DNA of 64,000 nucleotides, from positions 1 through 64,000 of the forward strand of contig CAWDKY010000029.1 in the NCBI GenBank assembly GCA_963802945.1, in the 5' to 3' direction. The notes below the pieces were generated by a model, which had not been told where the DNA came from, ran no database searches, and saw only the letters and a list, made by a program, of their open reading frames with translations. Each line of letters opens with the position of its first letter. Position 1 is the first letter of the stretch. Shown here piece after piece: positions 1-64,000 of the stretch. Both the position numbers and the translations under genes were made by a program. This DNA is from an uncultured delta proteobacterium. GTDB lineage: Bacteria > Desulfobacterota > RBG-13-43-22.

Positions 1-80
1 CGCCGAGTTGCCCATCATCAAAAATAGGGGATGACGGTCAGAACCTGAGTCATGGGACAGAAAAATTTACAATTCTAATT

Positions 81-674
81 TTACCAGACCATCTGGAATC
101 GGGTCATGATGGCCTGCTCGTAACCTTGCCTTTGCGGCGTGGTCCCGACGCTGACAGTGATCGGGTTATCAAAGGTGGTATAATAGGTTAGCTGGATCCT
201 AACTACGTCATTTAGGTACCAATTTAGGCCGAAGCTACAGCCCGCAGTCCCATTGGTATATAGATGGGTGGGATCCGCAACTCCCAGGATACTTTTGTCC
301 ATCTCCAACCATTCATAACGTCCTACGAGTTGAATGGCACCGGTTCCTCCTTTGCCAAAGACAAACGGGTTTGTAGGGGTGACTGCCTGAGGTAGCCCAT
401 CTTTCCAGGGTTGTTGCTCACCAGTCAGGAACCAGCCCAAGGAGACATATCCCGAGTTGCCGCCAAAGTTTGCCGTAGTTTTGCCATTATTCAGACCATT
501 TAACTGAAGGGTGTCATATTCGGATTTAAGGGATACGGGGCCAACCATCCAGGCCAGTTCAGCCCCCAATCGGGTTAGACTTCCATTCTCTTTATCGGCA
601 ACGTCTATTTCCTCTCTTACCTTATACTGAGCAAGGCGGGAGTTGTCTTCAATATCTGGGGAAAACAGGGACAA
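81..674 (-). pseudogene. C-terminal part of an OprO/OprP-like (phosphate-selective) porin, 5'-truncated
   Basis: Motifs GYVSLGWFLTGE, QLVGRYE, FGLNWYLN and a terminal aromatic residue (RFQMVW). No signal peptide, and about half the expected length. Confidence 0.6.
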
Positions 675-1020
675 CAGTTGCCATAAGGATTATGGGCCAT
701 ATGCTGTTCTCCATAGCCATTCAGTTCATAATCGGGAGTGTTAACGACGCATTTCCTCGCTTTGCCGGATAGGAGAACGGAAAAATATCAAAACGACCTG
801 ATTAGAAAAAGTTCAACTTAAAATAAGAGGAATATATGAATGCGGGGGCTAATATTTAATTGACATACAAGACGAACAATTTTATATTTCAGCCAGCAAT
901 AAGCAAAATTTTATCGTAATAATTTTTAACAACGAATGCTAAGAGGTATTATATTGATCTGCATAAAATCCAAGTGGAAAATTAAGAATACTATTGATAG
1001 CGTTTATATGAGGAGGCCAG

Positions 1021-1746
1021 ATGGAGCGTAATAATGCAGCTTTTCAAACGCAGGTATTGAGTCCGGAACAGCTTGAGGCCATTAGGCGGTTTAATACCTG
1101 TACCATCGCAGACGCCATCGAATGCTTCGGTGTCCGGCTGAGCAATGAGGGGTTTACCCGCCCCGGGCTCTGCCCTGTGACCGGCCCGGACGAGCGGATA
1201 ATTGGCTACGCCTGTACGTTCCGGGTTAAATCGTCTGACCCGCCGGTGACTGGGGGGCGCTTTGCCGAACGCACCGACTGGTGGAGCGCGATCGAACGTC
1301 TGCCGCGTCCAAGGATTGCGGTGTTCGAAAAACTGCACGAAGACGCTGGAGAAGGGGCCTGTATCGGGGAGGTTCACGGGGCAATCCTCAAGGCCTTCGG
1401 CTGTGACGGGGTGATCACCAATTCTTCAGTTCGCGACGTTTCCGGTCTCAGAAAGCTGCGGCTCGCGGTATTCGCGAAGTCTGTCATGGTATCGCAATCC
1501 TTCATGCACATCCTCGACTTTGGCACGCCGGTCGAGATATTCGGGCTTACGGTACGTCCGGGGGACCTTCTCTATGCGGACTGTCACGGGGTGCTTGACA
1601 TTCCAATCGGGATCGCGGCGAAACTCCCCGAGGTTGCGGAGCATATTAGACGAAAAGATCAATCTATCATCGAGCTCTGTCAGGCCCCCGATTTTTCTTC
1701 CCAAAAGCTGCTCAAGGTACTTCGGGAAAACGAACAGTGCAGTTGA
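1021..1746 (+). CDS. RraA family / HMG-CHA aldolase-like protein
   Basis: TCTIADAIE, IGYACT, GEVHG, GVITNSSVRD and VRPGDLLYADCHGVL match the RraA-like fold. RBS GAGGAGG upstream. Confidence 0.85.
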   Translation: MERNNAAFQTQVLSPEQLEAIRRFNTCTIADAIECFGVRLSNEGFTRPGLCPVTGPDERIIGYACTFRVKSSDPPVTGGRFAERTDWWSAIERLPRPRIAVFEKLHEDAGEGACIGEVHGAILKAFGCDGVITNSSVRDVSGLRKLRLAVFAKSVMVSQSFMHILDFGTPVEIFGLTVRPGDLLYADCHGVLDIPIGIAAKLPEVAEHIRRKDQSIIELCQAPDFSSQKLLKVLRENEQCS

Positions 1747-2107
1747 AAATCAGCCTGGGTGCCATGGCCATCCCTGCCTACTCCCCAACATTATCGTCTT
1801 ACAACTTCACAACAAAATTAACTTGCACAAAGCAATTTTGACGGTATGAGCTTATCATTCATGGGATAACAGCACTAAACGAGAATTATTATACGTTAAC
1901 ATTACAACATGTTTATGAATTCAGGGAATGGCGTGAACACCAACAGAGTTACTGTCAATTGGCATCTGTTCATTCATTTAAACCACCAACATCATGATTT
2001 TTTAATGGTTAAGTTTTTATCAGTGTGCGTAAAGTCCGCTTCGTGTGGTGACACCCCATTTACCTTATTAAGGTATAGTTGTATTTTTTGTTCTACTTTT
2101 AAAGTTG

Positions 2108-2459
2108 TCTACCACAAGGTCAGTTGTTGACTCCTGGGCTCCGATCGAGAAACCTTTCAACTGCTTCAGTCCCGACTCCGGGACACAACCCTTGTCTCCC
2201 GAAGTAAATTCAACCTCTTTAACTGCACACCTGCCGAATATTCATATAAGGCCTTTAATGGATACGGACTTTGCAAGATCATGCCCGCTTATCAGGTCTC
2301 GTCTGCTCAATATTCGATTTCTGTTCGTCAGCTCACGGCTTTGTTACACGCCACCTTCAACCCCGACTCGTGACAATGCCTTTGCACTCCGTTAGCACTT
2401 CATCTCCATCGGGTGTGCAGAGGACTTGCACCCCAAGCTGCTAAACATGCTCGGCACAC
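2108..2459 (-). mobile_element. 5' remnant of a group IIC intron (mainly domain I), no RT ORF
   Basis: Minus strand starts GTGTGCCGAGCATG...GGGGTGCAAGTCC (GUGYG 5' boundary), followed by IIC-like domain I sequence (GAGCTGACGAACAGAAATCG). It lies about 10 nt after an intrinsic terminator. Confidence 0.75.
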
Positions 2460-2468
2460 ATGGACTGG

Positions 2469-2496
2469 AAAAAACGGAGAAGCTGCGCCCTTTCCG
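2469..2496 (-). terminator. Intrinsic terminator of the RND-TolC operon
   Basis: Minus strand CGGAAAGGGC-GCA-GCTTCTCCG-TTTTTT downstream of the TolC stop. Confidence 0.6.
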
Positions 2497-2523
2497 AAAA
2501 AGTACGCTCACAATAAGGGTAAG

Positions 2524-3817
2524 TTATTTCAGCGTGCCGATCTGGAAATCGACGTTGAGGCGATATGCCTGCCAATCGTATTTCGCGCTTGCCGCAGCGA
2601 TCTGTGCCGACGTCAGGTTCAGCTGGGCCTGGCTCAGTTCAACGATGGAACTGAGGCCGAGGGTGTAGCGGCTTTGGGCAAGGTCGAGCGAAGACTGCGC
2701 CTGGCTGAGCATCTGTTCGGTAAGGGCCAACCGGTCATAGGCTGTTTTTCCATTCAGGTAGGCAATGCGGACGTCACGACCGACCTGGAACTCCAGATCG
2801 TTGACCCGTTTCATGGCAGCTTCCGACTGAAGCTTTGCCTCGGTTTCACGGGCCTTGAAGAGCCCGCCGTTGAAAATCGGGATGTTGATGTTTACGCCGA
2901 TGGCGCCGTAGTGGTCCGCCACCTCTGATGCGCCGGCCGGCACGAGGCCGGCCGCCCCCATGATCCCGATGTTCGGGTAGTGGAGCGCGTGCTCGGCACT
3001 GGCGAATTTTTCGGCCGCACTCTGCTCCAGGTGGAGCCCCTTCAGATCGGGGCGGTTCTGGAGCGCCTGCTGCACCAGTTCATCCGGCTGATCGGGGAGC
3101 GGCTCCGGCATCGGCTCTTCGGCAAGATCGAACGAGGTGCCACCCGGCAGTCCCAGCACGGCGGCAAGCTGGGACTGGACAGCTTTCAGGGAGTTTTCCG
3201 ACTGAACTAGGAGCAGCTTGGCATCGCCGAGATTGACGTTGGCGAAGCTGACGTCGAGCATCGATTTCAGCTTGCTATTGGCCAGTGCGGTAACCTGGTC
3301 GGCCACCAGCTGCCGTGTCTCGACGGTTTGTCGGGCAATCTGTAAAACGGCCTGCGCCCGGAGCACCCCGAAATAGGCCTGACCGGTCGTCAGGAGTATA
3401 TCGGCACGGGTCTGTTCGGCCGTCTGGTTTTGGGCATCCGCGCGAAGCTTTGCCATGTCGACCAGGTTCCCGGTCCGGCCGAAGTCGGTGACCATCTGGT
3501 TGACGGTAATGCCGCCGGCGACGTGATCGTAGACGATCGGATTGGTCAATCCCCCCACTGCCATACGGGTGCCGTTTTCGGCGTCCACTCCGGTGGCGCT
3601 GGCTAAGAGCGTGGGAAAATAGGCCGACCGGTATTGTGCCGGGACTTGGGAAGAGGCGGCAGCGACAAGTGTTGCCGCAGCCAGTTGAGGATTGTTCTTC
3701 ACTGCCAGCTTTTCCGCCTCCGCCAGCGTCAGGTGCAGTTTCTCCTGGGCATGAGATGGGGGTACTCACAAGAACGAGGAGCAAGGCCCCTATGGTAATA
3801 ATTAAACGTTTGATCAT
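2524..3817 (-). CDS. TolC family outer-membrane efflux protein (frameshift near 3730)
   Basis: Two OEP repeats (ALQNRPDL, GVNINIPIF, SRYTLGLSSIVELSQAQ). The signal peptide MIKRLIITIGALLLVLV lies in another frame, after RBS GGAGGAG. Confidence 0.85.
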
Positions 3818-3855
3818 ACACTCCTCCATTTTTGCAACAGCGATCCGATTCCCAA

Positions 3856-6800
3856 TCACTTTCGATCTTTGCTGTACACCAGCAGATACGTGGCGGGTAC
3901 CAGGAATACCGTAAGCACGACCGATACGCCCAATCCCCCCAGAATCGCCCGCGCCAGCGGGGCGTACGACTCGCTCCCTGCCCCCACCTTGAGCGCCATA
4001 GGGAGAAGTCCGATGATGGTCGCCAGGGAGGTCATCAGCACCGGACGGAGCCTGACGCGGCAGGCAACTGTCACCGCCTCCTTAACGCCGACCCCCTCCT
4101 CCCGCTGATGGCGGGTGAATTCGACGATCAGGATGCTGTTCGATACCGCAATCCCCACCAGCATGACGACCCCCATAAGCGACATAACGTTGAGCGTCGT
4201 CCCGGTCAGCAGAAGGGTGACGATCACCCCCATCAACCCCGGTGGTACGGCGACCAGGATGATGAATGGGTCGATGAAAGACCGGAACTGGGCCACCAGG
4301 ATCAGGTAGAGGAGGACTACCGCAAGGCAGAGACCGGCAGCGAAGCTGCTGAACGAGGACCTCATCCCCTGCACACTTCCACGCAGGGTGACGGTCAATC
4401 CTTCGGGCACTTTGGTCCTGGCGATGATGCCGTCGATGGTGTTGGCGATCTTGCCCAGGTCTTCGTGCTCCGGCCGGACATAAATGTCAATAGTACGGCG
4501 CAGCTGGTAATGGTCAACCTCCGTGGGGGAGTTGATGCGGTGCAGGCTGCTGATCATGTTCAGTCGGGTCGGATTGGCGCTGCCGACAGCCTTAAGCGGG
4601 ATTGCCGACAGGTCCGACAAGGAGGTGATCTGGTTTTCCGGATACTGGACCGTCAGCATATAGTCGTTGCCGGTCTTAGGATCGATCCAGATAGCTCGGC
4701 GCGATCATACCGTTAGAGGTGAGCGCGGTAATGACGTTGTCGACCACCTCCTGCTGGTTCAGGCCGAGCTCGCTGGAACGGGTCCGGTCGATATCCATCC
4801 TGATCGCCGGATAGTTCAAATCCTGAGGTATGTATGTGTCTGCCACTCCACTTATCGTGCGGATTTGGGCGGCGAGCTTCTGGGCCATGTCAAAGGCGGC
4901 CTGCATGTTGGAGCCCGCCACCTGCACATCGATCGGGGCCGGCATCCCCATGTTCAGTACGGCGTCCACCAGGCCGCCGGACTGGAAGTAGGCGGTCAGC
5001 TCCGGAAGCTCTGCGGCAATCCGCCGTTTCACCCGGTCCATGTACTCGTAGCTACCTACCTTGTGTTCTCCCTTCAGGCTCACCTGGACGAACGCTGTGT
5101 GCATGGCGGAGTTTGGGGTATAGATGGCAGAAAAGTCGGGGGTCGAACCGATGTTGGAGACCACCATTCCTAGGTCTTCAGGGAGGACAACTTGGCGAAC
5201 CAGGTTCTCCACCTTGGCGACCTCATCCTCCGTCACGGAGAGGCGCGTGCCGGACGGGGCTTTGAGGTTGACGACGAACTGGCCGGCGTCGGTTCTCGGG
5301 AAGAAAGATACCCCCAAGAGCGGGAAGAGGGCCATGCTGAGCGCAAAGATCACGCCGAACCAGGCCAGCGTCGCGACCGGTCGCCGCAGCGTCACGCCGA
5401 CAGCACGGTCATAGAGCTTGAGAAAAGATTCGAAGCGGTCGTTAAACCAGACGTTGAAGCGTTCGTTGAAGGTGCTCCACCCTTTCGGGTGGTCCACCGC
5501 GACGGGCGTCTCGGAAGCCGGCGTGCCGTGGTGGGCGGGGGCCTTGATGAAGCGGGCACAAAAGAGGGGCACGACGGTCATGGCAACAATGTATGAGGCA
5601 AAAAGAGAAAGACGACGGTCAGAGCCAAGGCCGAGAAGAGAAACTTGCTTACCCCATAGAGGAAAGTGACCGGGAAGAACACTACCACAGTGGTAAGGGT
5701 AGCGGCCAGCACCGGAAGCGCCACTTCCCTTCCTCCCTTTTCGGCGGCTACCTCGGGGGACTCCCCGAGTTCAAGGTGGCGGTAAATGTTCTCCAGAACG
5801 ACGACCGAGTTGTCGATCAGCCGGGAAAAGGCGAGCGCCAGCCCTCCCAGCACCATGCTGTTGATGGAACTCCCCCCTAGCGAGAGGGCGATGAAGGTCG
5901 CTAGGGCCGAGAGGGGGATCGAGAAAAAGACTGCCACCGTGGCCCGCATGCTGCCGAGGAATACCAGGATCATCACCGAGGTGAGGAAGAGGCCGATCGC
6001 ACCCTCATGCAAAAGCGTCTCGATCGCAGTCTTCACGAACACCGACTGGTCGAACACCACCCGGCTGATCAACTCCTTCGGCACATCGAGCAGGCGCTTC
6101 ACCGCATGCTTGATCCCGTCCACTACCGCGATGGTGTTGGTGTCCCCCCCCTGCTTCAGGACCGGGAGGTAGACCGACCGCTGGCCGTCAACCCGGACGA
6201 TGTTGGTCTGGATCTGCTGAGCGTCCTTGGCAGTGCCAATATCCGCCACGCGGACCGGCGATTGGCCAACCATTTTGATCGGCAGCTCATTGATCTGTTC
6301 GACTGTGTCCAGCTGGCTGTTGGTGTATATGTTGTAGTCGAGGGGGCCGATCTGCACGTCGCCGGAGGGAAGGATCAGGTTTGATTCGTTGATTGCCCGC
6401 ACCACGTCCATGATACTCATCTGGTGTGCTTCTAGCTTGTGGGGATCGGTATAGACCATGATCTGGCGGTAGCGCCCGCCGAAAGGTTGGGGGACGCTGG
6501 CGCCCGGAACGCCGGCGATCTGGTTGCGCACCTGGAACTGTGCAAGGTCGCGCAGTTTGGTCTCATCCAGCCCCTCTCCCTTCAGGGTCACCAGACAGAC
6601 CGGCAGGCTCGAAGCATCAAACTTGAGTACCACCGGCGGCAGTGTCCCCGGCGGGAGCCGGCGCAACTGCGCCATGGCCAGGTTGGAGATGGTGGTGACC
6701 GCCGAATCTGGATTGGTTCCCGGCTGGAAGTAGACCTTGATCACGCTCACCCCCGGCAGGGATCGGGATTCGATGTGATCAATACCGCTTCCCAAGGTAA

Positions 6801-7005
6801 AGAAGCGCTCGAAGCGGCTGGTGATGTCGGTTTCGATCTGCTCGGGGGGCATCCCTGAGTAAAACGTGGCCACGACCACCACCGGAATGTTCATAGAAGG
6901 GAACATGTCGACCGGCATCCGGTTCAGGCTGGTGACCCCCACCACGAGAATGAAAAGGCTGACGACGATGATGAAATACGGATTGCGGATTGCAAAACGA
7001 GACAT
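3856..7005 (-). CDS. RND efflux permease (AcrB/CusA-like), split into three ORFs by two frameshifts (~4670, ~5600)
   Basis: MSRFAIRNP start, DNSVVVLENI, FFPRTDAGQF, GIAVSNSILIV, RLRPVLMTSLATIIGLLPMAL. Confidence 0.9.
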
Positions 7006-7008
7006 GGT

Positions 7009-8196
7009 TTAGTTCTCCTGGTGGCCGTTCGCCGAGGGTGCTCTGCCCAAGGTCGTGACCTTGGGCTGCACTTCCTGGCCGGCCTGCAGGCCGGAGCGCT
7101 CGCCGATCACGACGAGGTCCCCTTCCTTCAGCCCGGAAAGGACTTCCACCTTGTTGGCAGTCTCCAGCCCGAGGGAGACAAGCCGGACCTCGATCCGGTT
7201 GCCGGTTGTCACCACCATTACTCGCCCACTATTGCCGTTCGCTCCTTCCTTGGGTTGCTGGGAGGCTTCGCCGCCGGTCAAATCGACCGCGGTCACCGGA
7301 ATAGCTAGACACCTTGTCGCGCCGGTTGAGGTTTAAACTCACTTCCGCGTACATTCCCGGAACCAAGACCATCTTCGGATTCGGCACATCGATCTCGGTG
7401 TCCATGGTGCGCGTGCTAGTTGGAAAGTTTGCTGGTGAAACGGGCAACCTTGCCGGAAAACGCACGGTTGAGGGTCGGGACGCGCACCATCGACCTGCTG
7501 GCCGATATGGACGGTGGGAACGGCCGACTCGGGAACTGGGACAATGAGCCTGAGCATGCTGTTTTCGGAGAGGCGCACCAGGGGCATGGCCTGGGTCTGG
7601 GAGGCGGTGCCGGCCTGAATCATCGAGCCGATGTCCGCATAACGTTTGGTCACCACGCCGTCGAAGGGGGCGGTCACCCGCGAGTAATCGAGCATCGTTT
7701 TGATCCTCCCCAGTGCGGCTCTCGCCGCTGCAACCTGGGCCTCCGCCACCAAGTCCCTGCTCCTGGCATCGTCGATCTCCTGCTGGGCCACCAATCCTGG
7801 TCTCTGGGCCGCAACCTGGGAAAGCCTTTTGAAGGAGAGATCTGCGATGTCATGCGCCGCTTGCGCCCGGCGCAATTCGTCCTTACCCACCGTTAGGTCA
7901 TCCGCCATCTCCGGGACTTCCAGCACGGCCAGCAACTGGCCCTTTTTCACCCGGTCCCCGATATCCACATAGATGGCCTTGACGTACCCCGCTACTTTGG
8001 CCATTACCTCAATCTCCTGAAACGGCCTCAACTCGGCGGTCAGGCTCAGGTCCCGCGACAGGTCTTCCACGGCGGCTTTTGCCACGGCCACGGTCACCGC
8101 TGTTTTCTCACTACCTGTCTTGGAACAGGCAGCGACGAATAGGACGGTAATAGCGATTGCCATTGTGTATGCCGCAAGTGCAACGAATCTTGACAT
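7009..8196 (-). CDS. RND efflux periplasmic adaptor (MFP), several frameshifts at 7300-7490
   Basis: Lipobox VAAC, KVAGYVKAIYVDIGDRVKKGQLLA, TAPFDGVV, TRTMDTEIDVPNP-LVPGMYA and VEVLSGLKEGDLVV, spread over three frames. Confidence 0.85.
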
Positions 8197-8441
8197 GGGT
8201 TTTCCTCTTATGAAGGAGGGAGTTGTATAAATCATCTGAATTCTCCGTAACATACGTCCGGGATTCTTATATATTTTTTTGGAAACTATGTCAATTTTGA
8301 TACGATTGTCAATACAAATTTTTTTATCACGGATTCAATACGTTCAGTGATCAATAAGAGTCGATTAATCCCTATTCCCTAAACATTTATTCAGGTTTCA
8401 TAAACTACAGCCGGTAAGTCCGTTTTATTAATGACAGGTTA

Positions 8442-9360
8442 TTATTTTTCTTCACCTGCTTCACCGTATTGCTCTTTGATGAAATCTTTGCTGTTGGCAA
8501 GGCCTTCTTTACGGGCCTGTCCAACTTTTAGAAATTTCCCGACCATGAGCAGGTGCGCTTCCTTGGGCAGTTCCTTATAGCTGATCTCTTCTAAAAAACG
8601 GCTCACGGTGCTGGTGATGACTTTTTGTTGTTCCCGATCACCGGCATGGTTTACCACAGCAACAGGGGTGTCTTTTGGATAATGACGTTTCAGTTGTGCG
8701 AAGAGTTTGGGATAATTCAGATGCATGGTGTAAAATATCATCGAGGTTCGGGTGGCCATCAACTTCTCGTTGGTATCGGCGCGACCGGGCCAATCCGACA
8801 TGGTCAAAATGACTGAACTGGTGTTCCAGCCGTAAGGTGGACTCATCTTGACCGCCGCACTGGCCGCCTGGAAGGCCCCGACTCCGGGAATAATTTCTGA
8901 AGGGAAATCTTTGGGCAACATCTCTAGATAAAAGGTGTTGCCGAAAATCATAGGATCCCCCCACTGCAGGGAGGCCACATTTTTACCTTTTTCCACTGCT
9001 GACTTTATTTTTTCTATTATCTCCTGGCGGAGTTTGGCATTTTGAATGGCCCTTTCCTTTTCAGCCGGATTTTTAATTTATTTGGGATCCGTTCCATAAT
9101 AAACCCTGATACCGGGGCCAAGGAACCAAACTTCCTTGGTGCCGATCAGTTTTTTCCAGGCGTCCTGATCCCTTGGTTCTTCGAGGAGAATGATATCGGC
9201 CTGCTTAACACATTCCGCGCCACGGATGGTTAGAAGGTCCGGGGTGGTGCCCATTCCAACGATTAAAAATTTGCCTGAAGCCGCCAATACGCCACCAGAT
9301 AAGAGAAAAAGGAAAATTAGGGTCCCCAAGGATGATCCGACCTTTCATTTTTTTCGGCAT
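8442..9360 (-). CDS. Tetrapyrrole (corrin/porphyrin) methylase family protein with apparent signal peptide; in-frame TAA at 9078-9080 and an indel near the start
   Basis: FLIVGMG-PDLLTIRG, LQWGDPMIFG and IIPGVGAFQAA motifs. ORFs 9078..9329 and 8442..8996 are in the same frame. Hydrophobic N-terminus ending VLA-A. Confidence 0.75.
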
Positions 9361-9424
9361 TTTTCTTCTCCTTTTTATTCTGGGTCATTATTCGAAGGGT
9401 TAGAAAGAATTGGTAAGAGAGTGA

Positions 9425-10171
9425 CTATGACTCCAAGCGATAAATGATGGGAATAACCAGCCGAGCCTCACCAGGCGGCTTTGGGAAGGGGGCGGTGTCC
9501 TTAACGGTCTCTATGGCACTCTTATCCAGTATGGTAAAACCTGAACTTTGAATGATCTTGAATTCTCTGACGGATCCGTCTGCCGTAATGATAAAGGAAA
9601 GAAGGACTTTCCCTTGCCAGCCCATGCGCCGTGCCATGTCAGGGTAGTTGATGTTCCTGAGAATTTTATCTCGAATATAGGCAAAGTGACTTTTTAAATA
9701 TTTTGCCTTAGCCGATTCGTTCCCACCATCCGAATTTCCCAGGCCTGAGCCTGTTCCCGACCCCTCTTTTGACCCTCCGGGGGTTCCAGGGGATCCCTCT
9801 TTGATAGACTTTGAACCGGTCACCATTCCAAGGCCAAGAGAACTGCCTCCTGGGTCTTGGGCTTCCGGGAGTTTCACCACTGCTGGAATTTCCGGGGAGG
9901 GTGATAGATTGGGCCTTTCTTCCGGCAATCTGGGAGGTCCTTTTTCCTTTAAGGCCTGACGGGCCTTGGGCTTAATCGGTTTTGTTTTTATACCAGGCGT
10001 TGGAGCCTGCGGCTCGACCTTTTTGGCATGGAATTCCGGTTTACGCAAATTGAAATCCAATACCGTCAACTTTTTAGATTGACCGATGAAGATGCTTAGA
10101 ATGATGACAACGACAAGAATCAGGCTGTGAAGCAGAAAGGATATTTGGAAGGCCCTGGTCTGGTAATTCAC
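9425..10171 (-). CDS. tonB: Energy transducer TonB
   Basis: N-terminal TM helix with SxxLH, Pro/Lys-rich linker, YPDMARRMGWQGKVLLSF and SSG-ILDKSA. Confidence 0.9.
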   Translation of the reverse strand: MNYQTRAFQISFLLHSLILVVVIILSIFIGQSKKLTVLDFNLRKPEFHAKKVEPQAPTPGIKTKPIKPKARQALKEKGPPRLPEERPNLSPSPEIPAVVKLPEAQDPGGSSLGLGMVTGSKSIKEGSPGTPGGSKEGSGTGSGLGNSDGGNESAKAKYLKSHFAYIRDKILRNINYPDMARRMGWQGKVLLSFIITADGSVREFKIIQSSGFTILDKSAIETVKDTAPFPKPPGEARLVIPIIYRLES

Positions 10172-10548
10172 GGTCCTTCCTCGGTCTGGAGACTGATGCG
10201 GGAAAAATCCAAGCCCTTGAGGACATCCAGGACACTGACGAAGTTCTGCAGGATGATGCTGCGGTCGGCCCTAATCAAAACAGGGACTTTCTTGTTCAGG
10301 GAACTCAGGTCGGTTTTCAATTCTTCCAAAGATACGGGTTTGGAATTCAAATAGATCTTTCCGGCCCGGTCGATTTCAATGGTCTGGGTTTTCAGGATTT
10401 CCCCTGCGCTTCGATGGGCTTTGGGCAGATCCATGGGAATCATACCGCTGGCGATAAAGGAAGAGGTGGTGAGCACAATGGTCAGGAGGACCAGCATGAC
10501 ATCCACTAGGGGAATGACATTGATATAATCAAACTCCTTTTCTTCCAC
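10168..10548 (-). CDS. exbD: Biopolymer transporter ExbD
   Basis: INVIPLVDVMLVLL and VLIRAD motifs. Confidence 0.92.
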   Translation of the reverse strand: MEEKEFDYINVIPLVDVMLVLLTIVLTTSSFIASGMIPMDLPKAHRSAGEILKTQTIEIDRAGKIYLNSKPVSLEELKTDLSSLNKKVPVLIRADRSIILQNFVSVLDVLKGLDFSRISLQTEEGP

Positions 10549-10963
10549 GTTCGATCTCCCAGTTCATAAGCAGGACTTTAACTTTTCTAAGCAGAAAATT
10601 GTATAAAGAGACGGAGGGAATGGCCACCAAAAGGCCGATGGCCGTGGCCTTCAAGGCCAGGGCCAGACCGACCATGATCTTGCCCGTGTCCATAAAACCC
10701 TCTTGTCCGATCATATAAAAAGTCAGCATGATACCCAGGACCGTTCCCAACAGACCGATATAGGGGGCATTGCTGCCTATGGTGGCGATGAGATGGATTT
10801 TTTTGGTGAGTTCCAACTCCAGGCTCTTTTGGTCCGGGAAGGCCTCCAGTTTTATATGTTTATAGACATGAAACCTTTCGATGGCAATCCCTACGGCCAT
10901 CATACTTAAGAGGATCAAAAATCCTATGATCCCATAATCGACAACAACTTTAAGCCATTCCAT
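10529..10963 (-). CDS. exbB: TonB system energizer ExbB
   Basis: ATIGSNAPYIGLLGTVLGIM and ALKATAIGLLVAIP. Confidence 0.92.
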   Translation of the reverse strand: MEWLKVVVDYGIIGFLILLSMMAVGIAIERFHVYKHIKLEAFPDQKSLELELTKKIHLIATIGSNAPYIGLLGTVLGIMLTFYMIGQEGFMDTGKIMVGLALALKATAIGLLVAIPSVSLYNFLLRKVKVLLMNWEIERGRKGV

Positions 10964-11159
10964 TTTTAACTTTCTTAGACCTTTGGTAATAACGTATGTT
11001 TAAAAATAGTGTCAATTTAAAGATTGAGTATTCTGTCCGGTTGAGCAGATAATACTTAACATGAAAGAGGTCGAGGGTTCAATGGATATTTTTGGAAAGT
11101 TAAACCATTGAACCTCGAATCCTGTCCCGTCGACGGCGGGATTGGCCCTTCTTGTTTTT

Positions 11160-13241
11160 CTAAAATTTTGCTGAAACCCCTACCCAAAAGCTTCGTCCCG
11201 CGGCAGGATAGCCAACTTCCGGTGTGTAGTTTGCGTCAAAAATATTAGTGACGGCCACATAAACCTCATAATGTTTCAGGAAAGGCTGGGTAATCTTGGC
11301 ATTAAATACCGTATAATCGCCCGCCTTGAGCGTGGCCAGATTCGGGCTGGCTGGGGTCGGCAGTTGGGAGTAAGTTTCTCCGACGTAAACCATGTTGAAA
11401 TCAAGCTTAGTTTTAACCTGAGGAACCACGTATTGGACCCCTAAGTCCACTTTATACGGGGGGACATAGGTCACATCGTCGGATACCCTTCCGGCACTCT
11501 GGTTTTGAGCATTTTCATAAGTGAAGTCGGCCCGAAGGGTCAGACCATCGAGCGGGTAGGCCTCGGCATTCACCTCAAAGCCGGCCAGTGAGACACTTTG
11601 ATAATTTACATAGGAAGTAATCGGGGGTGGTCCGTAATTGACAATCATGTCGGTAACATCATAATAGAACAAGGATAGTCCGGCCTTAGCAAAAGTAGAG
11701 AAGGGGCGGGATACTCCCAGGGTGTAATTCCAACTATCTTCCGCTGACAGATTCGGGTTTCCGCTTTTGGTGTTGTAGAGTTCGAACAAAGTGGGGAAAC
11801 GACTCTTGTGAGCCACAGAACCAAAAAGTTTAGTGGCGTCGGAAAAGGTATAAGTCAGACCCAACATAGGATTAAACGCACTGGCATTCATGGTAGGGTT
11901 TTGGCCCATATTTAGGAAATTCCCGTTGTTGTCCGTGTTGATTTTCTCGGTTTTGGTCACATCAAACCAGTCGTAACTGATACCGGCCACCACTGAGAAA
12001 TTTTTAACCAGGTTGAATTCATTTTCCGCTCCCAAAGAACCGGTGTAGGAGTCGGATGTCTCAAAAGGCAGGTAGGTGTCGGCTCGATCCTGGTGATTAT
12101 CCGTTTTGAAATGAAGAGAAAATCGTAGGATATCCCAATTGACCGGTTGATAATCGGCAAAGAGAGAACCTCCCAGCACGTAATCCTTATAGGTGCTGTC
12201 TGCGAATGGGCCTGTGTAGGTCTGGTTCAAATAGGAGTCCAGATCATCGACGTGGTTGTGATAAAAAAGCTTGGCCTTTAAGGTCACTGTATCAGAAACT
12301 TTTTGCTTGGCATCCAGATCAATCCCCCAATCCGTGTAGTCGGGGATACGGGCAAATTGAGAAAAATACGGTCTGCTGTCAAAGACCATCATGGAATTCG
12401 TTGAAGGAGACCAGCCTTTAGACATGTCCAGATAGTGAAAATTCAGATAATATTCAGAACCTAATTGAGGTTCTATCCCGAACTTGGCCCAAAGATCATT
12501 GTTCTCATAATTCGAATTGACCCTTGTGCCTGTGCCCTGTAAGACTGATGTTGTGGTTGGGCCCGGCCTGAACATAATCGTGGTGGGTGTAGGTTGAAAA
12601 TTACCGGATAGCTGGTAGCCGTCCGATTTCCCATAAGTGTAATTCAACCAGTAATTGAAGATACCGACCTTCATTCCATTAGTGACGGAATAACGCTGAG
12701 TATTGTCCGGGCCGAACTCCATAGAGGCGCTGGTATAGGGTTTTTCCGAAGGTTTCTTGGTGATAATATTGATGACCCCGCCCAAGGCATTGGCCCCATA
12801 GATGACGGAGGCCGCTCCTTTGGTGATTTCTATTTTGGCAATATTCTCAGTGGGGATCTGGTTCAAGTCCAATATATGATAAAAGGTTTCATAAAAGGGT
12901 ACTCCATCGATTAAAACCAGAATCTCGTTTTGAGCAAAGCCGTTCATATAAATATCGGGCTGGTTCTTTGCCCCGGTGGTCACTCGGAACCCGGGGGCGT
13001 TGGCTAAGGCCTCGGCCACGGTTTTGCTGTTGGTGGCCTTGATATCCTCGGCGGTAATTTCTTCAATGATGGTCACTTCCTTGACCTTGGCTTTTTCCGC
13101 AGAGACCACGATCTCGCCCAGGTTATAGACCTCGAATTCATTGGGCGGCGTGGTGGCCGTATCCGCAGCCCAGCCAATGCTAAAAACAAACAAAACAAAC
13201 AGCCCCAGCGACAAAACAATTAAATTTTTCCTTTTTTTCAT
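11160..13241 (-). CDS. TonB-dependent outer-membrane receptor
   Basis: Signal peptide, TonB box EIVVSA, plug motifs LIDGVP and IEITKGAASVIYGANALGGVINIITKK, C-terminal Phe. Confidence 0.93.
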   Translation of the reverse strand: MKKRKNLIVLSLGLFVLFVFSIGWAADTATTPPNEFEVYNLGEIVVSAEKAKVKEVTIIEEITAEDIKATNSKTVAEALANAPGFRVTTGAKNQPDIYMNGFAQNEILVLIDGVPFYETFYHILDLNQIPTENIAKIEITKGAASVIYGANALGGVINIITKKPSEKPYTSASMEFGPDNTQRYSVTNGMKVGIFNYWLNYTYGKSDGYQLSGNFQPTPTTIMFRPGPTTTSVLQGTGTRVNSNYENNDLWAKFGIEPQLGSEYYLNFHYLDMSKGWSPSTNSMMVFDSRPYFSQFARIPDYTDWGIDLDAKQKVSDTVTLKAKLFYHNHVDDLDSYLNQTYTGPFADSTYKDYVLGGSLFADYQPVNWDILRFSLHFKTDNHQDRADTYLPFETSDSYTGSLGAENEFNLVKNFSVVAGISYDWFDVTKTEKINTDNNGNFLNMGQNPTMNASAFNPMLGLTYTFSDATKLFGSVAHKSRFPTLFELYNTKSGNPNLSAEDSWNYTLGVSRPFSTFAKAGLSLFYYDVTDMIVNYGPPPITSYVNYQSVSLAGFEVNAEAYPLDGLTLRADFTYENAQNQSAGRVSDDVTYVPPYKVDLGVQYVVPQVKTKLDFNMVYVGETYSQLPTPASPNLATLKAGDYTVFNAKITQPFLKHYEVYVAVTNIFDANYTPEVGYPAAGRSFWVGVSAKF

Positions 13242-13260
13242 TCTTTTTCTCCTTTTATTG

Positions 13261-14568
13261 TTATTGATTTTTGGAGTTAGCCCAAAAGAAATAAAATGGT
13301 ATTCCTGAGACAGCTAAGAGAAGCCCCATAAGGGAGGTCGAAGGCTTTTCCATAAAAATTTGTTTGCTGATCCAGAGATAAGCAAGGGTAAATAAAACAG
13401 GAACCAGCGGATAACCCCAGGTGAGGTAAGGCCTAAGAAGTCCCGGCTTTTGCCATCGTAAGATCAGGTGAGAGGCGCCGGTGGCCGTGGAGATGATCAG
13501 CATGACAAAAACAACATAGCTCAAAAGCTGGCTGAAAGTTCCCAGGCAGACCAAAAGAACGGCCAAAACGGTTTGACTTAAAATGGCCAGATAAGGTGAA
13601 TGAAACCGAGGGTGGAGTCTCTTTAAAAACGACCAAAAGATTTTATCCTCGGACATAGCGTAAAAGATCCTTGCTCCGGCCATTATGGTGGCGTTGATAC
13701 TGGAACAAATAGCCAGCATGATAGCCAGAGAAATCAACATGGAGATCGTGGAGTTAAAGAGAGCCGTAGCGGTAATTTGTCCCACGTTAATCACCCCTTT
13801 GAGCTCGGTGAGAGGCAAGGCATAGAGATAGGTGACATTGATCGAGGTATAAAGGATTCCAACGATGGCAGTACCCAATAGCAACGAAAGAGGGATATTT
13901 CGCTCGGGCTTTTTGATTTCACTGCCCACGTAAGCCGAGGCGAACCATCCGCTGTAGGTGAAAATGATGGCGATCATAGCAGAGCCGAAGATTTTTGAAA
14001 AAGGAGGGGGTTGTGAGGAAGTGATTGAGAAGTGGTCCCAACTGCCTTTTCCAAAAATAAGGCCTCCGGCAATAAAGGCCACCAGAAGAACTATAGAACC
14101 TAAGGTAAAAAAGTCCTGAGTCGTTCCGCCCCAGCGGATGCCCCGGTAATTGATCCATGAGAAAAAAAAGATTATTCCCAAGGCCAAGCCCTTTTCCAAT
14201 AAGGGATCATTCAAAGCCAAAAGGGGTTTCATGTAGCTTACCAAAGCCAGAGACAGGGCGGCTATTGAGCCGGGGATAATGATCCAAAAATTAACCCATC
14301 CCAGAAGAAAGCCGGCCCAGAGGCCATAGCTGGCCTTTAAGAACTGGTAGTCTCCTCCGGCCTTCGGAAACATTCCGGCCAGTTCGGCATAGGTCAGGGC
14401 TCCAAAGAAGGTTATCAAGCCACCCAAGATCCATATTCCGATAAAAAGCCAGGGGCGGGGAAGTTCACCGGCCAAAAAGCCGCTGGTGGTGAATATTCCT
14501 GCACCGACCACATTACCAACGACCAGTAAGGTAGCATCCGAAAGGGTCAATTCGCGTTTGAGTTCCAT
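13261..14568 (-). CDS. APC family amino acid permease
   Basis: VVGAGIF, YAELAGMFPKAGG, YSGW, EIKKPERNIP and ARIFYAMS; about 12 TM helices. Confidence 0.92.
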   Translation of the reverse strand: MELKRELTLSDATLLVVGNVVGAGIFTTSGFLAGELPRPWLFIGIWILGGLITFFGALTYAELAGMFPKAGGDYQFLKASYGLWAGFLLGWVNFWIIIPGSIAALSLALVSYMKPLLALNDPLLEKGLALGIIFFFSWINYRGIRWGGTTQDFFTLGSIVLLVAFIAGGLIFGKGSWDHFSITSSQPPPFSKIFGSAMIAIIFTYSGWFASAYVGSEIKKPERNIPLSLLLGTAIVGILYTSINVTYLYALPLTELKGVINVGQITATALFNSTISMLISLAIMLAICSSINATIMAGARIFYAMSEDKIFWSFLKRLHPRFHSPYLAILSQTVLAVLLVCLGTFSQLLSYVVFVMLIISTATGASHLILRWQKPGLLRPYLTWGYPLVPVLFTLAYLWISKQIFMEKPSTSLMGLLLAVSGIPFYFFWANSKNQ

Positions 14569-14581
14569 TGGCCCGTTTCCT

Positions 14582-16351
14582 TTATTCCAGACAGGACCCC
14601 ACGTAGATCATCCCCAGCCAGGCTTCCTTTTCTTCGTTTTCTTTTTCAACTGCTTCGGCGGCCTTGTCCAAAGTGGCTTTGATCAAGCGTTTGCTGTTGG
14701 AATAGCCGACCCGGATGGCAAAGGTTACTGGGGTGGAGCCCGGGTAATATTTTTTCAAAAGGGGGATAAGATCGTTGATCTCCTTCAGTCCCATAAAGAT
14801 AGCCAGGGTATCTCCTTTTTCAGCCACGGCCCTAAGCATGGCGGGGTTGTCTCTTAAGGACCAGGGTGAGGACAATATGATTGAGCCTTTGCAGGCCATC
14901 TCTTTGCCGATCATGGCATTGGCGGCATTAAAGGCGCTGATGCCGGGGATGAATGTTTTTTCATGATCGGCAAACCTGGCATTTATTCCCCTAAGACTTC
15001 CGTAAATGGACGGATCGCCGTACTCCAGGAGGGCTACGGTTTTACCTTTACTCAGTTCCTCACGGATCATCTTGACGGCTTCGCCGACCTTTCCTTCGAT
15101 TAATTTTTCCCGTTCTTCATGGGATATTTTTTCGTGTTCCTTGCCGTAGATGGGCTTGGGCATCAGCACCTTAAAAGGATCAAAGAGCACCGGCCGGTGG
15201 CCGAAATAAAAGGCGTAACGTTTGGCAATATCCTCGGAGCAGGCCACGGCATCGGCTTTGCTTAAGTAACTGAGGGCCTCCAGGGTCAACAGGCTGGTGT
15301 CGGCACAGCCCACACTGATGATGTAAACCTTGGGCGATTTTTTTAAGTTGATCACCTCGACCTTGGCCACGGCCTTGACATCCCGATCAGCCGAAAGATC
15401 GTCCGGGAGGACCAATTTAAATTTTCCATCTTTTTCTATGGGTTGGTTGTCGGTCCGGTCGGCAATCAAGATCCGATGGCCTAATGGGGCCAAAAACAAT
15501 TCCCCGAAAGACAAGAGGGAACGATAGCCGTCCGGGGAAGAGACCAAGAAAACCGAATTGATGTCCATTTCCGCCCCGGCCTTTTCCAAAAGTTTGATCA
15601 ACGGAACGCCGCCGGCTTGCTTTAAGCCGTGGTATCCCTTCCCATCTCCAACCTCTTTAACCATAACCTCCGTATGAGGAAAGGCCGATAAATCGGCGAA
15701 TGCCAGAGGAGTCTTGACCGATCCGGAAACGGTAAAAGAGGGGGAGTGCAACTTGTCTTTTTTTTGAAGTTCTAGTTTGGGATTTAAATCGACAACCTCA
15801 ATATCGGTCACCTCTTCCAGAGAACGGTCCGTGTAAAAGTCGTTGGCCACAACCAGTTTGGGGAAACCGATCGGCCTTTTAAGCGGACTAGACCACTTGT
15901 CGGAAACCTCGGATTTATGACAGAAGGCACAATTCCGGCCTGGCATAATCGGAGAGGCGGAAAAAGCGATGATGATCTCGGCAGGATTCTTGTAAAAGAC
16001 CTCTCCCCAGGAAAGGGTGGCCTGTTTCCCGGCCTTGTTCCGGACGACAATGGCCATATCCAGCGGTTTAAAAAAATGGGTTTCTTCTTTTTGCACATAA
16101 GCCAGTTCAAGTATTGTGCGCAATGGAACTCCCTGGTAATTGAACACGCCGAGGAAGTTTTTATTCCGGTCTACCTCATTGAGACGGACGTTGATCGATT
16201 GAACTTTAGACAGGTCATCAAGGGAAAGGCGGATTGGCTGTTTAACCGCCCCGGAAATACTAAGACTCACCGATGCAGCGGCCCATCCCTGCATCTGGAA
16301 AATAAGGATCAAAATAAAACAACAAGATAGTATTAAAATATTTCTTCTCAT
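14582..16351 (-). CDS. Exported fusion protein: two molybdopterin-oxidoreductase-like domains with a CxxCH motif plus a C-terminal tetrapyrrole methylase domain
   Basis: Signal peptide (GWA-A). Repeated SG.VK.P..L...DL / GVPL..LLE.A / DGY / D...DR.V units. CAFCH. Methylase motifs VYIISVG, EYGDPSIYG, IPGISAFNAA. Confidence 0.75.
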   Translation of the reverse strand: MRRNILILSCCFILILIFQMQGWAAASVSLSISGAVKQPIRLSLDDLSKVQSINVRLNEVDRNKNFLGVFNYQGVPLRTILELAYVQKEETHFFKPLDMAIVVRNKAGKQATLSWGEVFYKNPAEIIIAFSASPIMPGRNCAFCHKSEVSDKWSSPLKRPIGFPKLVVANDFYTDRSLEEVTDIEVVDLNPKLELQKKDKLHSPSFTVSGSVKTPLAFADLSAFPHTEVMVKEVGDGKGYHGLKQAGGVPLIKLLEKAGAEMDINSVFLVSSPDGYRSLLSFGELFLAPLGHRILIADRTDNQPIEKDGKFKLVLPDDLSADRDVKAVAKVEVINLKKSPKVYIISVGCADTSLLTLEALSYLSKADAVACSEDIAKRYAFYFGHRPVLFDPFKVLMPKPIYGKEHEKISHEEREKLIEGKVGEAVKMIREELSKGKTVALLEYGDPSIYGSLRGINARFADHEKTFIPGISAFNAANAMIGKEMACKGSIILSSPWSLRDNPAMLRAVAEKGDTLAIFMGLKEINDLIPLLKKYYPGSTPVTFAIRVGYSNSKRLIKATLDKAAEAVEKENEEKEAWLGMIYVGSCLE

Positions 16352-16366
16352 TAGGCTGTTGCCTCC

Positions 16367-17158
16367 TTAAGTCTTTTTTCTTTGTGGGAAATACCAGAAC
16401 ATCAATAAGCATAACACCGCAAAACCCGGCAGGATCAACGGCAGACCGGGATCCTTTTTTATAATCAGGTGTAGTTCGGGGGGTGCAAAAGTTTTTTGTG
16501 AATCCGGTCTTATGAAGGCATCCAGATGGAAACTCAGCCCTTGCCAATGTATGGGATTGAGAATGCTGAGTTCCCTTATTTCTGTTTTTTCAGGGCCCTG
16601 TATTTTTAACACAACCGTGCATTGTTTGATTACCCCATTCAATGCTGCAGGAGCCATGTAACGCTCGAACTTCTGACTGATCGCTTCCACATTTCTTCCC
16701 TGGGGCAGAGATATTTTTTGATTAAATTTAAGAGGAATGTTTTGTTGAAAGCCGATGATCAGGCTTAAAAAATGTCCGGAAAGCATGACCAGGAAGCAAA
16801 GATGAATAAAAGATGGGGTAATTTTTATGGAAAAAATCCGTAACCCCAATTGATTCTTTTTGGGCCACAGTTGGGTTATTCGTTTTATGGCGCAGACGAT
16901 CGTGTTGGCTCCCAGAAAAAATAAAAGGGCCAATAATGTCCCGAACCACCAGATTCTCCCCGGTTGATATTGTCCGTATTTTATAAACCAATCCTGGATC
17001 AGAGAATGATTTAAAGGCATAAAAAGCTTGGGATTATATTGGATGAAGTAAGCGCCGACGGCCAGATTCATAGAAATGGAGAAGAGGAGCCAGAAATTGA
17101 CTTTTACCTCACCGCAGAAATCCCATAATTTTTTAAACATCAGGGTACTAACCTCCAA
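16367..17158 (-). CDS. ResB/CcsB-like cytochrome c biogenesis protein (short)
   Basis: Three N-terminal TM helices with FIHLCF His, a soluble domain, then DPG before the last TM helix. Coupled to the CcsA-like gene. Confidence 0.65.
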   Translation of the reverse strand: MEVSTLMFKKLWDFCGEVKVNFWLLFSISMNLAVGAYFIQYNPKLFMPLNHSLIQDWFIKYGQYQPGRIWWFGTLLALLFFLGANTIVCAIKRITQLWPKKNQLGLRIFSIKITPSFIHLCFLVMLSGHFLSLIIGFQQNIPLKFNQKISLPQGRNVEAISQKFERYMAPAALNGVIKQCTVVLKIQGPEKTEIRELSILNPIHWQGLSFHLDAFIRPDSQKTFAPPELHLIIKKDPGLPLILPGFAVLCLLMFWYFPQRKKT

Positions 17159-17906
17159 TCCTGGGAAACATCATACTGAACTGATAACTATAGGCAAAAA
17201 TAAAGACCAGGAAAAAACCGGCCAAAGAGAACCAGGCTTCGTGCCTACTGTTCCAGGTTGGAAAATATCTCAAATGTAAAATGGCCGCATAATAACACCA
17301 GATAGAGGCGGATTGCAGGTGCTTAGTGCTCCAATGGATGGGGGTGGCCCAGCCCAAATAGGCCCAATAGGCCCCGACTACCTGGGAAATACTGTAAAAA
17401 ATAAATCCCCAGATAATAAAGGAATTAAAAATCCTTGCTTCATCTTTTCCCTTGAGGTGAAAGATAGCGAACCAGGCACCCAGGATAAAACAGGCATGCG
17501 CAAGGGTATCAACACAGAAATATAAGGGGACAAAGAGGGTTCCATGCTTCGGGTCCGGGGGAATAATTCCCTTAGGGAAGATCAGGGCCATAAGGGAAAA
17601 GAGGCAGATCGGGATAATTATTGAATGGATTACCGTTTTATTTTTTTCATCTTTGGAAAACCATTGTATCCCCAAACTAATGAAGGCCATCGACCAGGGC
17701 AAGAAATAAAGTTCATCAAAAATGGGATTTGGAAGCCAGATTCCCAGGAACAGGCCTCTGCTTAATTGAAAAAGGGTATGAAATATGAATCCTATCAGTA
17801 AAGCAGCCAAGCTGGTTTTGGGACGATTAAAAAGATAGGAAACCAAACCCAGCAGATAAAAGCCCAGAGCGATAGTGAAGGCATACTGGAAAATTAATGT
17901 AATCAC
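17148..17906 (-). CDS. CcsA/ResC-like cytochrome c synthase
   Basis: Polytopic membrane protein with GAYWAYLGW-x5-W (WWD-like domain) and flanking His residues (LAHAC, ILHLR). Confidence 0.8.
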   Translation of the reverse strand: MITLIFQYAFTIALGFYLLGLVSYLFNRPKTSLAALLIGFIFHTLFQLSRGLFLGIWLPNPIFDELYFLPWSMAFISLGIQWFSKDEKNKTVIHSIIIPICLFSLMALIFPKGIIPPDPKHGTLFVPLYFCVDTLAHACFILGAWFAIFHLKGKDEARIFNSFIIWGFIFYSISQVVGAYWAYLGWATPIHWSTKHLQSASIWCYYAAILHLRYFPTWNSRHEAWFSLAGFFLVFIFAYSYQFSMMFPRIGG

Positions 17907-17975
17907 TGGCGATGTCCTGGCTGAACTTTAAGGATAAAGGGAAATATAAAGTCAGTCAAAAGCTACCTTATCATA

Positions 17976-18001
17976 TATGTTATTTTTGACATATATGTCA
18001 A
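17976..18001. promoter_or_regulatory. Putative operator upstream of the ccsA-TBDR operon
   Basis: TATGTTA-TTTT-TGACATA (17976-17993) overlapping the perfect 16-bp palindrome TTGACATATATGTCAA (17986-18001), which contains a -35-like TTGACA. Confidence 0.55.
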
Positions 18002-18066
18002 GATAAAATTTAGTTGCCGAGCAGGGAGGGGTAGGCCATTTAAAAGTATGCGGGAAAACTCATTTT

Positions 18067-18217
18067 TACAGGTTGGTCAAAAAGGTTCAAATCTAAAACG
18101 CATGCGAAGAAACCGCGAAAATCTCGCCGAAGGGGTGGGACTGACGTTCCCTTTGACGAAGAAATCCCGAGGAATGACCGCAACGCGTCTAGATTCGGCC
18201 TTTCTCAGCAACCTGTT
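18067..18217. mobile_element. MITE-like element, copy 1
   Basis: Terminal inverted repeats CAGGTTGGTCAAAAAGG / CCTTTCTCAGCAACCTG. Inverted relative of 24313-24442, sharing internal GAAATCCCGAGGAATGA. Confidence 0.7.
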
Positions 18218-18315
18218 AATGGATTACTCACAGATTTATAAGGAGCCGGCTTCGGCAAAATTAAGATGTCTATGTCTGTATGCCGGGTTCTCCCCTAATC
18301 GATCGAGTCCTCTGC

Positions 18316-18675
18316 TCAGGAGTTCCATAGCCCCTTGGCTTTTTTGCTTACTTCTTCGCTTCGGCTTTCTAATATTTTAAAAAATGAATCTTCTGTTATG
18401 GTTTTTATTTCCTCAATTGTTTTACCTTGAATTAAAGCACAAAGAATCTCAACGGCGACGTTGGTGGTGGGGTCACAGGTGCATAAATATTTTATGGCCT
18501 CAATTTTGCCGTTGAGGATATTGATGTATAGATGCAAATAATCCCCGATATTTCCGCAAATAGGAATATTTTCACTGACGGTATCCAGAAATATGGAAGG
18601 ATTTTCCAGAGAACCGGCATGTTCAAATCCTGTCTTAAGTAATCGACGATAATATTGGATAACGGCCTGGTCCAT
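18316..18675 (-). CDS. IscU/NifU-N-like scaffold or sulfur-transfer protein (probable C-terminal frameshift)
   Basis: HAGSLEN, PICG-GDYLHLYI and YLCTCD...EILCALIQGKTIEE. Lies directly downstream of a cysteine desulfurase. Confidence 0.75.
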   Translation of the reverse strand: MDQAVIQYYRRLLKTGFEHAGSLENPSIFLDTVSENIPICGNIGDYLHLYINILNGKIEAIKYLCTCDPTTNVAVEILCALIQGKTIEEIKTITEDSFFKILESRSEEVSKKAKGLWNS

Positions 18676-18736
18676 TACGCTCCGAAAGTTCTTTTTTGTC
18701 ATTCCGGTGAAAAAGATTATTCTTGATTACCAAAAA

Positions 18737-18850
18737 CGTCATTCCGGACGAGTACACCTATGGGGACGGATCCGGAATCCAGAAATTGATAATAAAATGA
18801 AAAAGCCCCTGCATCCGGCTCTCGCCCGAAGCGGGCTTGGCCGGTGACGA
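18737..18850. repeat. GTCATTCCGG-type palindromic repeat element
   Basis: CGTCATTCCGG...GGATCCGGAATCCAG...CTGCATCCGGC...CCGGTGACG nested inverted repeats. Confidence 0.55.
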
Positions 18851-18894
18851 ATGATAACATCGCCTCGAAGTGGGGGTGACGACTATTTGTGAAA

Positions 18895-20298
18895 TTAATA
18901 AAAATTTATATTGGAAATTTTTAAAAGGTAGCTTCGCTCCTCGAATATTTCCTGTAACGTCTCCAAAAATATCCGGCATTCTTCCATAGTGTTATAGAAA
19001 TAGAGGGACAGACGATAAACCATTCTGTGTTCCTCGGGCAGCCGGGGTTTGGTCCAGCCCTGCCCGAATACCTTATTAAAATAGGAATGGACACAGAAAA
19101 GGCCGTCTCTGATCATGATATTATTCTTGGCATTCAGTTCTTCCGTAATCCCTACGGCATTTGGTCTTTTGATCTCGAAGGTTAGAATGCCTCCCCTTTT
19201 TCCGGCGTCGTGGGGGCCGATAATTTTGAACCAGCCTGTTTCTCCATAACGTCCGAGGAGTTCATCGGTGAGAAAACCATTCAACCGCCGTTCCCAGGCA
19301 TCAATTTTGTCCAGGCCGACTTGCCGTAAATATTGCACGGCGGTGGCGGCGGCAATCTGGCCCGGATAATTCTGCACCCCGACCTCAAAACGCTCCGGCG
19401 GATCTAAAAGAAGGTATCCTTGATAAGTCGTGTCATGTACAACACCGCCACCCAGGAGTACCGGTTCAATGGCGTCTTGGCAACTCCTTCCTCCCGGCGC
19501 TTTCCACCCTAAAAGTTCTTTTTTGCCGTACAGAATACCCACACCGCGGGGGCCGCACATCTTGTGGATGGAAAAAGCCAGGAAATCTACATCCAGGTCT
19601 TGAACATCCATAGCCTTGTGCGGTGCTGTCTGGGCGGCGTCCAGCAGGACTTTTGCACCATAACGATGGGCGACATTGATGATTGCTTTGGCCGGTATGG
19701 TATAGCCGGTGATATTCGAAGTGTAGCCCATACTGACCAAGCGCACGGGGCTGTTTTCCAATTTTCGCCTGAAGCTGGCAAGATCGAAGGTGTCGTCTTC
19801 CCCCGGCTCGCAATAATCGACCTTGATCAGCCCTTTTTCCTGCAATCGGAGCCAAGGGATGAGATTCGAGTTATGTTCCCGATCGGTGAGCAAAACAACG
19901 TCGCCGGGACGGAAGGGAAAACCGAGGGCGATCATGTTAATGGCCTGGCTGGCATTGGCGGTGAAGATGATTTCCTTTTCGGAGCGGGCATTGATGAAGT
20001 CGGCGATAATCCGGCGCGAGCCTTCTATTCCCCTTTCAGGATCGCCGTCAATCCGCGCGGCGACTTCATCGGCAAACCAATGCCGGCTCCTGTGGCCTCC
20101 GCAGGCCGGATATTTTTCATAATAATCCGTCATCGCCCGGATGACCGGCTTGGGAACCAGCGTGGTGCAAGCGTTATCGAAATAGATGGGAAGCTTGCCG
20201 TTTCGTTTTATATTCAGGGCTGGGAAATCTTCTCTGATCGATTCCCAAGAAATGTCGCCGTTACCGTTAAAAGAAGAATTCGCCATAGGCGGTATCAT
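18895..20298 (-). CDS. Cysteine desulfurase, SufS/CsdA-like (class V aminotransferase)
   Basis: IYFDNACTT, EHNSN, DAAQ, PLP lysine in SIHKMCGP, catalytic Cys loop RDGLFCVH. Confidence 0.88.
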   Translation of the reverse strand: MIPPMANSSFNGNGDISWESIREDFPALNIKRNGKLPIYFDNACTTLVPKPVIRAMTDYYEKYPACGGHRSRHWFADEVAARIDGDPERGIEGSRRIIADFINARSEKEIIFTANASQAINMIALGFPFRPGDVVLLTDREHNSNLIPWLRLQEKGLIKVDYCEPGEDDTFDLASFRRKLENSPVRLVSMGYTSNITGYTIPAKAIINVAHRYGAKVLLDAAQTAPHKAMDVQDLDVDFLAFSIHKMCGPRGVGILYGKKELLGWKAPGGRSCQDAIEPVLLGGGVVHDTTYQGYLLLDPPERFEVGVQNYPGQIAAATAVQYLRQVGLDKIDAWERRLNGFLTDELLGRYGETGWFKIIGPHDAGKRGGILTFEIKRPNAVGITEELNAKNNIMIRDGLFCVHSYFNKVFGQGWTKPRLPEEHRMVYRLSLYFYNTMEECRIFLETLQEIFEERSYLLKISNINFY

Positions 20299-20324
20299 AG
20301 GAAATGAATTACCAAAAGGTCAAA

Positions 20325-20371
20325 TAAAAATCGGCGAGCCGTCGTAATATAATACGTCTCGACTCGCCGAT
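20325..20371 (-). terminator. Hairpin or terminator after the aldehyde oxidoreductase gene
   Basis: ATCGGCGAG...CTCGCCGAT followed by a T-run on the minus strand. Confidence 0.55.
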
Positions 20372-20384
20372 ACCTGGTTCTCGA

Positions 20385-23054
20385 CTATTTTTTGCCTTTG
20401 GCCGCCAGCGCCGCTTTCACCTTCTCCGGTGTTGCCGGTAGATCGCAGATTCTGACGCCACAAGCGTCTTTGATGGCATTGGTTACTGACGGGGCGGTGG
20501 AAACCATGGTCATCTCTCCGATACCTGTGGCACCCAGCGGACCATCTCGGCGGGGGGTTTCCCGGGTAAGAATTTCCATGTCGAATGACGTCCCAATGGT
20601 CGGGAACTTGAAGGTCACATAGTCCTTGGTCCGGCCGAGGACATACTCCTCTCTAAGTGCATAGCCGACACCCTGGTCCATGCCTCCTTCAATCTGACCT
20701 TCCAGATTTTGCGGATGGATCACCGCTCCCGCATCGACCATGGCCGTCATCTTGATGACCCGCACCGCCCCGGTTTCTGTATTCACTTCCACCTCGGCCA
20801 TTTGAATATTGTGGCATTCGGAAACGAAGGAAGCGCCTTGGCCGGTCTTCGGATCAAGCAGATATCCTCCCTCGATTTTCCTGGTGCCTTCAAACCGGGG
20901 GGGGTTCCCGGCCTTGATCAGCCCGGCGTAGGTCTTTGCTCCGGCTTCTTTCATGGCTTCTTTCATCTGTTCCAGGGCCTGGATCAGGGAACCTCCGGCC
21001 ATCCAGGTCATACGGCTCCCGGCCGATGGGCCCATGCCGGTTGTCCCTTGGGTATCCCTGGTATGTAAACGGATCTTTTCCAAAGGCAGGTCCATCTGAT
21101 GGGCGGCAATCTGGGTCAGCATGGAATCGTTGCCTTCCCCCGGGTCGGCTACCGCGGCATAGATGGTGATCCCGTCATCCGGGTCGATCTCTACTGCCAA
21201 TTTGGCCCTGTCTGCGGCCCCGCCGATGCCGAAGGATTCAGCGGCAATACCCACACCACGTTTGATGGGTCCGCCCTTTTGATTAAAAGCCGCCGCATCT
21301 TTTTTAGCCTTTTCATAAAAAGGCTTGATCGCCTCGCAGATCTCCGGAAAGGGCCATTCCAGGGCGACCATGCCGGTGGCCTTGGTCTGCCCCGGTTTCA
21401 AGGAGTTGATCCGGCGGAATTCCAATGGATCGATTCCCAGTTTTTCTGCCAGCATATCCATGGCCGATTCCAGGGCGAAGATGGTCTGAGGCGGCCCGGC
21501 TCCACGGGCGGCCCCTCCGAATCCGTTGTTGGTAAAGACCAGCTTACCAACGGACTGAATATTGGGGATGTGATAAGATCCCGACAGCATGTTCATGGAA
21601 CGCAAAATAGGTGTCGGTCCTAAGATGGTATAGGCCCCTTTATCGACGGTATAATCATTAAAATAAGCAGTCAAGTGTCCCTGGGCATCAGCAGCCAGTT
21701 TAACCTTCATCCGGTAAGGATGTCTTTTGGAGGTGGTCAGAATCGATTCCTCCATACTGGGGATATAACGCACAGGACGCTTGAAATACAGGGCCGCGGC
21801 AGCGGTGACGGCCTCGGTGGTAATCGCCGCTTTGATACCGAACTGCCCGCCGGAAAAGGCTTCCTGATAGCGTATCTTATCCCAGCCGATCGCTTCCTTG
21901 ATCTGGGCTGCATGGGCATGGATGTTGATGCTTCGGCCGATCACCACTAATTCTGCCTGTTCTCCTTCCCCGTCGAGATAGGCCACACAGGCCTCCGGCT
22001 CCAGGGGGGCCTGATGGTTCATTTGGGTCGAGAATTCCGCTTCAACAACGGCCGCCGATTTGGCCAGGGCCTCTTCAGCGTTTCCCTTGGTCAGCGGTTG
22101 CACAAAACAGAGATTGGGAGAATTTTTGTGAATCTGAACGGCTCCTGGGGCCAGGGCTTCTTCAGGGTTCAGCACAACAGGCAAGGGGTCATAGGTCACG
22201 TTAACTGCTGCCGCTGCTGCCCTGGCCTGGGCCCTGGTCTCGGCCGCTACGGCGATAATCGGATCACCCAGGATCCTGACCCTGTCTTCACAGAGCACAG
22301 GTTGATCCGGGGCCAGTACTCTGATGCGGTTAGTTCCTTTGATGTCCGCAGCGACCATGAAGCCCACGACTCCGGGCATCTTCTCCGCCGCCGAGGTATC
22401 AATGGCTTTTATATCGGCATGGTATTCCTTGCTGTGGACCAGGGCCAGTTCAACCGCATTTTCAAGCTTAATGTCTGCGGAAAATTTGGCCAGCCCGCAG
22501 GCTTTTAACATGGAAGTGGGACGGGGGTGGGATACGCCGATCATGTTATCGCCCAGGCTGTGGCGAACTTCTTCCGGAGATGTTTCCTTTCGAAGGAACC
22601 GGCCTGAAAGCACAACGGCATCGATGATTTTTTTGTAACCGGTGCAGCGGCATAAATGCCGAGCCAAGGCCCGTTTGATGGCCGGCAGGTCGGGATTGGG
22701 ATTTTTGTCCAGGAGGACTTTGGTGGCTATGATCATCCCCGGGGTACAGTATCCGCACTGGATCGCTCCCGACAAGACAAAGGCTTCTTGAATCAGGTGA
22801 GGGTTTTGGGGTGTACCCAGACCTTCCACTGTGATCACCTTTGCCCCTTCCAGAGCAGCTACCTTTTTAAGACAGGCATGGGCCGTTTTTCCATCTACGA
22901 TGACTACACAGGCCCCGCATTGTCCTTTGCGGTCGCAGGACTGCTTGGTGCCGGTGAGATGGAGATCTTCACGTAAGAGATCGATAAGGACTTTGTCCGG
23001 CTCGGTCATGACTTGGTGCTGGACTCCGTTGATGGTCAAATTGACTTTTTTCAT
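20385..23054 (-). CDS. Molybdopterin-dependent aldehyde oxidoreductase (Mop-type, xanthine oxidase family)
   Basis: Two [2Fe-2S] motifs (CDRKGQCGAC; QCGYCTPG...CRCTGY), GGQFG, GAARGAG and GIGE; single 889-aa chain. Confidence 0.92.
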   Translation of the reverse strand: MKKVNLTINGVQHQVMTEPDKVLIDLLREDLHLTGTKQSCDRKGQCGACVVIVDGKTAHACLKKVAALEGAKVITVEGLGTPQNPHLIQEAFVLSGAIQCGYCTPGMIIATKVLLDKNPNPDLPAIKRALARHLCRCTGYKKIIDAVVLSGRFLRKETSPEEVRHSLGDNMIGVSHPRPTSMLKACGLAKFSADIKLENAVELALVHSKEYHADIKAIDTSAAEKMPGVVGFMVAADIKGTNRIRVLAPDQPVLCEDRVRILGDPIIAVAAETRAQARAAAAAVNVTYDPLPVVLNPEEALAPGAVQIHKNSPNLCFVQPLTKGNAEEALAKSAAVVEAEFSTQMNHQAPLEPEACVAYLDGEGEQAELVVIGRSINIHAHAAQIKEAIGWDKIRYQEAFSGGQFGIKAAITTEAVTAAAALYFKRPVRYIPSMEESILTTSKRHPYRMKVKLAADAQGHLTAYFNDYTVDKGAYTILGPTPILRSMNMLSGSYHIPNIQSVGKLVFTNNGFGGAARGAGPPQTIFALESAMDMLAEKLGIDPLEFRRINSLKPGQTKATGMVALEWPFPEICEAIKPFYEKAKKDAAAFNQKGGPIKRGVGIAAESFGIGGAADRAKLAVEIDPDDGITIYAAVADPGEGNDSMLTQIAAHQMDLPLEKIRLHTRDTQGTTGMGPSAGSRMTWMAGGSLIQALEQMKEAMKEAGAKTYAGLIKAGNPPRFEGTRKIEGGYLLDPKTGQGASFVSECHNIQMAEVEVNTETGAVRVIKMTAMVDAGAVIHPQNLEGQIEGGMDQGVGYALREEYVLGRTKDYVTFKFPTIGTSFDMEILTRETPRRDGPLGATGIGEMTMVSTAPSVTNAIKDACGVRICDLPATPEKVKAALAAKGKK

Positions 23055-23116
23055 TTATATCTCCTTTTAAAAATGATTCGGATGTCTCATTTTTCCGATT
23101 TGGATCAATTTTCAGT

Positions 23117-23134
23117 TATGTCAAAAATGACATA
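23117..23134. promoter_or_regulatory. Palindromic putative operator upstream of the aldehyde oxidoreductase gene
   Basis: Perfect TATGTCA-AAAA-TGACATA, 63 bp upstream of the start codon. Confidence 0.55.
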
Positions 23135-23233
23135 TCAAAGGCCGCAACAAAAGTCAAACGCAGATTTTTATTCAAAGGGGGAGAAAGTTTCGGGGGATAG
23201 AAAAAAGACGCAAAAGGTGACGCCGTTAGGCGG

Positions 23234-23294
23234 CGCCAACGCTCCGGTTGTGGGGCCGCGATCCCAGCGGTCCCTCACGAACCGGTGGTTAACC
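23234..23294 (-). mobile_element. Integron attC site
   Basis: Minus strand GGTTAAC-CACCGGTTCGTGAGGGACCGC...GCGGCCCCACAACCGGAGC-GTTGGCG. R''/R' boxes, imperfect palindrome, 61 bp, immediately after the HIT gene stop. Confidence 0.8.
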
Positions 23295-23299
23295 ATTCT

Positions 23300-23776
23300 T
23301 TAGTACAGTTCCGCCAGCTCAGCCAATTTTTTGTATTTTGGCTCGGTGAGAATTTCAGCAATTCGTTTTCTCAGACTATCGACCTGTTCATCAGAAAGTG
23401 GTTTTAAATGCCCTTGATATATTTTATGGTCTTTGGGAAACAAGAAAATGTGTTGGCCCCTAATCTGATGTGTTTGCTCTTTTGCCCTACCCATAAAATG
23501 AAGGTGCATCTTTGCGCCACCTGGATCATCAATCCCCCAATTACCTAAATCCTCATAATTCATTCTCTCAACACCGAGCACTTCGTACATTGATTTGCCC
23601 ACAGCCATGCTAATTCTCATGAAGTCTATTGCTTCTTGATAGGTCATGTCCGATCTGTCAGAAACCTTTCCCTTCTTGATCAGAATAAGATGACCACCAT
23701 CATCCCGGCAGTTTAGAGGAAATTCAGGATTGATGGCCATAAAATACTTATCCTCATAAACACAATTTTTTTCCAT
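23300..23776 (-). CDS. HIT-like family protein (integron gene cassette)
   Basis: DGGHLIL, RMNYEDLGN and MHLHFMGR (HxH triad). Low GC, flanked by a GTT core site and attC. Confidence 0.75.
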   Translation of the reverse strand: MEKNCVYEDKYFMAINPEFPLNCRDDGGHLILIKKGKVSDRSDMTYQEAIDFMRISMAVGKSMYEVLGVERMNYEDLGNWGIDDPGGAKMHLHFMGRAKEQTHQIRGQHIFLFPKDHKIYQGHLKPLSDEQVDSLRKRIAEILTEPKYKKLAELAELY

Positions 23777-23793
23777 AATTAGATCCTATCTTC

Positions 23794-23830
23794 ATTGGAT
23801 AACAATATATTGAATAGTTTCTTTTCAAAT
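23794..23830 (-). mobile_element. Putative attI site
   Basis: Minus strand AATATATT-GTTATCCAAT between intI' and the first cassette. GTTATCCAAT is near-complementary to the cassette's attC R'' region AATGGTTAAC. Confidence 0.55.
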
Positions 23831-23951
23831 ATCAACAAGTTCTATGATTGTCAATATTTAAATTAAATGTTATTGATAAATCTATTTGATATTATTAATT
23901 TATTTGAGTTGTTCAATAGAGGATTTAACTTCTTAGAGGATTACTTGTTTA

Positions 23952-24146
23952 ATGCCGGGGCTGCACGTCCCGGTTTCTATTCTGTCGAGGTTTGACGCCA
24001 TTCTCGAAAAACGAGCCGTTGCGCCGAGACTGCGTGCGGACTATAAAAAATGGCTTAGGTATTTTCTGGATTTTTGCTCCAAATATCCTGTCCCCACTCT
24101 GTTTCTCCTCATCTATCTCCCTCCAATGAGAAAGGGTTGTTTTTAG
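23952..24146 (+). pseudogene. Truncated integron integrase N-terminus
   Basis: RFDAILEKRAV...DYKKWLRYFLDFCSKY resembles the SAM-like N-terminal extension of deltaproteobacterial IntI. Divergent from the cassette; catalytic domain absent. Confidence 0.6.
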
Positions 24147-24312
24147 TGACGGCCTAACCAGCAGAAAAAGACACCACCAGAGAAAATTGAATTTGCCGAT
24201 TTTTATTTTACCACTATTGAGGTGTCGGAAGTAAGGTATTCAGTTCCATAATGCGGGGCTTACCGGTGCAAAAAAAGAATTGCAAGCCTTCCCCTCTGAC
24301 GTTATTGTTTCT

Positions 24313-24442
24313 TAACAGGTTGCTGAAAAAGGCCCATCTACTGCGTTGCCCTCATCCCTCGTCATTACGACGTACTTCTATGTACGACTCATTCCTCGGG
24401 ATTTCGGGCGCCTTGTATCTGAACCTTTTTGAGCAACCTGTA
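24313..24442. mobile_element. MITE-like element, copy 2
   Basis: TIRs CAGGTTGCTGAAAAAGG / CCTTTTTGAGCAACCTG with TA-rich flanks; no ORF. Confidence 0.72.
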
Positions 24443-24496
24443 AAAATGAGTTTTTTCTGCATCCTGTTAATTCCGCCCATTTGGTAAAGGAGAAAT

Positions 24497-24673
24497 ATGA
24501 TGAGCAACAAGAATCCCTATGAGCGATTTCGTGGTGACGACCTTATCCTAAGAGATGAGTTGGCGATCGACCGAACGATCCTGGCCAATGAACGCACCAT
24601 ACTGGCCTATCTCCGTGGGGCCATCACCCTGATACTGGTGGGCATCACTTTTGTGCATTTCTTCGAGACAGGG
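24497..24673 (+). pseudogene. 5' fragment of a DUF202 (YidH-like) membrane protein gene
   Basis: Near-identical to 36242-36414 up to FFETG, then interrupted by a transposase relic. Confidence 0.8.
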
Positions 24674-24686
24674 TCTTCTTTGTTCT

Positions 24687-24851
24687 TTGGGGTCGGACCT
24701 AATTTGGTTGGGAATAAAATATCGATTGGCTCGCGGCATCGCTGTTCTTCTTAAACCACTCTTTTTGGGGGTAAAAAGATCGGTTTAACCCCTTTTAATC
24801 CCTTTAAAACCCATTTAACTGGGTTTAAGTCCCGGCTAGATCCCCGACTAA
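24687..24851 (-). mobile_element. Internally deleted relic of a Y1 (RAYT/IS200-like) transposase element
   Basis: Minus strand reads upstream region, then ATG CCG CGA GCC AAT CGA TAT TTT ATT CCC (MPRANRYFIP) fused directly to TTAGGTCCGACCCC. Related to 25568-25635, 59803-59932 and 60799-60927. Confidence 0.6.
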
Positions 24852-24914
24852 TTCTCTATCTTTGTTTGAAACGCAAATCAACGGAGCAATCGGTAATCAA
24901 CAAAATCAAGAAAT

Positions 24915-24952
24915 AAAAAAGGCAGAGCCAATCATCAGCCCTGCCCTTTTTT
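24915..24952 (-). terminator. Bidirectional intrinsic terminator
   Basis: AAAAAA-GGCAG...CTGCC-C-TTTTTT. Confidence 0.65.
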
Positions 24953-24972
24953 GTTTGAAGCTACGTTTTTGA

Positions 24973-25392
24973 TTATTTCATCATTGCTTCTTTAATGGAC
25001 ATGACCTTGATCATACCTTTCTCTTTCATGCCTTTTACTTCGACGGAGAGGTTATCTTTCTTCTTGGTTGCCTTGAGAAGTTTTGCAGCCAGGTCATTAC
25101 CCTTTTTGTCGAATTTGTAGAAGACATAATTCTTTGTCATGCCTGTCCCCTCATTGATCATAAGACCGTAGCCGGAAGCTACACATCCAGGCACCAGCAT
25201 ACAGGCAACGGTATGCTTTTCCGGCTGCGTCTTCATGTCAGCACCATCGGCAGATTTGCCGCTGGCCATGGTGGCACAGGCCACATCAGAGAGATAACCC
25301 TTATACATCTCCGCCTTCCCTTTACCGAAGGCCAGGGTGCCGACTGCCACAATCGCTACCAACACTACCAATACCAGTAATACTTTTTTCAT
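24973..25392 (-). CDS. Exported hypothetical protein with Cys/His/Met motifs
   Basis: Signal peptide; DVAC and HTVACMLVPGCVASGYG; RBS GAGGAGG. Confidence 0.7.
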   Translation of the reverse strand: MKKVLLVLVVLVAIVAVGTLAFGKGKAEMYKGYLSDVACATMASGKSADGADMKTQPEKHTVACMLVPGCVASGYGLMINEGTGMTKNYVFYKFDKKGNDLAAKLLKATKKKDNLSVEVKGMKEKGMIKVMSIKEAMMK

Positions 25393-25567
25393 AGCTTCCT
25401 CCTCATCACTTAAATGTTATTTTATTTGAACAAACTCACCCCCTTATAGTAAGGCTAATCCTCTTGAGGCGTTGTGTCAAGGGGCAAAAACTTTTGATTT
25501 CATCTTGAATTCAATGCTGCGGCTAACATCGTCATGAAAGCTTGGCAAAAAAGCCTTATTCCGCCAT

Positions 25568-25635
25568 GTTTAACCCTTTTTAACTCCTTTAAAACCCATT
25601 TAACTGGGTTTAAGTCCCGACCAGTTTCCCGACTA
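25568..25635. repeat. Direct repeat of 24784-24851
   Basis: Shared TTTAACCC...CCTTTAAAACCCATTTAACTGGGTTTAAGTCCCG...CCCGACTAA. Confidence 0.8.
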
Positions 25636-25657
25636 AAATTATTAGCTGTTACCTATG

Positions 25658-25715
25658 AAGTAACGTTCCGGTTCAGCGGCGGCGGTACGCCGTCCGCTGG
25701 AACCGGTAGGTAGCT
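25658..25715 (-). mobile_element. attC-like site with degenerate R''
   Basis: Minus strand AGCTACC-TACCGGTTCCAGCGGACGGCG-TAC-CGCCGCCGCTGAACCGGAAC-GTTACTT. Typical CAGCGGAC/CCGCTGA L boxes; R'' reads ACC instead of AAC. Confidence 0.7.
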
Positions 25716-25768
25716 GACCGTTTTTTTCGCCGCCCTGTCAGAAGCCCTCGACGACGTTTAGGCTACGA

Positions 25769-27991
<2,223 letters not shown>

Positions 27992-28029
27992 CTACTATGA
28001 ATAACAATAGTGTTTCGTTGCCCATCTAT

Positions 28030-28244
28030 CAAACATAGGTTACGGTAAAGGGGCCGTAGGCCCATTACCCTTTGGCATGCATCCGCCGTTCGGGAATCAC
28101 CTCATGGTCAAAGTGGGCCAGTTTCTCCAGGAACCAGACATCCTGCAGGAGCTGCGGCCCTCGCGGCCCAGCGGTCAAGACATTCTGGTTGTCGACGACC
28201 GGTGCACCGGCCCTGGTGGTCGGTTTATTCTTCTTGTCTTTCAT
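28030..28244 (-). pseudogene. katA: Monofunctional heme catalase N-terminal remnant
   Basis: Translates [77 protein letters not shown]; premature stop at 28065-28067, then truncation. Confidence 0.9.
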
Positions 28245-28526
28245 AGTCGTGCTCCTTTCGGGTCTGGGGTAAATTCTTCCTAGCCGGCCAGGGGCAACAA
28301 TACGGCCAGCCGCTGGGGGGTGAAGTGTATAATTATTTCCTTCAGTTTGGAGAGGATCTTCTCCGGACGATCACCCCGGCACGGAAGGTTTTTTTGATTT
28401 TACCATAAATACTTTTTTGAAGTAAATAAATTTGGGGTAATGATTCTTTTTAAACCTATTTTGTCCAACTCATAATCAATGGAAAAATTGGGTGGCATTC
28501 CGGATAATCCTTACTTACTTACGGTA

Positions 28527-28676
28527 GGGGGTCAGGTCTTTTATCTTGGTGCTATTCTTTGGTCTGATAACATCACTTATTGAGGATGCCTGCCCGCATA
28601 GGTGTCGACACGATTCCAATATACCAATACCCATATTTCGTTAGCCCAAAATACAAAGATAAAAGACCTGATCCTC
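28527..28676. repeat. Short element bounded by inverted repeats
   Basis: GGGGGTCAGGTCTTTTATCTT ... AAGATAAAAGACCTGATCCTC. Confidence 0.6.
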
Positions 28677-28722
28677 TTCCCCACTCTTCCCCACGATGGC
28701 ATTGTTGGGATGCTTGCATTGG

Positions 28723-29409
28723 TCACTGACGTGCACTGTTTCCATATATGTTTAAAACAAAATCCATTAATTCAATATACCAAGTGTATTTCGGTTTATC
28801 TTTCTCGGGACACCTGGTACGTAGTTCGATTAGCTGAGAATGTATTCCATCTCTATAGCGCGATTCCATATCGGGATTGAAAGGATTAATTATATTTTGC
28901 CCCTTGTATTCAACTACAATTCGTGCAGGATCATTTAATACGACAGCCGGAACCGGATTTATTTCATTGTGAAGTGTAATGCATGGCATTTTTTGTTTCT
29001 GATTTTGCTTCTCTTGTTTTACAGCTTTCACTAATGCTTGGCTGACTACATATATATTTTCATTTTGCCTAGATTCAAGATGCTTCCCAACCGCTATCCC
29101 ACCTCGTACTAGATAGTTTCGGGTCAGAGCTATAAATTGAATCATTGACGCTACATATGCAACGTCAATCAATTTTATCGACTGCAGAATAATTGAATCC
29201 GAGTAGATCACCAGATTTACAAGGTACCTTAACTCGTGATAATGGCCAATTAAATCTTCATAGACTTCTATAGCGGTTTCTAAATTGTTATTTACTTGCT
29301 TACCAAAACCCAGAATGTCGATATAGGCTACATAACGTTCTTCGGGTGTTTTACCTTCAAAGGGAGATATATGTATAAAGGGGGACATATATATATTGTT
29401 TTCCGCCAT
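28723..29409 (-). CDS. Stand-alone class III nucleotidyl-cyclase-like hypothetical protein
   Basis: VAYIDILGF, YSDSI, RGGIAVG and ALVKA..EK pattern; AT-rich. Confidence 0.6.
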   Translation of the reverse strand: MAENNIYMSPFIHISPFEGKTPEERYVAYIDILGFGKQVNNNLETAIEVYEDLIGHYHELRYLVNLVIYSDSIILQSIKLIDVAYVASMIQFIALTRNYLVRGGIAVGKHLESRQNENIYVVSQALVKAVKQEKQNQKQKMPCITLHNEINPVPAVVLNDPARIVVEYKGQNIINPFNPDMESRYRDGIHSQLIELRTRCPEKDKPKYTWYIELMDFVLNIYGNSARQ

Positions 29410-29595
29410 ATTCTGTTTAAGATTACTTGCGGATTGCCAACCCTCTCAGATACTTTGTAACCTATTATAAACTATAAATATTATCTTAACAAATGATTTT
29501 CTCGCCTAAGCCACTCTTTCCTTAAATAATTTGACCGAAGACCCTGATTCTGATAAAATTCTTTAGATTTGAATGCATTCATAGAATAAATAATC

Positions 29596-32500
29596 ATGTC
29601 CGAAAACCTGATAGAGCGTTACTTGACCGACATGGGGGAAGTCCGAGGCACAAGGTCGAATGTGCCGGAGACTTCGTTCTATCCCGCATTGGAACGGCTG
29701 CTCACAGGCATCGGAAAGACCCTTTCCCCAAAGGTCCGTTGTGTCATCAACCTATCCAATCGGGGCGCTGGACTACCAGATGGAGGTTTATTTTCTGCCG
29801 ATCAGTTTCGCCGCAAGGCACGCGATACGGACGTCATGGATAATCCCTTCCTGGTTCAGAACCCGTCCCGCGGTGTTATCGAGGCCAAGCCGCCGTCTGA
29901 AGATGTCCGCAGTGTGGCTGAGACCAAGCAGGTGGAGCGATACTGGAAGCGATACGGCATGGTGCTCGTCACCAACTTTCGGGCCTTCGCCCTCATCGGC
30001 AAAGGGTCGAAAGGTCAGCCGAGTGTTCTGGAACCCTTCGTTCTGGCCGAGTCAGAGAGCGAATTCTGGCGTCTGACCGCCCATCCTCGCCAGGCGGCAA
30101 TCTTACTGGGCGAACGCATGCAGGAGTATATAAAGCGTGTGCTGCTTCATAATGCGCCGTTGTCTGCTCCGCAAGACGTGGCCGGCATTCTCGCCTCCTA
30201 CGCCCATGACGCGCGCCTTCGCATCGAGCAGGCTGATCTTCCGGCTCTGGCCAGCCTTCGACAGGCACTCGAAGACGCCCTCGGCCTTCATTTCGAGGGT
30301 GATAAAGGCGAGCATTTCTTTCGTTCTACCCTCATTCAAACCCTCTTCTACGGCGTCTTCTCAGCCTGGGTTTTATGGGCGCGTCGGCATGACGCCAAAC
30401 CCAATGAAACAACCGGATTTGCTGACGCCTTACGCGAGGCTGCGGTCCCATATACCGTCGCTGGCGACTTTGACTGGCGCTCTGCCCACTTTCTCTTGCG
30501 AGTTCCCATGCTCCGCGCCCTTTTCGTGCAGGTCGCTGATCCCGCCCGTCTCGGTGCATTGGGCCTGATCGAAGTTCTCGACTGGAGCGCCGCCGCTCTT
30601 AATCGCGTGGATCATGCCGAGTTCTTCAAGTCTTTCGAAGAAGGACACGCCGTCCAGTATTTCTACGAACCCTTCCTACACGCCTTCGATCCCGAATTGC
30701 GCAAGGAACTGGGCGTTTGGTACACTCCCGAAGAGATCGTCCGTTACCAGGTTGAGCGGGTGAATGCTGTCCTTCGTTCCGAACTCGGTCTTGCCGACGG
30801 ACTCGCGGACCCTAAAGTGATTGTTCTCGATCCCTGCTGCGGAACCGGTGCCTACCTGCGGGCCGTACTCCGCCGCATCGCCGTCACTCTACATGACAAG
30901 GGTGGTGACGCTCTGGTCGCGAATGATCTCAAGAAGGCCGCTATGGAGCGGGTCTTCGGCTTCGAGATTCTGCCTGCGCCATTCGTCATTGCGCATCTCC
31001 AACTTGGTCTGGAACTCGAAAAACTCGGCGCGCCGTTGAGTGATCGCTACGATCCGCCCGAACGCGCTGGTGTCTATCTGACCAACGCTCTCACCGGTTG
31101 GGAACCGCCTATAGGGAAACCGATACAGATTGCCTTCCCCGGCTTCGCTGACGAACGCGACGCCGCCGCGAAGGTGAAGCAGGAAAAACCCATACTCGTT
31201 ATCCTCGGTAACCCGCCATACAACGCCTTTTCCGGCGTCAGTCCGGAAGAGGAGGATGGATTGGTCGAACCTTATAAACAAGGTTTGGGCGAATGGGGTA
31301 TTACGAAGAACTACCTTGATGACCTCTATGTTCGGTTCTTCCGTCTCGCCGAAAAACGCGTTGCCGAATATGGCGGCCGGGGCGTGGTGTCGTTCATCTC
31401 GAATTTTTCGTACTTGAGCGATTCCTCATTTGTGGTCATGCGCAAACGGTTCTTTGACGAGTTTGACGCCATCTGGTTGGACTGCATGAATGGCGACAGT
31501 CGAGAAACCGGCAAACTAACGCCCGCAGGCGAACCCGATCCATCGGTGTTTTCAACGGAAAGGAACCGCGAAGGCATTCGCGTGGGCACGGCCATTGGTT
31601 TGTTCGTGAAGCGAAGTCGTTTTCGGGATAACGATCCCGCCATTCGGTTTCGTCATTTCTGGGGCACCATGAAACGCGCCGACCTTCTCGCCAGCATTGA
31701 CACTCAGAAATTCGACGCGCAATACGAAATGTCTAACCCTCGGAAGGAAAACCGTTGGAGTCTCCGACCGGAGAACATCACGCCTGAGTACAGGACCTGG
31801 CCCCGCGTTGTGCAGTTATGCTCCGTGAAACCGATGTTGGGGTTGAATGAGAATCGTGGTGGCGCGCTTCAAGACACAGGCAAGGACGGACTTTCGGGTC
31901 GCATACGCCGGTATCTCGACCCAGCGGTTGATTGGGATGCCTTCTCGTCCCTGAAGTGCGGGCTGGAGAAAAGGGCCGCCGGTTTCGATCCAACGGCGGT
32001 TCGGAAGAAGGTGCAAACGACTGAGCTTTTCTCTGAAGATCGAATTCAGCGTTACATGCGCCGCCCATTTGACACCGGCTGGGCCTACATTTCCGACGTG
32101 AGTCCTTTGTGGAATCGATCACGGCCTGAACTACGTAACCACCTCATGCAAAGTCCTTTCTGTCTGCTCACCCGTCCCGCTGGTGCTGCCAGTCCTGAGG
32201 GTGTTCCTTTCTTCGCAACGAGCCTTCTTGGGGAGCAAGACTCTATGAGAGGGCATGCCTACTACTTTCCTGCTCGCCTGAAGGTAGAGCCGGGTCGCTG
32301 GGCCAGCCGCATCGAAGTCCTGCCGGGCCTGGAAACCGGATTGGAAAAGATCACAGCCAACCTCTCTCCCGCTGCCCGCGCCTATCTGGCGTCGCTCGAC
32401 CTACCCGATCCGGATAGCGACCAGGCAACCGCTGAACTGATCTGGTATCACGCCTTGGCCGTTGGCTATTCGCCCGCTTATCTCTCCGAGAACGCCGACG

Positions 32501-33063
32501 GCATTCGGCAGGACTGGCCGCGGGTTCCGCTACCGAAGGCAAAGGATACTCTGCTTGCTTCTGCGGCCCTGGGGCGGCAGGTGTCGGTATTATTGGACAC
32601 AGAAACGCCTGTTCTCGGTGTAACAGCCGGGAAGATTAAGGATGAACTGAAGACCATTGCCGTCTTCCAGCGCGTTGATGGAAAACCAGCAAAACCCGAA
32701 TCAGGAGATTTAGACCTGACCGCTGGATGGGGCCATGCCGGCAAGGGTAGCGTCACCATGCCCGGTAAGGGGAAGCTCAGCCACAGGGAAGATGGAGCAT
32801 ATGACATTTTCCTAAATGATGTTACCTGCTGGCGAAACGTACCCGAGACAGTTTGGACCTACACCATCGGTGGCTACCAGGTAATCAAAAAGTGGCTGTC
32901 GTACCGGGAGAAGCCACTCCTTGGCCGGGGCCTGACGCCTGAGGAAGTCCGTTATGTCACGGAAATGGCTCGCCGGTTGTCTTCTCTGATTGCCTTGCAG
33001 ACATCCTTGGATTCGAACTATCGGGTTGTGATCCATACAACTTATCCATGGCCGAACCAATAG
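29596..33063 (+). CDS. Fused restriction-modification enzyme (type IIG/ISP-like N6-adenine MTase with nuclease and target recognition domains)
   Basis: PD...IEAK nuclease motif, GVWYTP, motif I DPCCGTG, motif IV GNPPY, and C-terminal WTYTIGGYQVIKKWLSYR typical of type ISP-like specificity domains. Confidence 0.88.
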   Translation: MSENLIERYLTDMGEVRGTRSNVPETSFYPALERLLTGIGKTLSPKVRCVINLSNRGAGLPDGGLFSADQFRRKARDTDVMDNPFLVQNPSRGVIEAKPPSEDVRSVAETKQVERYWKRYGMVLVTNFRAFALIGKGSKGQPSVLEPFVLAESESEFWRLTAHPRQAAILLGERMQEYIKRVLLHNAPLSAPQDVAGILASYAHDARLRIEQADLPALASLRQALEDALGLHFEGDKGEHFFRSTLIQTLFYGVFSAWVLWARRHDAKPNETTGFADALREAAVPYTVAGDFDWRSAHFLLRVPMLRALFVQVADPARLGALGLIEVLDWSAAALNRVDHAEFFKSFEEGHAVQYFYEPFLHAFDPELRKELGVWYTPEEIVRYQVERVNAVLRSELGLADGLADPKVIVLDPCCGTGAYLRAVLRRIAVTLHDKGGDALVANDLKKAAMERVFGFEILPAPFVIAHLQLGLELEKLGAPLSDRYDPPERAGVYLTNALTGWEPPIGKPIQIAFPGFADERDAAAKVKQEKPILVILGNPPYNAFSGVSPEEEDGLVEPYKQGLGEWGITKNYLDDLYVRFFRLAEKRVAEYGGRGVVSFISNFSYLSDSSFVVMRKRFFDEFDAIWLDCMNGDSRETGKLTPAGEPDPSVFSTERNREGIRVGTAIGLFVKRSRFRDNDPAIRFRHFWGTMKRADLLASIDTQKFDAQYEMSNPRKENRWSLRPENITPEYRTWPRVVQLCSVKPMLGLNENRGGALQDTGKDGLSGRIRRYLDPAVDWDAFSSLKCGLEKRAAGFDPTAVRKKVQTTELFSEDRIQRYMRRPFDTGWAYISDVSPLWNRSRPELRNHLMQSPFCLLTRPAGAASPEGVPFFATSLLGEQDSMRGHAYYFPARLKVEPGRWASRIEVLPGLETGLEKITANLSPAARAYLASLDLPDPDSDQATAELIWYHALAVGYSPAYLSENADGIRQDWPRVPLPKAKDTLLASAALGRQVSVLLDTETPVLGVTAGKIKDELKTIAVFQRVDGKPAKPESGDLDLTAGWGHAGKGSVTMPGKGKLSHREDGAYDIFLNDVTCWRNVPETVWTYTIGGYQVIKKWLSYREKPLLGRGLTPEEVRYVTEMARRLSSLIALQTSLDSNYRVVIHTTYPWPNQ

Positions 33064-33217
33064 GAATGGTGAATAAGTACTTCGAATGCTATGCCGTTTC
33101 GGCTGCCCTTCACCGGGGAGGTTAATGAATGATCTTGACACACTTGTTAAATTAAAATGACTGTGTCAGGAAAAGGGGTATTCAAAAAGCAAGGCTTAAC
33201 CATGTGCGGGTGCATTA

Positions 33218-33697
33218 GTGAATCATAGACATCAAATTTTTATCAGTTCTCAACTGAAACCCGGTACTCTCAATGACGAACGTCGCTCGGCTTACAAGGT
33301 TATAAATAAATTTAATTTCATCTTCGTGCCGTGGGATTGGGAAAACGATGGACCTACCGGGCCGAAGACTCCAATGGAATATTGTCTTATCGAAGTCAGG
33401 CGGAGTTATGCTTTGGTTTTGATTGTTGGCAACACTTTGACAAAGCATACGCGTGCAGAATATAATTTGGCGAAGAAGGAAGGGAAGCATTTGTTTGTCT
33501 TCTTTAAAAAAGGTTGTCAGCGGGGGACAACACTTTCATTCCGGAAGCGATTGAAGCAATCCTGGTTGGAATTTCAAAATACCTCAGAGTTTAAGTCAAT
33601 GTTGCATAAATCCCTGCGAGATTTATTATTCATGGCAACTGAAGAATACAAGGCCACCCCATCTTCAGAGGTCGCGTATATGAAGGCAAGATCGTGA
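33218..33697 (+). CDS. DUF4062 (TIR-like) domain protein
   Basis: IFISS...ERR...YCLIEVRRS..LVLIVG...TRAEYNLA pattern. Confidence 0.75.
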   Translation: MNHRHQIFISSQLKPGTLNDERRSAYKVINKFNFIFVPWDWENDGPTGPKTPMEYCLIEVRRSYALVLIVGNTLTKHTRAEYNLAKKEGKHLFVFFKKGCQRGTTLSFRKRLKQSWLEFQNTSEFKSMLHKSLRDLLFMATEEYKATPSSEVAYMKARS

Positions 33698-36043
33698 GTG
33701 AGAAGAAAGCCAAAGAATTTGTTTCGGAAATTATGGCAAAATTGACTCCCGCAGTCCAAAGGGAGTGGTGTCATGACCCGCAACTCAAGGCTGAGGCGGA
33801 AACCGCCATTCACTTTACCCAAAAAGCCTTGGTGGAAATAATGAGTCACTTATTCGCCAAGAGACTTCAACAGGCTGCTGATTCGGCTCATGAGTTTGCT
33901 CCATTTCTCGGTAGCGTTGGTGCTCAGCAGTTATTGGATATGATTTCAAGATTAAAACATAAGAAGTTTGATTCGGTAAGGCCGTCTTTTATATGGGCAT
34001 CTGGCCATGCATTTCATGCCGCTGGCGACCTGCAAACAGCACATGATCGACTTATTCTTGCCCGTCGGATGGCGAGAGCCCAGAATCAGACGTCAATGGC
34101 TGCACGAATGGCGATTGACTTGGGCAGCTGGGCGTATAAAGTCGACGATTTTGATAGAGCGAAATACTGGTATGAGAAGGCAAGGAAAGAGGCAGTTGAA
34201 GCAAGAGATGCGGAGGTCGAAGCTATTGCTATAAATAATTTGGCATTACAGAAATTTGGCTTAGATCCACTCACTGCTCGAAAAATGCTGGAAAAGTCAC
34301 TAGCACTAAAAGAATCCGCTGACTCTTCTGAAAACATAAAGGCTGGTAGTTGGACTAATCTTGGAATTCTCTATGCTAAGGCTGGAGAGCATGAAAAGGC
34401 ATTTGATCTCTTCAATAAAGCCGTGAAAACATTCCAATCGTTCAAAGATTACCCAAATCTTGCGCGGGGGCTGCTTAACCTTGCCAATACTGAAGCTGAA
34501 CTCGGACAGTTCGAGGAAGCAAAGCGGTTATATCGGAAGGGACTTCAAATAGCTGAAAAATTTGATGACATAGATACTCAAGTTCTTTTGCATCAAGGCT
34601 TCGCTACAAATGCTTTTAAAGATAAAAAGTATAGTCTTGCCGCAAAAGAGTTCCGTTCATTGCATAGTTCACTAGAGGCCTTGGACGATAGTCATGGGGC
34701 GGCGATCGCGCTGGCATGATCTAGCACTGAGCCTTGCAAGGACAGGAAATAAAAAGGAAGCAAGAAAAGAAATTAATTACGCCCTTAAGCGTTTTGAGAC
34801 AATGGGTGACATGGACTGGTACAAACGTTGTCTTCTGCTGATTGCATCTGACATTGAGGATCGTCCTTCTGAAAAAAGAATAGAAATTTTGCAGAAAGCG
34901 GCGGATATGAAAGGTGGCCGAGATATAAATATAAAACTTATCACCCTTCGAACCCTCTGGCACGAATTGATAGAGAGAGGCATGCATAGAGAAGCTACTC
35001 GGCGGCTCAATAGGGAAAAAATCCTACTGAAAAACGATCCCGCTCAACTGAAAGCGCGATTGCATTACGCAGGAATGACGCTGCGTGACAGAGGAAGAAA
35101 GAGGGAAGCCTTACGTCTCATGAAAGAAGTTGAACGATTAACCGGAGGCGGAGAATCTCCGGAGATTGCTAACGTTCGGCAAGATCTCGCCATTGCGCTG
35201 GCGGAAAATGGACAGTTCGGAAAAGCCTGCGATCTGCTAAACCACAATATTAAACTTGCCCGTAGGCGAAAGGATCGCATTTTGTTGGCCGTAAGCTTAG
35301 GGAATCTAGGCGAAATCAAGAATCGGGCAGGACTCTCCAGGGAAGCAGTGCTACATTTGAAGGAGGCAGTGAGGCTGAGCAGAAAATTTCACGATACTGA
35401 AGGGGAAGTAATGTGGCTAAACAATCTGGCCCTTGCACTTTCCGATCTCGATAAAACTGCTGAAGCCGAACAGACACTGAAGGAGACTCTTAAAATTGCT
35501 GAGGCAGCCTCAGAACAGTCTGGTGTGGCAACTGTACAGGGCTCTCTGGGGATTCTGGCAGCAAGGGCCGGTCGTTTCGAAGATGCTTGGAAGTATTATA
35601 CTGCTGCGATTGAAGCTGCAGAAAGGGCTGGACGCAGTGACTTTGCCGTATCTATGCGATACAATCGTGCTACCTCTTCTTATTACAACAACAAATTAAG
35701 TGCAGCCTTGAGAGACGCGAAGGCGGTTGTTAAAGATGCCTCGCAATTAGGGCTCTATGATCTCAGCAGAGACGCTGCTCAATCAGCAGCCTTTTGGGCG
35801 ATAGAACGGCAGAAGCCATTAGCCGCTGGAGAATTCACTGCAGTAGACTTCCTTTGTAATTTTATGGTCGAAAAACACCACTTAGATTTAGCTGCAGGAT
35901 TGTTACTAATTGCTTACCAAAAAATGACAACTGTTCAATATCGGCAATACTACCAGGCTCTCAAGCGTCAACTCATGCTTTCCGATAAAAGCGGCAAGGT
36001 CTGGAATATAGTGGACCAGATAGAAAAAAATATTATAGACTAG
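33694..36043 (+). CDS. Large tetratricopeptide-repeat protein (~782 aa if one extra base near 34714 is removed)
   Basis: Repeated NLG/NNLA TPR signatures in both ORFs. GTGA overlap with DUF4062. GCGCTG(G)CATGAT restores AIALHDLAL. Confidence 0.8.
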
Positions 36044-36241
36044 GTAGTTAGACAGGAATAACTGAGGCGGGCCATAAGAAATATTTTTTCTGATTGAGAA
36101 TATTGCACTCTTTGCCCCCTAAAATGGGCCAATAATTATTTTTAACGGTAAAAAAGCGGCTTCCTCAATATTACGAGAGCGAAACGGTATTACATTCCAG
36201 GATATGTCTGCCAATCCGTCTGTTGAGAAAGGATGAATAGG

Positions 36242-36595
36242 ATGAGCACTAAGAATCCCTACGAGCGATTTCGCGGTAACGACCTTATCCTAAGGGATGA
36301 GTTGGCGATCGACCGAACGATCCTGGCCAATGAACGCACCATACTGGCCTATCTCCGTGGGGCCATCTCTCTGATATTGGTGGGTATCACTTTTGTGCAT
36401 TTCTTCGAGACAGGGCTGCTCGGGTACGTCGGACTGGCTTGCATTCCTTTCGGTGTAGGTGTAGGGATTTTAGGCTATATCAGATATTATAAGATGAACA
36501 AGGACATTCGAGATGTCAGAAGCTCCTTTATTCAGCAAGTAAACAAACCAGATACTGGAAAGCCGAATCCGGGCGATTCTCAAACCAAAAAGTGA
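36242..36595 (+). CDS. DUF202 (YidH-like) membrane protein
   Basis: RDELAIDRTILANERTILAYLR followed by two TM helices. Confidence 0.85.
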   Translation: MSTKNPYERFRGNDLILRDELAIDRTILANERTILAYLRGAISLILVGITFVHFFETGLLGYVGLACIPFGVGVGILGYIRYYKMNKDIRDVRSSFIQQVNKPDTGKPNPGDSQTKK

Positions 36596-36654
36596 GAATT
36601 ACCTTACCAGAGCTTTAGATTTTGAGAAGAAAAGGAAGGGCAATTATCGCACCG

Positions 36655-36690
36655 ATGAACTTCCCCGCAGCTTGCTGTGGGGAGGTTCAT
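36655..36690. repeat. Short palindromic element or hairpin
   Basis: ATGAACTTCCCCGCAGC-TT-GCTGTGGGGAGGTTCAT. Confidence 0.55.
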
Positions 36691-36845
36691 TGAGGTAAGG
36701 ATCAATATTTGAAGTTAACACTTTTACAAAAGGTAATTCATTTCTATTTTGTGGGACCCTGCTGGTCACGGATCCTGAGAGCAAAATAGCAATAGTTGAC
36801 TTGCCCTTTTTTGTTATGATGATGGAGGTTTGATAAAAAATTTAT

Positions 36846-37694
36846 ATGATTGAAGATCATCCCAGCGAAACCGCCCTCGGCGTAGCCTTATTGCGCGCCG
36901 TTCATCAACTCGTCGATGAGCCACCCAAGATTCTGGATGATCAGGTAATCGTCCGGCTTCTCGACGCATCTACGCTTGACTGGATCCGCCAGGCGCCCGA
37001 TCAGTTTCGGACGCCCGAGCTTAATGATCTGCGCTCCCGTCTCGTCATTCGGAGTCGTTTTGCCGAGGATCGTTTGGCCGAGGCAGTCCGTCGAGGTACG
37101 CAGCAATTTATCAATTTAGGGGCAGGGTTTGACACCTTCGCCTATCGACAGCCGGCCTGGGCGCTGGCCATCCGGATTTTTGAGGTGGATCATCCGGCAA
37201 GTCAAAAGGCCAAACGCGATCTCTTAGCAAAGAGAGGGATCGCTATGCCACCGAACATAGAATTCGTGCCTATCGACTTCGAAGTCGCCTCGCTTCGTGA
37301 CGGCTTAAAGGCCATCACCTTCGACGCCACACGCCCTGCCTTTCTCTCCTGGCTGGGGGTCATGGTGTATTTAAGTGAGGAAGCCGTCGATAGGGTATTC
37401 CGATTTGTAACCTCATTGCCCCGGTCGAGTGAGATCGTTTTCACCTTTAACGATCCCGCCTCTGCGGATCTGGGTGACCCCGGGCCTACCAGCCTTGCTG
37501 AAATGGTGGCAGCCCAAGGAGAGTCTTGGCGCACGTTGGTCAAACCCGATGACTTAGTACGACGTCTCTACGCCCTGGGTTTTTCATCGGTAAAATTGCT
37601 TACGTCTACGGAGATTGACGAACGCTATATAGGGGATCGTCAGGATGGGATCCTCGCACCATTACGGATCAGTATTGCCAGCGCCATGGTTTGA
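36846..37694 (+). CDS. Class I SAM-dependent methyltransferase (LCM-like family)
   Basis: TALGVALLRA, RSRFAED, NLGAGFDT, FEVDHP and WLGVMVYL. Confidence 0.88.
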   Translation: MIEDHPSETALGVALLRAVHQLVDEPPKILDDQVIVRLLDASTLDWIRQAPDQFRTPELNDLRSRLVIRSRFAEDRLAEAVRRGTQQFINLGAGFDTFAYRQPAWALAIRIFEVDHPASQKAKRDLLAKRGIAMPPNIEFVPIDFEVASLRDGLKAITFDATRPAFLSWLGVMVYLSEEAVDRVFRFVTSLPRSSEIVFTFNDPASADLGDPGPTSLAEMVAAQGESWRTLVKPDDLVRRLYALGFSSVKLLTSTEIDERYIGDRQDGILAPLRISIASAMV

Positions 37695-37723
37695 TCGGAA
37701 ACCAATCGATGGCGGGCGAGAAC

Positions 37724-38287
37724 CTATTGGGTCAAATAATAATTAATATTATAGGCTAAATTAGACATGCCCTGAGACAGTCTGGCGCCAAATTTCATAT
37801 TGGCCCAACCGCTAAAGGGACCGAACTTACGCATTAACGCCTCAACGTCCACCTGTTTTAGTACTTTCCCGGTGGCACTGTCAATGAACTGGAGACTGCA
37901 CCTTAACGAAAAGGCATGTGAGTCAAAAGGGGCCAGGTTGATAAATTTGACCACCAGCACCGCAGGATCTTTCGGAGGAGCTTCATTTTTGGCAGCCGCA
38001 CCCCTGACTTCCCAATTTTTTATGTAATCACGAGCATATTTTTGTAAGCCATTGATGTTTTGCTCTTTAATTTCAGTAGCCCATTCCTCTTTGACTGGAT
38101 AACCATAACTGGCGAAATTGTTCTCCCCGAGGTCAAGCCAGGATATATAAACGGTCTTGAATTTCTGAAAGTCCTCTGTTCCCGCGGCACCAGCATAACC
38201 CCAGGACAGCATACCAAGACAGATCGCCATAAGAACAATCACAAAGAGTTTTCTTCTAATGGTCATCATAATCAAATCCCCTCCCAA
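37724..38287 (-). CDS. Exported hypothetical protein
   Basis: Signal peptide ending AGA-A; RBS GGGAGG; no family recognised. Confidence 0.65.
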   Translation of the reverse strand: MGGDLIMMTIRRKLFVIVLMAICLGMLSWGYAGAAGTEDFQKFKTVYISWLDLGENNFASYGYPVKEEWATEIKEQNINGLQKYARDYIKNWEVRGAAAKNEAPPKDPAVLVVKFINLAPFDSHAFSLRCSLQFIDSATGKVLKQVDVEALMRKFGPFSGWANMKFGARLSQGMSNLAYNINYYLTQ

Positions 38288-38758
38288 GTTATTTTGAAAG
38301 AAATCTAATGATAATAATTAGAATAATCCAAGAATGTTGTCAAGTAGAAAAATATCTCCCGAAAGAGTTCCAGATATTCTACCAATCAAAGGACAACCGG
38401 CAAGAAAAAACCTTCGATGCCTTAGATCGGCTGGTGGCCATGACCTCCCCTATACCAGACCAACCTAAATGATGTTATTCCCTTTTTGCCCTCCCATGAA
38501 AAATTTCAGGTGTAACTCAAGGACTCACCTCCCTTTTTCATGATACAAAACTCCCTTTAGCCAATTAAACGCTCCCTAATAATAAAAGCTAAAAGTACGA
38601 CTTGATTCATAGGCTCTTTAGGTATAAAATTTTCGAAGAAGCTATTTAAGGGCAGACAAAAGCCAGACAGGAAAACGATTGAGTCTTTGGAGCATTAGGG
38701 ATATCCGATGAATGAAATCGTTTAAGAAAAAAAAGGGAAGGATAAATAGGAGGCTTTG

Positions 38759-39043
38759 ATGGAAAATAAAAAAATTGAATCGCAACCAATAGCGATCAAT
38801 ACAGTCGACGAGATGTCCAGAGGGCGATACAGTAATACCATGCTGGTCACCCACGGACCGGAGGAGTTTATGATCGATTGGTTGCTCCAATCGCCCAACG
38901 GCGCCCATCTCGTATCACGCATCATGGTAACCCCGGGGCACATGAAGCGTATCGTCAAAGCCCTTCAGGAAAATCTCGAAAAATATGAACGCCATTTCGG
39001 GGAAATCAAAATGGCGGAGTCCCCGACAACCGTGATGCAATAG
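38759..39043 (+). CDS. DUF3467 domain protein
   Basis: GRYSN..LVTH..EEF..D and SRIMVTPGHMKR...ENL..YE..FGEI. Confidence 0.85.
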   Translation: MENKKIESQPIAINTVDEMSRGRYSNTMLVTHGPEEFMIDWLLQSPNGAHLVSRIMVTPGHMKRIVKALQENLEKYERHFGEIKMAESPTTVMQ

Positions 39044-39097
39044 ATATTTTTATATCGAAATGATTGGGCCAACCATTATTCTAAAATTTTTCCGAAT

Positions 39098-40309
39098 TTA
39101 AATTTTCTTCTTCAGTAAAAGATAAAAGCCTCCCTGGTGACGGAGATGGCCGGCGGCGATTTCGGCTTCCTTCCCATTCCCCCAAAAAAGATCCAACCGG
39201 CCAGGACCTTTGATGGCGCCTCCACTGTCCTGAATACAGACCCAGCGCCCGAAAGGAATCCAGAATCGGATTTGACCCTGATCATCCAGGACCGGCTTCC
39301 ATCCCTTTAACCAACCCAGCCCGGCGGGCGGGAAGATTTTTAAATCTGAGGCCACCGATCGGCCGGGAGTCAGGAGAAGGCCCAGACTCCCGTAAGGTCC
39401 TTCCTGGAGTTCCTTGAAAAAAATATAACTGGGGTTTAAGTTCAATATCGCCGCTTGTTCTTCCGGATGGTCTTTTAGATAGGTATAGATGGCTTGAAGA
39501 GACATTTCTTCCGGCTTAATCACCCCTTTGCGAATCAGTTCCCTCCCGATCGCATAATAAGGATGGCCGTTGGCGGCCTGGAAGCCTAATTTGATAAGGG
39601 AACCATCTTCAAGAAGGACCTGGCCAGAACCCTGAATGTGCATGAAAAAAAGCTTGATTAAATCGTCAACCCAGAGGATTTCCAGGCTCTTTCCGGCCAG
39701 ACGGCCATTCTGATCGATCTCTTGACGGGAATAATAAGGGATAACCTGGTTTCCCTCGATCCTGGCGATTAATTTTTGACCTTGAAATTTTTTGGAAAAT
39801 TTTTCCAATTCAATGAAGAGAAGATCATCGGGCAGACGGTAAACCGGATACCGAAAACGGGGGGAAGGGGTTCGGCTGCCTTGCAGAGTGGGTTCATAAT
39901 AGCCGGTCAGCAGGAGAGGCGGAGATTCTTCGTTTTGGCTGGTTCTATAGAGGTTAAAATTGTTTTTAATCTGCTGTAATCGGGAGCTGGTGTCCGGGTA
40001 ATTTTTTATGATCTCCAGAAAAAGGGTTAGGCTTTCCAGAATGTCTTTATTGGATATTTCCCATGATCCCAGGACAAATTTCTTATCCGGAGATCGATTG
40101 TTCAGGTAGCTCAAACTTTGAATAACCGCCTGCTCCAAACCCTGTTGGTCTAAATCATCCTCTAAAATTGGCCATTCCGTCTCCGGAACTAACTGGAAAA
40201 GGACCGGTTCTTCAATAGGGGAGGGCTTTTGAATGAAAATGGAGCAACAGGAACTTAGAAAAATGAGTAGGAAGATTAATCCGATTTTTGGAAGAGAGTT
40301 TCTCATCAT
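39098..40309 (-). CDS. mltA: Membrane-bound lytic murein transglycosylase A
   Basis: Lipobox, TGYYEP, HIQGSG, NPSYIFF and QDSGGAIKG-RLDLFWG. Confidence 0.93.
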   Translation of the reverse strand: MMRNSLPKIGLIFLLIFLSSCCSIFIQKPSPIEEPVLFQLVPETEWPILEDDLDQQGLEQAVIQSLSYLNNRSPDKKFVLGSWEISNKDILESLTLFLEIIKNYPDTSSRLQQIKNNFNLYRTSQNEESPPLLLTGYYEPTLQGSRTPSPRFRYPVYRLPDDLLFIELEKFSKKFQGQKLIARIEGNQVIPYYSRQEIDQNGRLAGKSLEILWVDDLIKLFFMHIQGSGQVLLEDGSLIKLGFQAANGHPYYAIGRELIRKGVIKPEEMSLQAIYTYLKDHPEEQAAILNLNPSYIFFKELQEGPYGSLGLLLTPGRSVASDLKIFPPAGLGWLKGWKPVLDDQGQIRFWIPFGRWVCIQDSGGAIKGPGRLDLFWGNGKEAEIAAGHLRHQGGFYLLLKKKI

Positions 40310-40362
40310 AGGAAGAATTTCGGAAAAGGACGCTAGCCTACTGTCTAATCTTTTAATTTTTT

Positions 40363-40944
40363 TTAAACTTCACTATGCCTTTTTCGGACATTATAACGGT
40401 TCATGGCCGTTGTTATGCCTTGTTCTATTAATAGCTCAATGGCTTCACAGGCTTGGCCGGTCAGGATGGGAAGCTCCTTTCTCTCTTCGGCTGAAAAGGG
40501 TTCCAGGACATAGGATTCGGGTGGAATGTTTTCCGGGGGACGGCCGATCCCCATCCGTATCCGCATAAAGGCGCGGGTCTGGATTTGGTCTATGATGGAC
40601 AGGATACCTTTATGACCGGCGGCCCCTCCCTGGTTGGCAATCCGTATTCGGGTAAAGGGAAGATCAAGATCATCATGGATGACGATCAGATTATCAGGAG
40701 AGATCTGAAAATATCTTAGAAAAGAGCCGACGGCCAAGCCGCTCCGATTCATATAAGTCAGAGGGGTTAAGAGAATGACCTTTTCTCGAAGTATTTCTCC
40801 TAACCCGTAATGACTTTCAAATTTCCGTTTTTCTATTGAGAGTTGATGACGTCGGGCCAAGGCCTGAAGGGTCAAAAACCCCAGGTTATGGCGTGTATTT
40901 TGATATGGTTTATCAGGGTTCCCTAAGCCGGCGATCAGGTACAC
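40363..40944 (-). CDS. pth: Peptidyl-tRNA hydrolase
   Basis: GLGNP, TRHNLGF, TYMNRSG, HDDLDL and GHKG. Confidence 0.97.
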   Translation of the reverse strand: MYLIAGLGNPDKPYQNTRHNLGFLTLQALARRHQLSIEKRKFESHYGLGEILREKVILLTPLTYMNRSGLAVGSFLRYFQISPDNLIVIHDDLDLPFTRIRIANQGGAAGHKGILSIIDQIQTRAFMRIRMGIGRPPENIPPESYVLEPFSAEERKELPILTGQACEAIELLIEQGITTAMNRYNVRKRHSEV

Positions 40945-40952
40945 CGGAAAGG

Positions 40953-41615
40953 TTACTCCTCTTCCTCTGTTTTGGCTTTGCCTTTTTTAGCCACTTCAAC
41001 CTCGGATTCTTCAACGGGTTCTGCCTCCGCTACGGGTTTTTCTTCTTCTGCTATTGGCGGAACCACGGTAATCAGAGAAAGATTGGCCTCCGAGAGGACG
41101 CGAATGTCTTCAGGCAATTTAAGATCTCGGACATAGATGGAATCCCCGATATCCAGGGCGCTGACATCCACTTCAATATGATTGGGGATATTGGTAGGCA
41201 GACATCGAATCTCCACCTCCCGGGTATTTTCCTGGAGGATCCCTCCTTTTTCCACTCCGGCGGCCTTGCCGACGACCTTCAACCCAACCGAGACATCGAT
41301 TTCCTTGAATAAAGAGATCTCATAAAAATCGAGATGAAGAATCTCCTGGTCGATGGGGTTTTTTTGTATTTCCTTTAGCATGACCGTTTTAATTGTTTTT
41401 TTCTTATCCCCTTGGATGGTCAATTGATAAAGGATATTTTCATTGTTTTGTTTCTTTAAGGTTTTTTCCAGGGATTGCTTGGCTACCTGAATAGGGATAG
41501 ATACGGCGCCCGGTCCGTAAAAAATGGCCGGGATATTTCCTGCCCTCCGCAGAGTGCGGGCCCCACCCTTACCGGATGGTTCCCTAACAAAACCTTCTAA
41601 AGCTACCTGTTCCAT
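40953..41615 (-). CDS. rplY: 50S ribosomal protein L25/Ctc
   Basis: ARTLRRAGNIPAIFYG and HLDF; prs-rplY-pth synteny. Confidence 0.96.
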   Translation of the reverse strand: MEQVALEGFVREPSGKGGARTLRRAGNIPAIFYGPGAVSIPIQVAKQSLEKTLKKQNNENILYQLTIQGDKKKTIKTVMLKEIQKNPIDQEILHLDFYEISLFKEIDVSVGLKVVGKAAGVEKGGILQENTREVEIRCLPTNIPNHIEVDVSALDIGDSIYVRDLKLPEDIRVLSEANLSLITVVPPIAEEEKPVAEAEPVEESEVEVAKKGKAKTEEEE

Positions 41616-41646
41616 ATGGGTTCAATTTCCTTTCCTTTGACTTAAC

Positions 41647-42588
41647 TTAAACAAACAAAGAACTCACCGAGTCCTCATCATGAATCCTTCGAATCGCCTC
41701 TCCCAAGAGAGGGGCTACACTAAGCACCTTGATCTTAGGACAGTGGACGGCCTTGCCCTGTAAGGGAATGGTATTGGTAACCACCAATTGATCCAGAGGG
41801 GAATCCATAATCCTTTCCACGGCCGGACCGGAAAGCACCGGATGGGTGACACTGGCATAGATTTTTTTTGCACCCTGCTCGGCTAAAGCCACGGCGGCCT
41901 TAACCAGGGTACCAGCGGTATCCACCATGTCGTCTAAAAGAATGACATTGCAGCCCTTCACCTTGCCGACGATATTCATGACCTCGGAGGAATTCGGGCG
42001 GTCCCGTCTTTTGTCGATAATGGCAATTTGGGCATTGAGTCTTTTGGCAAAGGCCCTGGCCCGCTCCACCCCTCCGGCATCTGGGGAGACGATGACGATA
42101 TTATTTTGAAAATTTTCTTTGATATACTCCAGTAGTACTGGAGCGGCGAAAAGGTTGTCCACCGGGATATTGAAAAAACCTTGAATCTGGCCGGCATGGA
42201 GGTCCATGGTCAATACCCGCCCGGTGCCGGAGGCTGTAATCAGATCAGCCACTAATTTGGCCGTTATAGGGACCCTGGGAGCTACCTTGCGGTCCTGACG
42301 GGCATAGCCATAATAGGGCATAACGGCCGTTATCCGCCGGGCTGAGGCCCTTCGAAGGGCGTCCATGATAATCAATAGTTCCATCAGATTGTCATTGACC
42401 GGGGAGCAGGTGGATTGCATGACAAAGACATCTTTGCCGCGGACGTTTTCACCGATCTCAACAAAGATCTCGCCGTCACTGAACCTCCTGACCTGAATGG
42501 CCCCCAGGCCGATCTTCAGGTAGGAACAGATCATTTTCGCCAATTGGGGATTCGAATTGCCTGTAAAAAATTTTATCAGAGTATCCAT
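41647..42588 (-). CDS. prs: Ribose-phosphate pyrophosphokinase
   Basis: [24 protein letters not shown] and DDMVDTAGT. Confidence 0.98.
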
Positions 42589-42669
42589 GTTCCCTGCCTG
42601 ATATGGCCTCCACTTAGTAAAGGTTAATATTCTAAATCCGCCATCCGAAATTCAAAATCCAAAATATTC

Positions 42670-42744
42670 TGGCTGGGGTGGGAGGATTCGAACCTCCGAA
42701 TGCGGGTTCCAAAGACCCGTGTCTTACCGCTTGACGACACCCCA
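42670..42744 (-). tRNA. tRNA-Gln(TTG)
   Basis: TGGGGTG acceptor stem, anticodon arm CGGGT-CTTTGGA-ACCCG, GGTTCGAATCC, CCA end; canonical position between ispE and prs. Confidence 0.96.
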
Positions 42745-42830
42745 AATAAAGCGTTCAAAGTGCAGAGTTCAAAGTTCAAGTTCTTTTGAAAGAAAAAAAT
42801 CAGGCTGAACGAACTTTGAATATTGAACTT

Positions 42831-43691
42831 TTATAATCCTCTCGCGATGAATACGTCCCCCCATCCTTGTTGTTTCAGCCGGTGATAGGCCTCTTGGGCC
42901 CTTTTTCGGGTCTCCCAGATTCCAAAAACAGTAGAGCCGCTTCCGCTCATTAAGGCCTGAAGGCACCCTTGCTCCAATAAAATTTTTTTAATTTTCACCA
43001 GTTCCGGGAAGGAAGGCTGGACGAATGCTTCCAAATCGTTTATTAAAAGTTCTTTGCTCGGTAGCTCTTCTTTGGCCTTTAACCTTTTTATGTTAAATGT
43101 TTTTCCCTTTTTTGTCAATGGGAATTTAACCTGATGATAAGCCCAAGAAGTTGAAATGGGAAATCCTGGGTAAATCAAGACATACCACCAGGAAGGAAAT
43201 GCCGGCCAGGGTTCTATACGCTCTCCCCTGCCCAAAACCAGGGCCGTTTCTTTAGATAAAAAGAAGGGGACGTCAGATCCGATTCGAGAGGCTAAGACCC
43301 GCAGACGTTCCGGTAGAATAGGCCTCCCTAACCATTGGTTTATACCAAACAAAACAGCCGCAGCGTCGCTGCTTCCCCCTCCCAAACCGCCTCCGATGGG
43401 AATTTTTTTTATCAGGCGGATAGAAAAGGGTAAGGGAAGGTCCAGTTCTTTTTCCAGGAGATGGACAGCACGAAGGACCAGGTTGGATTCATTTTCCAAT
43501 TCCGGGTGGTTGGGGCAATGGATTTCCAAACCTTTGGACCCGGTCTTGATCCAGAGGGTGTCGAATAAACGGATGGGTTGCATCAGAGACCGGATTTCGT
43601 GATAACCGTCGGCCCTTTTCTTTAGGATTTCTAGGGAAAGATTGACTTTGGCCGGGGCCAGGATTTTGATTCTTTTGGAAAGGGGTTCCAT
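42831..43691 (-). CDS. ispE: 4-diphosphocytidyl-2-C-methyl-D-erythritol kinase
   Basis: APAKVNL, KKIPIGGGLGGGSSDAA, GSDVPFF and MSGSGS. Confidence 0.97.
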   Translation of the reverse strand: MEPLSKRIKILAPAKVNLSLEILKKRADGYHEIRSLMQPIRLFDTLWIKTGSKGLEIHCPNHPELENESNLVLRAVHLLEKELDLPLPFSIRLIKKIPIGGGLGGGSSDAAAVLFGINQWLGRPILPERLRVLASRIGSDVPFFLSKETALVLGRGERIEPWPAFPSWWYVLIYPGFPISTSWAYHQVKFPLTKKGKTFNIKRLKAKEELPSKELLINDLEAFVQPSFPELVKIKKILLEQGCLQALMSGSGSTVFGIWETRKRAQEAYHRLKQQGWGDVFIARGL

Positions 43692-43752
43692 AAAAACAGA
43701 CTATGAATATTTGAAAAATCTGTCCTTAAACCTAAGACAACAACACAAATAA

Positions 43753-43820
43753 GTTGGAGTAATGGAGTGTTGGAGTCATGATCTGATAGAATCAGTACTC
43801 CGTTACTCCATTACTCCAAT
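43753..43820. repeat. Inverted array of 8-mer repeats
   Basis: TGGAGTAA/TGGAGTGT x3 paired with TACTCCGT/TACTCCAT x3. Confidence 0.65.
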
Positions 43821-43866
43821 TGGGAAAGTTAGAAGAAAGGTTAAGAATTCCTGACCGAGGATCTAT

Positions 43867-45333
43867 TTATTCCCCCAGACGAAGGCTGACGAAGAGATTC
43901 ATCCCCCCCCGTTTGACCCGGAGAAGCACATTCCCTCCTTTTTTGATACTATTGATCAGATGTTGATAGGTTTTGAGGTCCTTAACCGGTTTTCGGTTTA
44001 CCTCTTTAATCAAATCCCCTTCTTGAATACCGGCTTCATCGGCCGGGCTTCCTTCTTGAACCTGGGTAACTAAAATTCCTGGTTCGTAATCCATCCTGTA
44101 ATGTCTGGCCAGTTCTGGGGTGAATTCCTGGACGGACAATCCTAAACTTTCTTTGCCCTGAGAAGGACCGGCAGCCATTTGTTTGTCGTCCAATTCCTGC
44201 ACCTGCACTTTGAAGGTTTGGATCTTGCCTTCCCTCAGCACTTTAACCTCGGCCATCTTACCCACCGGAACAGCCGCCACTAGACGTGGGAGTTCGTTCA
44301 TTTCTTTGATGGCCTTGCCGTCAAATTCAATGATGATGTCTCCCGGTTTGATGCCCGCCTTATCAGCCGGGCTTCCAGGGGTTACATCCCCGACCAAGGC
44401 GCCGGCTTCATCTTTGAGATTAAAGGATTTGGCCAGGTCCGGAGTCACTTTTTGTATCATGACACCCAGCCAGCCGCGGGTAACTTTGCCTTTATCCTTT
44501 AATTGGGATAGAAGATCCTTGGCCGTATTGATGGGAATGGCGAATCCTATACCCTGACCGCCGGCAAAGATGGCCGTATTGATACCGATCACTTCTCCTT
44601 TGAGATTGATCAAGGGACCTCCGCTGTTTCCGGGGTTGATGGAGGCATCGGTTTGAAGAAAATTATCATAAGGCCCGGCACCGATAACCCGTCCCTTGGC
44701 ACTGATGATACCGGCCGTAACCGTATGATCCAGGCCGAAGGGATTGCCGATGGCCACCACCCAATCACCGACCCGAATCTCATCGGAATCCCCAAGTTTA
44801 ATCAGTTGAAGCCCTTTCCAGGATTTGATCTTGATCAAGGCCAGGTCGGTTTTTGCATCCCGGCCGATTACCTTGGCATCAAACTCCTTGTGGTCTTTTA
44901 AGATGACCTTGATTTCATCGGCATCCTCGACGACATGGTAATTGGTCAGGATATGCCCGTCTTCATCAATGATGAACCCTGACCCCAGACTTTTTTGTTT
45001 GTATTCTCTTTGTTGGGGGATATCTCCTCCGAAAAATCTTTCAAAAAAATCGTCCATTGGATTTCTTCGATCTCTCGGCCCTCTAAAGAAGTCAAAGACC
45101 TGGCCTCCCCCTCTAACCCTTTTGGTGGTACTAATATTGACCACGGCCGGGGAGACTACCTGGGCCAAATCAGCAAAGGAAGGGACTCCGCTCATAGTTG
45201 GTATTTCGGTTTTGGCTGATAGGGGATGGGTCCAATTCAGATTGGCGGCAATAATCAACCCGGCAATCAGCGATAACAGAGAAACCCCGATCAGTGTCCA
45301 TAGATAACGGTGTTTTTTAATTGTTTCCGGCAT
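43867..45333 (-). CDS. degP: DegP/DegQ (HtrA) serine protease
   Basis: TNYHV, DLAL and GNSGGPL triad motifs; two PDZ domains. Confidence 0.93.
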   Translation of the reverse strand: MPETIKKHRYLWTLIGVSLLSLIAGLIIAANLNWTHPLSAKTEIPTMSGVPSFADLAQVVSPAVVNISTTKRVRGGGQVFDFFRGPRDRRNPMDDFFERFFGGDIPQQREYKQKSLGSGFIIDEDGHILTNYHVVEDADEIKVILKDHKEFDAKVIGRDAKTDLALIKIKSWKGLQLIKLGDSDEIRVGDWVVAIGNPFGLDHTVTAGIISAKGRVIGAGPYDNFLQTDASINPGNSGGPLINLKGEVIGINTAIFAGGQGIGFAIPINTAKDLLSQLKDKGKVTRGWLGVMIQKVTPDLAKSFNLKDEAGALVGDVTPGSPADKAGIKPGDIIIEFDGKAIKEMNELPRLVAAVPVGKMAEVKVLREGKIQTFKVQVQELDDKQMAAGPSQGKESLGLSVQEFTPELARHYRMDYEPGILVTQVQEGSPADEAGIQEGDLIKEVNRKPVKDLKTYQHLINSIKKGGNVLLRVKRGGMNLFVSLRLGE

Positions 45334-45464
45334 AAAAACCTCCTCTTGATTTAGCCGCCCTTTGGATAAGTGGGGGCGGCTGGCAAACCTATCTATAACT
45401 AAATGGTTGACGATTTATAGTACCTTGAACCTTAGACCTCAAACCTTTGACCTTGTCCCTTGAT

Positions 45465-45860
45465 TTAGGATGCCCGTATAAAGGCCATCCGTAAATCGTA
45501 TAACATACCTTCCAAGAGTTTTAACTCTTCTTCAGATAAATTTCCCTGGGTCTTTTCTTTCAGCATGGCCAGGGTATTGATGGCATGCTTGGCCATTGGT
45601 AGATCTTTTTGCTTTTCCCCTGAAACCGGATGGGGGAATTCTCCTAAATGAAATAAGACCTCGGTGCTCAAGGAGACGATAAAAGTGGAGAAATTGACCT
45701 CGGGCAAGGGAGGATGAGGAGGAGATTCTTTCTGTTCGGTTTTTTCCTGAACTGGTTCCTCTTTGGGTTGGGTTTTCCCCGGCTCAGGTTCTTGATCTGA
45801 TTCCGAAAAGATTTTCCTGCGGTCTTTAAATACAAAGCCTTTTTCCTCGTTTTCGGCCAT
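45465..45860 (-). CDS. DUF1844 domain protein
   Basis: MAENEEKGFVFKDRR...LPEVNFSTF...KTQGNL; RBS GGAGG before ATG at 45860. Confidence 0.82.
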   Translation of the reverse strand: MAENEEKGFVFKDRRKIFSESDQEPEPGKTQPKEEPVQEKTEQKESPPHPPLPEVNFSTFIVSLSTEVLFHLGEFPHPVSGEKQKDLPMAKHAINTLAMLKEKTQGNLSEEELKLLEGMLYDLRMAFIRAS

Positions 45861-46253
45861 GGTCCAATTCCCTCCTTGCTTATCCTTTTTTTCTTCCTTT
45901 TTCAGAGGTTGTAATATTCTATTATAAATACAAATTATAAAAAAATCAATACCTCTTTCCCCTGTAAAAAGAGAAAATCCCAGGAAACCTAAGTTTTTTC
46001 CAGGCCAATTTTCTTCTTTGGGGTAGGCCTGCTCCGGAAACATCATTCAAGTTTTGGCCCGGCAAAGAAGCTCACGGCCTTTTAATGGGCAACCCAGAAA
46101 AAAGACTACTTAACCTCATTTTTATTAAAGATGAACCTATCCAATGGTTTTAAAAAAATGAAGAGGGAAAAGTTTTACTATTATTGACACTTGGTAGGGG
46201 AAGAAGTTAAAATGAGGCGTCTTAAAAACACCGTTAACGATAATGGGAAACCC

Positions 46254-46475
46254 GTGAATTATTTTGCAGGAATAGGCAAGGCGCTCCTTATTTTGGGACT
46301 GGTTTTAGTTCTTTTAGGGGGTGTCCTCATGCTTTTGCCCAAGATTCCTTGGATCGGGAAATTGCCCGGAGATATCTTTTTTAAGGGAGAGAAGGTTTCT
46401 ATTTATTTTCCGATCACCACCTGCCTCATTATCAGTATTCTCTTGACCATCCTATTCAGATTATTCCGAAGGTAG
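46254..46475 (+). CDS. DUF2905 small membrane protein
   Basis: GKLPGDI...YFPITTCLIIS; start codon uncertain. Confidence 0.8.
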   Translation: MNYFAGIGKALLILGLVLVLLGGVLMLLPKIPWIGKLPGDIFFKGEKVSIYFPITTCLIISILLTILFRLFRR

Positions 46476-46955
46476 TTTCTTATAGCGGGAAATAATTCTA
46501 TGGATGATTTCTGAGGTGGAAATCAAAGGGACCAGATCGACTCTATGCACTTTTCCACCGTAAGATTGAACCAGATCGGCTCCGATAATTTTGTCCCTAG
46601 ACCAGTCAGCCCCTTTAACCAGGACATTGGGCCTGATTTCTTCGATCAACTTGAAGGGATCGGCCTCATCAAACAGGACTATATAATCAACACATTCCAA
46701 AGCTGCCAACACCTCGGCCCGCTGATCTTCAGAAATTAAAGGACGAGCCGGGTCTTTGATCTGCCGCATTGATTGATCGCTGTTCAAACCGATGATCAGA
46801 CAGTCTCCCAGTCCCTTGGCTTCCTTAAGATAGCGGACATGGCCGACATGCAGGAGATCAAAGCATCCGTTGGTAAAAACGATTTTTCGCCTCTTCTTTT
46901 TCAGATCTTTCATCAAAAGGGTAAGCTGAGGGCGAGGGATAATTTTATTTTTCAT
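46461..46955 (-). CDS. rfaE2: D-glycero-beta-D-manno-heptose 1-phosphate adenylyltransferase
   Basis: FTNGCFDLLHVGH, GLNSD and LVKGADW. Confidence 0.93.
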   Translation of the reverse strand: MKNKIIPRPQLTLLMKDLKKKRRKIVFTNGCFDLLHVGHVRYLKEAKGLGDCLIIGLNSDQSMRQIKDPARPLISEDQRAEVLAALECVDYIVLFDEADPFKLIEEIRPNVLVKGADWSRDKIIGADLVQSYGGKVHRVDLVPLISTSEIIHRIISRYKKLPSE

Positions 46956-47716
46956 TCAGCTCCTACCCGGGCCAGGGTCAAGACAAGGACTTCCTTGGCC
47001 CCGGATTTTTTTAAAATCCTGGCACATTCGTTCACTGTTGCTCCGGTGGTAAAGACATCATCGACTAAAAGAACACTTTTGTCCATTATTTCCTGTTGGT
47101 CCTTAACGGCAAAGGCCCCGCGGACATTCTTGGCCCGTTCCGAATGATCCAGTTGAACCTGAGGAACGGTATTCTTAATTCGTCGGAGTCCCTTGGCCAA
47201 GACTCTTTTGTTGTGAATCTTTCCTAGGATTTTTCCTAATAAAAGGGCTTGATTAAAACCCCTTTCCCGCAGCCGAGCCGGATGAAGCGGGACTGGGATG
47301 ATGGCCTCAAAGGAAAGGGTTTCCAAATTTATTTTATTCCAGAACCAACCCAACGGGTGGGCCAGATGGATATCCCCTTGATACTTAAACCGCTGGATGG
47401 CCTCGGCAAAAATCCCTTCATACAAAACCGCAGCCCGGCCCCAATCAAAAAAAAGTTTCTGTTGGAGACAGTCGGAACATAGGTGTGCAGTCGACCCTTT
47501 GGGGAAAGGCCGGCCGCAGCGTTGACAGTATGGAGGAAGCATCCATTGAATGTCTTTTTCGCATGCCGGACACAGACCGGGAATTTCTTCTCCTTGGATC
47601 TTTAACAATGTCCGGCAAAAAGGACATTTCTCTGGGAAGAAGAGGGAGAAAAATCCGGCTGGCCAAGAAGCCTTTATCCCATGTGTTCGATGAGGGATCG
47701 ACCAAATTGGGAACAT
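46952..47716 (-). CDS. ComF family protein (zinc ribbon + phosphoribosyltransferase)
   Basis: CxxC pairs, IPVPLH..RL.ERGFNQ and [11 protein letters not shown]. Confidence 0.9.
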
Positions 47717-48870
47717 GAGACCTCATGAGCATTGGCCATTTGGCGGGCCAGATCATAGGTGACCTCGCCTTTCGAGATGGTCCTTGACAGACCCTTATAA
47801 ATTAAGTCCGCGGCTTGCTGCCAGCCAAGATGCTCCAATAACAGGGCACCGGAAAGGATCAAAGAACCTGGGTTAACTTTATCCAGGCCGGCATATTGCG
47901 GGGCTGAGCCATGGGTGGCTTCAAAGACGGCGCAATCGTCACCCAGGTTGGCCCCAGGGGCCATGCCCAAGCCTCCAACCTGCGCAGCCAGGGCATCGGA
48001 AAGATAATCCCCGTTAAGATTACTGGTGGCAATGACCGAGTATTCGGTCGGACGTAAAAGGACTTGCTGAAACATCATATCGGCAATCCGGTCTTTGATG
48101 ATGACTTTTTTATGAGATTTGTCTCCCTTCCGTTGTTTTTGAAGTTTCGCTTCGGTTATGGTTTCCTTGGGGAATTCTTGCTTTGCCAGTTCATAGCCCC
48201 AATCCCGGAAGGCCCCTTCGGTGAATTTCATGATATTGCCTTTATGGACTAAGGTGACACTCGGTTTGTTCCGGCGTAGGGCGTATTCGACGGCCCGGCG
48301 AACCAGGCGCCTGGTTCCCGAACGACTGATAGGTTTTATTCCCAGGCCTGAATCAATGTTTAGTTTTTTACCGGTCTTTTTTTGGATCCATTCGATGAGC
48401 TCACGGACTTCTTCACTTTCTGCCGGCCATTCAATTCCGGAATAGACGTCCTCGGTATTTTCTCTGAAGATGACCATGTCTACTAATTCGGGATGGCGCA
48501 CAGGGCTGGGCACCCCGGCAAAAAAACGGATGGGTCGAAGACAGACATAGAGGTCTAATTGCTGCCTCAGCTGGACATTAAGGCTTCGGATTCCTTTTCC
48601 TATTGGTGTGGTTAAGGGGCCTTTTAGGGCCAATCCGTTTTGACGAATCGTAGCCAGGGTTTTTTCCGGCAGCCATTCTCCTGTTTGGGCCTGGGCCTTT
48701 TCACCGGCCAGGACTTCCAGCCATTCAATTTTTCGTTGTCCTGAATAGGCTTTTTGGACAGCAGCTTCCAAAACCGGCCGGGTGGCCCGCCAGATATCCG
48801 GACCGGTTCCATCCCCTTCGATAAAAGGGACCGAAATAGAATCGGGAATATCAGCTCTCCAAAAAGGCAT
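47674..48870 (-). CDS. icd: NADP-dependent isocitrate dehydrogenase
   Basis: [33 protein letters not shown] and EATHG. Confidence 0.96.
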
Positions 48871-48962
48871 TGAAAAACCTGTTACAAAATTGAGACGGTT
48901 ATGGAAAATTCGGGAAATTGATGGCCCGAACCTTTTAAAACAGTCATCAGGAAAAGTTAGGT

Positions 48963-49220
48963 TTAGGGTGTGATTTTAGTTATCGTATCATGTTCACGGA
49001 CTTTTTCCGGAACTTTGATGCCGATCAAATCCCCGGCAACGGCCTCGTTAATAGGCTTGTTGTCTTTTTGCATGCTGTCCAAGGTCATTTCAAAATCCGT
49101 AGTGTGCCCTTTGAATTTCAAGGTATCTCCAAGGGAAATCTTGCCTTGAGTTACCTCAATTGCGGCTACCCCGATCTTGGAAAAATAGGTTCGAACAACT
49201 CCAATGATTTCTTCACTCAT
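48963..49220 (-). CDS. Small EF-Tu domain 2-like protein
   Basis: [16 protein letters not shown] and GIKV..KVRE.D. Confidence 0.75.
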
Positions 49221-49425
49221 TCGATTACCCTCCTTTTTAAGGTCTGTCCCGATAAATTATCTTAAATAAATACCGAACTCTTCCCATTAAGGTGGACGTT
49301 ATAAAGATTTTATTTAGTATCTTTAACAGGTTAAGGATGAAATGTCAAGAGAAACTATGAAGGGTGAATAATGTCTTGTTTTCTCTTAAGCTCTTCGTTT
49401 GGAGTAGTGCAGAAAGGCCAGGGGG

Positions 49426-50034
49426 TTAAGTAAAAAACGGATTGTATTTTCTTTCGTAACCGATGGTGGTGTCTGGGCCGTGTCCGGGATAGACCTTGAC
49501 ATCATCGCCCAAGACAAAAAGGCGTTTTCTGACGCAGGAGATCAGCAGGTCGTAATCTCCGCCTGGAAAGTCGGTTCTGCCGATGGAACCGGCAAATAAG
49601 GTATCTCCCACAAAAACGCATTTGGGCGTGTACAGGGATATGCCGCCAAGGGAATGTCCCGGGGTGTGAATCACTTCCAGGGTGATTTGTCCGAAAGCAA
49701 TCCGGTCTCCATCTTTTATGAATTGGTCGGCCTTGGATGTTTGAGAGCCCAGGCCCCACATGCCTCCACCGTGCGCAAGCATCGGGGCATCCTCTCGATG
49801 AATCAAAATAGGTGCCCCGGTCAGGTCTTTTAAGGCTTTGTTGGCCCCCACGTGGTCAAAATGCCCGTGGGTGTTGATGATATATTTTATTTTAAGGCCG
49901 TGTTTTTGCAGACCGGCCAGGATGCGTTTGGCTTCAGCTCCGGGATCAATGACCACGGCCTCCTTGGTTTGTTCACAACCTAAAATATAGCAATTGGCCT
50001 GGATCATGCCCACGGCTAACGATAGAATAATCAC
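49426..50034 (-). CDS. MBL-fold metallo-hydrolase (glyoxalase II-like)
   Basis: THGHFDH, HTPGHS, GDTLF and PGHG. Confidence 0.93.
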   Translation of the reverse strand: MIILSLAVGMIQANCYILGCEQTKEAVVIDPGAEAKRILAGLQKHGLKIKYIINTHGHFDHVGANKALKDLTGAPILIHREDAPMLAHGGGMWGLGSQTSKADQFIKDGDRIAFGQITLEVIHTPGHSLGGISLYTPKCVFVGDTLFAGSIGRTDFPGGDYDLLISCVRKRLFVLGDDVKVYPGHGPDTTIGYERKYNPFFT

Positions 50035-50269
50035 ATTTTCCTCCTAAATAGAACTTACCTTTAGCTCAAAGCTCAAGGCTCAAAGCTAAAAGGAAAAGCA
50101 TTTTTTTGTTATGAGTTTGCTGTTTTTTTATCTAAATAGGTATTCTTTCCCCCATTGCAGGGCATTGATAAAATTTTGCAAGAAGAGATGGGCAAAGACA
50201 ATTTATTGGATTGGAATTATTGAGTCAAGGAAAAAGCAGGGTTGATAACTGTCGGACCTCTGGCCTGTC

Positions 50270-51211
50270 CTATCCTGATGGACTTCCTTGTTTAGCGACC
50301 AGGATTCCAAACAAGACCATTATCCCTCCAAAGGCCTGCCAGCTTCCAAGGGCTTCTTGAAGCAGGACCCAGGCCAGCAAGGCCGCCGCAACCGGCTGAA
50401 CCAGTAAGACCACCGAGGAAAAAGAGGCCGGGAGATGGGCCAGGGCGAAGGCAATGAGACTCTGACCGGCCACTTGGGAGATCAGGGCCAGACCGATTAA
50501 CACCATCCATCCTTGAAGGCTTGAAATAGATAAGCTTTCCCCGGATAACAAGGTAATCGGCAACAGGGCCAGGGCGGTTACCAGGCTACTCCAAGCCATA
50601 ATGGTAGCAGTGGGAAATCGTTCACGAAGAGATTTAACTGATAGGAGGTATCCGGCATAAAAAAGGGCTGCCGTAAAACTCAAGGCATCTCCCCAAAAAT
50701 GCTGAAGACTGATCTGGAAGCTATTGCCGGCGATCATGGCCATGCCCGATAAGGCCAGAACCATACCGAGGAGAAAAATCATTCGCACGCCCTGGTGAAA
50801 AATCAACCAGCTACCTAAGGTGACAAAAACCGGTGCAAAGTTGACCAGGAGAGTGGCATTGGCAACGGAAGTCAGTTTGATGGACCAATGCCAGATGGCC
50901 AGATCTCCGGCAAAAAACAAGCCGGCCAGACTTAAGTAAAAATAGTCGGAAAAAGAAGAAGGAGACTGGGTTGCACTTATCCCATCCTTTTTGAAGTTCA
51001 TCCAGAACCAGAGGGGCGGCAGGGCCAGAACAATCCGCCAAAAGGCCGTGGCGCTCGGTCCCACCGGACTGAGCCGGACAAAAATCGGGGCAAAGGCGAT
51101 GGCCAGAGCACCGGCTACTAAAGCCGTCAGAGGCAGACGGCTTCCCGGTCTTTTATCAGGGAAGGATGGATGACTCGTTTCAGCTTCTGATTGACTAACC
51201 CTGAAACTCAT
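50270..51211 (-). CDS. EamA/DMT family transporter
   Basis: About 10 TM helices in two EamA repeats. Confidence 0.88.
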   Translation of the reverse strand: MSFRVSQSEAETSHPSFPDKRPGSRLPLTALVAGALAIAFAPIFVRLSPVGPSATAFWRIVLALPPLWFWMNFKKDGISATQSPSSFSDYFYLSLAGLFFAGDLAIWHWSIKLTSVANATLLVNFAPVFVTLGSWLIFHQGVRMIFLLGMVLALSGMAMIAGNSFQISLQHFWGDALSFTAALFYAGYLLSVKSLRERFPTATIMAWSSLVTALALLPITLLSGESLSISSLQGWMVLIGLALISQVAGQSLIAFALAHLPASFSSVVLLVQPVAAALLAWVLLQEALGSWQAFGGIMVLFGILVAKQGSPSG

Positions 51212-52494
51212 CCCGTTTTTTCATCCCCCATGAGGTGATTTTCTGATATCGCTGTTAAGGATTTGATCCTCTCCAACAGCGGGGGATGGGAATAATGGAA
51301 TCGGACATAGAGGGGATGGGGAAAAAGATTGCTCAAATTGTCGGAGGCCAGGCGCTTTAATCCGGTGATCATGGCCTGGGAAGAGTTAAGCATCCTGACG
51401 GCAAAACCGTCGGCCTGGCGCTCAAACCGCCTGGACAAGGCCATGGACAAGGGCATCAGAAAAAAACCGGCCTTCTGCCAAAAGATCCCGATCAGCAAAA
51501 GACCCGCATAGGCCCTGGGATTATTAAACCCGAAGGTTTGATACAGGAATGGCCAGTCGATCAGAAGATAGGTCAGATAGAAAAAAACCAACATGGCTGA
51601 TTCAATCAAAAGGAATTGCTTCAAGATATGTTTCTTTTTAAAATGTCCGGCCTCATGGGCCAGAACGGCCAGGACCTCTTCCTGAGGATGGTTCTTGATC
51701 AAGGTATCATAAAGGACGATCCTTTTGGTTTTTCCCAACCCGGTAAAATAGGCATTGGTGTGCCGGCTGCGCTTCCCGGCATCCATCTGAAATATCCCTT
51801 TGATTCGAATACCGGCCTTTTCCATTAATTCACGAATCTTCCCCGCCAGTTCCTGATTCTCGATGGGAATAAATTTATTGAATAGAGGGGCGATCAGGAT
51901 GGGGTACAGGATCGTCAGGAGCAGTTGAACGATGGAAAGGGCCAGGAATCCCCAAAGCCACCATCGATGAGGAGAAAGTTGGATCATCCAGAGAATCAAG
52001 GAAAGGATCAAAGCCAAGAGGATTAGAGACAAAGCCCCGGCCTTGATCTGATCCATGATCCAGATTCTTTTCGTGGATTGATTAAAGCCGTACTTTTCTT
52101 CAATGACAAAGGTGTCATAATAGTCAAAGGGAAGATCCAAAAAATATGAAATGACGCCGGGAACCAGAAAGAAAAACAGGCCGGCCCAGAGATAAGGAAG
52201 TTGCCAGCCGGAAGTCAGGTGATCCAGAAAGGGGAAAAATCCTGACAGGAGAAAGGTCAGAAGAATGATCTCGTTAAAAAGGCCTTGCCGGATCGAGAAG
52301 CGGCTGTTTTCCAGGGTGTAGGCCATGACTTGGGTCAATTTCTGTTGATCGATAAAACCTTCAAAGAGGGGAGGGACCTTTTGCCCATTTTCTTCAAGAT
52401 ATTTCCGATTCAGGTGCTCCAACCAAAGTGAAAAACCCGTCTGCAGAAGATAGATGGCCAGATACCCGAACAGAAGAACATTAAGCCGAATCAT
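51208..52494 (-). CDS. M48 family (Ste24-like) metallopeptidase
   Basis: NAYFTG, HEAGH, ERQAD and YSHPPL. Confidence 0.93.
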   Translation of the reverse strand: MIRLNVLLFGYLAIYLLQTGFSLWLEHLNRKYLEENGQKVPPLFEGFIDQQKLTQVMAYTLENSRFSIRQGLFNEIILLTFLLSGFFPFLDHLTSGWQLPYLWAGLFFFLVPGVISYFLDLPFDYYDTFVIEEKYGFNQSTKRIWIMDQIKAGALSLILLALILSLILWMIQLSPHRWWLWGFLALSIVQLLLTILYPILIAPLFNKFIPIENQELAGKIRELMEKAGIRIKGIFQMDAGKRSRHTNAYFTGLGKTKRIVLYDTLIKNHPQEEVLAVLAHEAGHFKKKHILKQFLLIESAMLVFFYLTYLLIDWPFLYQTFGFNNPRAYAGLLLIGIFWQKAGFFLMPLSMALSRRFERQADGFAVRMLNSSQAMITGLKRLASDNLSNLFPHPLYVRFHYSHPPLLERIKSLTAISENHLMGDEKTG

Positions 52495-52646
52495 CTTTAA
52501 CGAATCCTCATGGTTTTGTTTCTGTCTGCATTGGGCGTTTTAAGAAAAAAATTTGTTGATAATCCACATAAAGTTCGGTTGAAAATCTGAATAGCCCAAG
52601 AGATTAAATGTAGGGAGGAGGATGAATTGATGACTCTTTGGTATTT

Positions 52647-52997
52647 TGGTGGAGGCGGCGGGAGTTGAACCCGCGTCCGAAAATACATCACTTAGGCCTC
52701 TACATACTTATCCTGGCTATTTAAGATTCGCTTTCCAGGGATCCACCAGGCGGGAGACCTGAAAAGCTAGCCCGTATAAAGTTTCACCCTTCCGCCTACA
52801 GGCCATTCGGTCAGGCTATCCTGCTAATCGTCACCCTTATCTTCCCCGCAGGAAAGAAAGACAGAGTGTCGGCCGACTAAGCGGCCAAGGCGTAATCGTA
52901 GTTGTCTGCGATTATTGTTTCCTATCTGTTTTACGAGCCGATAGGACCTCGGTATGCCACCTAAGCTAAATATCCCCGTCGAAGCCGTTTCGCCCCC
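52647..52997 (-). ncRNA. ssrA: tmRNA
   Basis: 5' GGGGGCG; 3' GGTTCAACTCCCGCCGCCTCCACCA; tag reading frame ADNYDYALAA*. Confidence 0.97.
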
Positions 52998-53115
52998 CTT
53001 TCAAAATTGGTATTAACCAACCTATTTTTATTAAATATAAGAAATTTCAGGCCGAAAGTCAAGCTGCTTATTTTTTCTCTACGAATTGTGGCCCGATCCC
53101 TTAAAAACCAAACTA

Positions 53116-53940
53116 TTACCGCCAGGTGATATTAGGTTTATTTCGAAGAGGCATTCGCTGATATTTGTATTTCGGGTATCCGATCATCATGGCCCCATAA
53201 GGGAGGTGATCCTGGGGTAAAGCCAGGGCTTTAAACAGCGGTGGATAAAAGTTGGCTGCGTTATTGAAATATCCTGCCCAGCAGGTGCCCAGTCCAAAGG
53301 AGGTGGCAGCCAACTCCAAATAGGCCAGGGCGATGGTACAAGAAGATTGGCTTGCGGGCAAGGTTGATAATCCATGAGCCACGATCAGATGGGGTGCATT
53401 GCGGCAGATTCGATTAATGCCTTTGTCCCAGGCTTCCACGATTCGGTCCATACGCATCGTTAGGGCATGATCGGGCGTTTCCTTAAGCAGGGAACGCAGC
53501 CAGTCTATGACCATCCCGGCCAGACGTCTTATTTCTTGGGTATCTTCGATAACCAGCCAATCCACCGGTTGAGTGTTGCCGCCCGTTGGGGCATAGCGGG
53601 CGATTTCAATGACCCTGGTCAGAAGATCACGAGGGACCTGTTTTTCTTTATAACTACGTATCGATCTCCGGGAATGCAAAAAATGTTCACAATGCTCCGG
53701 GCTGAGGTCCAGTTCTTTGCGCACAGGAAGACAATCTTTCGGGGTCATGGTTTTTAAAGATAAGGCCCCATGGGGACAGACGGATACACAATGGCCGCAG
53801 TTGATACAGAAGGCTTCGGCCTCGGCAATAGGTTGGGGAAAGCCTTCTTTCCCGATGATTTCGATCAGCAAGCCCGGACATTCGGCCACGCAAAGCCCAT
53901 CCCGCTTGCATTTTTTAGGATCGACCTGAAAAAGAGCCAT
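53116..53940 (-). CDS. Nitroreductase family protein with N-terminal 2x[4Fe-4S] domain
   Basis: CKRDGLCVAECP, CINCGHCVSVCP, RRSIR and APTGGNTQ. Confidence 0.92.
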   Translation of the reverse strand: MALFQVDPKKCKRDGLCVAECPGLLIEIIGKEGFPQPIAEAEAFCINCGHCVSVCPHGALSLKTMTPKDCLPVRKELDLSPEHCEHFLHSRRSIRSYKEKQVPRDLLTRVIEIARYAPTGGNTQPVDWLVIEDTQEIRRLAGMVIDWLRSLLKETPDHALTMRMDRIVEAWDKGINRICRNAPHLIVAHGLSTLPASQSSCTIALAYLELAATSFGLGTCWAGYFNNAANFYPPLFKALALPQDHLPYGAMMIGYPKYKYQRMPLRNKPNITWR

Positions 53941-54048
53941 GGTTCATCCTTTCATCTTATTGTGATTTTTTTGCTTTGTATCCATTATTATCTCATGGCC
54001 TTCCAAAGTCAATGGTCACAGTCCTCATGTTTTCCAAGGTTCTGTCTC

Positions 54049-56229
54049 TTAGATCATAGCCTGCCTCTGAAATTGGTGATATTCAGCCAATTTCGAGAGG
54101 GCGAAGAAGGCCCTGGGAAGGCCCTCATAAACTGGAACGCCGGCCTTCAGCAGAATTTGTTCAAATAGGATGCGGGATTGCCTTATATCCGGGTCAGGCT
54201 GAAATTGCCTCCAGACCACCACCAGAGGCAGGTGGTGTGTATATTTCCAGGCCTCCCCGGCAATATAATGGGCTATCTTTTCAACCTGCCTGGCCGTTCC
54301 ATTTTCAAATAACCAGTCCAAATGAAGGGCCAGGACGAACATATCAACGGTTGACCCGGAGGACAGAAGATCCAGCGCTTGGCCTAGGAGATCCAATTCG
54401 AGAAAGACGATATGGGCATCAATCGGATTGCGGATCATGTTCCCGGCGGGAAGGATGAACCGGCGCAGTTTATTCTGGATCGCCAGGGGTAGAGCCGGCA
54501 AATTCAATCCCACCTTGGCACAACCATCCGCTGCGGCCACACCCACCCCTCCGCCGGTGCCGATGATGGCTACCCGCTGTCCGCGGCATTCCCCCAGATG
54601 GAGAAAAGCCAGGGTCACATCGGTCATCTCTTCCAGAGAATCAACCTGCACCGCACCGCTTTGCCGGAAAAAGGCCTTCCAGATTTTCTCGCCGCCGGCC
54701 AGGGACCCCGTGTGAGAGGCCACCGCCCTGGCCCCGGAGTCCGTCAACCCGCCCTTCATAATGATCACCGGCTTCTGACGATTGATCTCAGTGACCTGTC
54801 GGAGAAGCCTCTGTCCGTTCTTGACCCCTTCCAAATACATGGCGATGATCCGGGTCTGACCATCGTGGGATAAATACTCCAGAAAATCCGTACTGTCCAA
54901 GGTCAAGGCATTTCCGTAACTGAAGACCTTGCTGAAATAAATACCGAATTGGTTGGCGGCATAACTTGTAAAATCTCCGGCATTGCCTCCGCTCTGGCTG
55001 ACAAAGGCCACGGGTCCCTTCTCTGCGGGGGCTTTCACCCAAGTCACTATTCTCGACTCCGGAACATAGACTCCCATACAATTGGGGCCGAGGACTCGCA
55101 GACCCCCTTCCCGGGCGATCTTTTCAATTTCAGCCTGAAGTCGATGGCCTTCTTCCTCCCCTAGTTTCTTTGAAACCGGAGGTGAAGATATGGACGTTTT
55201 TATTGCCTGAAGCGATGCAATCCCTCAGGGCCTCGGGTACCAGGGGTGCCGGTACGGAGATGATGACCAGGTCCACCGGTTCGGGCAAAGAAACGAGATC
55301 AGGAAAGGTCTTATAACCATCAACTTCGTCGGTGTTAGGATTGATGGGATATAACCTTCCCGGAAAACCAAAGTCTCTGACGTTGGCAAACATGCCGGAA
55401 AAACCTTGAAATCGTGAGCGGGCCGCACCGACTACGGCAATGGACTTGGCGTGGACCATTACTCTCCAGGGCCGCATTGATCGCTTCTATTTCTTCTCTG
55501 GTCCGTTCCTTGGCTTAAAGGATCATCTTGAGCCGATGATTCATTCCTACTGATAACGACCAGGGCATCTACGGCGGTCACTTCACCTTTTGGGGTGACC
55601 AGCAAAGGATTGATATCCACCTCCATGATCTCCGGATGTTCCGTACCCAATCGCGACAGACCCATCATGACTCGGATCAAGGCCTCCTTGTCCGCGGCTA
55701 ACTCACCGCGAAAATCTTCCAGTAATTTTCGGGATGAAAGCTCCTCCATCATTCTCCGGGCCTGAATTTCATTGATCGGGGCTATCCGAAAGACCACATC
55801 CTGGATCACCTCGGTAAATACACCCCCCAATCCAAACATCACCACCAAACCGAACTGGGGATCACGGAACAACCCGGCTACAAACTCCCGCCGGCCTACA
55901 ACCAGCGGCTGAAGTAAACAACCTTCCAAGTCCGTGCCGGCGGAGGCCTGAATCTCAAGGTAAGCACGACTTACGTCTTCAGCAGACCATAAATTCAGCT
56001 TGACCAGACCCCGTTCTGTCTTGTGGGTTAATTTTGACCCTAATCCTTTTAAAACCACGGGAAATCCCCATTCCCGGGCTTGGGCGATCGCCGCTTCTTC
56101 ACTTTCAACAACCATCTCTTTGACTATCGGAAGGCCATAATGGCTCAATAATAGCTTGGACTCGGCCTCATCCAGAGAAAACCTTCCCTGTTTGCCGGCC
56201 TGTCCTATTAACTCAACGGGTTTTATCAT
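54049..56229 (-). CDS. ADP-forming acyl-CoA synthetase (ATP-grasp + CoA-binding fusion), frameshifted into three ORFs
   Basis: HKTERGLV, DINPL, SIAVVGA, GPNCMG, SQSGG and ASHTGSLAG (phospho-His). Confidence 0.85.
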
Positions 56230-56573
56230 TTGTACCTCTCATCATATTTTTAAGCACTGCCTGATACCTTTCTTGACTATGGGAGAGCAATTGCCCATAG
56301 CCATACCTATCATTGCCTCTTTAATGGAAAAAGAAAAAACCAAATTGGAGGGCAAACAAAAAAAGGGGTTTGATACCGGGAATCAGGGCATCATGCTTTT
56401 CTTTTTGGGGTAGACAGCGAGAACCCCCGGCCTCTGGTTCCGGAGATTCTTTGTCTTTATCAAACCATATAAAGGAAGCAATAAAAAATCAAGGGAATTT
56501 TATCCCAATCCTGGCGTTGCTTGACACCCAGACAGGGTCGGGATATTATCCCTGCCGGAAAATGTGAGAGGCT

Positions 56574-57008
56574 ATGAAAGAGAAATACAGCTTTGATGAA
56601 ATTGAAATCGGCATGGAAATGGGGCCGCTTGAGCTTGACGTCAGCCCCGAGGCCATCGAAGAGCACCGTAACTGGACCCGGTGGGAGGTCGAGGTTGACG
56701 ACAACCCAGCCAATGCCTTGCCCGGAATCTTCCTCATCAACCACGTACGTCTGCTGACCGCCACCCTGGGTGGTGCAGGCAGCCGGATATGGGCCAAGAG
56801 CCGGCATGAATTCTTCAACCCGATACGAGTCGGCAGCCAGCTGGTGAAACGCGGCCGGATAGTCGACAAATATCTGAAACGCGGGAAGCAGTATCTTATC
56901 TATGAGATAGAGACCCGGGACCAGGATGGCACGCTCATCATGCGCAGCCGCGAGACTTCCTTTTTTGGGGAAAGCAGGGCGGGGAGCCAGGTAGAAGATG
57001 AAGGCTGA
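56574..57008 (+). CDS. MaoC-like hotdog-fold protein
   Basis: HEFFNPIRVG...GRIVDKYLKRGKQY; overlaps the next MaoC gene. Confidence 0.7.
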   Translation: MKEKYSFDEIEIGMEMGPLELDVSPEAIEEHRNWTRWEVEVDDNPANALPGIFLINHVRLLTATLGGAGSRIWAKSRHEFFNPIRVGSQLVKRGRIVDKYLKRGKQYLIYEIETRDQDGTLIMRSRETSFFGESRAGSQVEDEG

Positions 57009-57399
57009 TAGAAATGTAGAAGTGGGTGGGGAAATACCGTCCCTGAGAAAAACGGCCTACTCGCCGAAGGTTGATTTTGAGGTTACGCAGATTCATGATG
57101 AAGATTACGCCAAGGCACGCGGCTTCCGGGGTGACCTGGTCGGGGGCAACTTCCTGACCAGTTATGTTTTGGAAATGCTCTACCGCTACTTTGGCGACCC
57201 ATGGTGGAAACACGGCCGGATAGACGTCACTTTCGTCGGTGGGGGCGCGGTAACCGGTGACAAGTTGATAGCTAAAGGCGTAATCACCTCAAAGCAGGCT
57301 GAGGACTCCAGCGTCAGACTCTTCCTCGATATCCATCTGGAAAACTACACCACCGGCAATAAGATACTCGTCGGCACGGCCAGTTGCCGTGTGCCTTGA
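56998..57399 (+). CDS. MaoC family dehydratase
   Basis: IHDEDYAKARGFRG.LV.G hydratase-2 motif. Confidence 0.8.
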   Translation: MKADRNVEVGGEIPSLRKTAYSPKVDFEVTQIHDEDYAKARGFRGDLVGGNFLTSYVLEMLYRYFGDPWWKHGRIDVTFVGGGAVTGDKLIAKGVITSKQAEDSSVRLFLDIHLENYTTGNKILVGTASCRVP

Positions 57400-57427
57400 G
57401 TTTTCTGGCTAAATTGAACATTAAGTA

Positions 57428-57460
57428 GGGTCGGGCCAATTCATTTATGCGGCCCGACCC
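57428..57460. terminator. Hairpin between convergent genes
   Basis: GGGTCGGGCC...GGCCCGACCC. Confidence 0.6.
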
Positions 57461-57490
57461 CTTAAAACCAATAAATGATAACCTGAGTTC

Positions 57491-58253
57491 CTACTTGGCC
57501 TTGTATTGCGGAGGGCGCTTCTGCGCGAAGGCCCGCGCCCCTTCCATGAAATCCTCGGTAGTGCGGATATAGGCGGCCAGTTGTTTCTCCAGCGCCAGGC
57601 CCTCCTCCAAAGTCATGCTGTAGCCGCGGATCATGGCTTCCTTGGTGGCCCTGACGCCCAGCGGTCCGCGGGAGATAATGGTATTGGCGATTTCCTTGGC
57701 GGTGTCCATCAGCTTGTCACGCGGCACTACCCGGCTCACTAGGCCGACACGGAGGGCCTCTGCGGCGTTGATCCGGTTGCCGGTGAGAAGGATCTCGGCA
57801 GCAACGGCCCTGGGGATAAAACGGGGCATCCTGATCGTGCCGCCGCCGCCGGGCATAAAGCCGATATTGACCTCGGGCTGGCCGAATTGGGCATTGTCCG
57901 CAGCGATTCGGATATCACAGGTCATGGCCAGTTCGCAGCCGCCGCCCAAGCAATAGCCGTGGATAGCGGCAATGAACGGCTTCCAGATGGTATCGGGACG
58001 TAGGGGGAGTACAGGCGTTGCGGCCTCCCCGCCGGTGGCTGGACGAAATCCCTTGATGTCGGCACCCGCACTGAAGGCCCGGTCGCCGGCGCCGGTCATG
58101 ATGGCCACCCAGAGATCGTTGTTAGCCCTGGAAATCCATATAGGCTTCTTGAAGCCCGTCCCGCACCTCAACGCTCAAAGAATTCATCGCTTCGGGACGG
58201 TTGATGGTGATGTAAGCAATTCTACCTTCTTTAACATATTCAACAGCAGCCAT
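57491..58253 (-). CDS. Enoyl-CoA hydratase/isomerase (frameshifted N-terminus)
   Basis: AFSAGAD, GGGCELA and QPE. The upstream frame gives MAAVEY...ITINRPEAMNSL. Confidence 0.85.
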
Positions 58254-58337
58254 TTTTATTCTCCTTTTCTTGGTTGGTTATATAGTCTTTTCATCAAAGA
58301 TTTCTGTTTTGACCGTCATTTTCAGAAATATAGTTGG

Positions 58338-59162
58338 TTAATCCTTAAATTGATCATCTCTGGTTTTTACCCAGTCAACATTATACTGGGCAGCCCAGAC
58401 CTCAGGGTCGCGCCTCGTTCGGCTTAAGACCCAGAAATTGCATGAAGCCTTTATGGCCGCCGACTGTCCCATAATGTCAGCTGCTTGATTAATCGACATC
58501 TTCGAGGCCATCAGCCCCCAAGGGTCCAAGCAGGCTATTTTTTCGGCTATCTTCATGGTTTCCTCTTCAAGGCGCTCCTTGGGTACGACTCTATTGACAA
58601 TACCCAGACGCAGCGCTTCTTGAGCATCGATATAGTCAGCCAACCAAACCAGCTCCTTGGCCTTCCTGGGTCCTAATTCAATATAGTAAGCCGGATATTC
58701 AATGGAACCTCCTCCCCAACTTCTGGTGGTTTTTTCCTGGAACTGGGCATCATCGGCAGCAATAATGAGGTCGCAGGCAGCCGCTAACATCCAACTGGCC
58801 ATAATGCACCAGCCCTGAACCATAGCGATCGTCGGTTTCGGAATGTTCCGCCAATGATCACGTGGGTAGGAATAGACCCCTGTCTCCATATCTTTCAAAA
58901 ACCCGAGAGGTGTCTTGTCCCGTGGATTTTTTTCCTCCTCAAGCCGGGCTTGCTGGCTTCCCATATCATGCCCCGAGCCAAAATGCCTTCCGGCCCCGGC
59001 AACAACAATAACTCTAACTTCCTTGTCCTTTTCCGCCTCAGTAAAGGCATCGTCAAGTTCGGCATAGACCTGCCGGGTAATCGCATTCAGAACTTCAGGG
59101 CGATTAACGGTAATCTTGGCAATGCCTTCCTTTCTTTCATATAAAACAAAATCACGGTTCAT
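58338..59162 (-). CDS. Enoyl-CoA hydratase/isomerase family protein
   Basis: ITVNRPEVLNA, FGSGHD and KPTIAMVQG. Confidence 0.88.
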   Translation of the reverse strand: MNRDFVLYERKEGIAKITVNRPEVLNAITRQVYAELDDAFTEAEKDKEVRVIVVAGAGRHFGSGHDMGSQQARLEEEKNPRDKTPLGFLKDMETGVYSYPRDHWRNIPKPTIAMVQGWCIMASWMLAAACDLIIAADDAQFQEKTTRSWGGGSIEYPAYYIELGPRKAKELVWLADYIDAQEALRLGIVNRVVPKERLEEETMKIAEKIACLDPWGLMASKMSINQAADIMGQSAAIKASCNFWVLSRTRRDPEVWAAQYNVDWVKTRDDQFKD

Positions 59163-59215
59163 GCTCTTACCTCCCGAATATAAAATACGAGGTTCAGTAC
59201 TTTTTCACTCGATTT

Positions 59216-59629
59216 TCACTTACACTGCCCGATCCATCTCCCCTTCATGTTCTGGGTCATCTCCATACTCGCAGTTCTCATCTTTACAACTCCCTCAAAG
59301 GTATTTCCACTATAGGTCATCCTGCCATTGCTTGTTGACATGCCTTCCTTCGTTTTACACTCCATGACCCATGAGACCGTATCTCCTTTCACCTCAGTTT
59401 TAACCATCTTACATTCTTGTCTTGGCGACTGTTTCTGGGGCACCATATTCTTTTTTGTCAGACAATGGGTATAGGTGTACGGAGCCATCTTCGTGGGCGT
59501 CCCCGGCATTTCCATCGTCATTGTTATCTCCCAGAGTCCTTCATTCATATTTTGAGCTATGGAAATATCACTCAAAAAGAGAAACAAAACCGCCAAAATT
59601 GATACCAAAAAGACTTTCTTAATCATCAT
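59216..59629 (-). CDS. DUF3617 family exported protein
   Basis: GLWEIT..MEMPG...CLT...C...C...GRWIGQC. Confidence 0.82.
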   Translation of the reverse strand: MMIKKVFLVSILAVLFLFLSDISIAQNMNEGLWEITMTMEMPGTPTKMAPYTYTHCLTKKNMVPQKQSPRQECKMVKTEVKGDTVSWVMECKTKEGMSTSNGRMTYSGNTFEGVVKMRTASMEMTQNMKGRWIGQCK

Positions 59630-59802
59630 TTTACCTCCTTATGGATTTTTTTATCGTTACTGTTTCCACCAACTCCACACGCCTATTCTGAGTACGACCA
59701 TTGTAATGAGGGTGAGGTCTATGATGTTTCACTCCCTTTATTCTTAACCAATGGTTAAAACTTCTGCTCAAATTTGTAAAGTGAAATTTCAGAAAGTCGA
59801 AA

Positions 59803-59932
59803 AGATTGGCTCGCAGCATCCCTGTTTTTCACCCACTCTTTTGGGGGGATAAAAGGTCGGTTTAAGACTTTTTTAACCCCTTTTTTAATATCTTTCAATG
59901 GAATTCAAACTTTTGTCTCGATCCGACCCCCA
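59803..59932 (-). repeat. Y1/RAYT transposase left-end relic, copy B1
   Basis: Direct repeat of 60799-60927; minus strand GGGGTCGGA...ATGCTGCGAGCCAAT. Confidence 0.75.
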
Positions 59933-60110
59933 TTTGAATCCGAATACGATGTTCATATAACATAATAACAGTTTTTAGAAGATTATCGAAATTGAAAATG
60001 GTATATTTTTAAAAAAGGATTCAAGGATTCAAGGGGCCATGGACCGCAGGGCGGAGTGAAAGGCATGGAAGTTAAACCCCTTGAAACTATTTTGTATAAG
60101 GAGGAATGAT

Positions 60111-60670
60111 ATGGAAAAGACCGAACTGGCACCGGGCAGGGTCCCTTATCCCATGCCTTGCTCCCTGGTCGGAGCAAACGTATCCGGAAAACCAAACTAC
60201 CTGACTATTGCTTGGTTTACCATGGCCAATCCCAAACCGCCCTATGTCCTGGCGGTATTGAATAAGGCCCATTACACCAACGCCGGAATTAAAGAGAATG
60301 GGACATTCAGCATCAATATCCCTTCAGTCGTATTGGCCGATAGGGTGGACTACTGTGGGCTGGTCACAGGCCATAAAACCGACAAGTCCGGGTTCTTGAA
60401 ACCATGCGTAGACTCAAAACTGCGCCCATGATCAAGGAGTGTGCCTGTAACGTGGAGTGCAGGCTAGGAACGTACCGTCGACCTGCCGATGGAGGAGGAT
60501 TTCATGGGGAAATCGTTGCCCTTTACAGTGATGACCGATTTCTGACTGAAGGGGTTCCGGACTTAAAAAAAATGAATCCGTTACTGCTCATACAGTCGCA
60601 GAGAAGGTATGCCGCCCTTGGTTCGGACATCGGCCCGGCTTGGGAAATAGGGAAAGGATGGAAGAAATAG
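60111..60670 (+). CDS. Flavin reductase-like (flavoredoxin) protein, frameshifted
   Basis: YPMPCSLVG..V.GKPN, HYTNAGI.ENG.FSINIP, DYCG..TG...DKS and APMIKEC..NVEC. Confidence 0.8.
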
Positions 60671-60724
60671 AGGATTGAGGATCGAGGGCTGAGGACTGAG
60701 AGGAAAAGAAGTTCATAATATAAA

Positions 60725-60791
60725 GGGGACAGATTTATTTATTGTTTGCCGTGTTCCAGTCGGCGCTTTAGAATAATGAAATCTGGTCCCC
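60725..60791. repeat. Short element bounded by inverted repeats
   Basis: GGGGACAGATTTATT ... AATGAAATCTGGTCCCC. Confidence 0.6.
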
Positions 60792-60798
60792 TTTAACC

Positions 60799-60927
60799 AA
60801 TTGGCTCGCGGCATCCCTGTTTTTCACCCACTCTTTTGGGGGGATAAAAGGTCGGTTTAAGGTCTTTTTACCCCTTGTTTTTAGTATCTTTCAATAGAAT
60901 TTCAATCTGTTGCCTCAGTCCGACCCC
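60799..60927 (-). repeat. Y1/RAYT transposase left-end relic, copy B2
   Basis: Minus strand GGGGTCGGAC...GGGATGCCGCGAGCCAAT (MPRAN). Confidence 0.75.
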
Positions 60928-60959
60928 AATTCAACAATTCAAGCGATTCAGCAATTCAC

Positions 60960-61290
60960 TTACGCGGATGGGCTGGATACTTCCTTTATCGCCATTGCAG
61001 TGCTACATTAGCCCGAGTGGGAGGAGAGAGTGATCACATCTGCGAAAGGAAAAGGTCAGAGATCGAAGAGGGAAGGAGAAGGGGGACTCTACAAGGTGCC
61101 GACCTCGGCGGGCTGGACAAAGCGGAATCCTTACGGTGAAGGATATCGGATAGCCCTGTGCAGGAAAATCCCGCCCTGCGGGATTTGATGAGGGAGGGCT
61201 GGAAACTCCGGACCGCTAAAGTTCAAATTAGATGCGTGCCTCAAAAAGCTCAAAAGCGGCCACAACTCGGCGCCAGCTCTCTACTCTAAC
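60960..61290 (+). mobile_element. 3' remnant of a group II intron (maturase tail, domains V and VI)
   Basis: LRGWAGYF maturase motif and LYKVPTSAGW tail. Domain V-like AGCCCTGTGCAGGAAAATCCCGCCCTGCGGGATTT. Domain VI GGAGGGCTGG...CCAGCTCTCTACTCTAAC. Confidence 0.8.
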
Positions 61291-62147
61291 TATCCTCAGC
61301 ACACTGCTGCCAGCCTACACTATCGGCCGGGCACAGGGTGTTTCCGATAAAACCATCACCGCGTACATTATGAAGTAAGATTATAAAGCAACATTATAAA
61401 GTAAAAAAATAGAATTTTTTAAATATTAAGCATGTTGAAACTCGAACGCAGTTTTAGATTTTAATTAAACGACATATTAATAAGATACAGACTTAACATC
61501 GGTTAGCTGAAAAATATTATTTATTTGACAAAATATGATTTCCTACATTATACTCCAATTGTGGTAAGTATAAGTAGCTTTATAATTGATGATATCACCA
61601 GTGGAAACACGATAACGTGAAGTATGGTCCATGAATTTATTTATCCATTTAATAATGAAAGAGAGATTTGGGGGATGGCATTGAATGTAATTTAGGCAGA
61701 TTTCTTATTAAAAAATATACTCCCGATACAAAAAGAAAGTTTTTATCAAACCAACAAATTTGATAAAGCCCCTTTTCCTTTGCCCTTCCTGGGAAAGAAC
61801 TTCCTCCGTAGCATCGTCATCAACATCTGGAAACAGATAATCGAATCTTCGGCGATCTCTTCTATAGCTGTTGCGATGAACTCAGCGATTTCTCCTTCCT
61901 CGAAGCATTGTATCGAATCCTTTCCTTTGCGGTGAACAGCATTCGTAAAATGGGCTCTTACCATGAGAAAAGGGACCATCTTTCTCTGATAAGATAATGG
62001 AGGCAGCTCTTGTTTAGGTTAATTGGTCATAGAACAAAATCGTTTTGAATAAAATCTAAAACCGAAAGTTGAATTATCAGTTTTCTAGTTAAAGTTTCAT
62101 GGCTCCTGTCAGGAGCACAAAAAAAACAAAAGGAGATCATTAAAGAT

Positions 62148-63423
62148 ATGATGAAAAAAAATGTATTTGTCTCTCTGGTAATGTTGGCTTTAGCCTTTCT
62201 TTTTCTATTAACCCCGGTATATGGCGCCCCTGCGTCAGGAAAACCGATCAAGATCGGGATCATCGGTCCGATGGATTCAAGGCTGGGTGCTCATTTGATG
62301 ATTACCGCCCAGATGGCTGCCGATGAAGTCAACGCTAGAGGGGGAGTCAAAGTGGGGAATGAAAAATTCCCGATTGAACTGGTCAAGATTTCATCCAACG
62401 AATTTAGAAAAAATAGCCGATGCCATAGCCGCTGCCGAGCGGGCCATTACGGTGGATAAGGTGAACTTTCTGATCGGCGGTGTAATAGTTGAAGCGATTT
62501 CGGCCATCCAGGATGTGGCTGCCGACAACAAGACCATTTACATCAACACTGCTTTTTCGGTAAGCCCGACACATTTGGAGAGACTGACAAAGGACTACAA
62601 CCGCTATAAATACTGTTTCGCGAATGCCCCTTTGGATGCCAAGGGATTAGGAAAAGTCCAGTTGGGGATTGTGGAAGCCGTGGCGAAAGCCGTCCAGCAA
62701 AAAGGCATTACCAAAGTCCGAGTGGCGCAGATGGTCGAAAAAAACGCCTCCGGTGACATACTGTTTGGCGTAACGTCAAAGGGCATCGCCGATCTGGGTT
62801 TTGTATCCACCGGCATCTGGAGGCCGTCCCCGGCGGCTACGGACCTGAGGGCGGAAACAGCCGCCATAAAGACGAGCAAGCCGCATATAATTCATGCTGT
62901 GTTCTCAAGCGCTGCAGGCATGATCTTTGGACAACAGTTGGAAGAGCTTCAGCTTCCAGCGATTGCCGCTGGTTCTCCAGCCGCATCTCTCTTCCCCGGC
63001 AAAGGCGGCATTGAATATTCTGTAACGATGATGTACCCTCCTTCCATCCCTATTAAAGTTTCTGATAAAAATGTGGCGTTTTACAACGAGTTTATAAAGC
63101 GTAGTGGCGGTGAAATGTGTTTCGGCAACTCTTATGATCCTATTCTGGATTTGGTGGCCAGCATTGAAAAGATCGGCACCCTGGATACAGATGCTATCAT
63201 CAAGGCCATGGAGAAAGTGGAATATAACGGCGTTTCCGGTTGGCAGAGGTTTGATCCGAAAGACCACCGGACCGTCAATTTAAGAGGATATTTGCCGGAT
63301 TACGGTGTGCAGCAGCTCAAGGGAAAATATGCGATCGTCTGGCCGTCGAACGCCCCGGTAGCGAAAGCGCAGCCGGTTCAGATTCCTCAGTGGATGATTG
63401 ATGCCTGGAAGAATGACAAATAG
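62148..63423 (+). CDS. ABC transporter substrate-binding protein (LivJ/LivK-like), frameshift near 62405
   Basis: Signal peptide, PIKIGIIGP, AADEVNARGG, ERAITVDKV and GVSG..RFD. Confidence 0.85.
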
Positions 63424-63625
63424 GTGGTAACAGAAAAGTTCTTTTTAATCTCTTTGGGTAAATTCCCCGCCCCTTTGGGCGAATAGATTGTGGTTAGATA
63501 TAAAAAATATTTTGTTTGACAACATATTATATTTCTATATAAAAAACTCGATTGTCAGTTTTCTAGCTAAAGTTTCATGGCTCCTGTCGGGAGCACAAAA
63601 AAAACAAAAGGAGATCATTAAAGAC

Positions 63626-64000
63626 ATGATGAAGAAAAATTTATTTGTCCCTCTGGTAGTGTTGGCCTTAGCCTTCCTTTTTCTATTAACCCCGGTATAT
63701 GGCGCCCCTGCGTCAGGAAAACCGATCAAGATCGGGATCATCGGTCCGATGGATATGAGGACGGGCAATCATATGTTCATAACCGCCCAGATGGCTGTCG
63801 AGAAGATCAATGCTGCCGGCGGAGTCAAAGTCGGTACGACGAGGCGTCCGATTGAACTGGTCAAAATTACGTCTAATGAATTCAAGAAGGTCAGCGATGC
63901 CATAGCCGCTGCCGAGCGGGCCATTACGGCTGACAAAGTGGACATTCTGATTGGAGGCGTTGTAGCCGAAGCAGTAGCGGCCATACAGGATATTGCCGCC
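63626..64000 (+). CDS. Second LivJ/LivK-like substrate-binding protein (runs off the window)
   Basis: Paralogous N-terminus MMKKNLF...PIKIGIIGPMD...INAAGG. Confidence 0.85.
   Translation, partial: MMKKNLFVPLVVLALAFLFLLTPVYGAPASGKPIKIGIIGPMDMRTGNHMFITAQMAVEKINAAGGVKVGTTRRPIELVKITSNEFKKVSDAIAAAERAITADKVDILIGGVVAEAVAAIQDIAA

Follow-up and report, generated by a model that had tools for sequence, protein, structure and literature searches.

The window, a 64,000-nucleotide stretch from an uncultured delta proteobacterium, carries a row of eight intact genes followed by a broken ninth, which encodes a second methylase (Table 1). The first-pass annotation described nine co-oriented genes. All nine are encoded on the minus strand, with the coordinates it gave, but the last one is disrupted here. 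In transcription order, the intergenic gaps are -11, 15, 13, 19, 196, -20, -4 and 64 nt.

Table 1. Genes, motifs and candidate sites in the window
Feature	Position	Strand	Basis
CcsA-like membrane protein, 252 aa, divergent, haem-handling family	17148..17906	-	PF01578, E 2.6e-13
ResB-like membrane protein, short, 263 aa	16367..17158	-	PF05140, 19 bits, below cut-off 24.6
Exported fusion, 589 aa	14582..16351	-	Pfam, AlphaFold models, Foldseek; 451 homologues
Domains of the fusion	residues: signal peptide 1-25; SUOX/PruR-like module 1 ~27-190; module 2 ~205-336; class III methylase 341-589	-	
CAFCH haem c attachment motif, module 1 variable loop	15917..15931, residues 141-145	-	translation
APC-superfamily permease, LAT (amino-acid exchanger) type, 435 aa	13261..14568	-	PF13520, E 3.6e-54
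TonB-dependent receptor (TBDR), 693 aa	11160..13241	-	plug + barrel, Pfam
exbB	10963..10529	-	Pfam
exbD	10548..10168	-	Pfam
tonB	10171..9425	-	Pfam
met2, second exported class III methylase-like gene, disrupted	8442..9360	-	frame break near start + TAA 9080..9078
Perfect 16-bp palindrome TTGACA-TATA-TGTCAA, candidate operator	17986..18001	.	overlaps -35-like hexamer, ~80 bp upstream of ccsA-like start
Second palindrome-like site, 1 mismatch	8297..8312	.	promoter-like TTGACA-16-CATAGT; just before GC-content jump
Anion-selective porin fragment (Porin_O_P)	81..674	-	PF07396, E 3.9e-15

Recurrence of the operon and its flanks

We collected 128 related loci, 51 from genomes and 77 from metagenomes, belonging to Thermodesulfobacteriota, Nitrospirae and Spirochaetota. 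Many of these loci repeat the identical gene order; such an arrangement lies far outside what chance would produce. The TBDR is present in 81 of the 128 (51 of the 64 loci of at least 12 kb), and the permease gene adjoins the fusion in 72/128. The proposal of a conserved, syntenic, extracytoplasmic system stands. Genes for the TBDR, the permease and the methylase fusion are found together in many loci, and an N-terminal export-type hydrophobic segment is kept in 45/45 full-length fusion homologues. Likewise, our literature search found no description of this operon, in agreement with the earlier statement that no described pathway has this architecture. The operon, conserved among anaerobic bacteria but so far unstudied, encodes an outer-membrane importer and an exported haem protein that combines cofactor-binding with methylase-like parts.

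The permease has 6f2g and 9h76 as its best solved relatives (E 3e-60), together with the eukaryotic y+LAT1, xCT and LAT2. It is dispensable, since the minimal operons described below lack an APC gene. The TBDR does not reach the cut-off of any NCBIfam family (siderophore 171 bits, hemin 167, B12 154). Its best PDB match by sequence is BtuB, restricted to the plug. A second tonB lies on contig C30, with 99% protein identity, and its exbB and exbD obtain the same Pfam scores.

The gene met2 was seen in 12/128 loci. In the window, the ATG at 9360, which is preceded by a good ribosome-binding site, is in a different frame from the gene body, and an intact homologue has Thr at the position of the in-frame TAA. 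The rest aligns with this homologue without gaps over 287 residues (72% identity). In seven genome loci (L002, L003, L005, L008, L013, L036, L044) the homologue forms one uninterrupted ORF of 299-317 aa, and the closest related locus, L001, keeps a remnant only. The breaks may stem from sequencing error, since other genes in this assembly also look broken.

The perfect palindrome is the only such match in the 4.37-Mb genome. With at most one mismatch, it recurs shortly before the first operon gene in L003-L009, L013, L044, L016 and L025. In L008, L013 and L044, a Porin_O_P gene and a TupA-like gene follow a second palindrome-like site. By comparison with L008 and L013, where the porin comes after the second site, the porin fragment of the window may originally have been the next gene downstream of the operon. 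The genome scan gave further sites only at chance level, and the palindrome is absent from loci with a Mo/W-type regulator. Consequently, no regulon links the operon of the window to tungsten.

The exported fusion and the CcsA/ResB-like pair

Pfam places PF00174 at residues 26-92 of the fusion and PF00590 at residues 341-564 (E 3.1e-31). The first-pass annotation had proposed two molybdopterin-oxidoreductase-like domains. Although Pfam detects one, the AlphaFold model of residues 27-338 (pLDDT 92.2) contains two modules, both matching sulfite-oxidase-fold structures, and so agrees with that proposal. Foldseek retrieved SorA, YedY/MsrP (1xdy), sulfite oxidase and PruR for these modules. In the homologue alignment they have no invariant Cys, the Mo-ligand Cys is absent, and no Tat signal was found in the fusion homologues.

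PruR is described as a periplasmic pterin binder of Agrobacterium, with a SUOX fold without the Mo-ligand Cys (PMC11194511). The modules of the fusion are likewise periplasmic, Sec-type and Cys-less, with Foldseek TM-scores normalised to the target (TMt) of 0.64-0.68 for 7rkb, 7kom and 7kou. This likeness holds at the level of the fold in a predicted structure (Foldseek E 2e-5, 12-20% identity). Unlike PruR, the fusion has tandem modules, a methylase domain and usually a haem loop, and no DcpA-type partner.

CbiF/CobM are the nearest relatives of the methylase domain (4e16, E 1.6e-21 by sequence; CbiF/CobM/CysG, E 2.9e-13 by Foldseek). The invariant residues of the domain are G348, D351, L442-P447, G470, S472-A473, N475, N478-A479, G513 and T515-L516. 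They sit in segments aligning with CbiF-type methylases, which we take to be the SAM-binding motifs of class III methylases. The first motif reads G-C-A/G-D in 40/45 homologues. Judged by its sequence, the domain is a CbiF-like class III methylase with intact SAM motifs. It shares its fold and conserved motifs with CbiF/CobM and the other class III (tetrapyrrole) SAM methyltransferases. Unlike these, it is exported behind a signal peptide, joined to two SUOX-like modules and without cobalamin gene context. The fusion also scores far below the CobM equivalog cut-off of NCBIfam (69.8 against 259.65 bits).

Translation confirms the single CAFCH motif reported before, and its loop has low confidence in the full-length AlphaFold model. 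Conservation of CxxCH is partial. The motif is kept in 78/112 intact fusion homologues (32/45 in a smaller set) and missing from the remainder, and on the tree it was lost at least about six times.

The CcsA-like protein reaches 45.5 bits against the NCBIfam CcsB equivalog cut-off of 187.6, and no PDB relative was found by sequence. Residues W181, W186, W192, H196 and H211 are invariant (n=23 homologues), with W-S-x-K/R-H in place of the canonical WDPKE. The ResB-like protein has no NCBIfam family match. Its gene is always paired with the ccsA-like gene, and C89, H119 and H129 are invariant, with H211 in 95% (n=22 homologues). The pair shares with System II CcsBA (ResB/ResC) the Trp-rich domain of the CcsA family, the conserved His and the ResB-like partner. 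It differs in its size (~250-260 aa), in the changed WWD motif and in scoring below the NCBIfam cut-off (CcsA-like) and the Pfam ResB cut-off (ResB-like). The genome encodes another ccsA, closer to the canonical form, on contig C16 (24% identity).

The first-pass annotation had proposed that this pair is the operon's own lyase and makes the fusion a c-type cytochrome. We compared both traits in the 56 intact homologues that are flanked on each side by 2.6 kb or more. Motif and pair occur together in 12, the motif alone in 28, the pair alone in 16 and neither in 0. So, 16/16 fusions without CxxCH keep the pair, and 28/40 with CxxCH do without it. On the tree, 0/4 independent contrasts change in the same direction. 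In 6/8 cases, loci without CxxCH showed no other CxxC[HK] target. CxxCH and the local pair do not co-vary, and the proposal of an own lyase fails for this reason. This is a further difference from CcsBA.

Tungsten- and molybdenum-type genes around the fusion

Genes for TupA-like proteins, TOBE ATPases or regulators with an HTH and a Mo/W-binding domain occur within 10 kb in 19/51 genome and 26/77 metagenome loci (45/128 overall). Among loci of at least 12 kb the fraction is 35/64, and about half of these long loci are without such a marker at that distance. In NCBIfam, the neighbours match best to TupA (256 bits), to WtpC (298 bits) and, in the C-terminal binding domain, to the MoeA-type protein PRK14498, all below the curated cut-offs. 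The first-pass annotation had missed this link to tungstate uptake genes.

The minimal operons (L091, L094, L098, L099, L102, L111) have a divergent regulator, then the TBDR, the fusion, a gap of 1.2-1.4 kb and TupA. A TOBE ATPase follows TupA in four of the six. The gap is a TonB gene in L091, the only locus checked. These operons contain neither APC nor ccsA/resB. With tungstate uptake and regulation by TupABC/TunR (a name from work on Desulfovibrio), the operon shares TupA-like binding proteins, a TOBE ATPase and an HTH regulator with a Mo/W-type domain, whose genes flank or continue it in 45/128 loci. To our knowledge, Tup systems have been described without a TBDR or periplasmic enzyme upstream.

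Unlike these systems, the window has no tup gene adjoining the operon. In L001, the DNA after tonB matches contig C1 of this genome at 97%, and this contig carries tupA, tupB and a TOBE ATPase. The tup link of the window would thus rest on relatives and on a presumed contig join.

A Mop-type aldehyde oxidoreductase is encoded in the window, L001 and L027. An FdnGHI-like formate dehydrogenase lies directly upstream in L002, and FmdE is present in L018. Loci of Geobacter and Syntrophorhabdus contain FmdE, DUF364, a FecCD/ABC importer and an exported deaminase lipoprotein. Overall, an exported CDA-type deaminase adjoins the fusion in 8/128 loci, and a FecCD-type importer is found in 10/128. DUF364 has no match in this genome. 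It has been reported in a modABC operon of Methanococcus maripaludis, cofit with nifH (bioRxiv 10.1101/2024.03.05.583561). One family member is reported to cyclise a SAM derivative (PMC12930334), and a flavin or pterin derivative was proposed for a DUF364 structure (PMC2954201).

Possible cargo of the system

Our best explanation, held tentatively, is that the cluster may be a TonB-dependent module acquiring tungsten or molybdenum on an organic carrier, with periplasmic processing. We prefer Mo/W scavenging over B12 or haem uptake because of the neighbours in other genomes. The TBDR with ExbB-ExbD-TonB would bring a scarce W/Mo organic complex across the outer membrane. The exported three-domain protein would capture and process it, with two Cys-less SUOX/PruR-type ligand-binding modules, one c-type haem in most lineages and a class III methylase domain whose SAM-type pocket is intact. 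The freed oxyanion would pass to TupA and the Tup ABC transporter, as their adjacency in relatives suggests. Where APC is present, an amino-acid-sized organic part may cross the inner membrane through the LAT-type exchanger. The CcsA/ResB-like pair would be an accessory haem-handling unit, not limited to haem attachment to CxxCH. As the carrier, a molecule of the pterin type or a small chelator derived from SAM and resembling an amino acid is most likely.

Several observations count against the W/Mo reading. In the window no tup gene adjoins the operon, about half of the long loci have no Mo/W marker within 10 kb, the TupA and WtpC matches stay under the curated cut-offs, DUF364 has no match in this genome, and no regulon ties the operon of the window to tungsten. 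By sequence, the TBDR appears about equally similar to the haem, siderophore and B12 receptor families. In addition, an APC gene, as a possible source of SAM, is missing from the minimal operons. We know of no periplasmic SAM supply for a SAM-dependent enzyme, nor of a tungsten or molybdenum carrier molecule for such anaerobes.

Salvage or sensing of a pterin or Mo/W-cofactor is unlikely, and is the best of the alternatives. Here the cargo, a pterin or the pyranopterin cofactor itself, would be taken up for its organic part, the SUOX-like modules would bind pterin, and the metal link would be regulatory only. The PruR fold and Moco-domain fold of the two modules (PMC11194511), their lack of an invariant Cys, the exported deaminase and the ligand proposed for DUF364 (PMC2954201) are in its favour. 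However, the loci are without pterin or folate transporters and pterin biosynthesis genes, the direct operon link is a TupA-type oxyanion importer, and the similarity to PruR is confined to the fold.

Iron acquisition is improbable. The cargo of the TBDR would be haem or a ferric siderophore, and the periplasmic protein, with its haem, would serve as reductase or processing enzyme. The scores of the TBDR against the siderophore and hemin receptor models (the latter over the whole length), the c-haem motif in most homologues and the FecCD-type importers fit this idea. Against it, the loci with scanned neighbours have no Fur- or DtxR-type regulator or iron gene beside the cluster, and the genome has its iron-type regulator on contig C30, at another TBDR locus. 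Moreover, the recurrent neighbours are Mo/W markers, and the haem motif was lost repeatedly.

We also give little chance to the first-pass model, in which a tetrapyrrole (B12, haem, sirohaem, precorrin) is taken up, modified in the periplasm by a protein matured by its own System II lyase, and its product carried through the permease. The CbiF/CobM-like domain, the BtuB match, a CcsA-like protein above the Pfam cut-off and the frequent CxxCH speak for it. Nevertheless, the BtuB match covers the plug alone, and motif and pair show no co-variation. Upstream of the operon, 12 sources yielded no cobalamin riboswitch, and a canonical locus, cobU-cobS-cobC-TBDR-btuF-btuC-btuD, is present separately in the genome. 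A LAT-type amino-acid exchanger is an unlikely tetrapyrrole carrier, and in the minimal operons the fusion is coupled to TupABC instead of an ABC importer of the haem or B12 type. Within the substrates first listed, tetrapyrrole or B12 has therefore lost support, and the best fit is with pterin and metallophore.

An MsrPQ-like envelope redox system, in which the pair gives electrons to the SUOX-like protein for an envelope or periplasmic substrate and no uptake occurs, is very improbable: the YedY/MsrP fold and the pair kept in every assessable locus without CxxCH (as for a membrane haem partner) agree with it, but the Mo-ligand Cys and Tat signal are missing, most long loci have a TBDR, and many loci wholly lack ccsA/resB.

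Acquisition of tungsten or molybdenum on a carrier would resemble TonB-dependent metallophore uptake (siderophore, pseudopaline/CntO, lanthanophore). Both have a TBDR with dedicated ExbB-ExbD-TonB, a periplasmic processing protein, an inner-membrane metal importer and, in many loci, a divergent metal-sensing regulator. In contrast, the importer here is a TupA-type oxyanion ABC system, the architecture of the periplasmic protein is found in none of those systems, and the module is known without its carrier or the carrier's biosynthetic genes. Our literature search found no TonB-dependent tungsten route. If the W/Mo reading is true, the operon is part of the gene neighbourhood that serves tungstate/molybdate uptake in anaerobes.

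The operon and its exported fusion protein

Nine genes lie head to tail, and most of them overlap or sit 13-19 nt apart. Wider gaps are present before exbB (196 nt) and before met2, the gene for a second exported class III methylase-like protein (64 nt). The gene row of the first-pass annotation was borne out, except that its ninth gene, met2, is broken. The met2 ATG has a strong ribosome-binding site. However, its frame differs from that of the gene body, and an in-frame TAA stands where the intact homologue has threonine. The remainder aligns with this homologue without gaps over 287 residues (72% identity). Other genes are split in the same assembly: AcrB and HlyD in the window, and a TOBE ATPase on contig C1 of the same genome. 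An assembly error is therefore possible. Against it, the closest related locus (L001, with a 90% identical fusion protein) has lost nearly all of met2. Three public metagenome runs cover only small shares of the met2 stretch, and the contigs over the TAA site belong to relatives. The gene may be a pseudogene or the product of an assembly error, and the public reads do not decide between the two.

Features of the operon, the window and related contigs and loci (window positions unless another contig or locus is named)
Feature	Position	Strand	Evidence or remarks
Group II intron D1-D4 fragment	2206-2377		Beside the 60%-GC block
Block of ~60% GC (~46% around)	2524-8253		Outer-membrane efflux protein; AcrB split into 475 + 301 aa; truncated HlyD-type adaptor
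Split AcrB and HlyD genes	4676-8253		
Palindrome site, one mismatch	8297-8312		
Nine-gene operon	17906-8442	minus	
CcsA-family protein	operon	minus	Pfam PF01578, E 2.6e-13
ResB-like protein	operon	minus	Weak Pfam match, 19 bits (cut-off 24.6)
589-aa fusion	operon	minus	Pfam Oxidored_molyb (residues 26-92), TP_methylase (341-564); CAFCH motif at residues 141-145
APC permease	operon	minus	Pfam
TonB-dependent receptor (TBDR)	operon	minus	Pfam, plug and barrel
ExbB, ExbD, TonB	operon	minus	Pfam
met2	ATG 9360; TAA 9080-9078	minus	Pfam, two TP_methylase pieces
Perfect 16-bp palindrome	17986-18001		~80 bp upstream of the first gene
NifU/SufU-like, SufS-family cysteine desulfurase, Mop-type aldehyde oxidoreductase	18316-23054	minus	Mop-type oxidoreductase 785 bits vs cut-off 1100; all three 92-94% identical in L001
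Catalase-peroxidase, KatG-type	25769-27952		Two peroxidase domains; second segment ~61% GC
Type ISP restriction-modification enzyme, then DUF4062 and two TPR proteins	29596-36043		N6_Mtase + Type_ISP_C, 1155 aa
tRNA gene	42673-42744	minus	
tmRNA gene	52647-52997	minus	215 bits
Radical SAM protein and Memo/AMMECR1 fusion	contig C1 (L054) 6443-9000		Downstream of tupABC
tonB copy	contig C30 (L052) 79750-81286		TonB protein 99% identical to that of the window (exbB, exbD and tonB at 9425-10963); exbB and exbD beside it with the same Pfam scores
c-di-AMP riboswitch ahead of Kup potassium transporter	L002 17849-17982		Smithella-like MAG; directly downstream of the operon

The window presents further features of its own. 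The KatG-type gene is unusual for the core genome of a strict anaerobe and may be acquired DNA. The stretch with the type ISP enzyme looks like a defence island.

By sequence, the fusion is a member of a large unnamed family. Of the 7999 candidates that were scored, 451 reach E <= 1e-3. Among the 120 matches listed, the lengths are 569-607 aa, and the names are at most 'hypothetical', 'SAM-dependent methyltransferase' or 'precorrin-4 methylase'. This protein has no NCBIfam model of its own; its best match there is CobM/CbiF, with 69.8 bits vs a cut-off of 259.65.

The signal peptide proposed in the first-pass annotation is conserved. All 45 full-length homologues carry an export-type hydrophobic segment at the N-terminus (simple hydropathy test). 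The pattern RR-x-hydrophobic-hydrophobic occurs in only 3 of these 45 N-termini, as judged by plain pattern matching rather than by SignalP or TatP. The two results together make export by Sec likely.

The AlphaFold model of residues 27-338 (31 sequences, pLDDT 92.2) consists of two similar beta-rich modules. Foldseek identifies them as the SUOX fold. It matches them to the sulfite dehydrogenase SorA (2c9x, E 1.3e-7), YedY (1xdy) and chicken sulfite oxidase (1sox). The PruR proteins 7rkb, 7kom, 7kou and 7kp2 also match, with target-normalised TM-scores of 0.64-0.68. No cysteine is invariant or near-invariant in residues 27-338 of the 31 sequences, and the conserved cysteines of the modules are those of the CxxCH loop only. 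Consequently, the modules lack the cysteine that binds molybdenum in true SUOX enzymes.

The C-terminal domain matches PF00590 with 109.4 bits (cut-off 27.8). It is closest to CbiF/CobM (4e16), with E 1.6e-21 by profile and E 2.9e-13 by Foldseek. In 14 sequences, G348, D351, L442-P447, G470, S472-A473, N475, N478-A479, G513 and T515-L516 are invariant, and the same stretches are invariant or nearly so across 45. We take them to be the SAM-binding motifs of class III methylases. The first motif is G-C-A/G-D in 40 of 45 homologues and G-P-G-D in the aligned CbiF-type sequences. The fusion differs from the named cobalamin and sirohaem methylases, since it scores far under the equivalog cut-off of its best match, CobM/CbiF, and has an export-type N-terminus, unlike a cytoplasmic enzyme.

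Gene neighbourhoods and tungsten or molybdenum genes

A genome scan with one genome per species gave 51 loci and a metagenome scan 77 more. We ran one query panel over all 128. The genome loci come from Smithella, Syntrophorhabdus, Desulfonema, Geobacter/Pelobacter, Nitrospirae and Spirochaetota MAGs. A TBDR lies beside the fusion in 81 of the 128 loci (51 of the 64 loci of at least 12 kb). The APC permease is beside it in 72 (38 of 64), the ccsA-like and resB-like pair in 52 (31 of 64) and a second methylase in 12 (11 of 64). The full gene order of the window recurs in 14 loci (L001-L008, L013, L044, L063, L065, L066 and L108). This recurrence means that the cluster noticed in the first-pass annotation is real and that its gene set is under selection.

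Eight loci (L018, L024, L104-L107, L109 and L125) have two full-length fusion paralogues in one operon, in the order TBDR - fusion A - ccsA - resB - fusion B - APC. Both paralogues are without CxxCH in the loci checked (L018, L104, L105, L106 and L109). Spirochaetota loci present a 353-aa paralogue with the two SUOX-like modules only, ahead of ccsA/resB.

Flanking genes were assigned with Pfam and NCBIfam scans, and a marker panel was searched by tblastn. A molybdenum or tungsten (Mo/W) marker lies within 10 kb of the fusion in 19/51 genome loci and 26/77 metagenome loci. It makes 45/128 in total and 35/64 among the loci of at least 12 kb. The markers are three. First, a TupA-like binding protein (best NCBIfam match TupA, 256 bits, under the cut-off). 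Second, an ABC ATPase with a TOBE domain (best match WtpC, under the cut-off). Third, a regulator joining an excisionase-type HTH to the binding domain from the end of MoeA-type proteins. With a single TupA-like locus in the 4.37 Mb of the window genome, adjacency by chance is negligible.

The smallest arrangement (L091, L094, L098, L099, L102 and L111) consists of a divergent regulator, then TBDR, fusion, a gap of 1.2-1.4 kb and TupA. The TOBE ATPase follows TupA in 4 of these 6 loci, and in L091, the one locus checked, the gap contains a TonB gene. This arrangement has neither the permease nor ccsA/resB. In L008, L013, L044 and others, an operon of the window type is continued by an anion porin and by TupA-like genes, two or three in number.

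No TupA, TOBE ATPase or Mo/W regulator adjoins the operon in the window. For the window genome, the link to tup is indirect and comes from comparing sequences. In L001, the DNA past tonB matches contig C1 with 97% identity, and contig C1 carries tupA, tupB and the TOBE ATPase. At the tup position of L001, the window presents the 60%-GC block with broken RND efflux genes and the group II intron fragment. Beyond it, a porin fragment lies at the contig end. Because L001 continues there into tup-bearing DNA, the block is an insertion, a rearrangement or an assembly chimera.

Upstream of the operon, the window and L001 share the Mop-type aldehyde oxidoreductase and the SufS- and NifU-like genes. 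Mop-like genes also flank the fusion in L027. An FdnGHI-like formate dehydrogenase is directly upstream in L002, and FmdE is present in L018. In the Geobacter and Syntrophorhabdus loci, the TBDR and the permease are replaced by FmdE, DUF364, a FecCD-type ABC importer and an exported CDA-type deaminase lipoprotein. One study places DUF364 in the Methanococcus maripaludis modABC operon and reports its cofitness with nifH (bioRxiv 10.1101/2024.03.05.583561). Another reports that one DUF364 family member cyclises methylated SAM (PMC12930334).

The tonB copy on contig C30 follows FmdE - TBDR - class I methyltransferase - Peripla_BP_2 - FecCD - ABC, and a DtxR/FeoA-type regulator adjoins it. A third, partial copy with FmdE is on contig C50.

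The perfect palindrome ahead of the operon overlaps a -35-like hexamer and occurs once in the genome. Eleven related loci also have it, with at most one mismatch, directly ahead of the gene that opens the operon. L008, L013 and L044 have a second site ahead of the porin/TupA genes. The palindrome is absent from the loci carrying the Mo/W-type regulator, so a different regulator would be involved. When the genome was scanned with a short degenerate form of the motif, 22 sites matched with one mismatch or none, about chance level. The scan revealed no regulon, as the genes at the six inspected sites are unrelated (thiamine, coenzyme A and others). Promoter counts from the promoter and terminator scan were near the shuffled expectation.

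The CxxCH motif and the CcsA/ResB-like pair

The first-pass annotation expected the CxxCH motif to be conserved and the pair to act as its dedicated haem lyase. Conservation is partial. CxxCH is present in 32/45 and 78/112 intact fusion homologues (two sets). The motif sits in a loop of variable length. In the lineages without CxxCH, this loop is shorter or is without both cysteines.

Co-occurrence was counted in 56 fusions with at least 2.6 kb of sequence on each side. The pair is adjacent to 12 CxxCH-bearing fusions and not adjacent to 28. Without CxxCH, the corresponding counts are 16 and 0. Thus, all 16 assessable CxxCH-less fusions retain the pair, and most CxxCH-bearing fusions are without it. 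On the tree, each trait changed at least 6 times, the states are clustered, and the pair tracks CxxCH in 0 of 4 independent contrasts. Given this clustering and only four contrasts, we do not propose an inverse relation and conclude only that the expected coupling is absent. Likewise, 6 of 8 CxxCH-less loci have no CxxC[HK] in any other ORF as an alternative client. Counts, contrasts and missing clients together contradict a dedicated lyase.

Both proteins of the pair have about 250-260 aa. The CcsA-like protein reaches 50.5 bits with PF01578 (cut-off 29.9) and only 45.5 with the NCBIfam CcsB model TIGR03144 (cut-off 187.6). The ResB-like protein matches no NCBIfam family. In 23 homologues of the CcsA-like protein, three tryptophans are invariant and the canonical WDPKE becomes W-S-x-K/R-H. 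Its invariant histidines are H196 and H211; the ResB-like protein has C89, H119 and H129 as invariant residues. The CcsA-like protein matches the Trp-rich CcsA-family domain of System II cytochrome c synthases in part, with an altered WWD motif, and the pair falls under the cut-offs of the NCBIfam CcsB model and of the Pfam ResB family. It is an atypical pair, and its persistence without a CxxCH client is new. The fusion protein offers a test case for the role of CcsA/ResB-like pairs without such a client.

Candidate functions of the cluster

In our tentative reading, the cluster would serve tungstate/molybdate uptake as an accessory front end, and we give this reading slightly less than an even chance. 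The analysis shows the parts with their folds and export signals, the synteny and the association with Mo/W genes. What is carried, in which direction and with what chemistry is inferred as follows. The TBDR would import the metal in a bound form. The exported fusion would bind and process the metal complex, and TupABC would take up the oxyanion. Where present, the LAT-type exchanger would move the amino-acid-sized organic part. For the carrier, we consider a ligand of pterin type, or one derived from SAM and resembling an amino acid, more likely than a tetrapyrrole. Three features suggest this: modules like those of PruR/SUOX, a SAM-type pocket, and neighbours that include the deaminase, DUF364 and FecCD.

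A more specific proposal seems unlikely to us. In strict anaerobes, a dedicated TonB-dependent route would bring tungsten or molybdenum on a pyranopterin-type cofactor or on a chelator made by DUF364-type enzymes. A periplasmic haem methyltransferase would strip the metal for TupABC, and the LAT-type exchanger would move an amino-acid-like co-substrate. The pyranopterin-type cofactor would come from other cells, and the chelator would be SAM-derived. If true, a SAM-type methylase would for the first time be known to act outside the cytoplasm. The exchanger, where present, would supply or remove the co-substrate.

Pterin salvage or sensing could instead be the main purpose. PruR is a small periplasmic pterin-binding protein, likewise without the Mo-ligand cysteine of SUOX enzymes (PMC11194511). 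An exported SUOX-fold module without cysteine is common to PruR and the fusion. The scanned loci showed no GGDEF/EAL (DcpA-type) partner gene of the PruR type.

Iron acquisition is another alternative. The TBDR scores about equally with siderophore, hemin and B12 receptor models, always under the cut-off, and its recurrent neighbours are the Mo/W markers.

The first-pass annotation also admitted a tetrapyrrole as the imported substrate, with uptake by the permease. The likeness of the methylase domain to CbiF/CobM is in its favour. The other observations oppose a tetrapyrrole or B12 substrate. Upstream of the operon, neither the window nor 11 loci have a riboswitch for cobalamin or of any other class; the c-di-AMP and nhaA-I riboswitch matches belong to genes outside it, and the c-di-AMP one in L002 is unrelated to the cluster. 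The TBDR resembles BtuB over the plug only, and it scores 127-154 bits with the BtuB equivalog models (cut-offs 600-836). Contig C37 of the same genome carries a canonical B12 locus of its own, cobU-cobS-cobC-TBDR-btuF-btuC-btuD. The riboswitch and the BtuF/BtuCD genes of cobalamin uptake are both absent at the operon. Finally, the APC permease (PF13520, E 3.6e-54) is, by its solved relatives, a predicted LAT-type amino-acid exchanger. These relatives are 6f2g (E 3.3e-60), which is the bacterial exchanger BasC, and also y+LAT1, xCT and LAT2. Such an exchanger is of the wrong size class for a tetrapyrrole.

An MsrPQ-like redox system is the weakest alternative: the fold is shared with the SUOX and YedY/MsrP molybdoenzymes, but their Mo-coordinating cysteine and Tat export are absent from the fusion.

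We also considered SAM/SAH exchange as the role of the permease and rated it low, because the minimal operons lack this gene.

The first-pass annotation knew of no pathway with such an architecture, and our literature search agrees. Over main texts mostly outside subscription journals, it found none, and neither the fusion nor a TonB-dependent tungsten route was described there. Systems that acquire metals with the help of TonB are already known as a kind. What is new is the link to tungsten or molybdenum in anaerobes. Likewise new is a periplasmic protein in which a class III methylase is combined with two Cys-less SUOX modules and a facultative c-haem. The fusion is also a test case for periplasmic activity of class III methylases.

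Syntrophs, metal reducers and organisms that degrade aromatic compounds depend for much of their energy metabolism on enzymes with tungsten or molybdenum, such as formate dehydrogenase, aldehyde oxidoreductases and benzoyl-CoA reductase. To our knowledge, the described uptake routes for these metals are only ABC importers for free oxyanions. If TupABC is directly preceded, in a widespread operon, by a TBDR and an exported protein without precedent, an unknown carrier molecule should exist, and these organisms would scavenge the metals in bound form.
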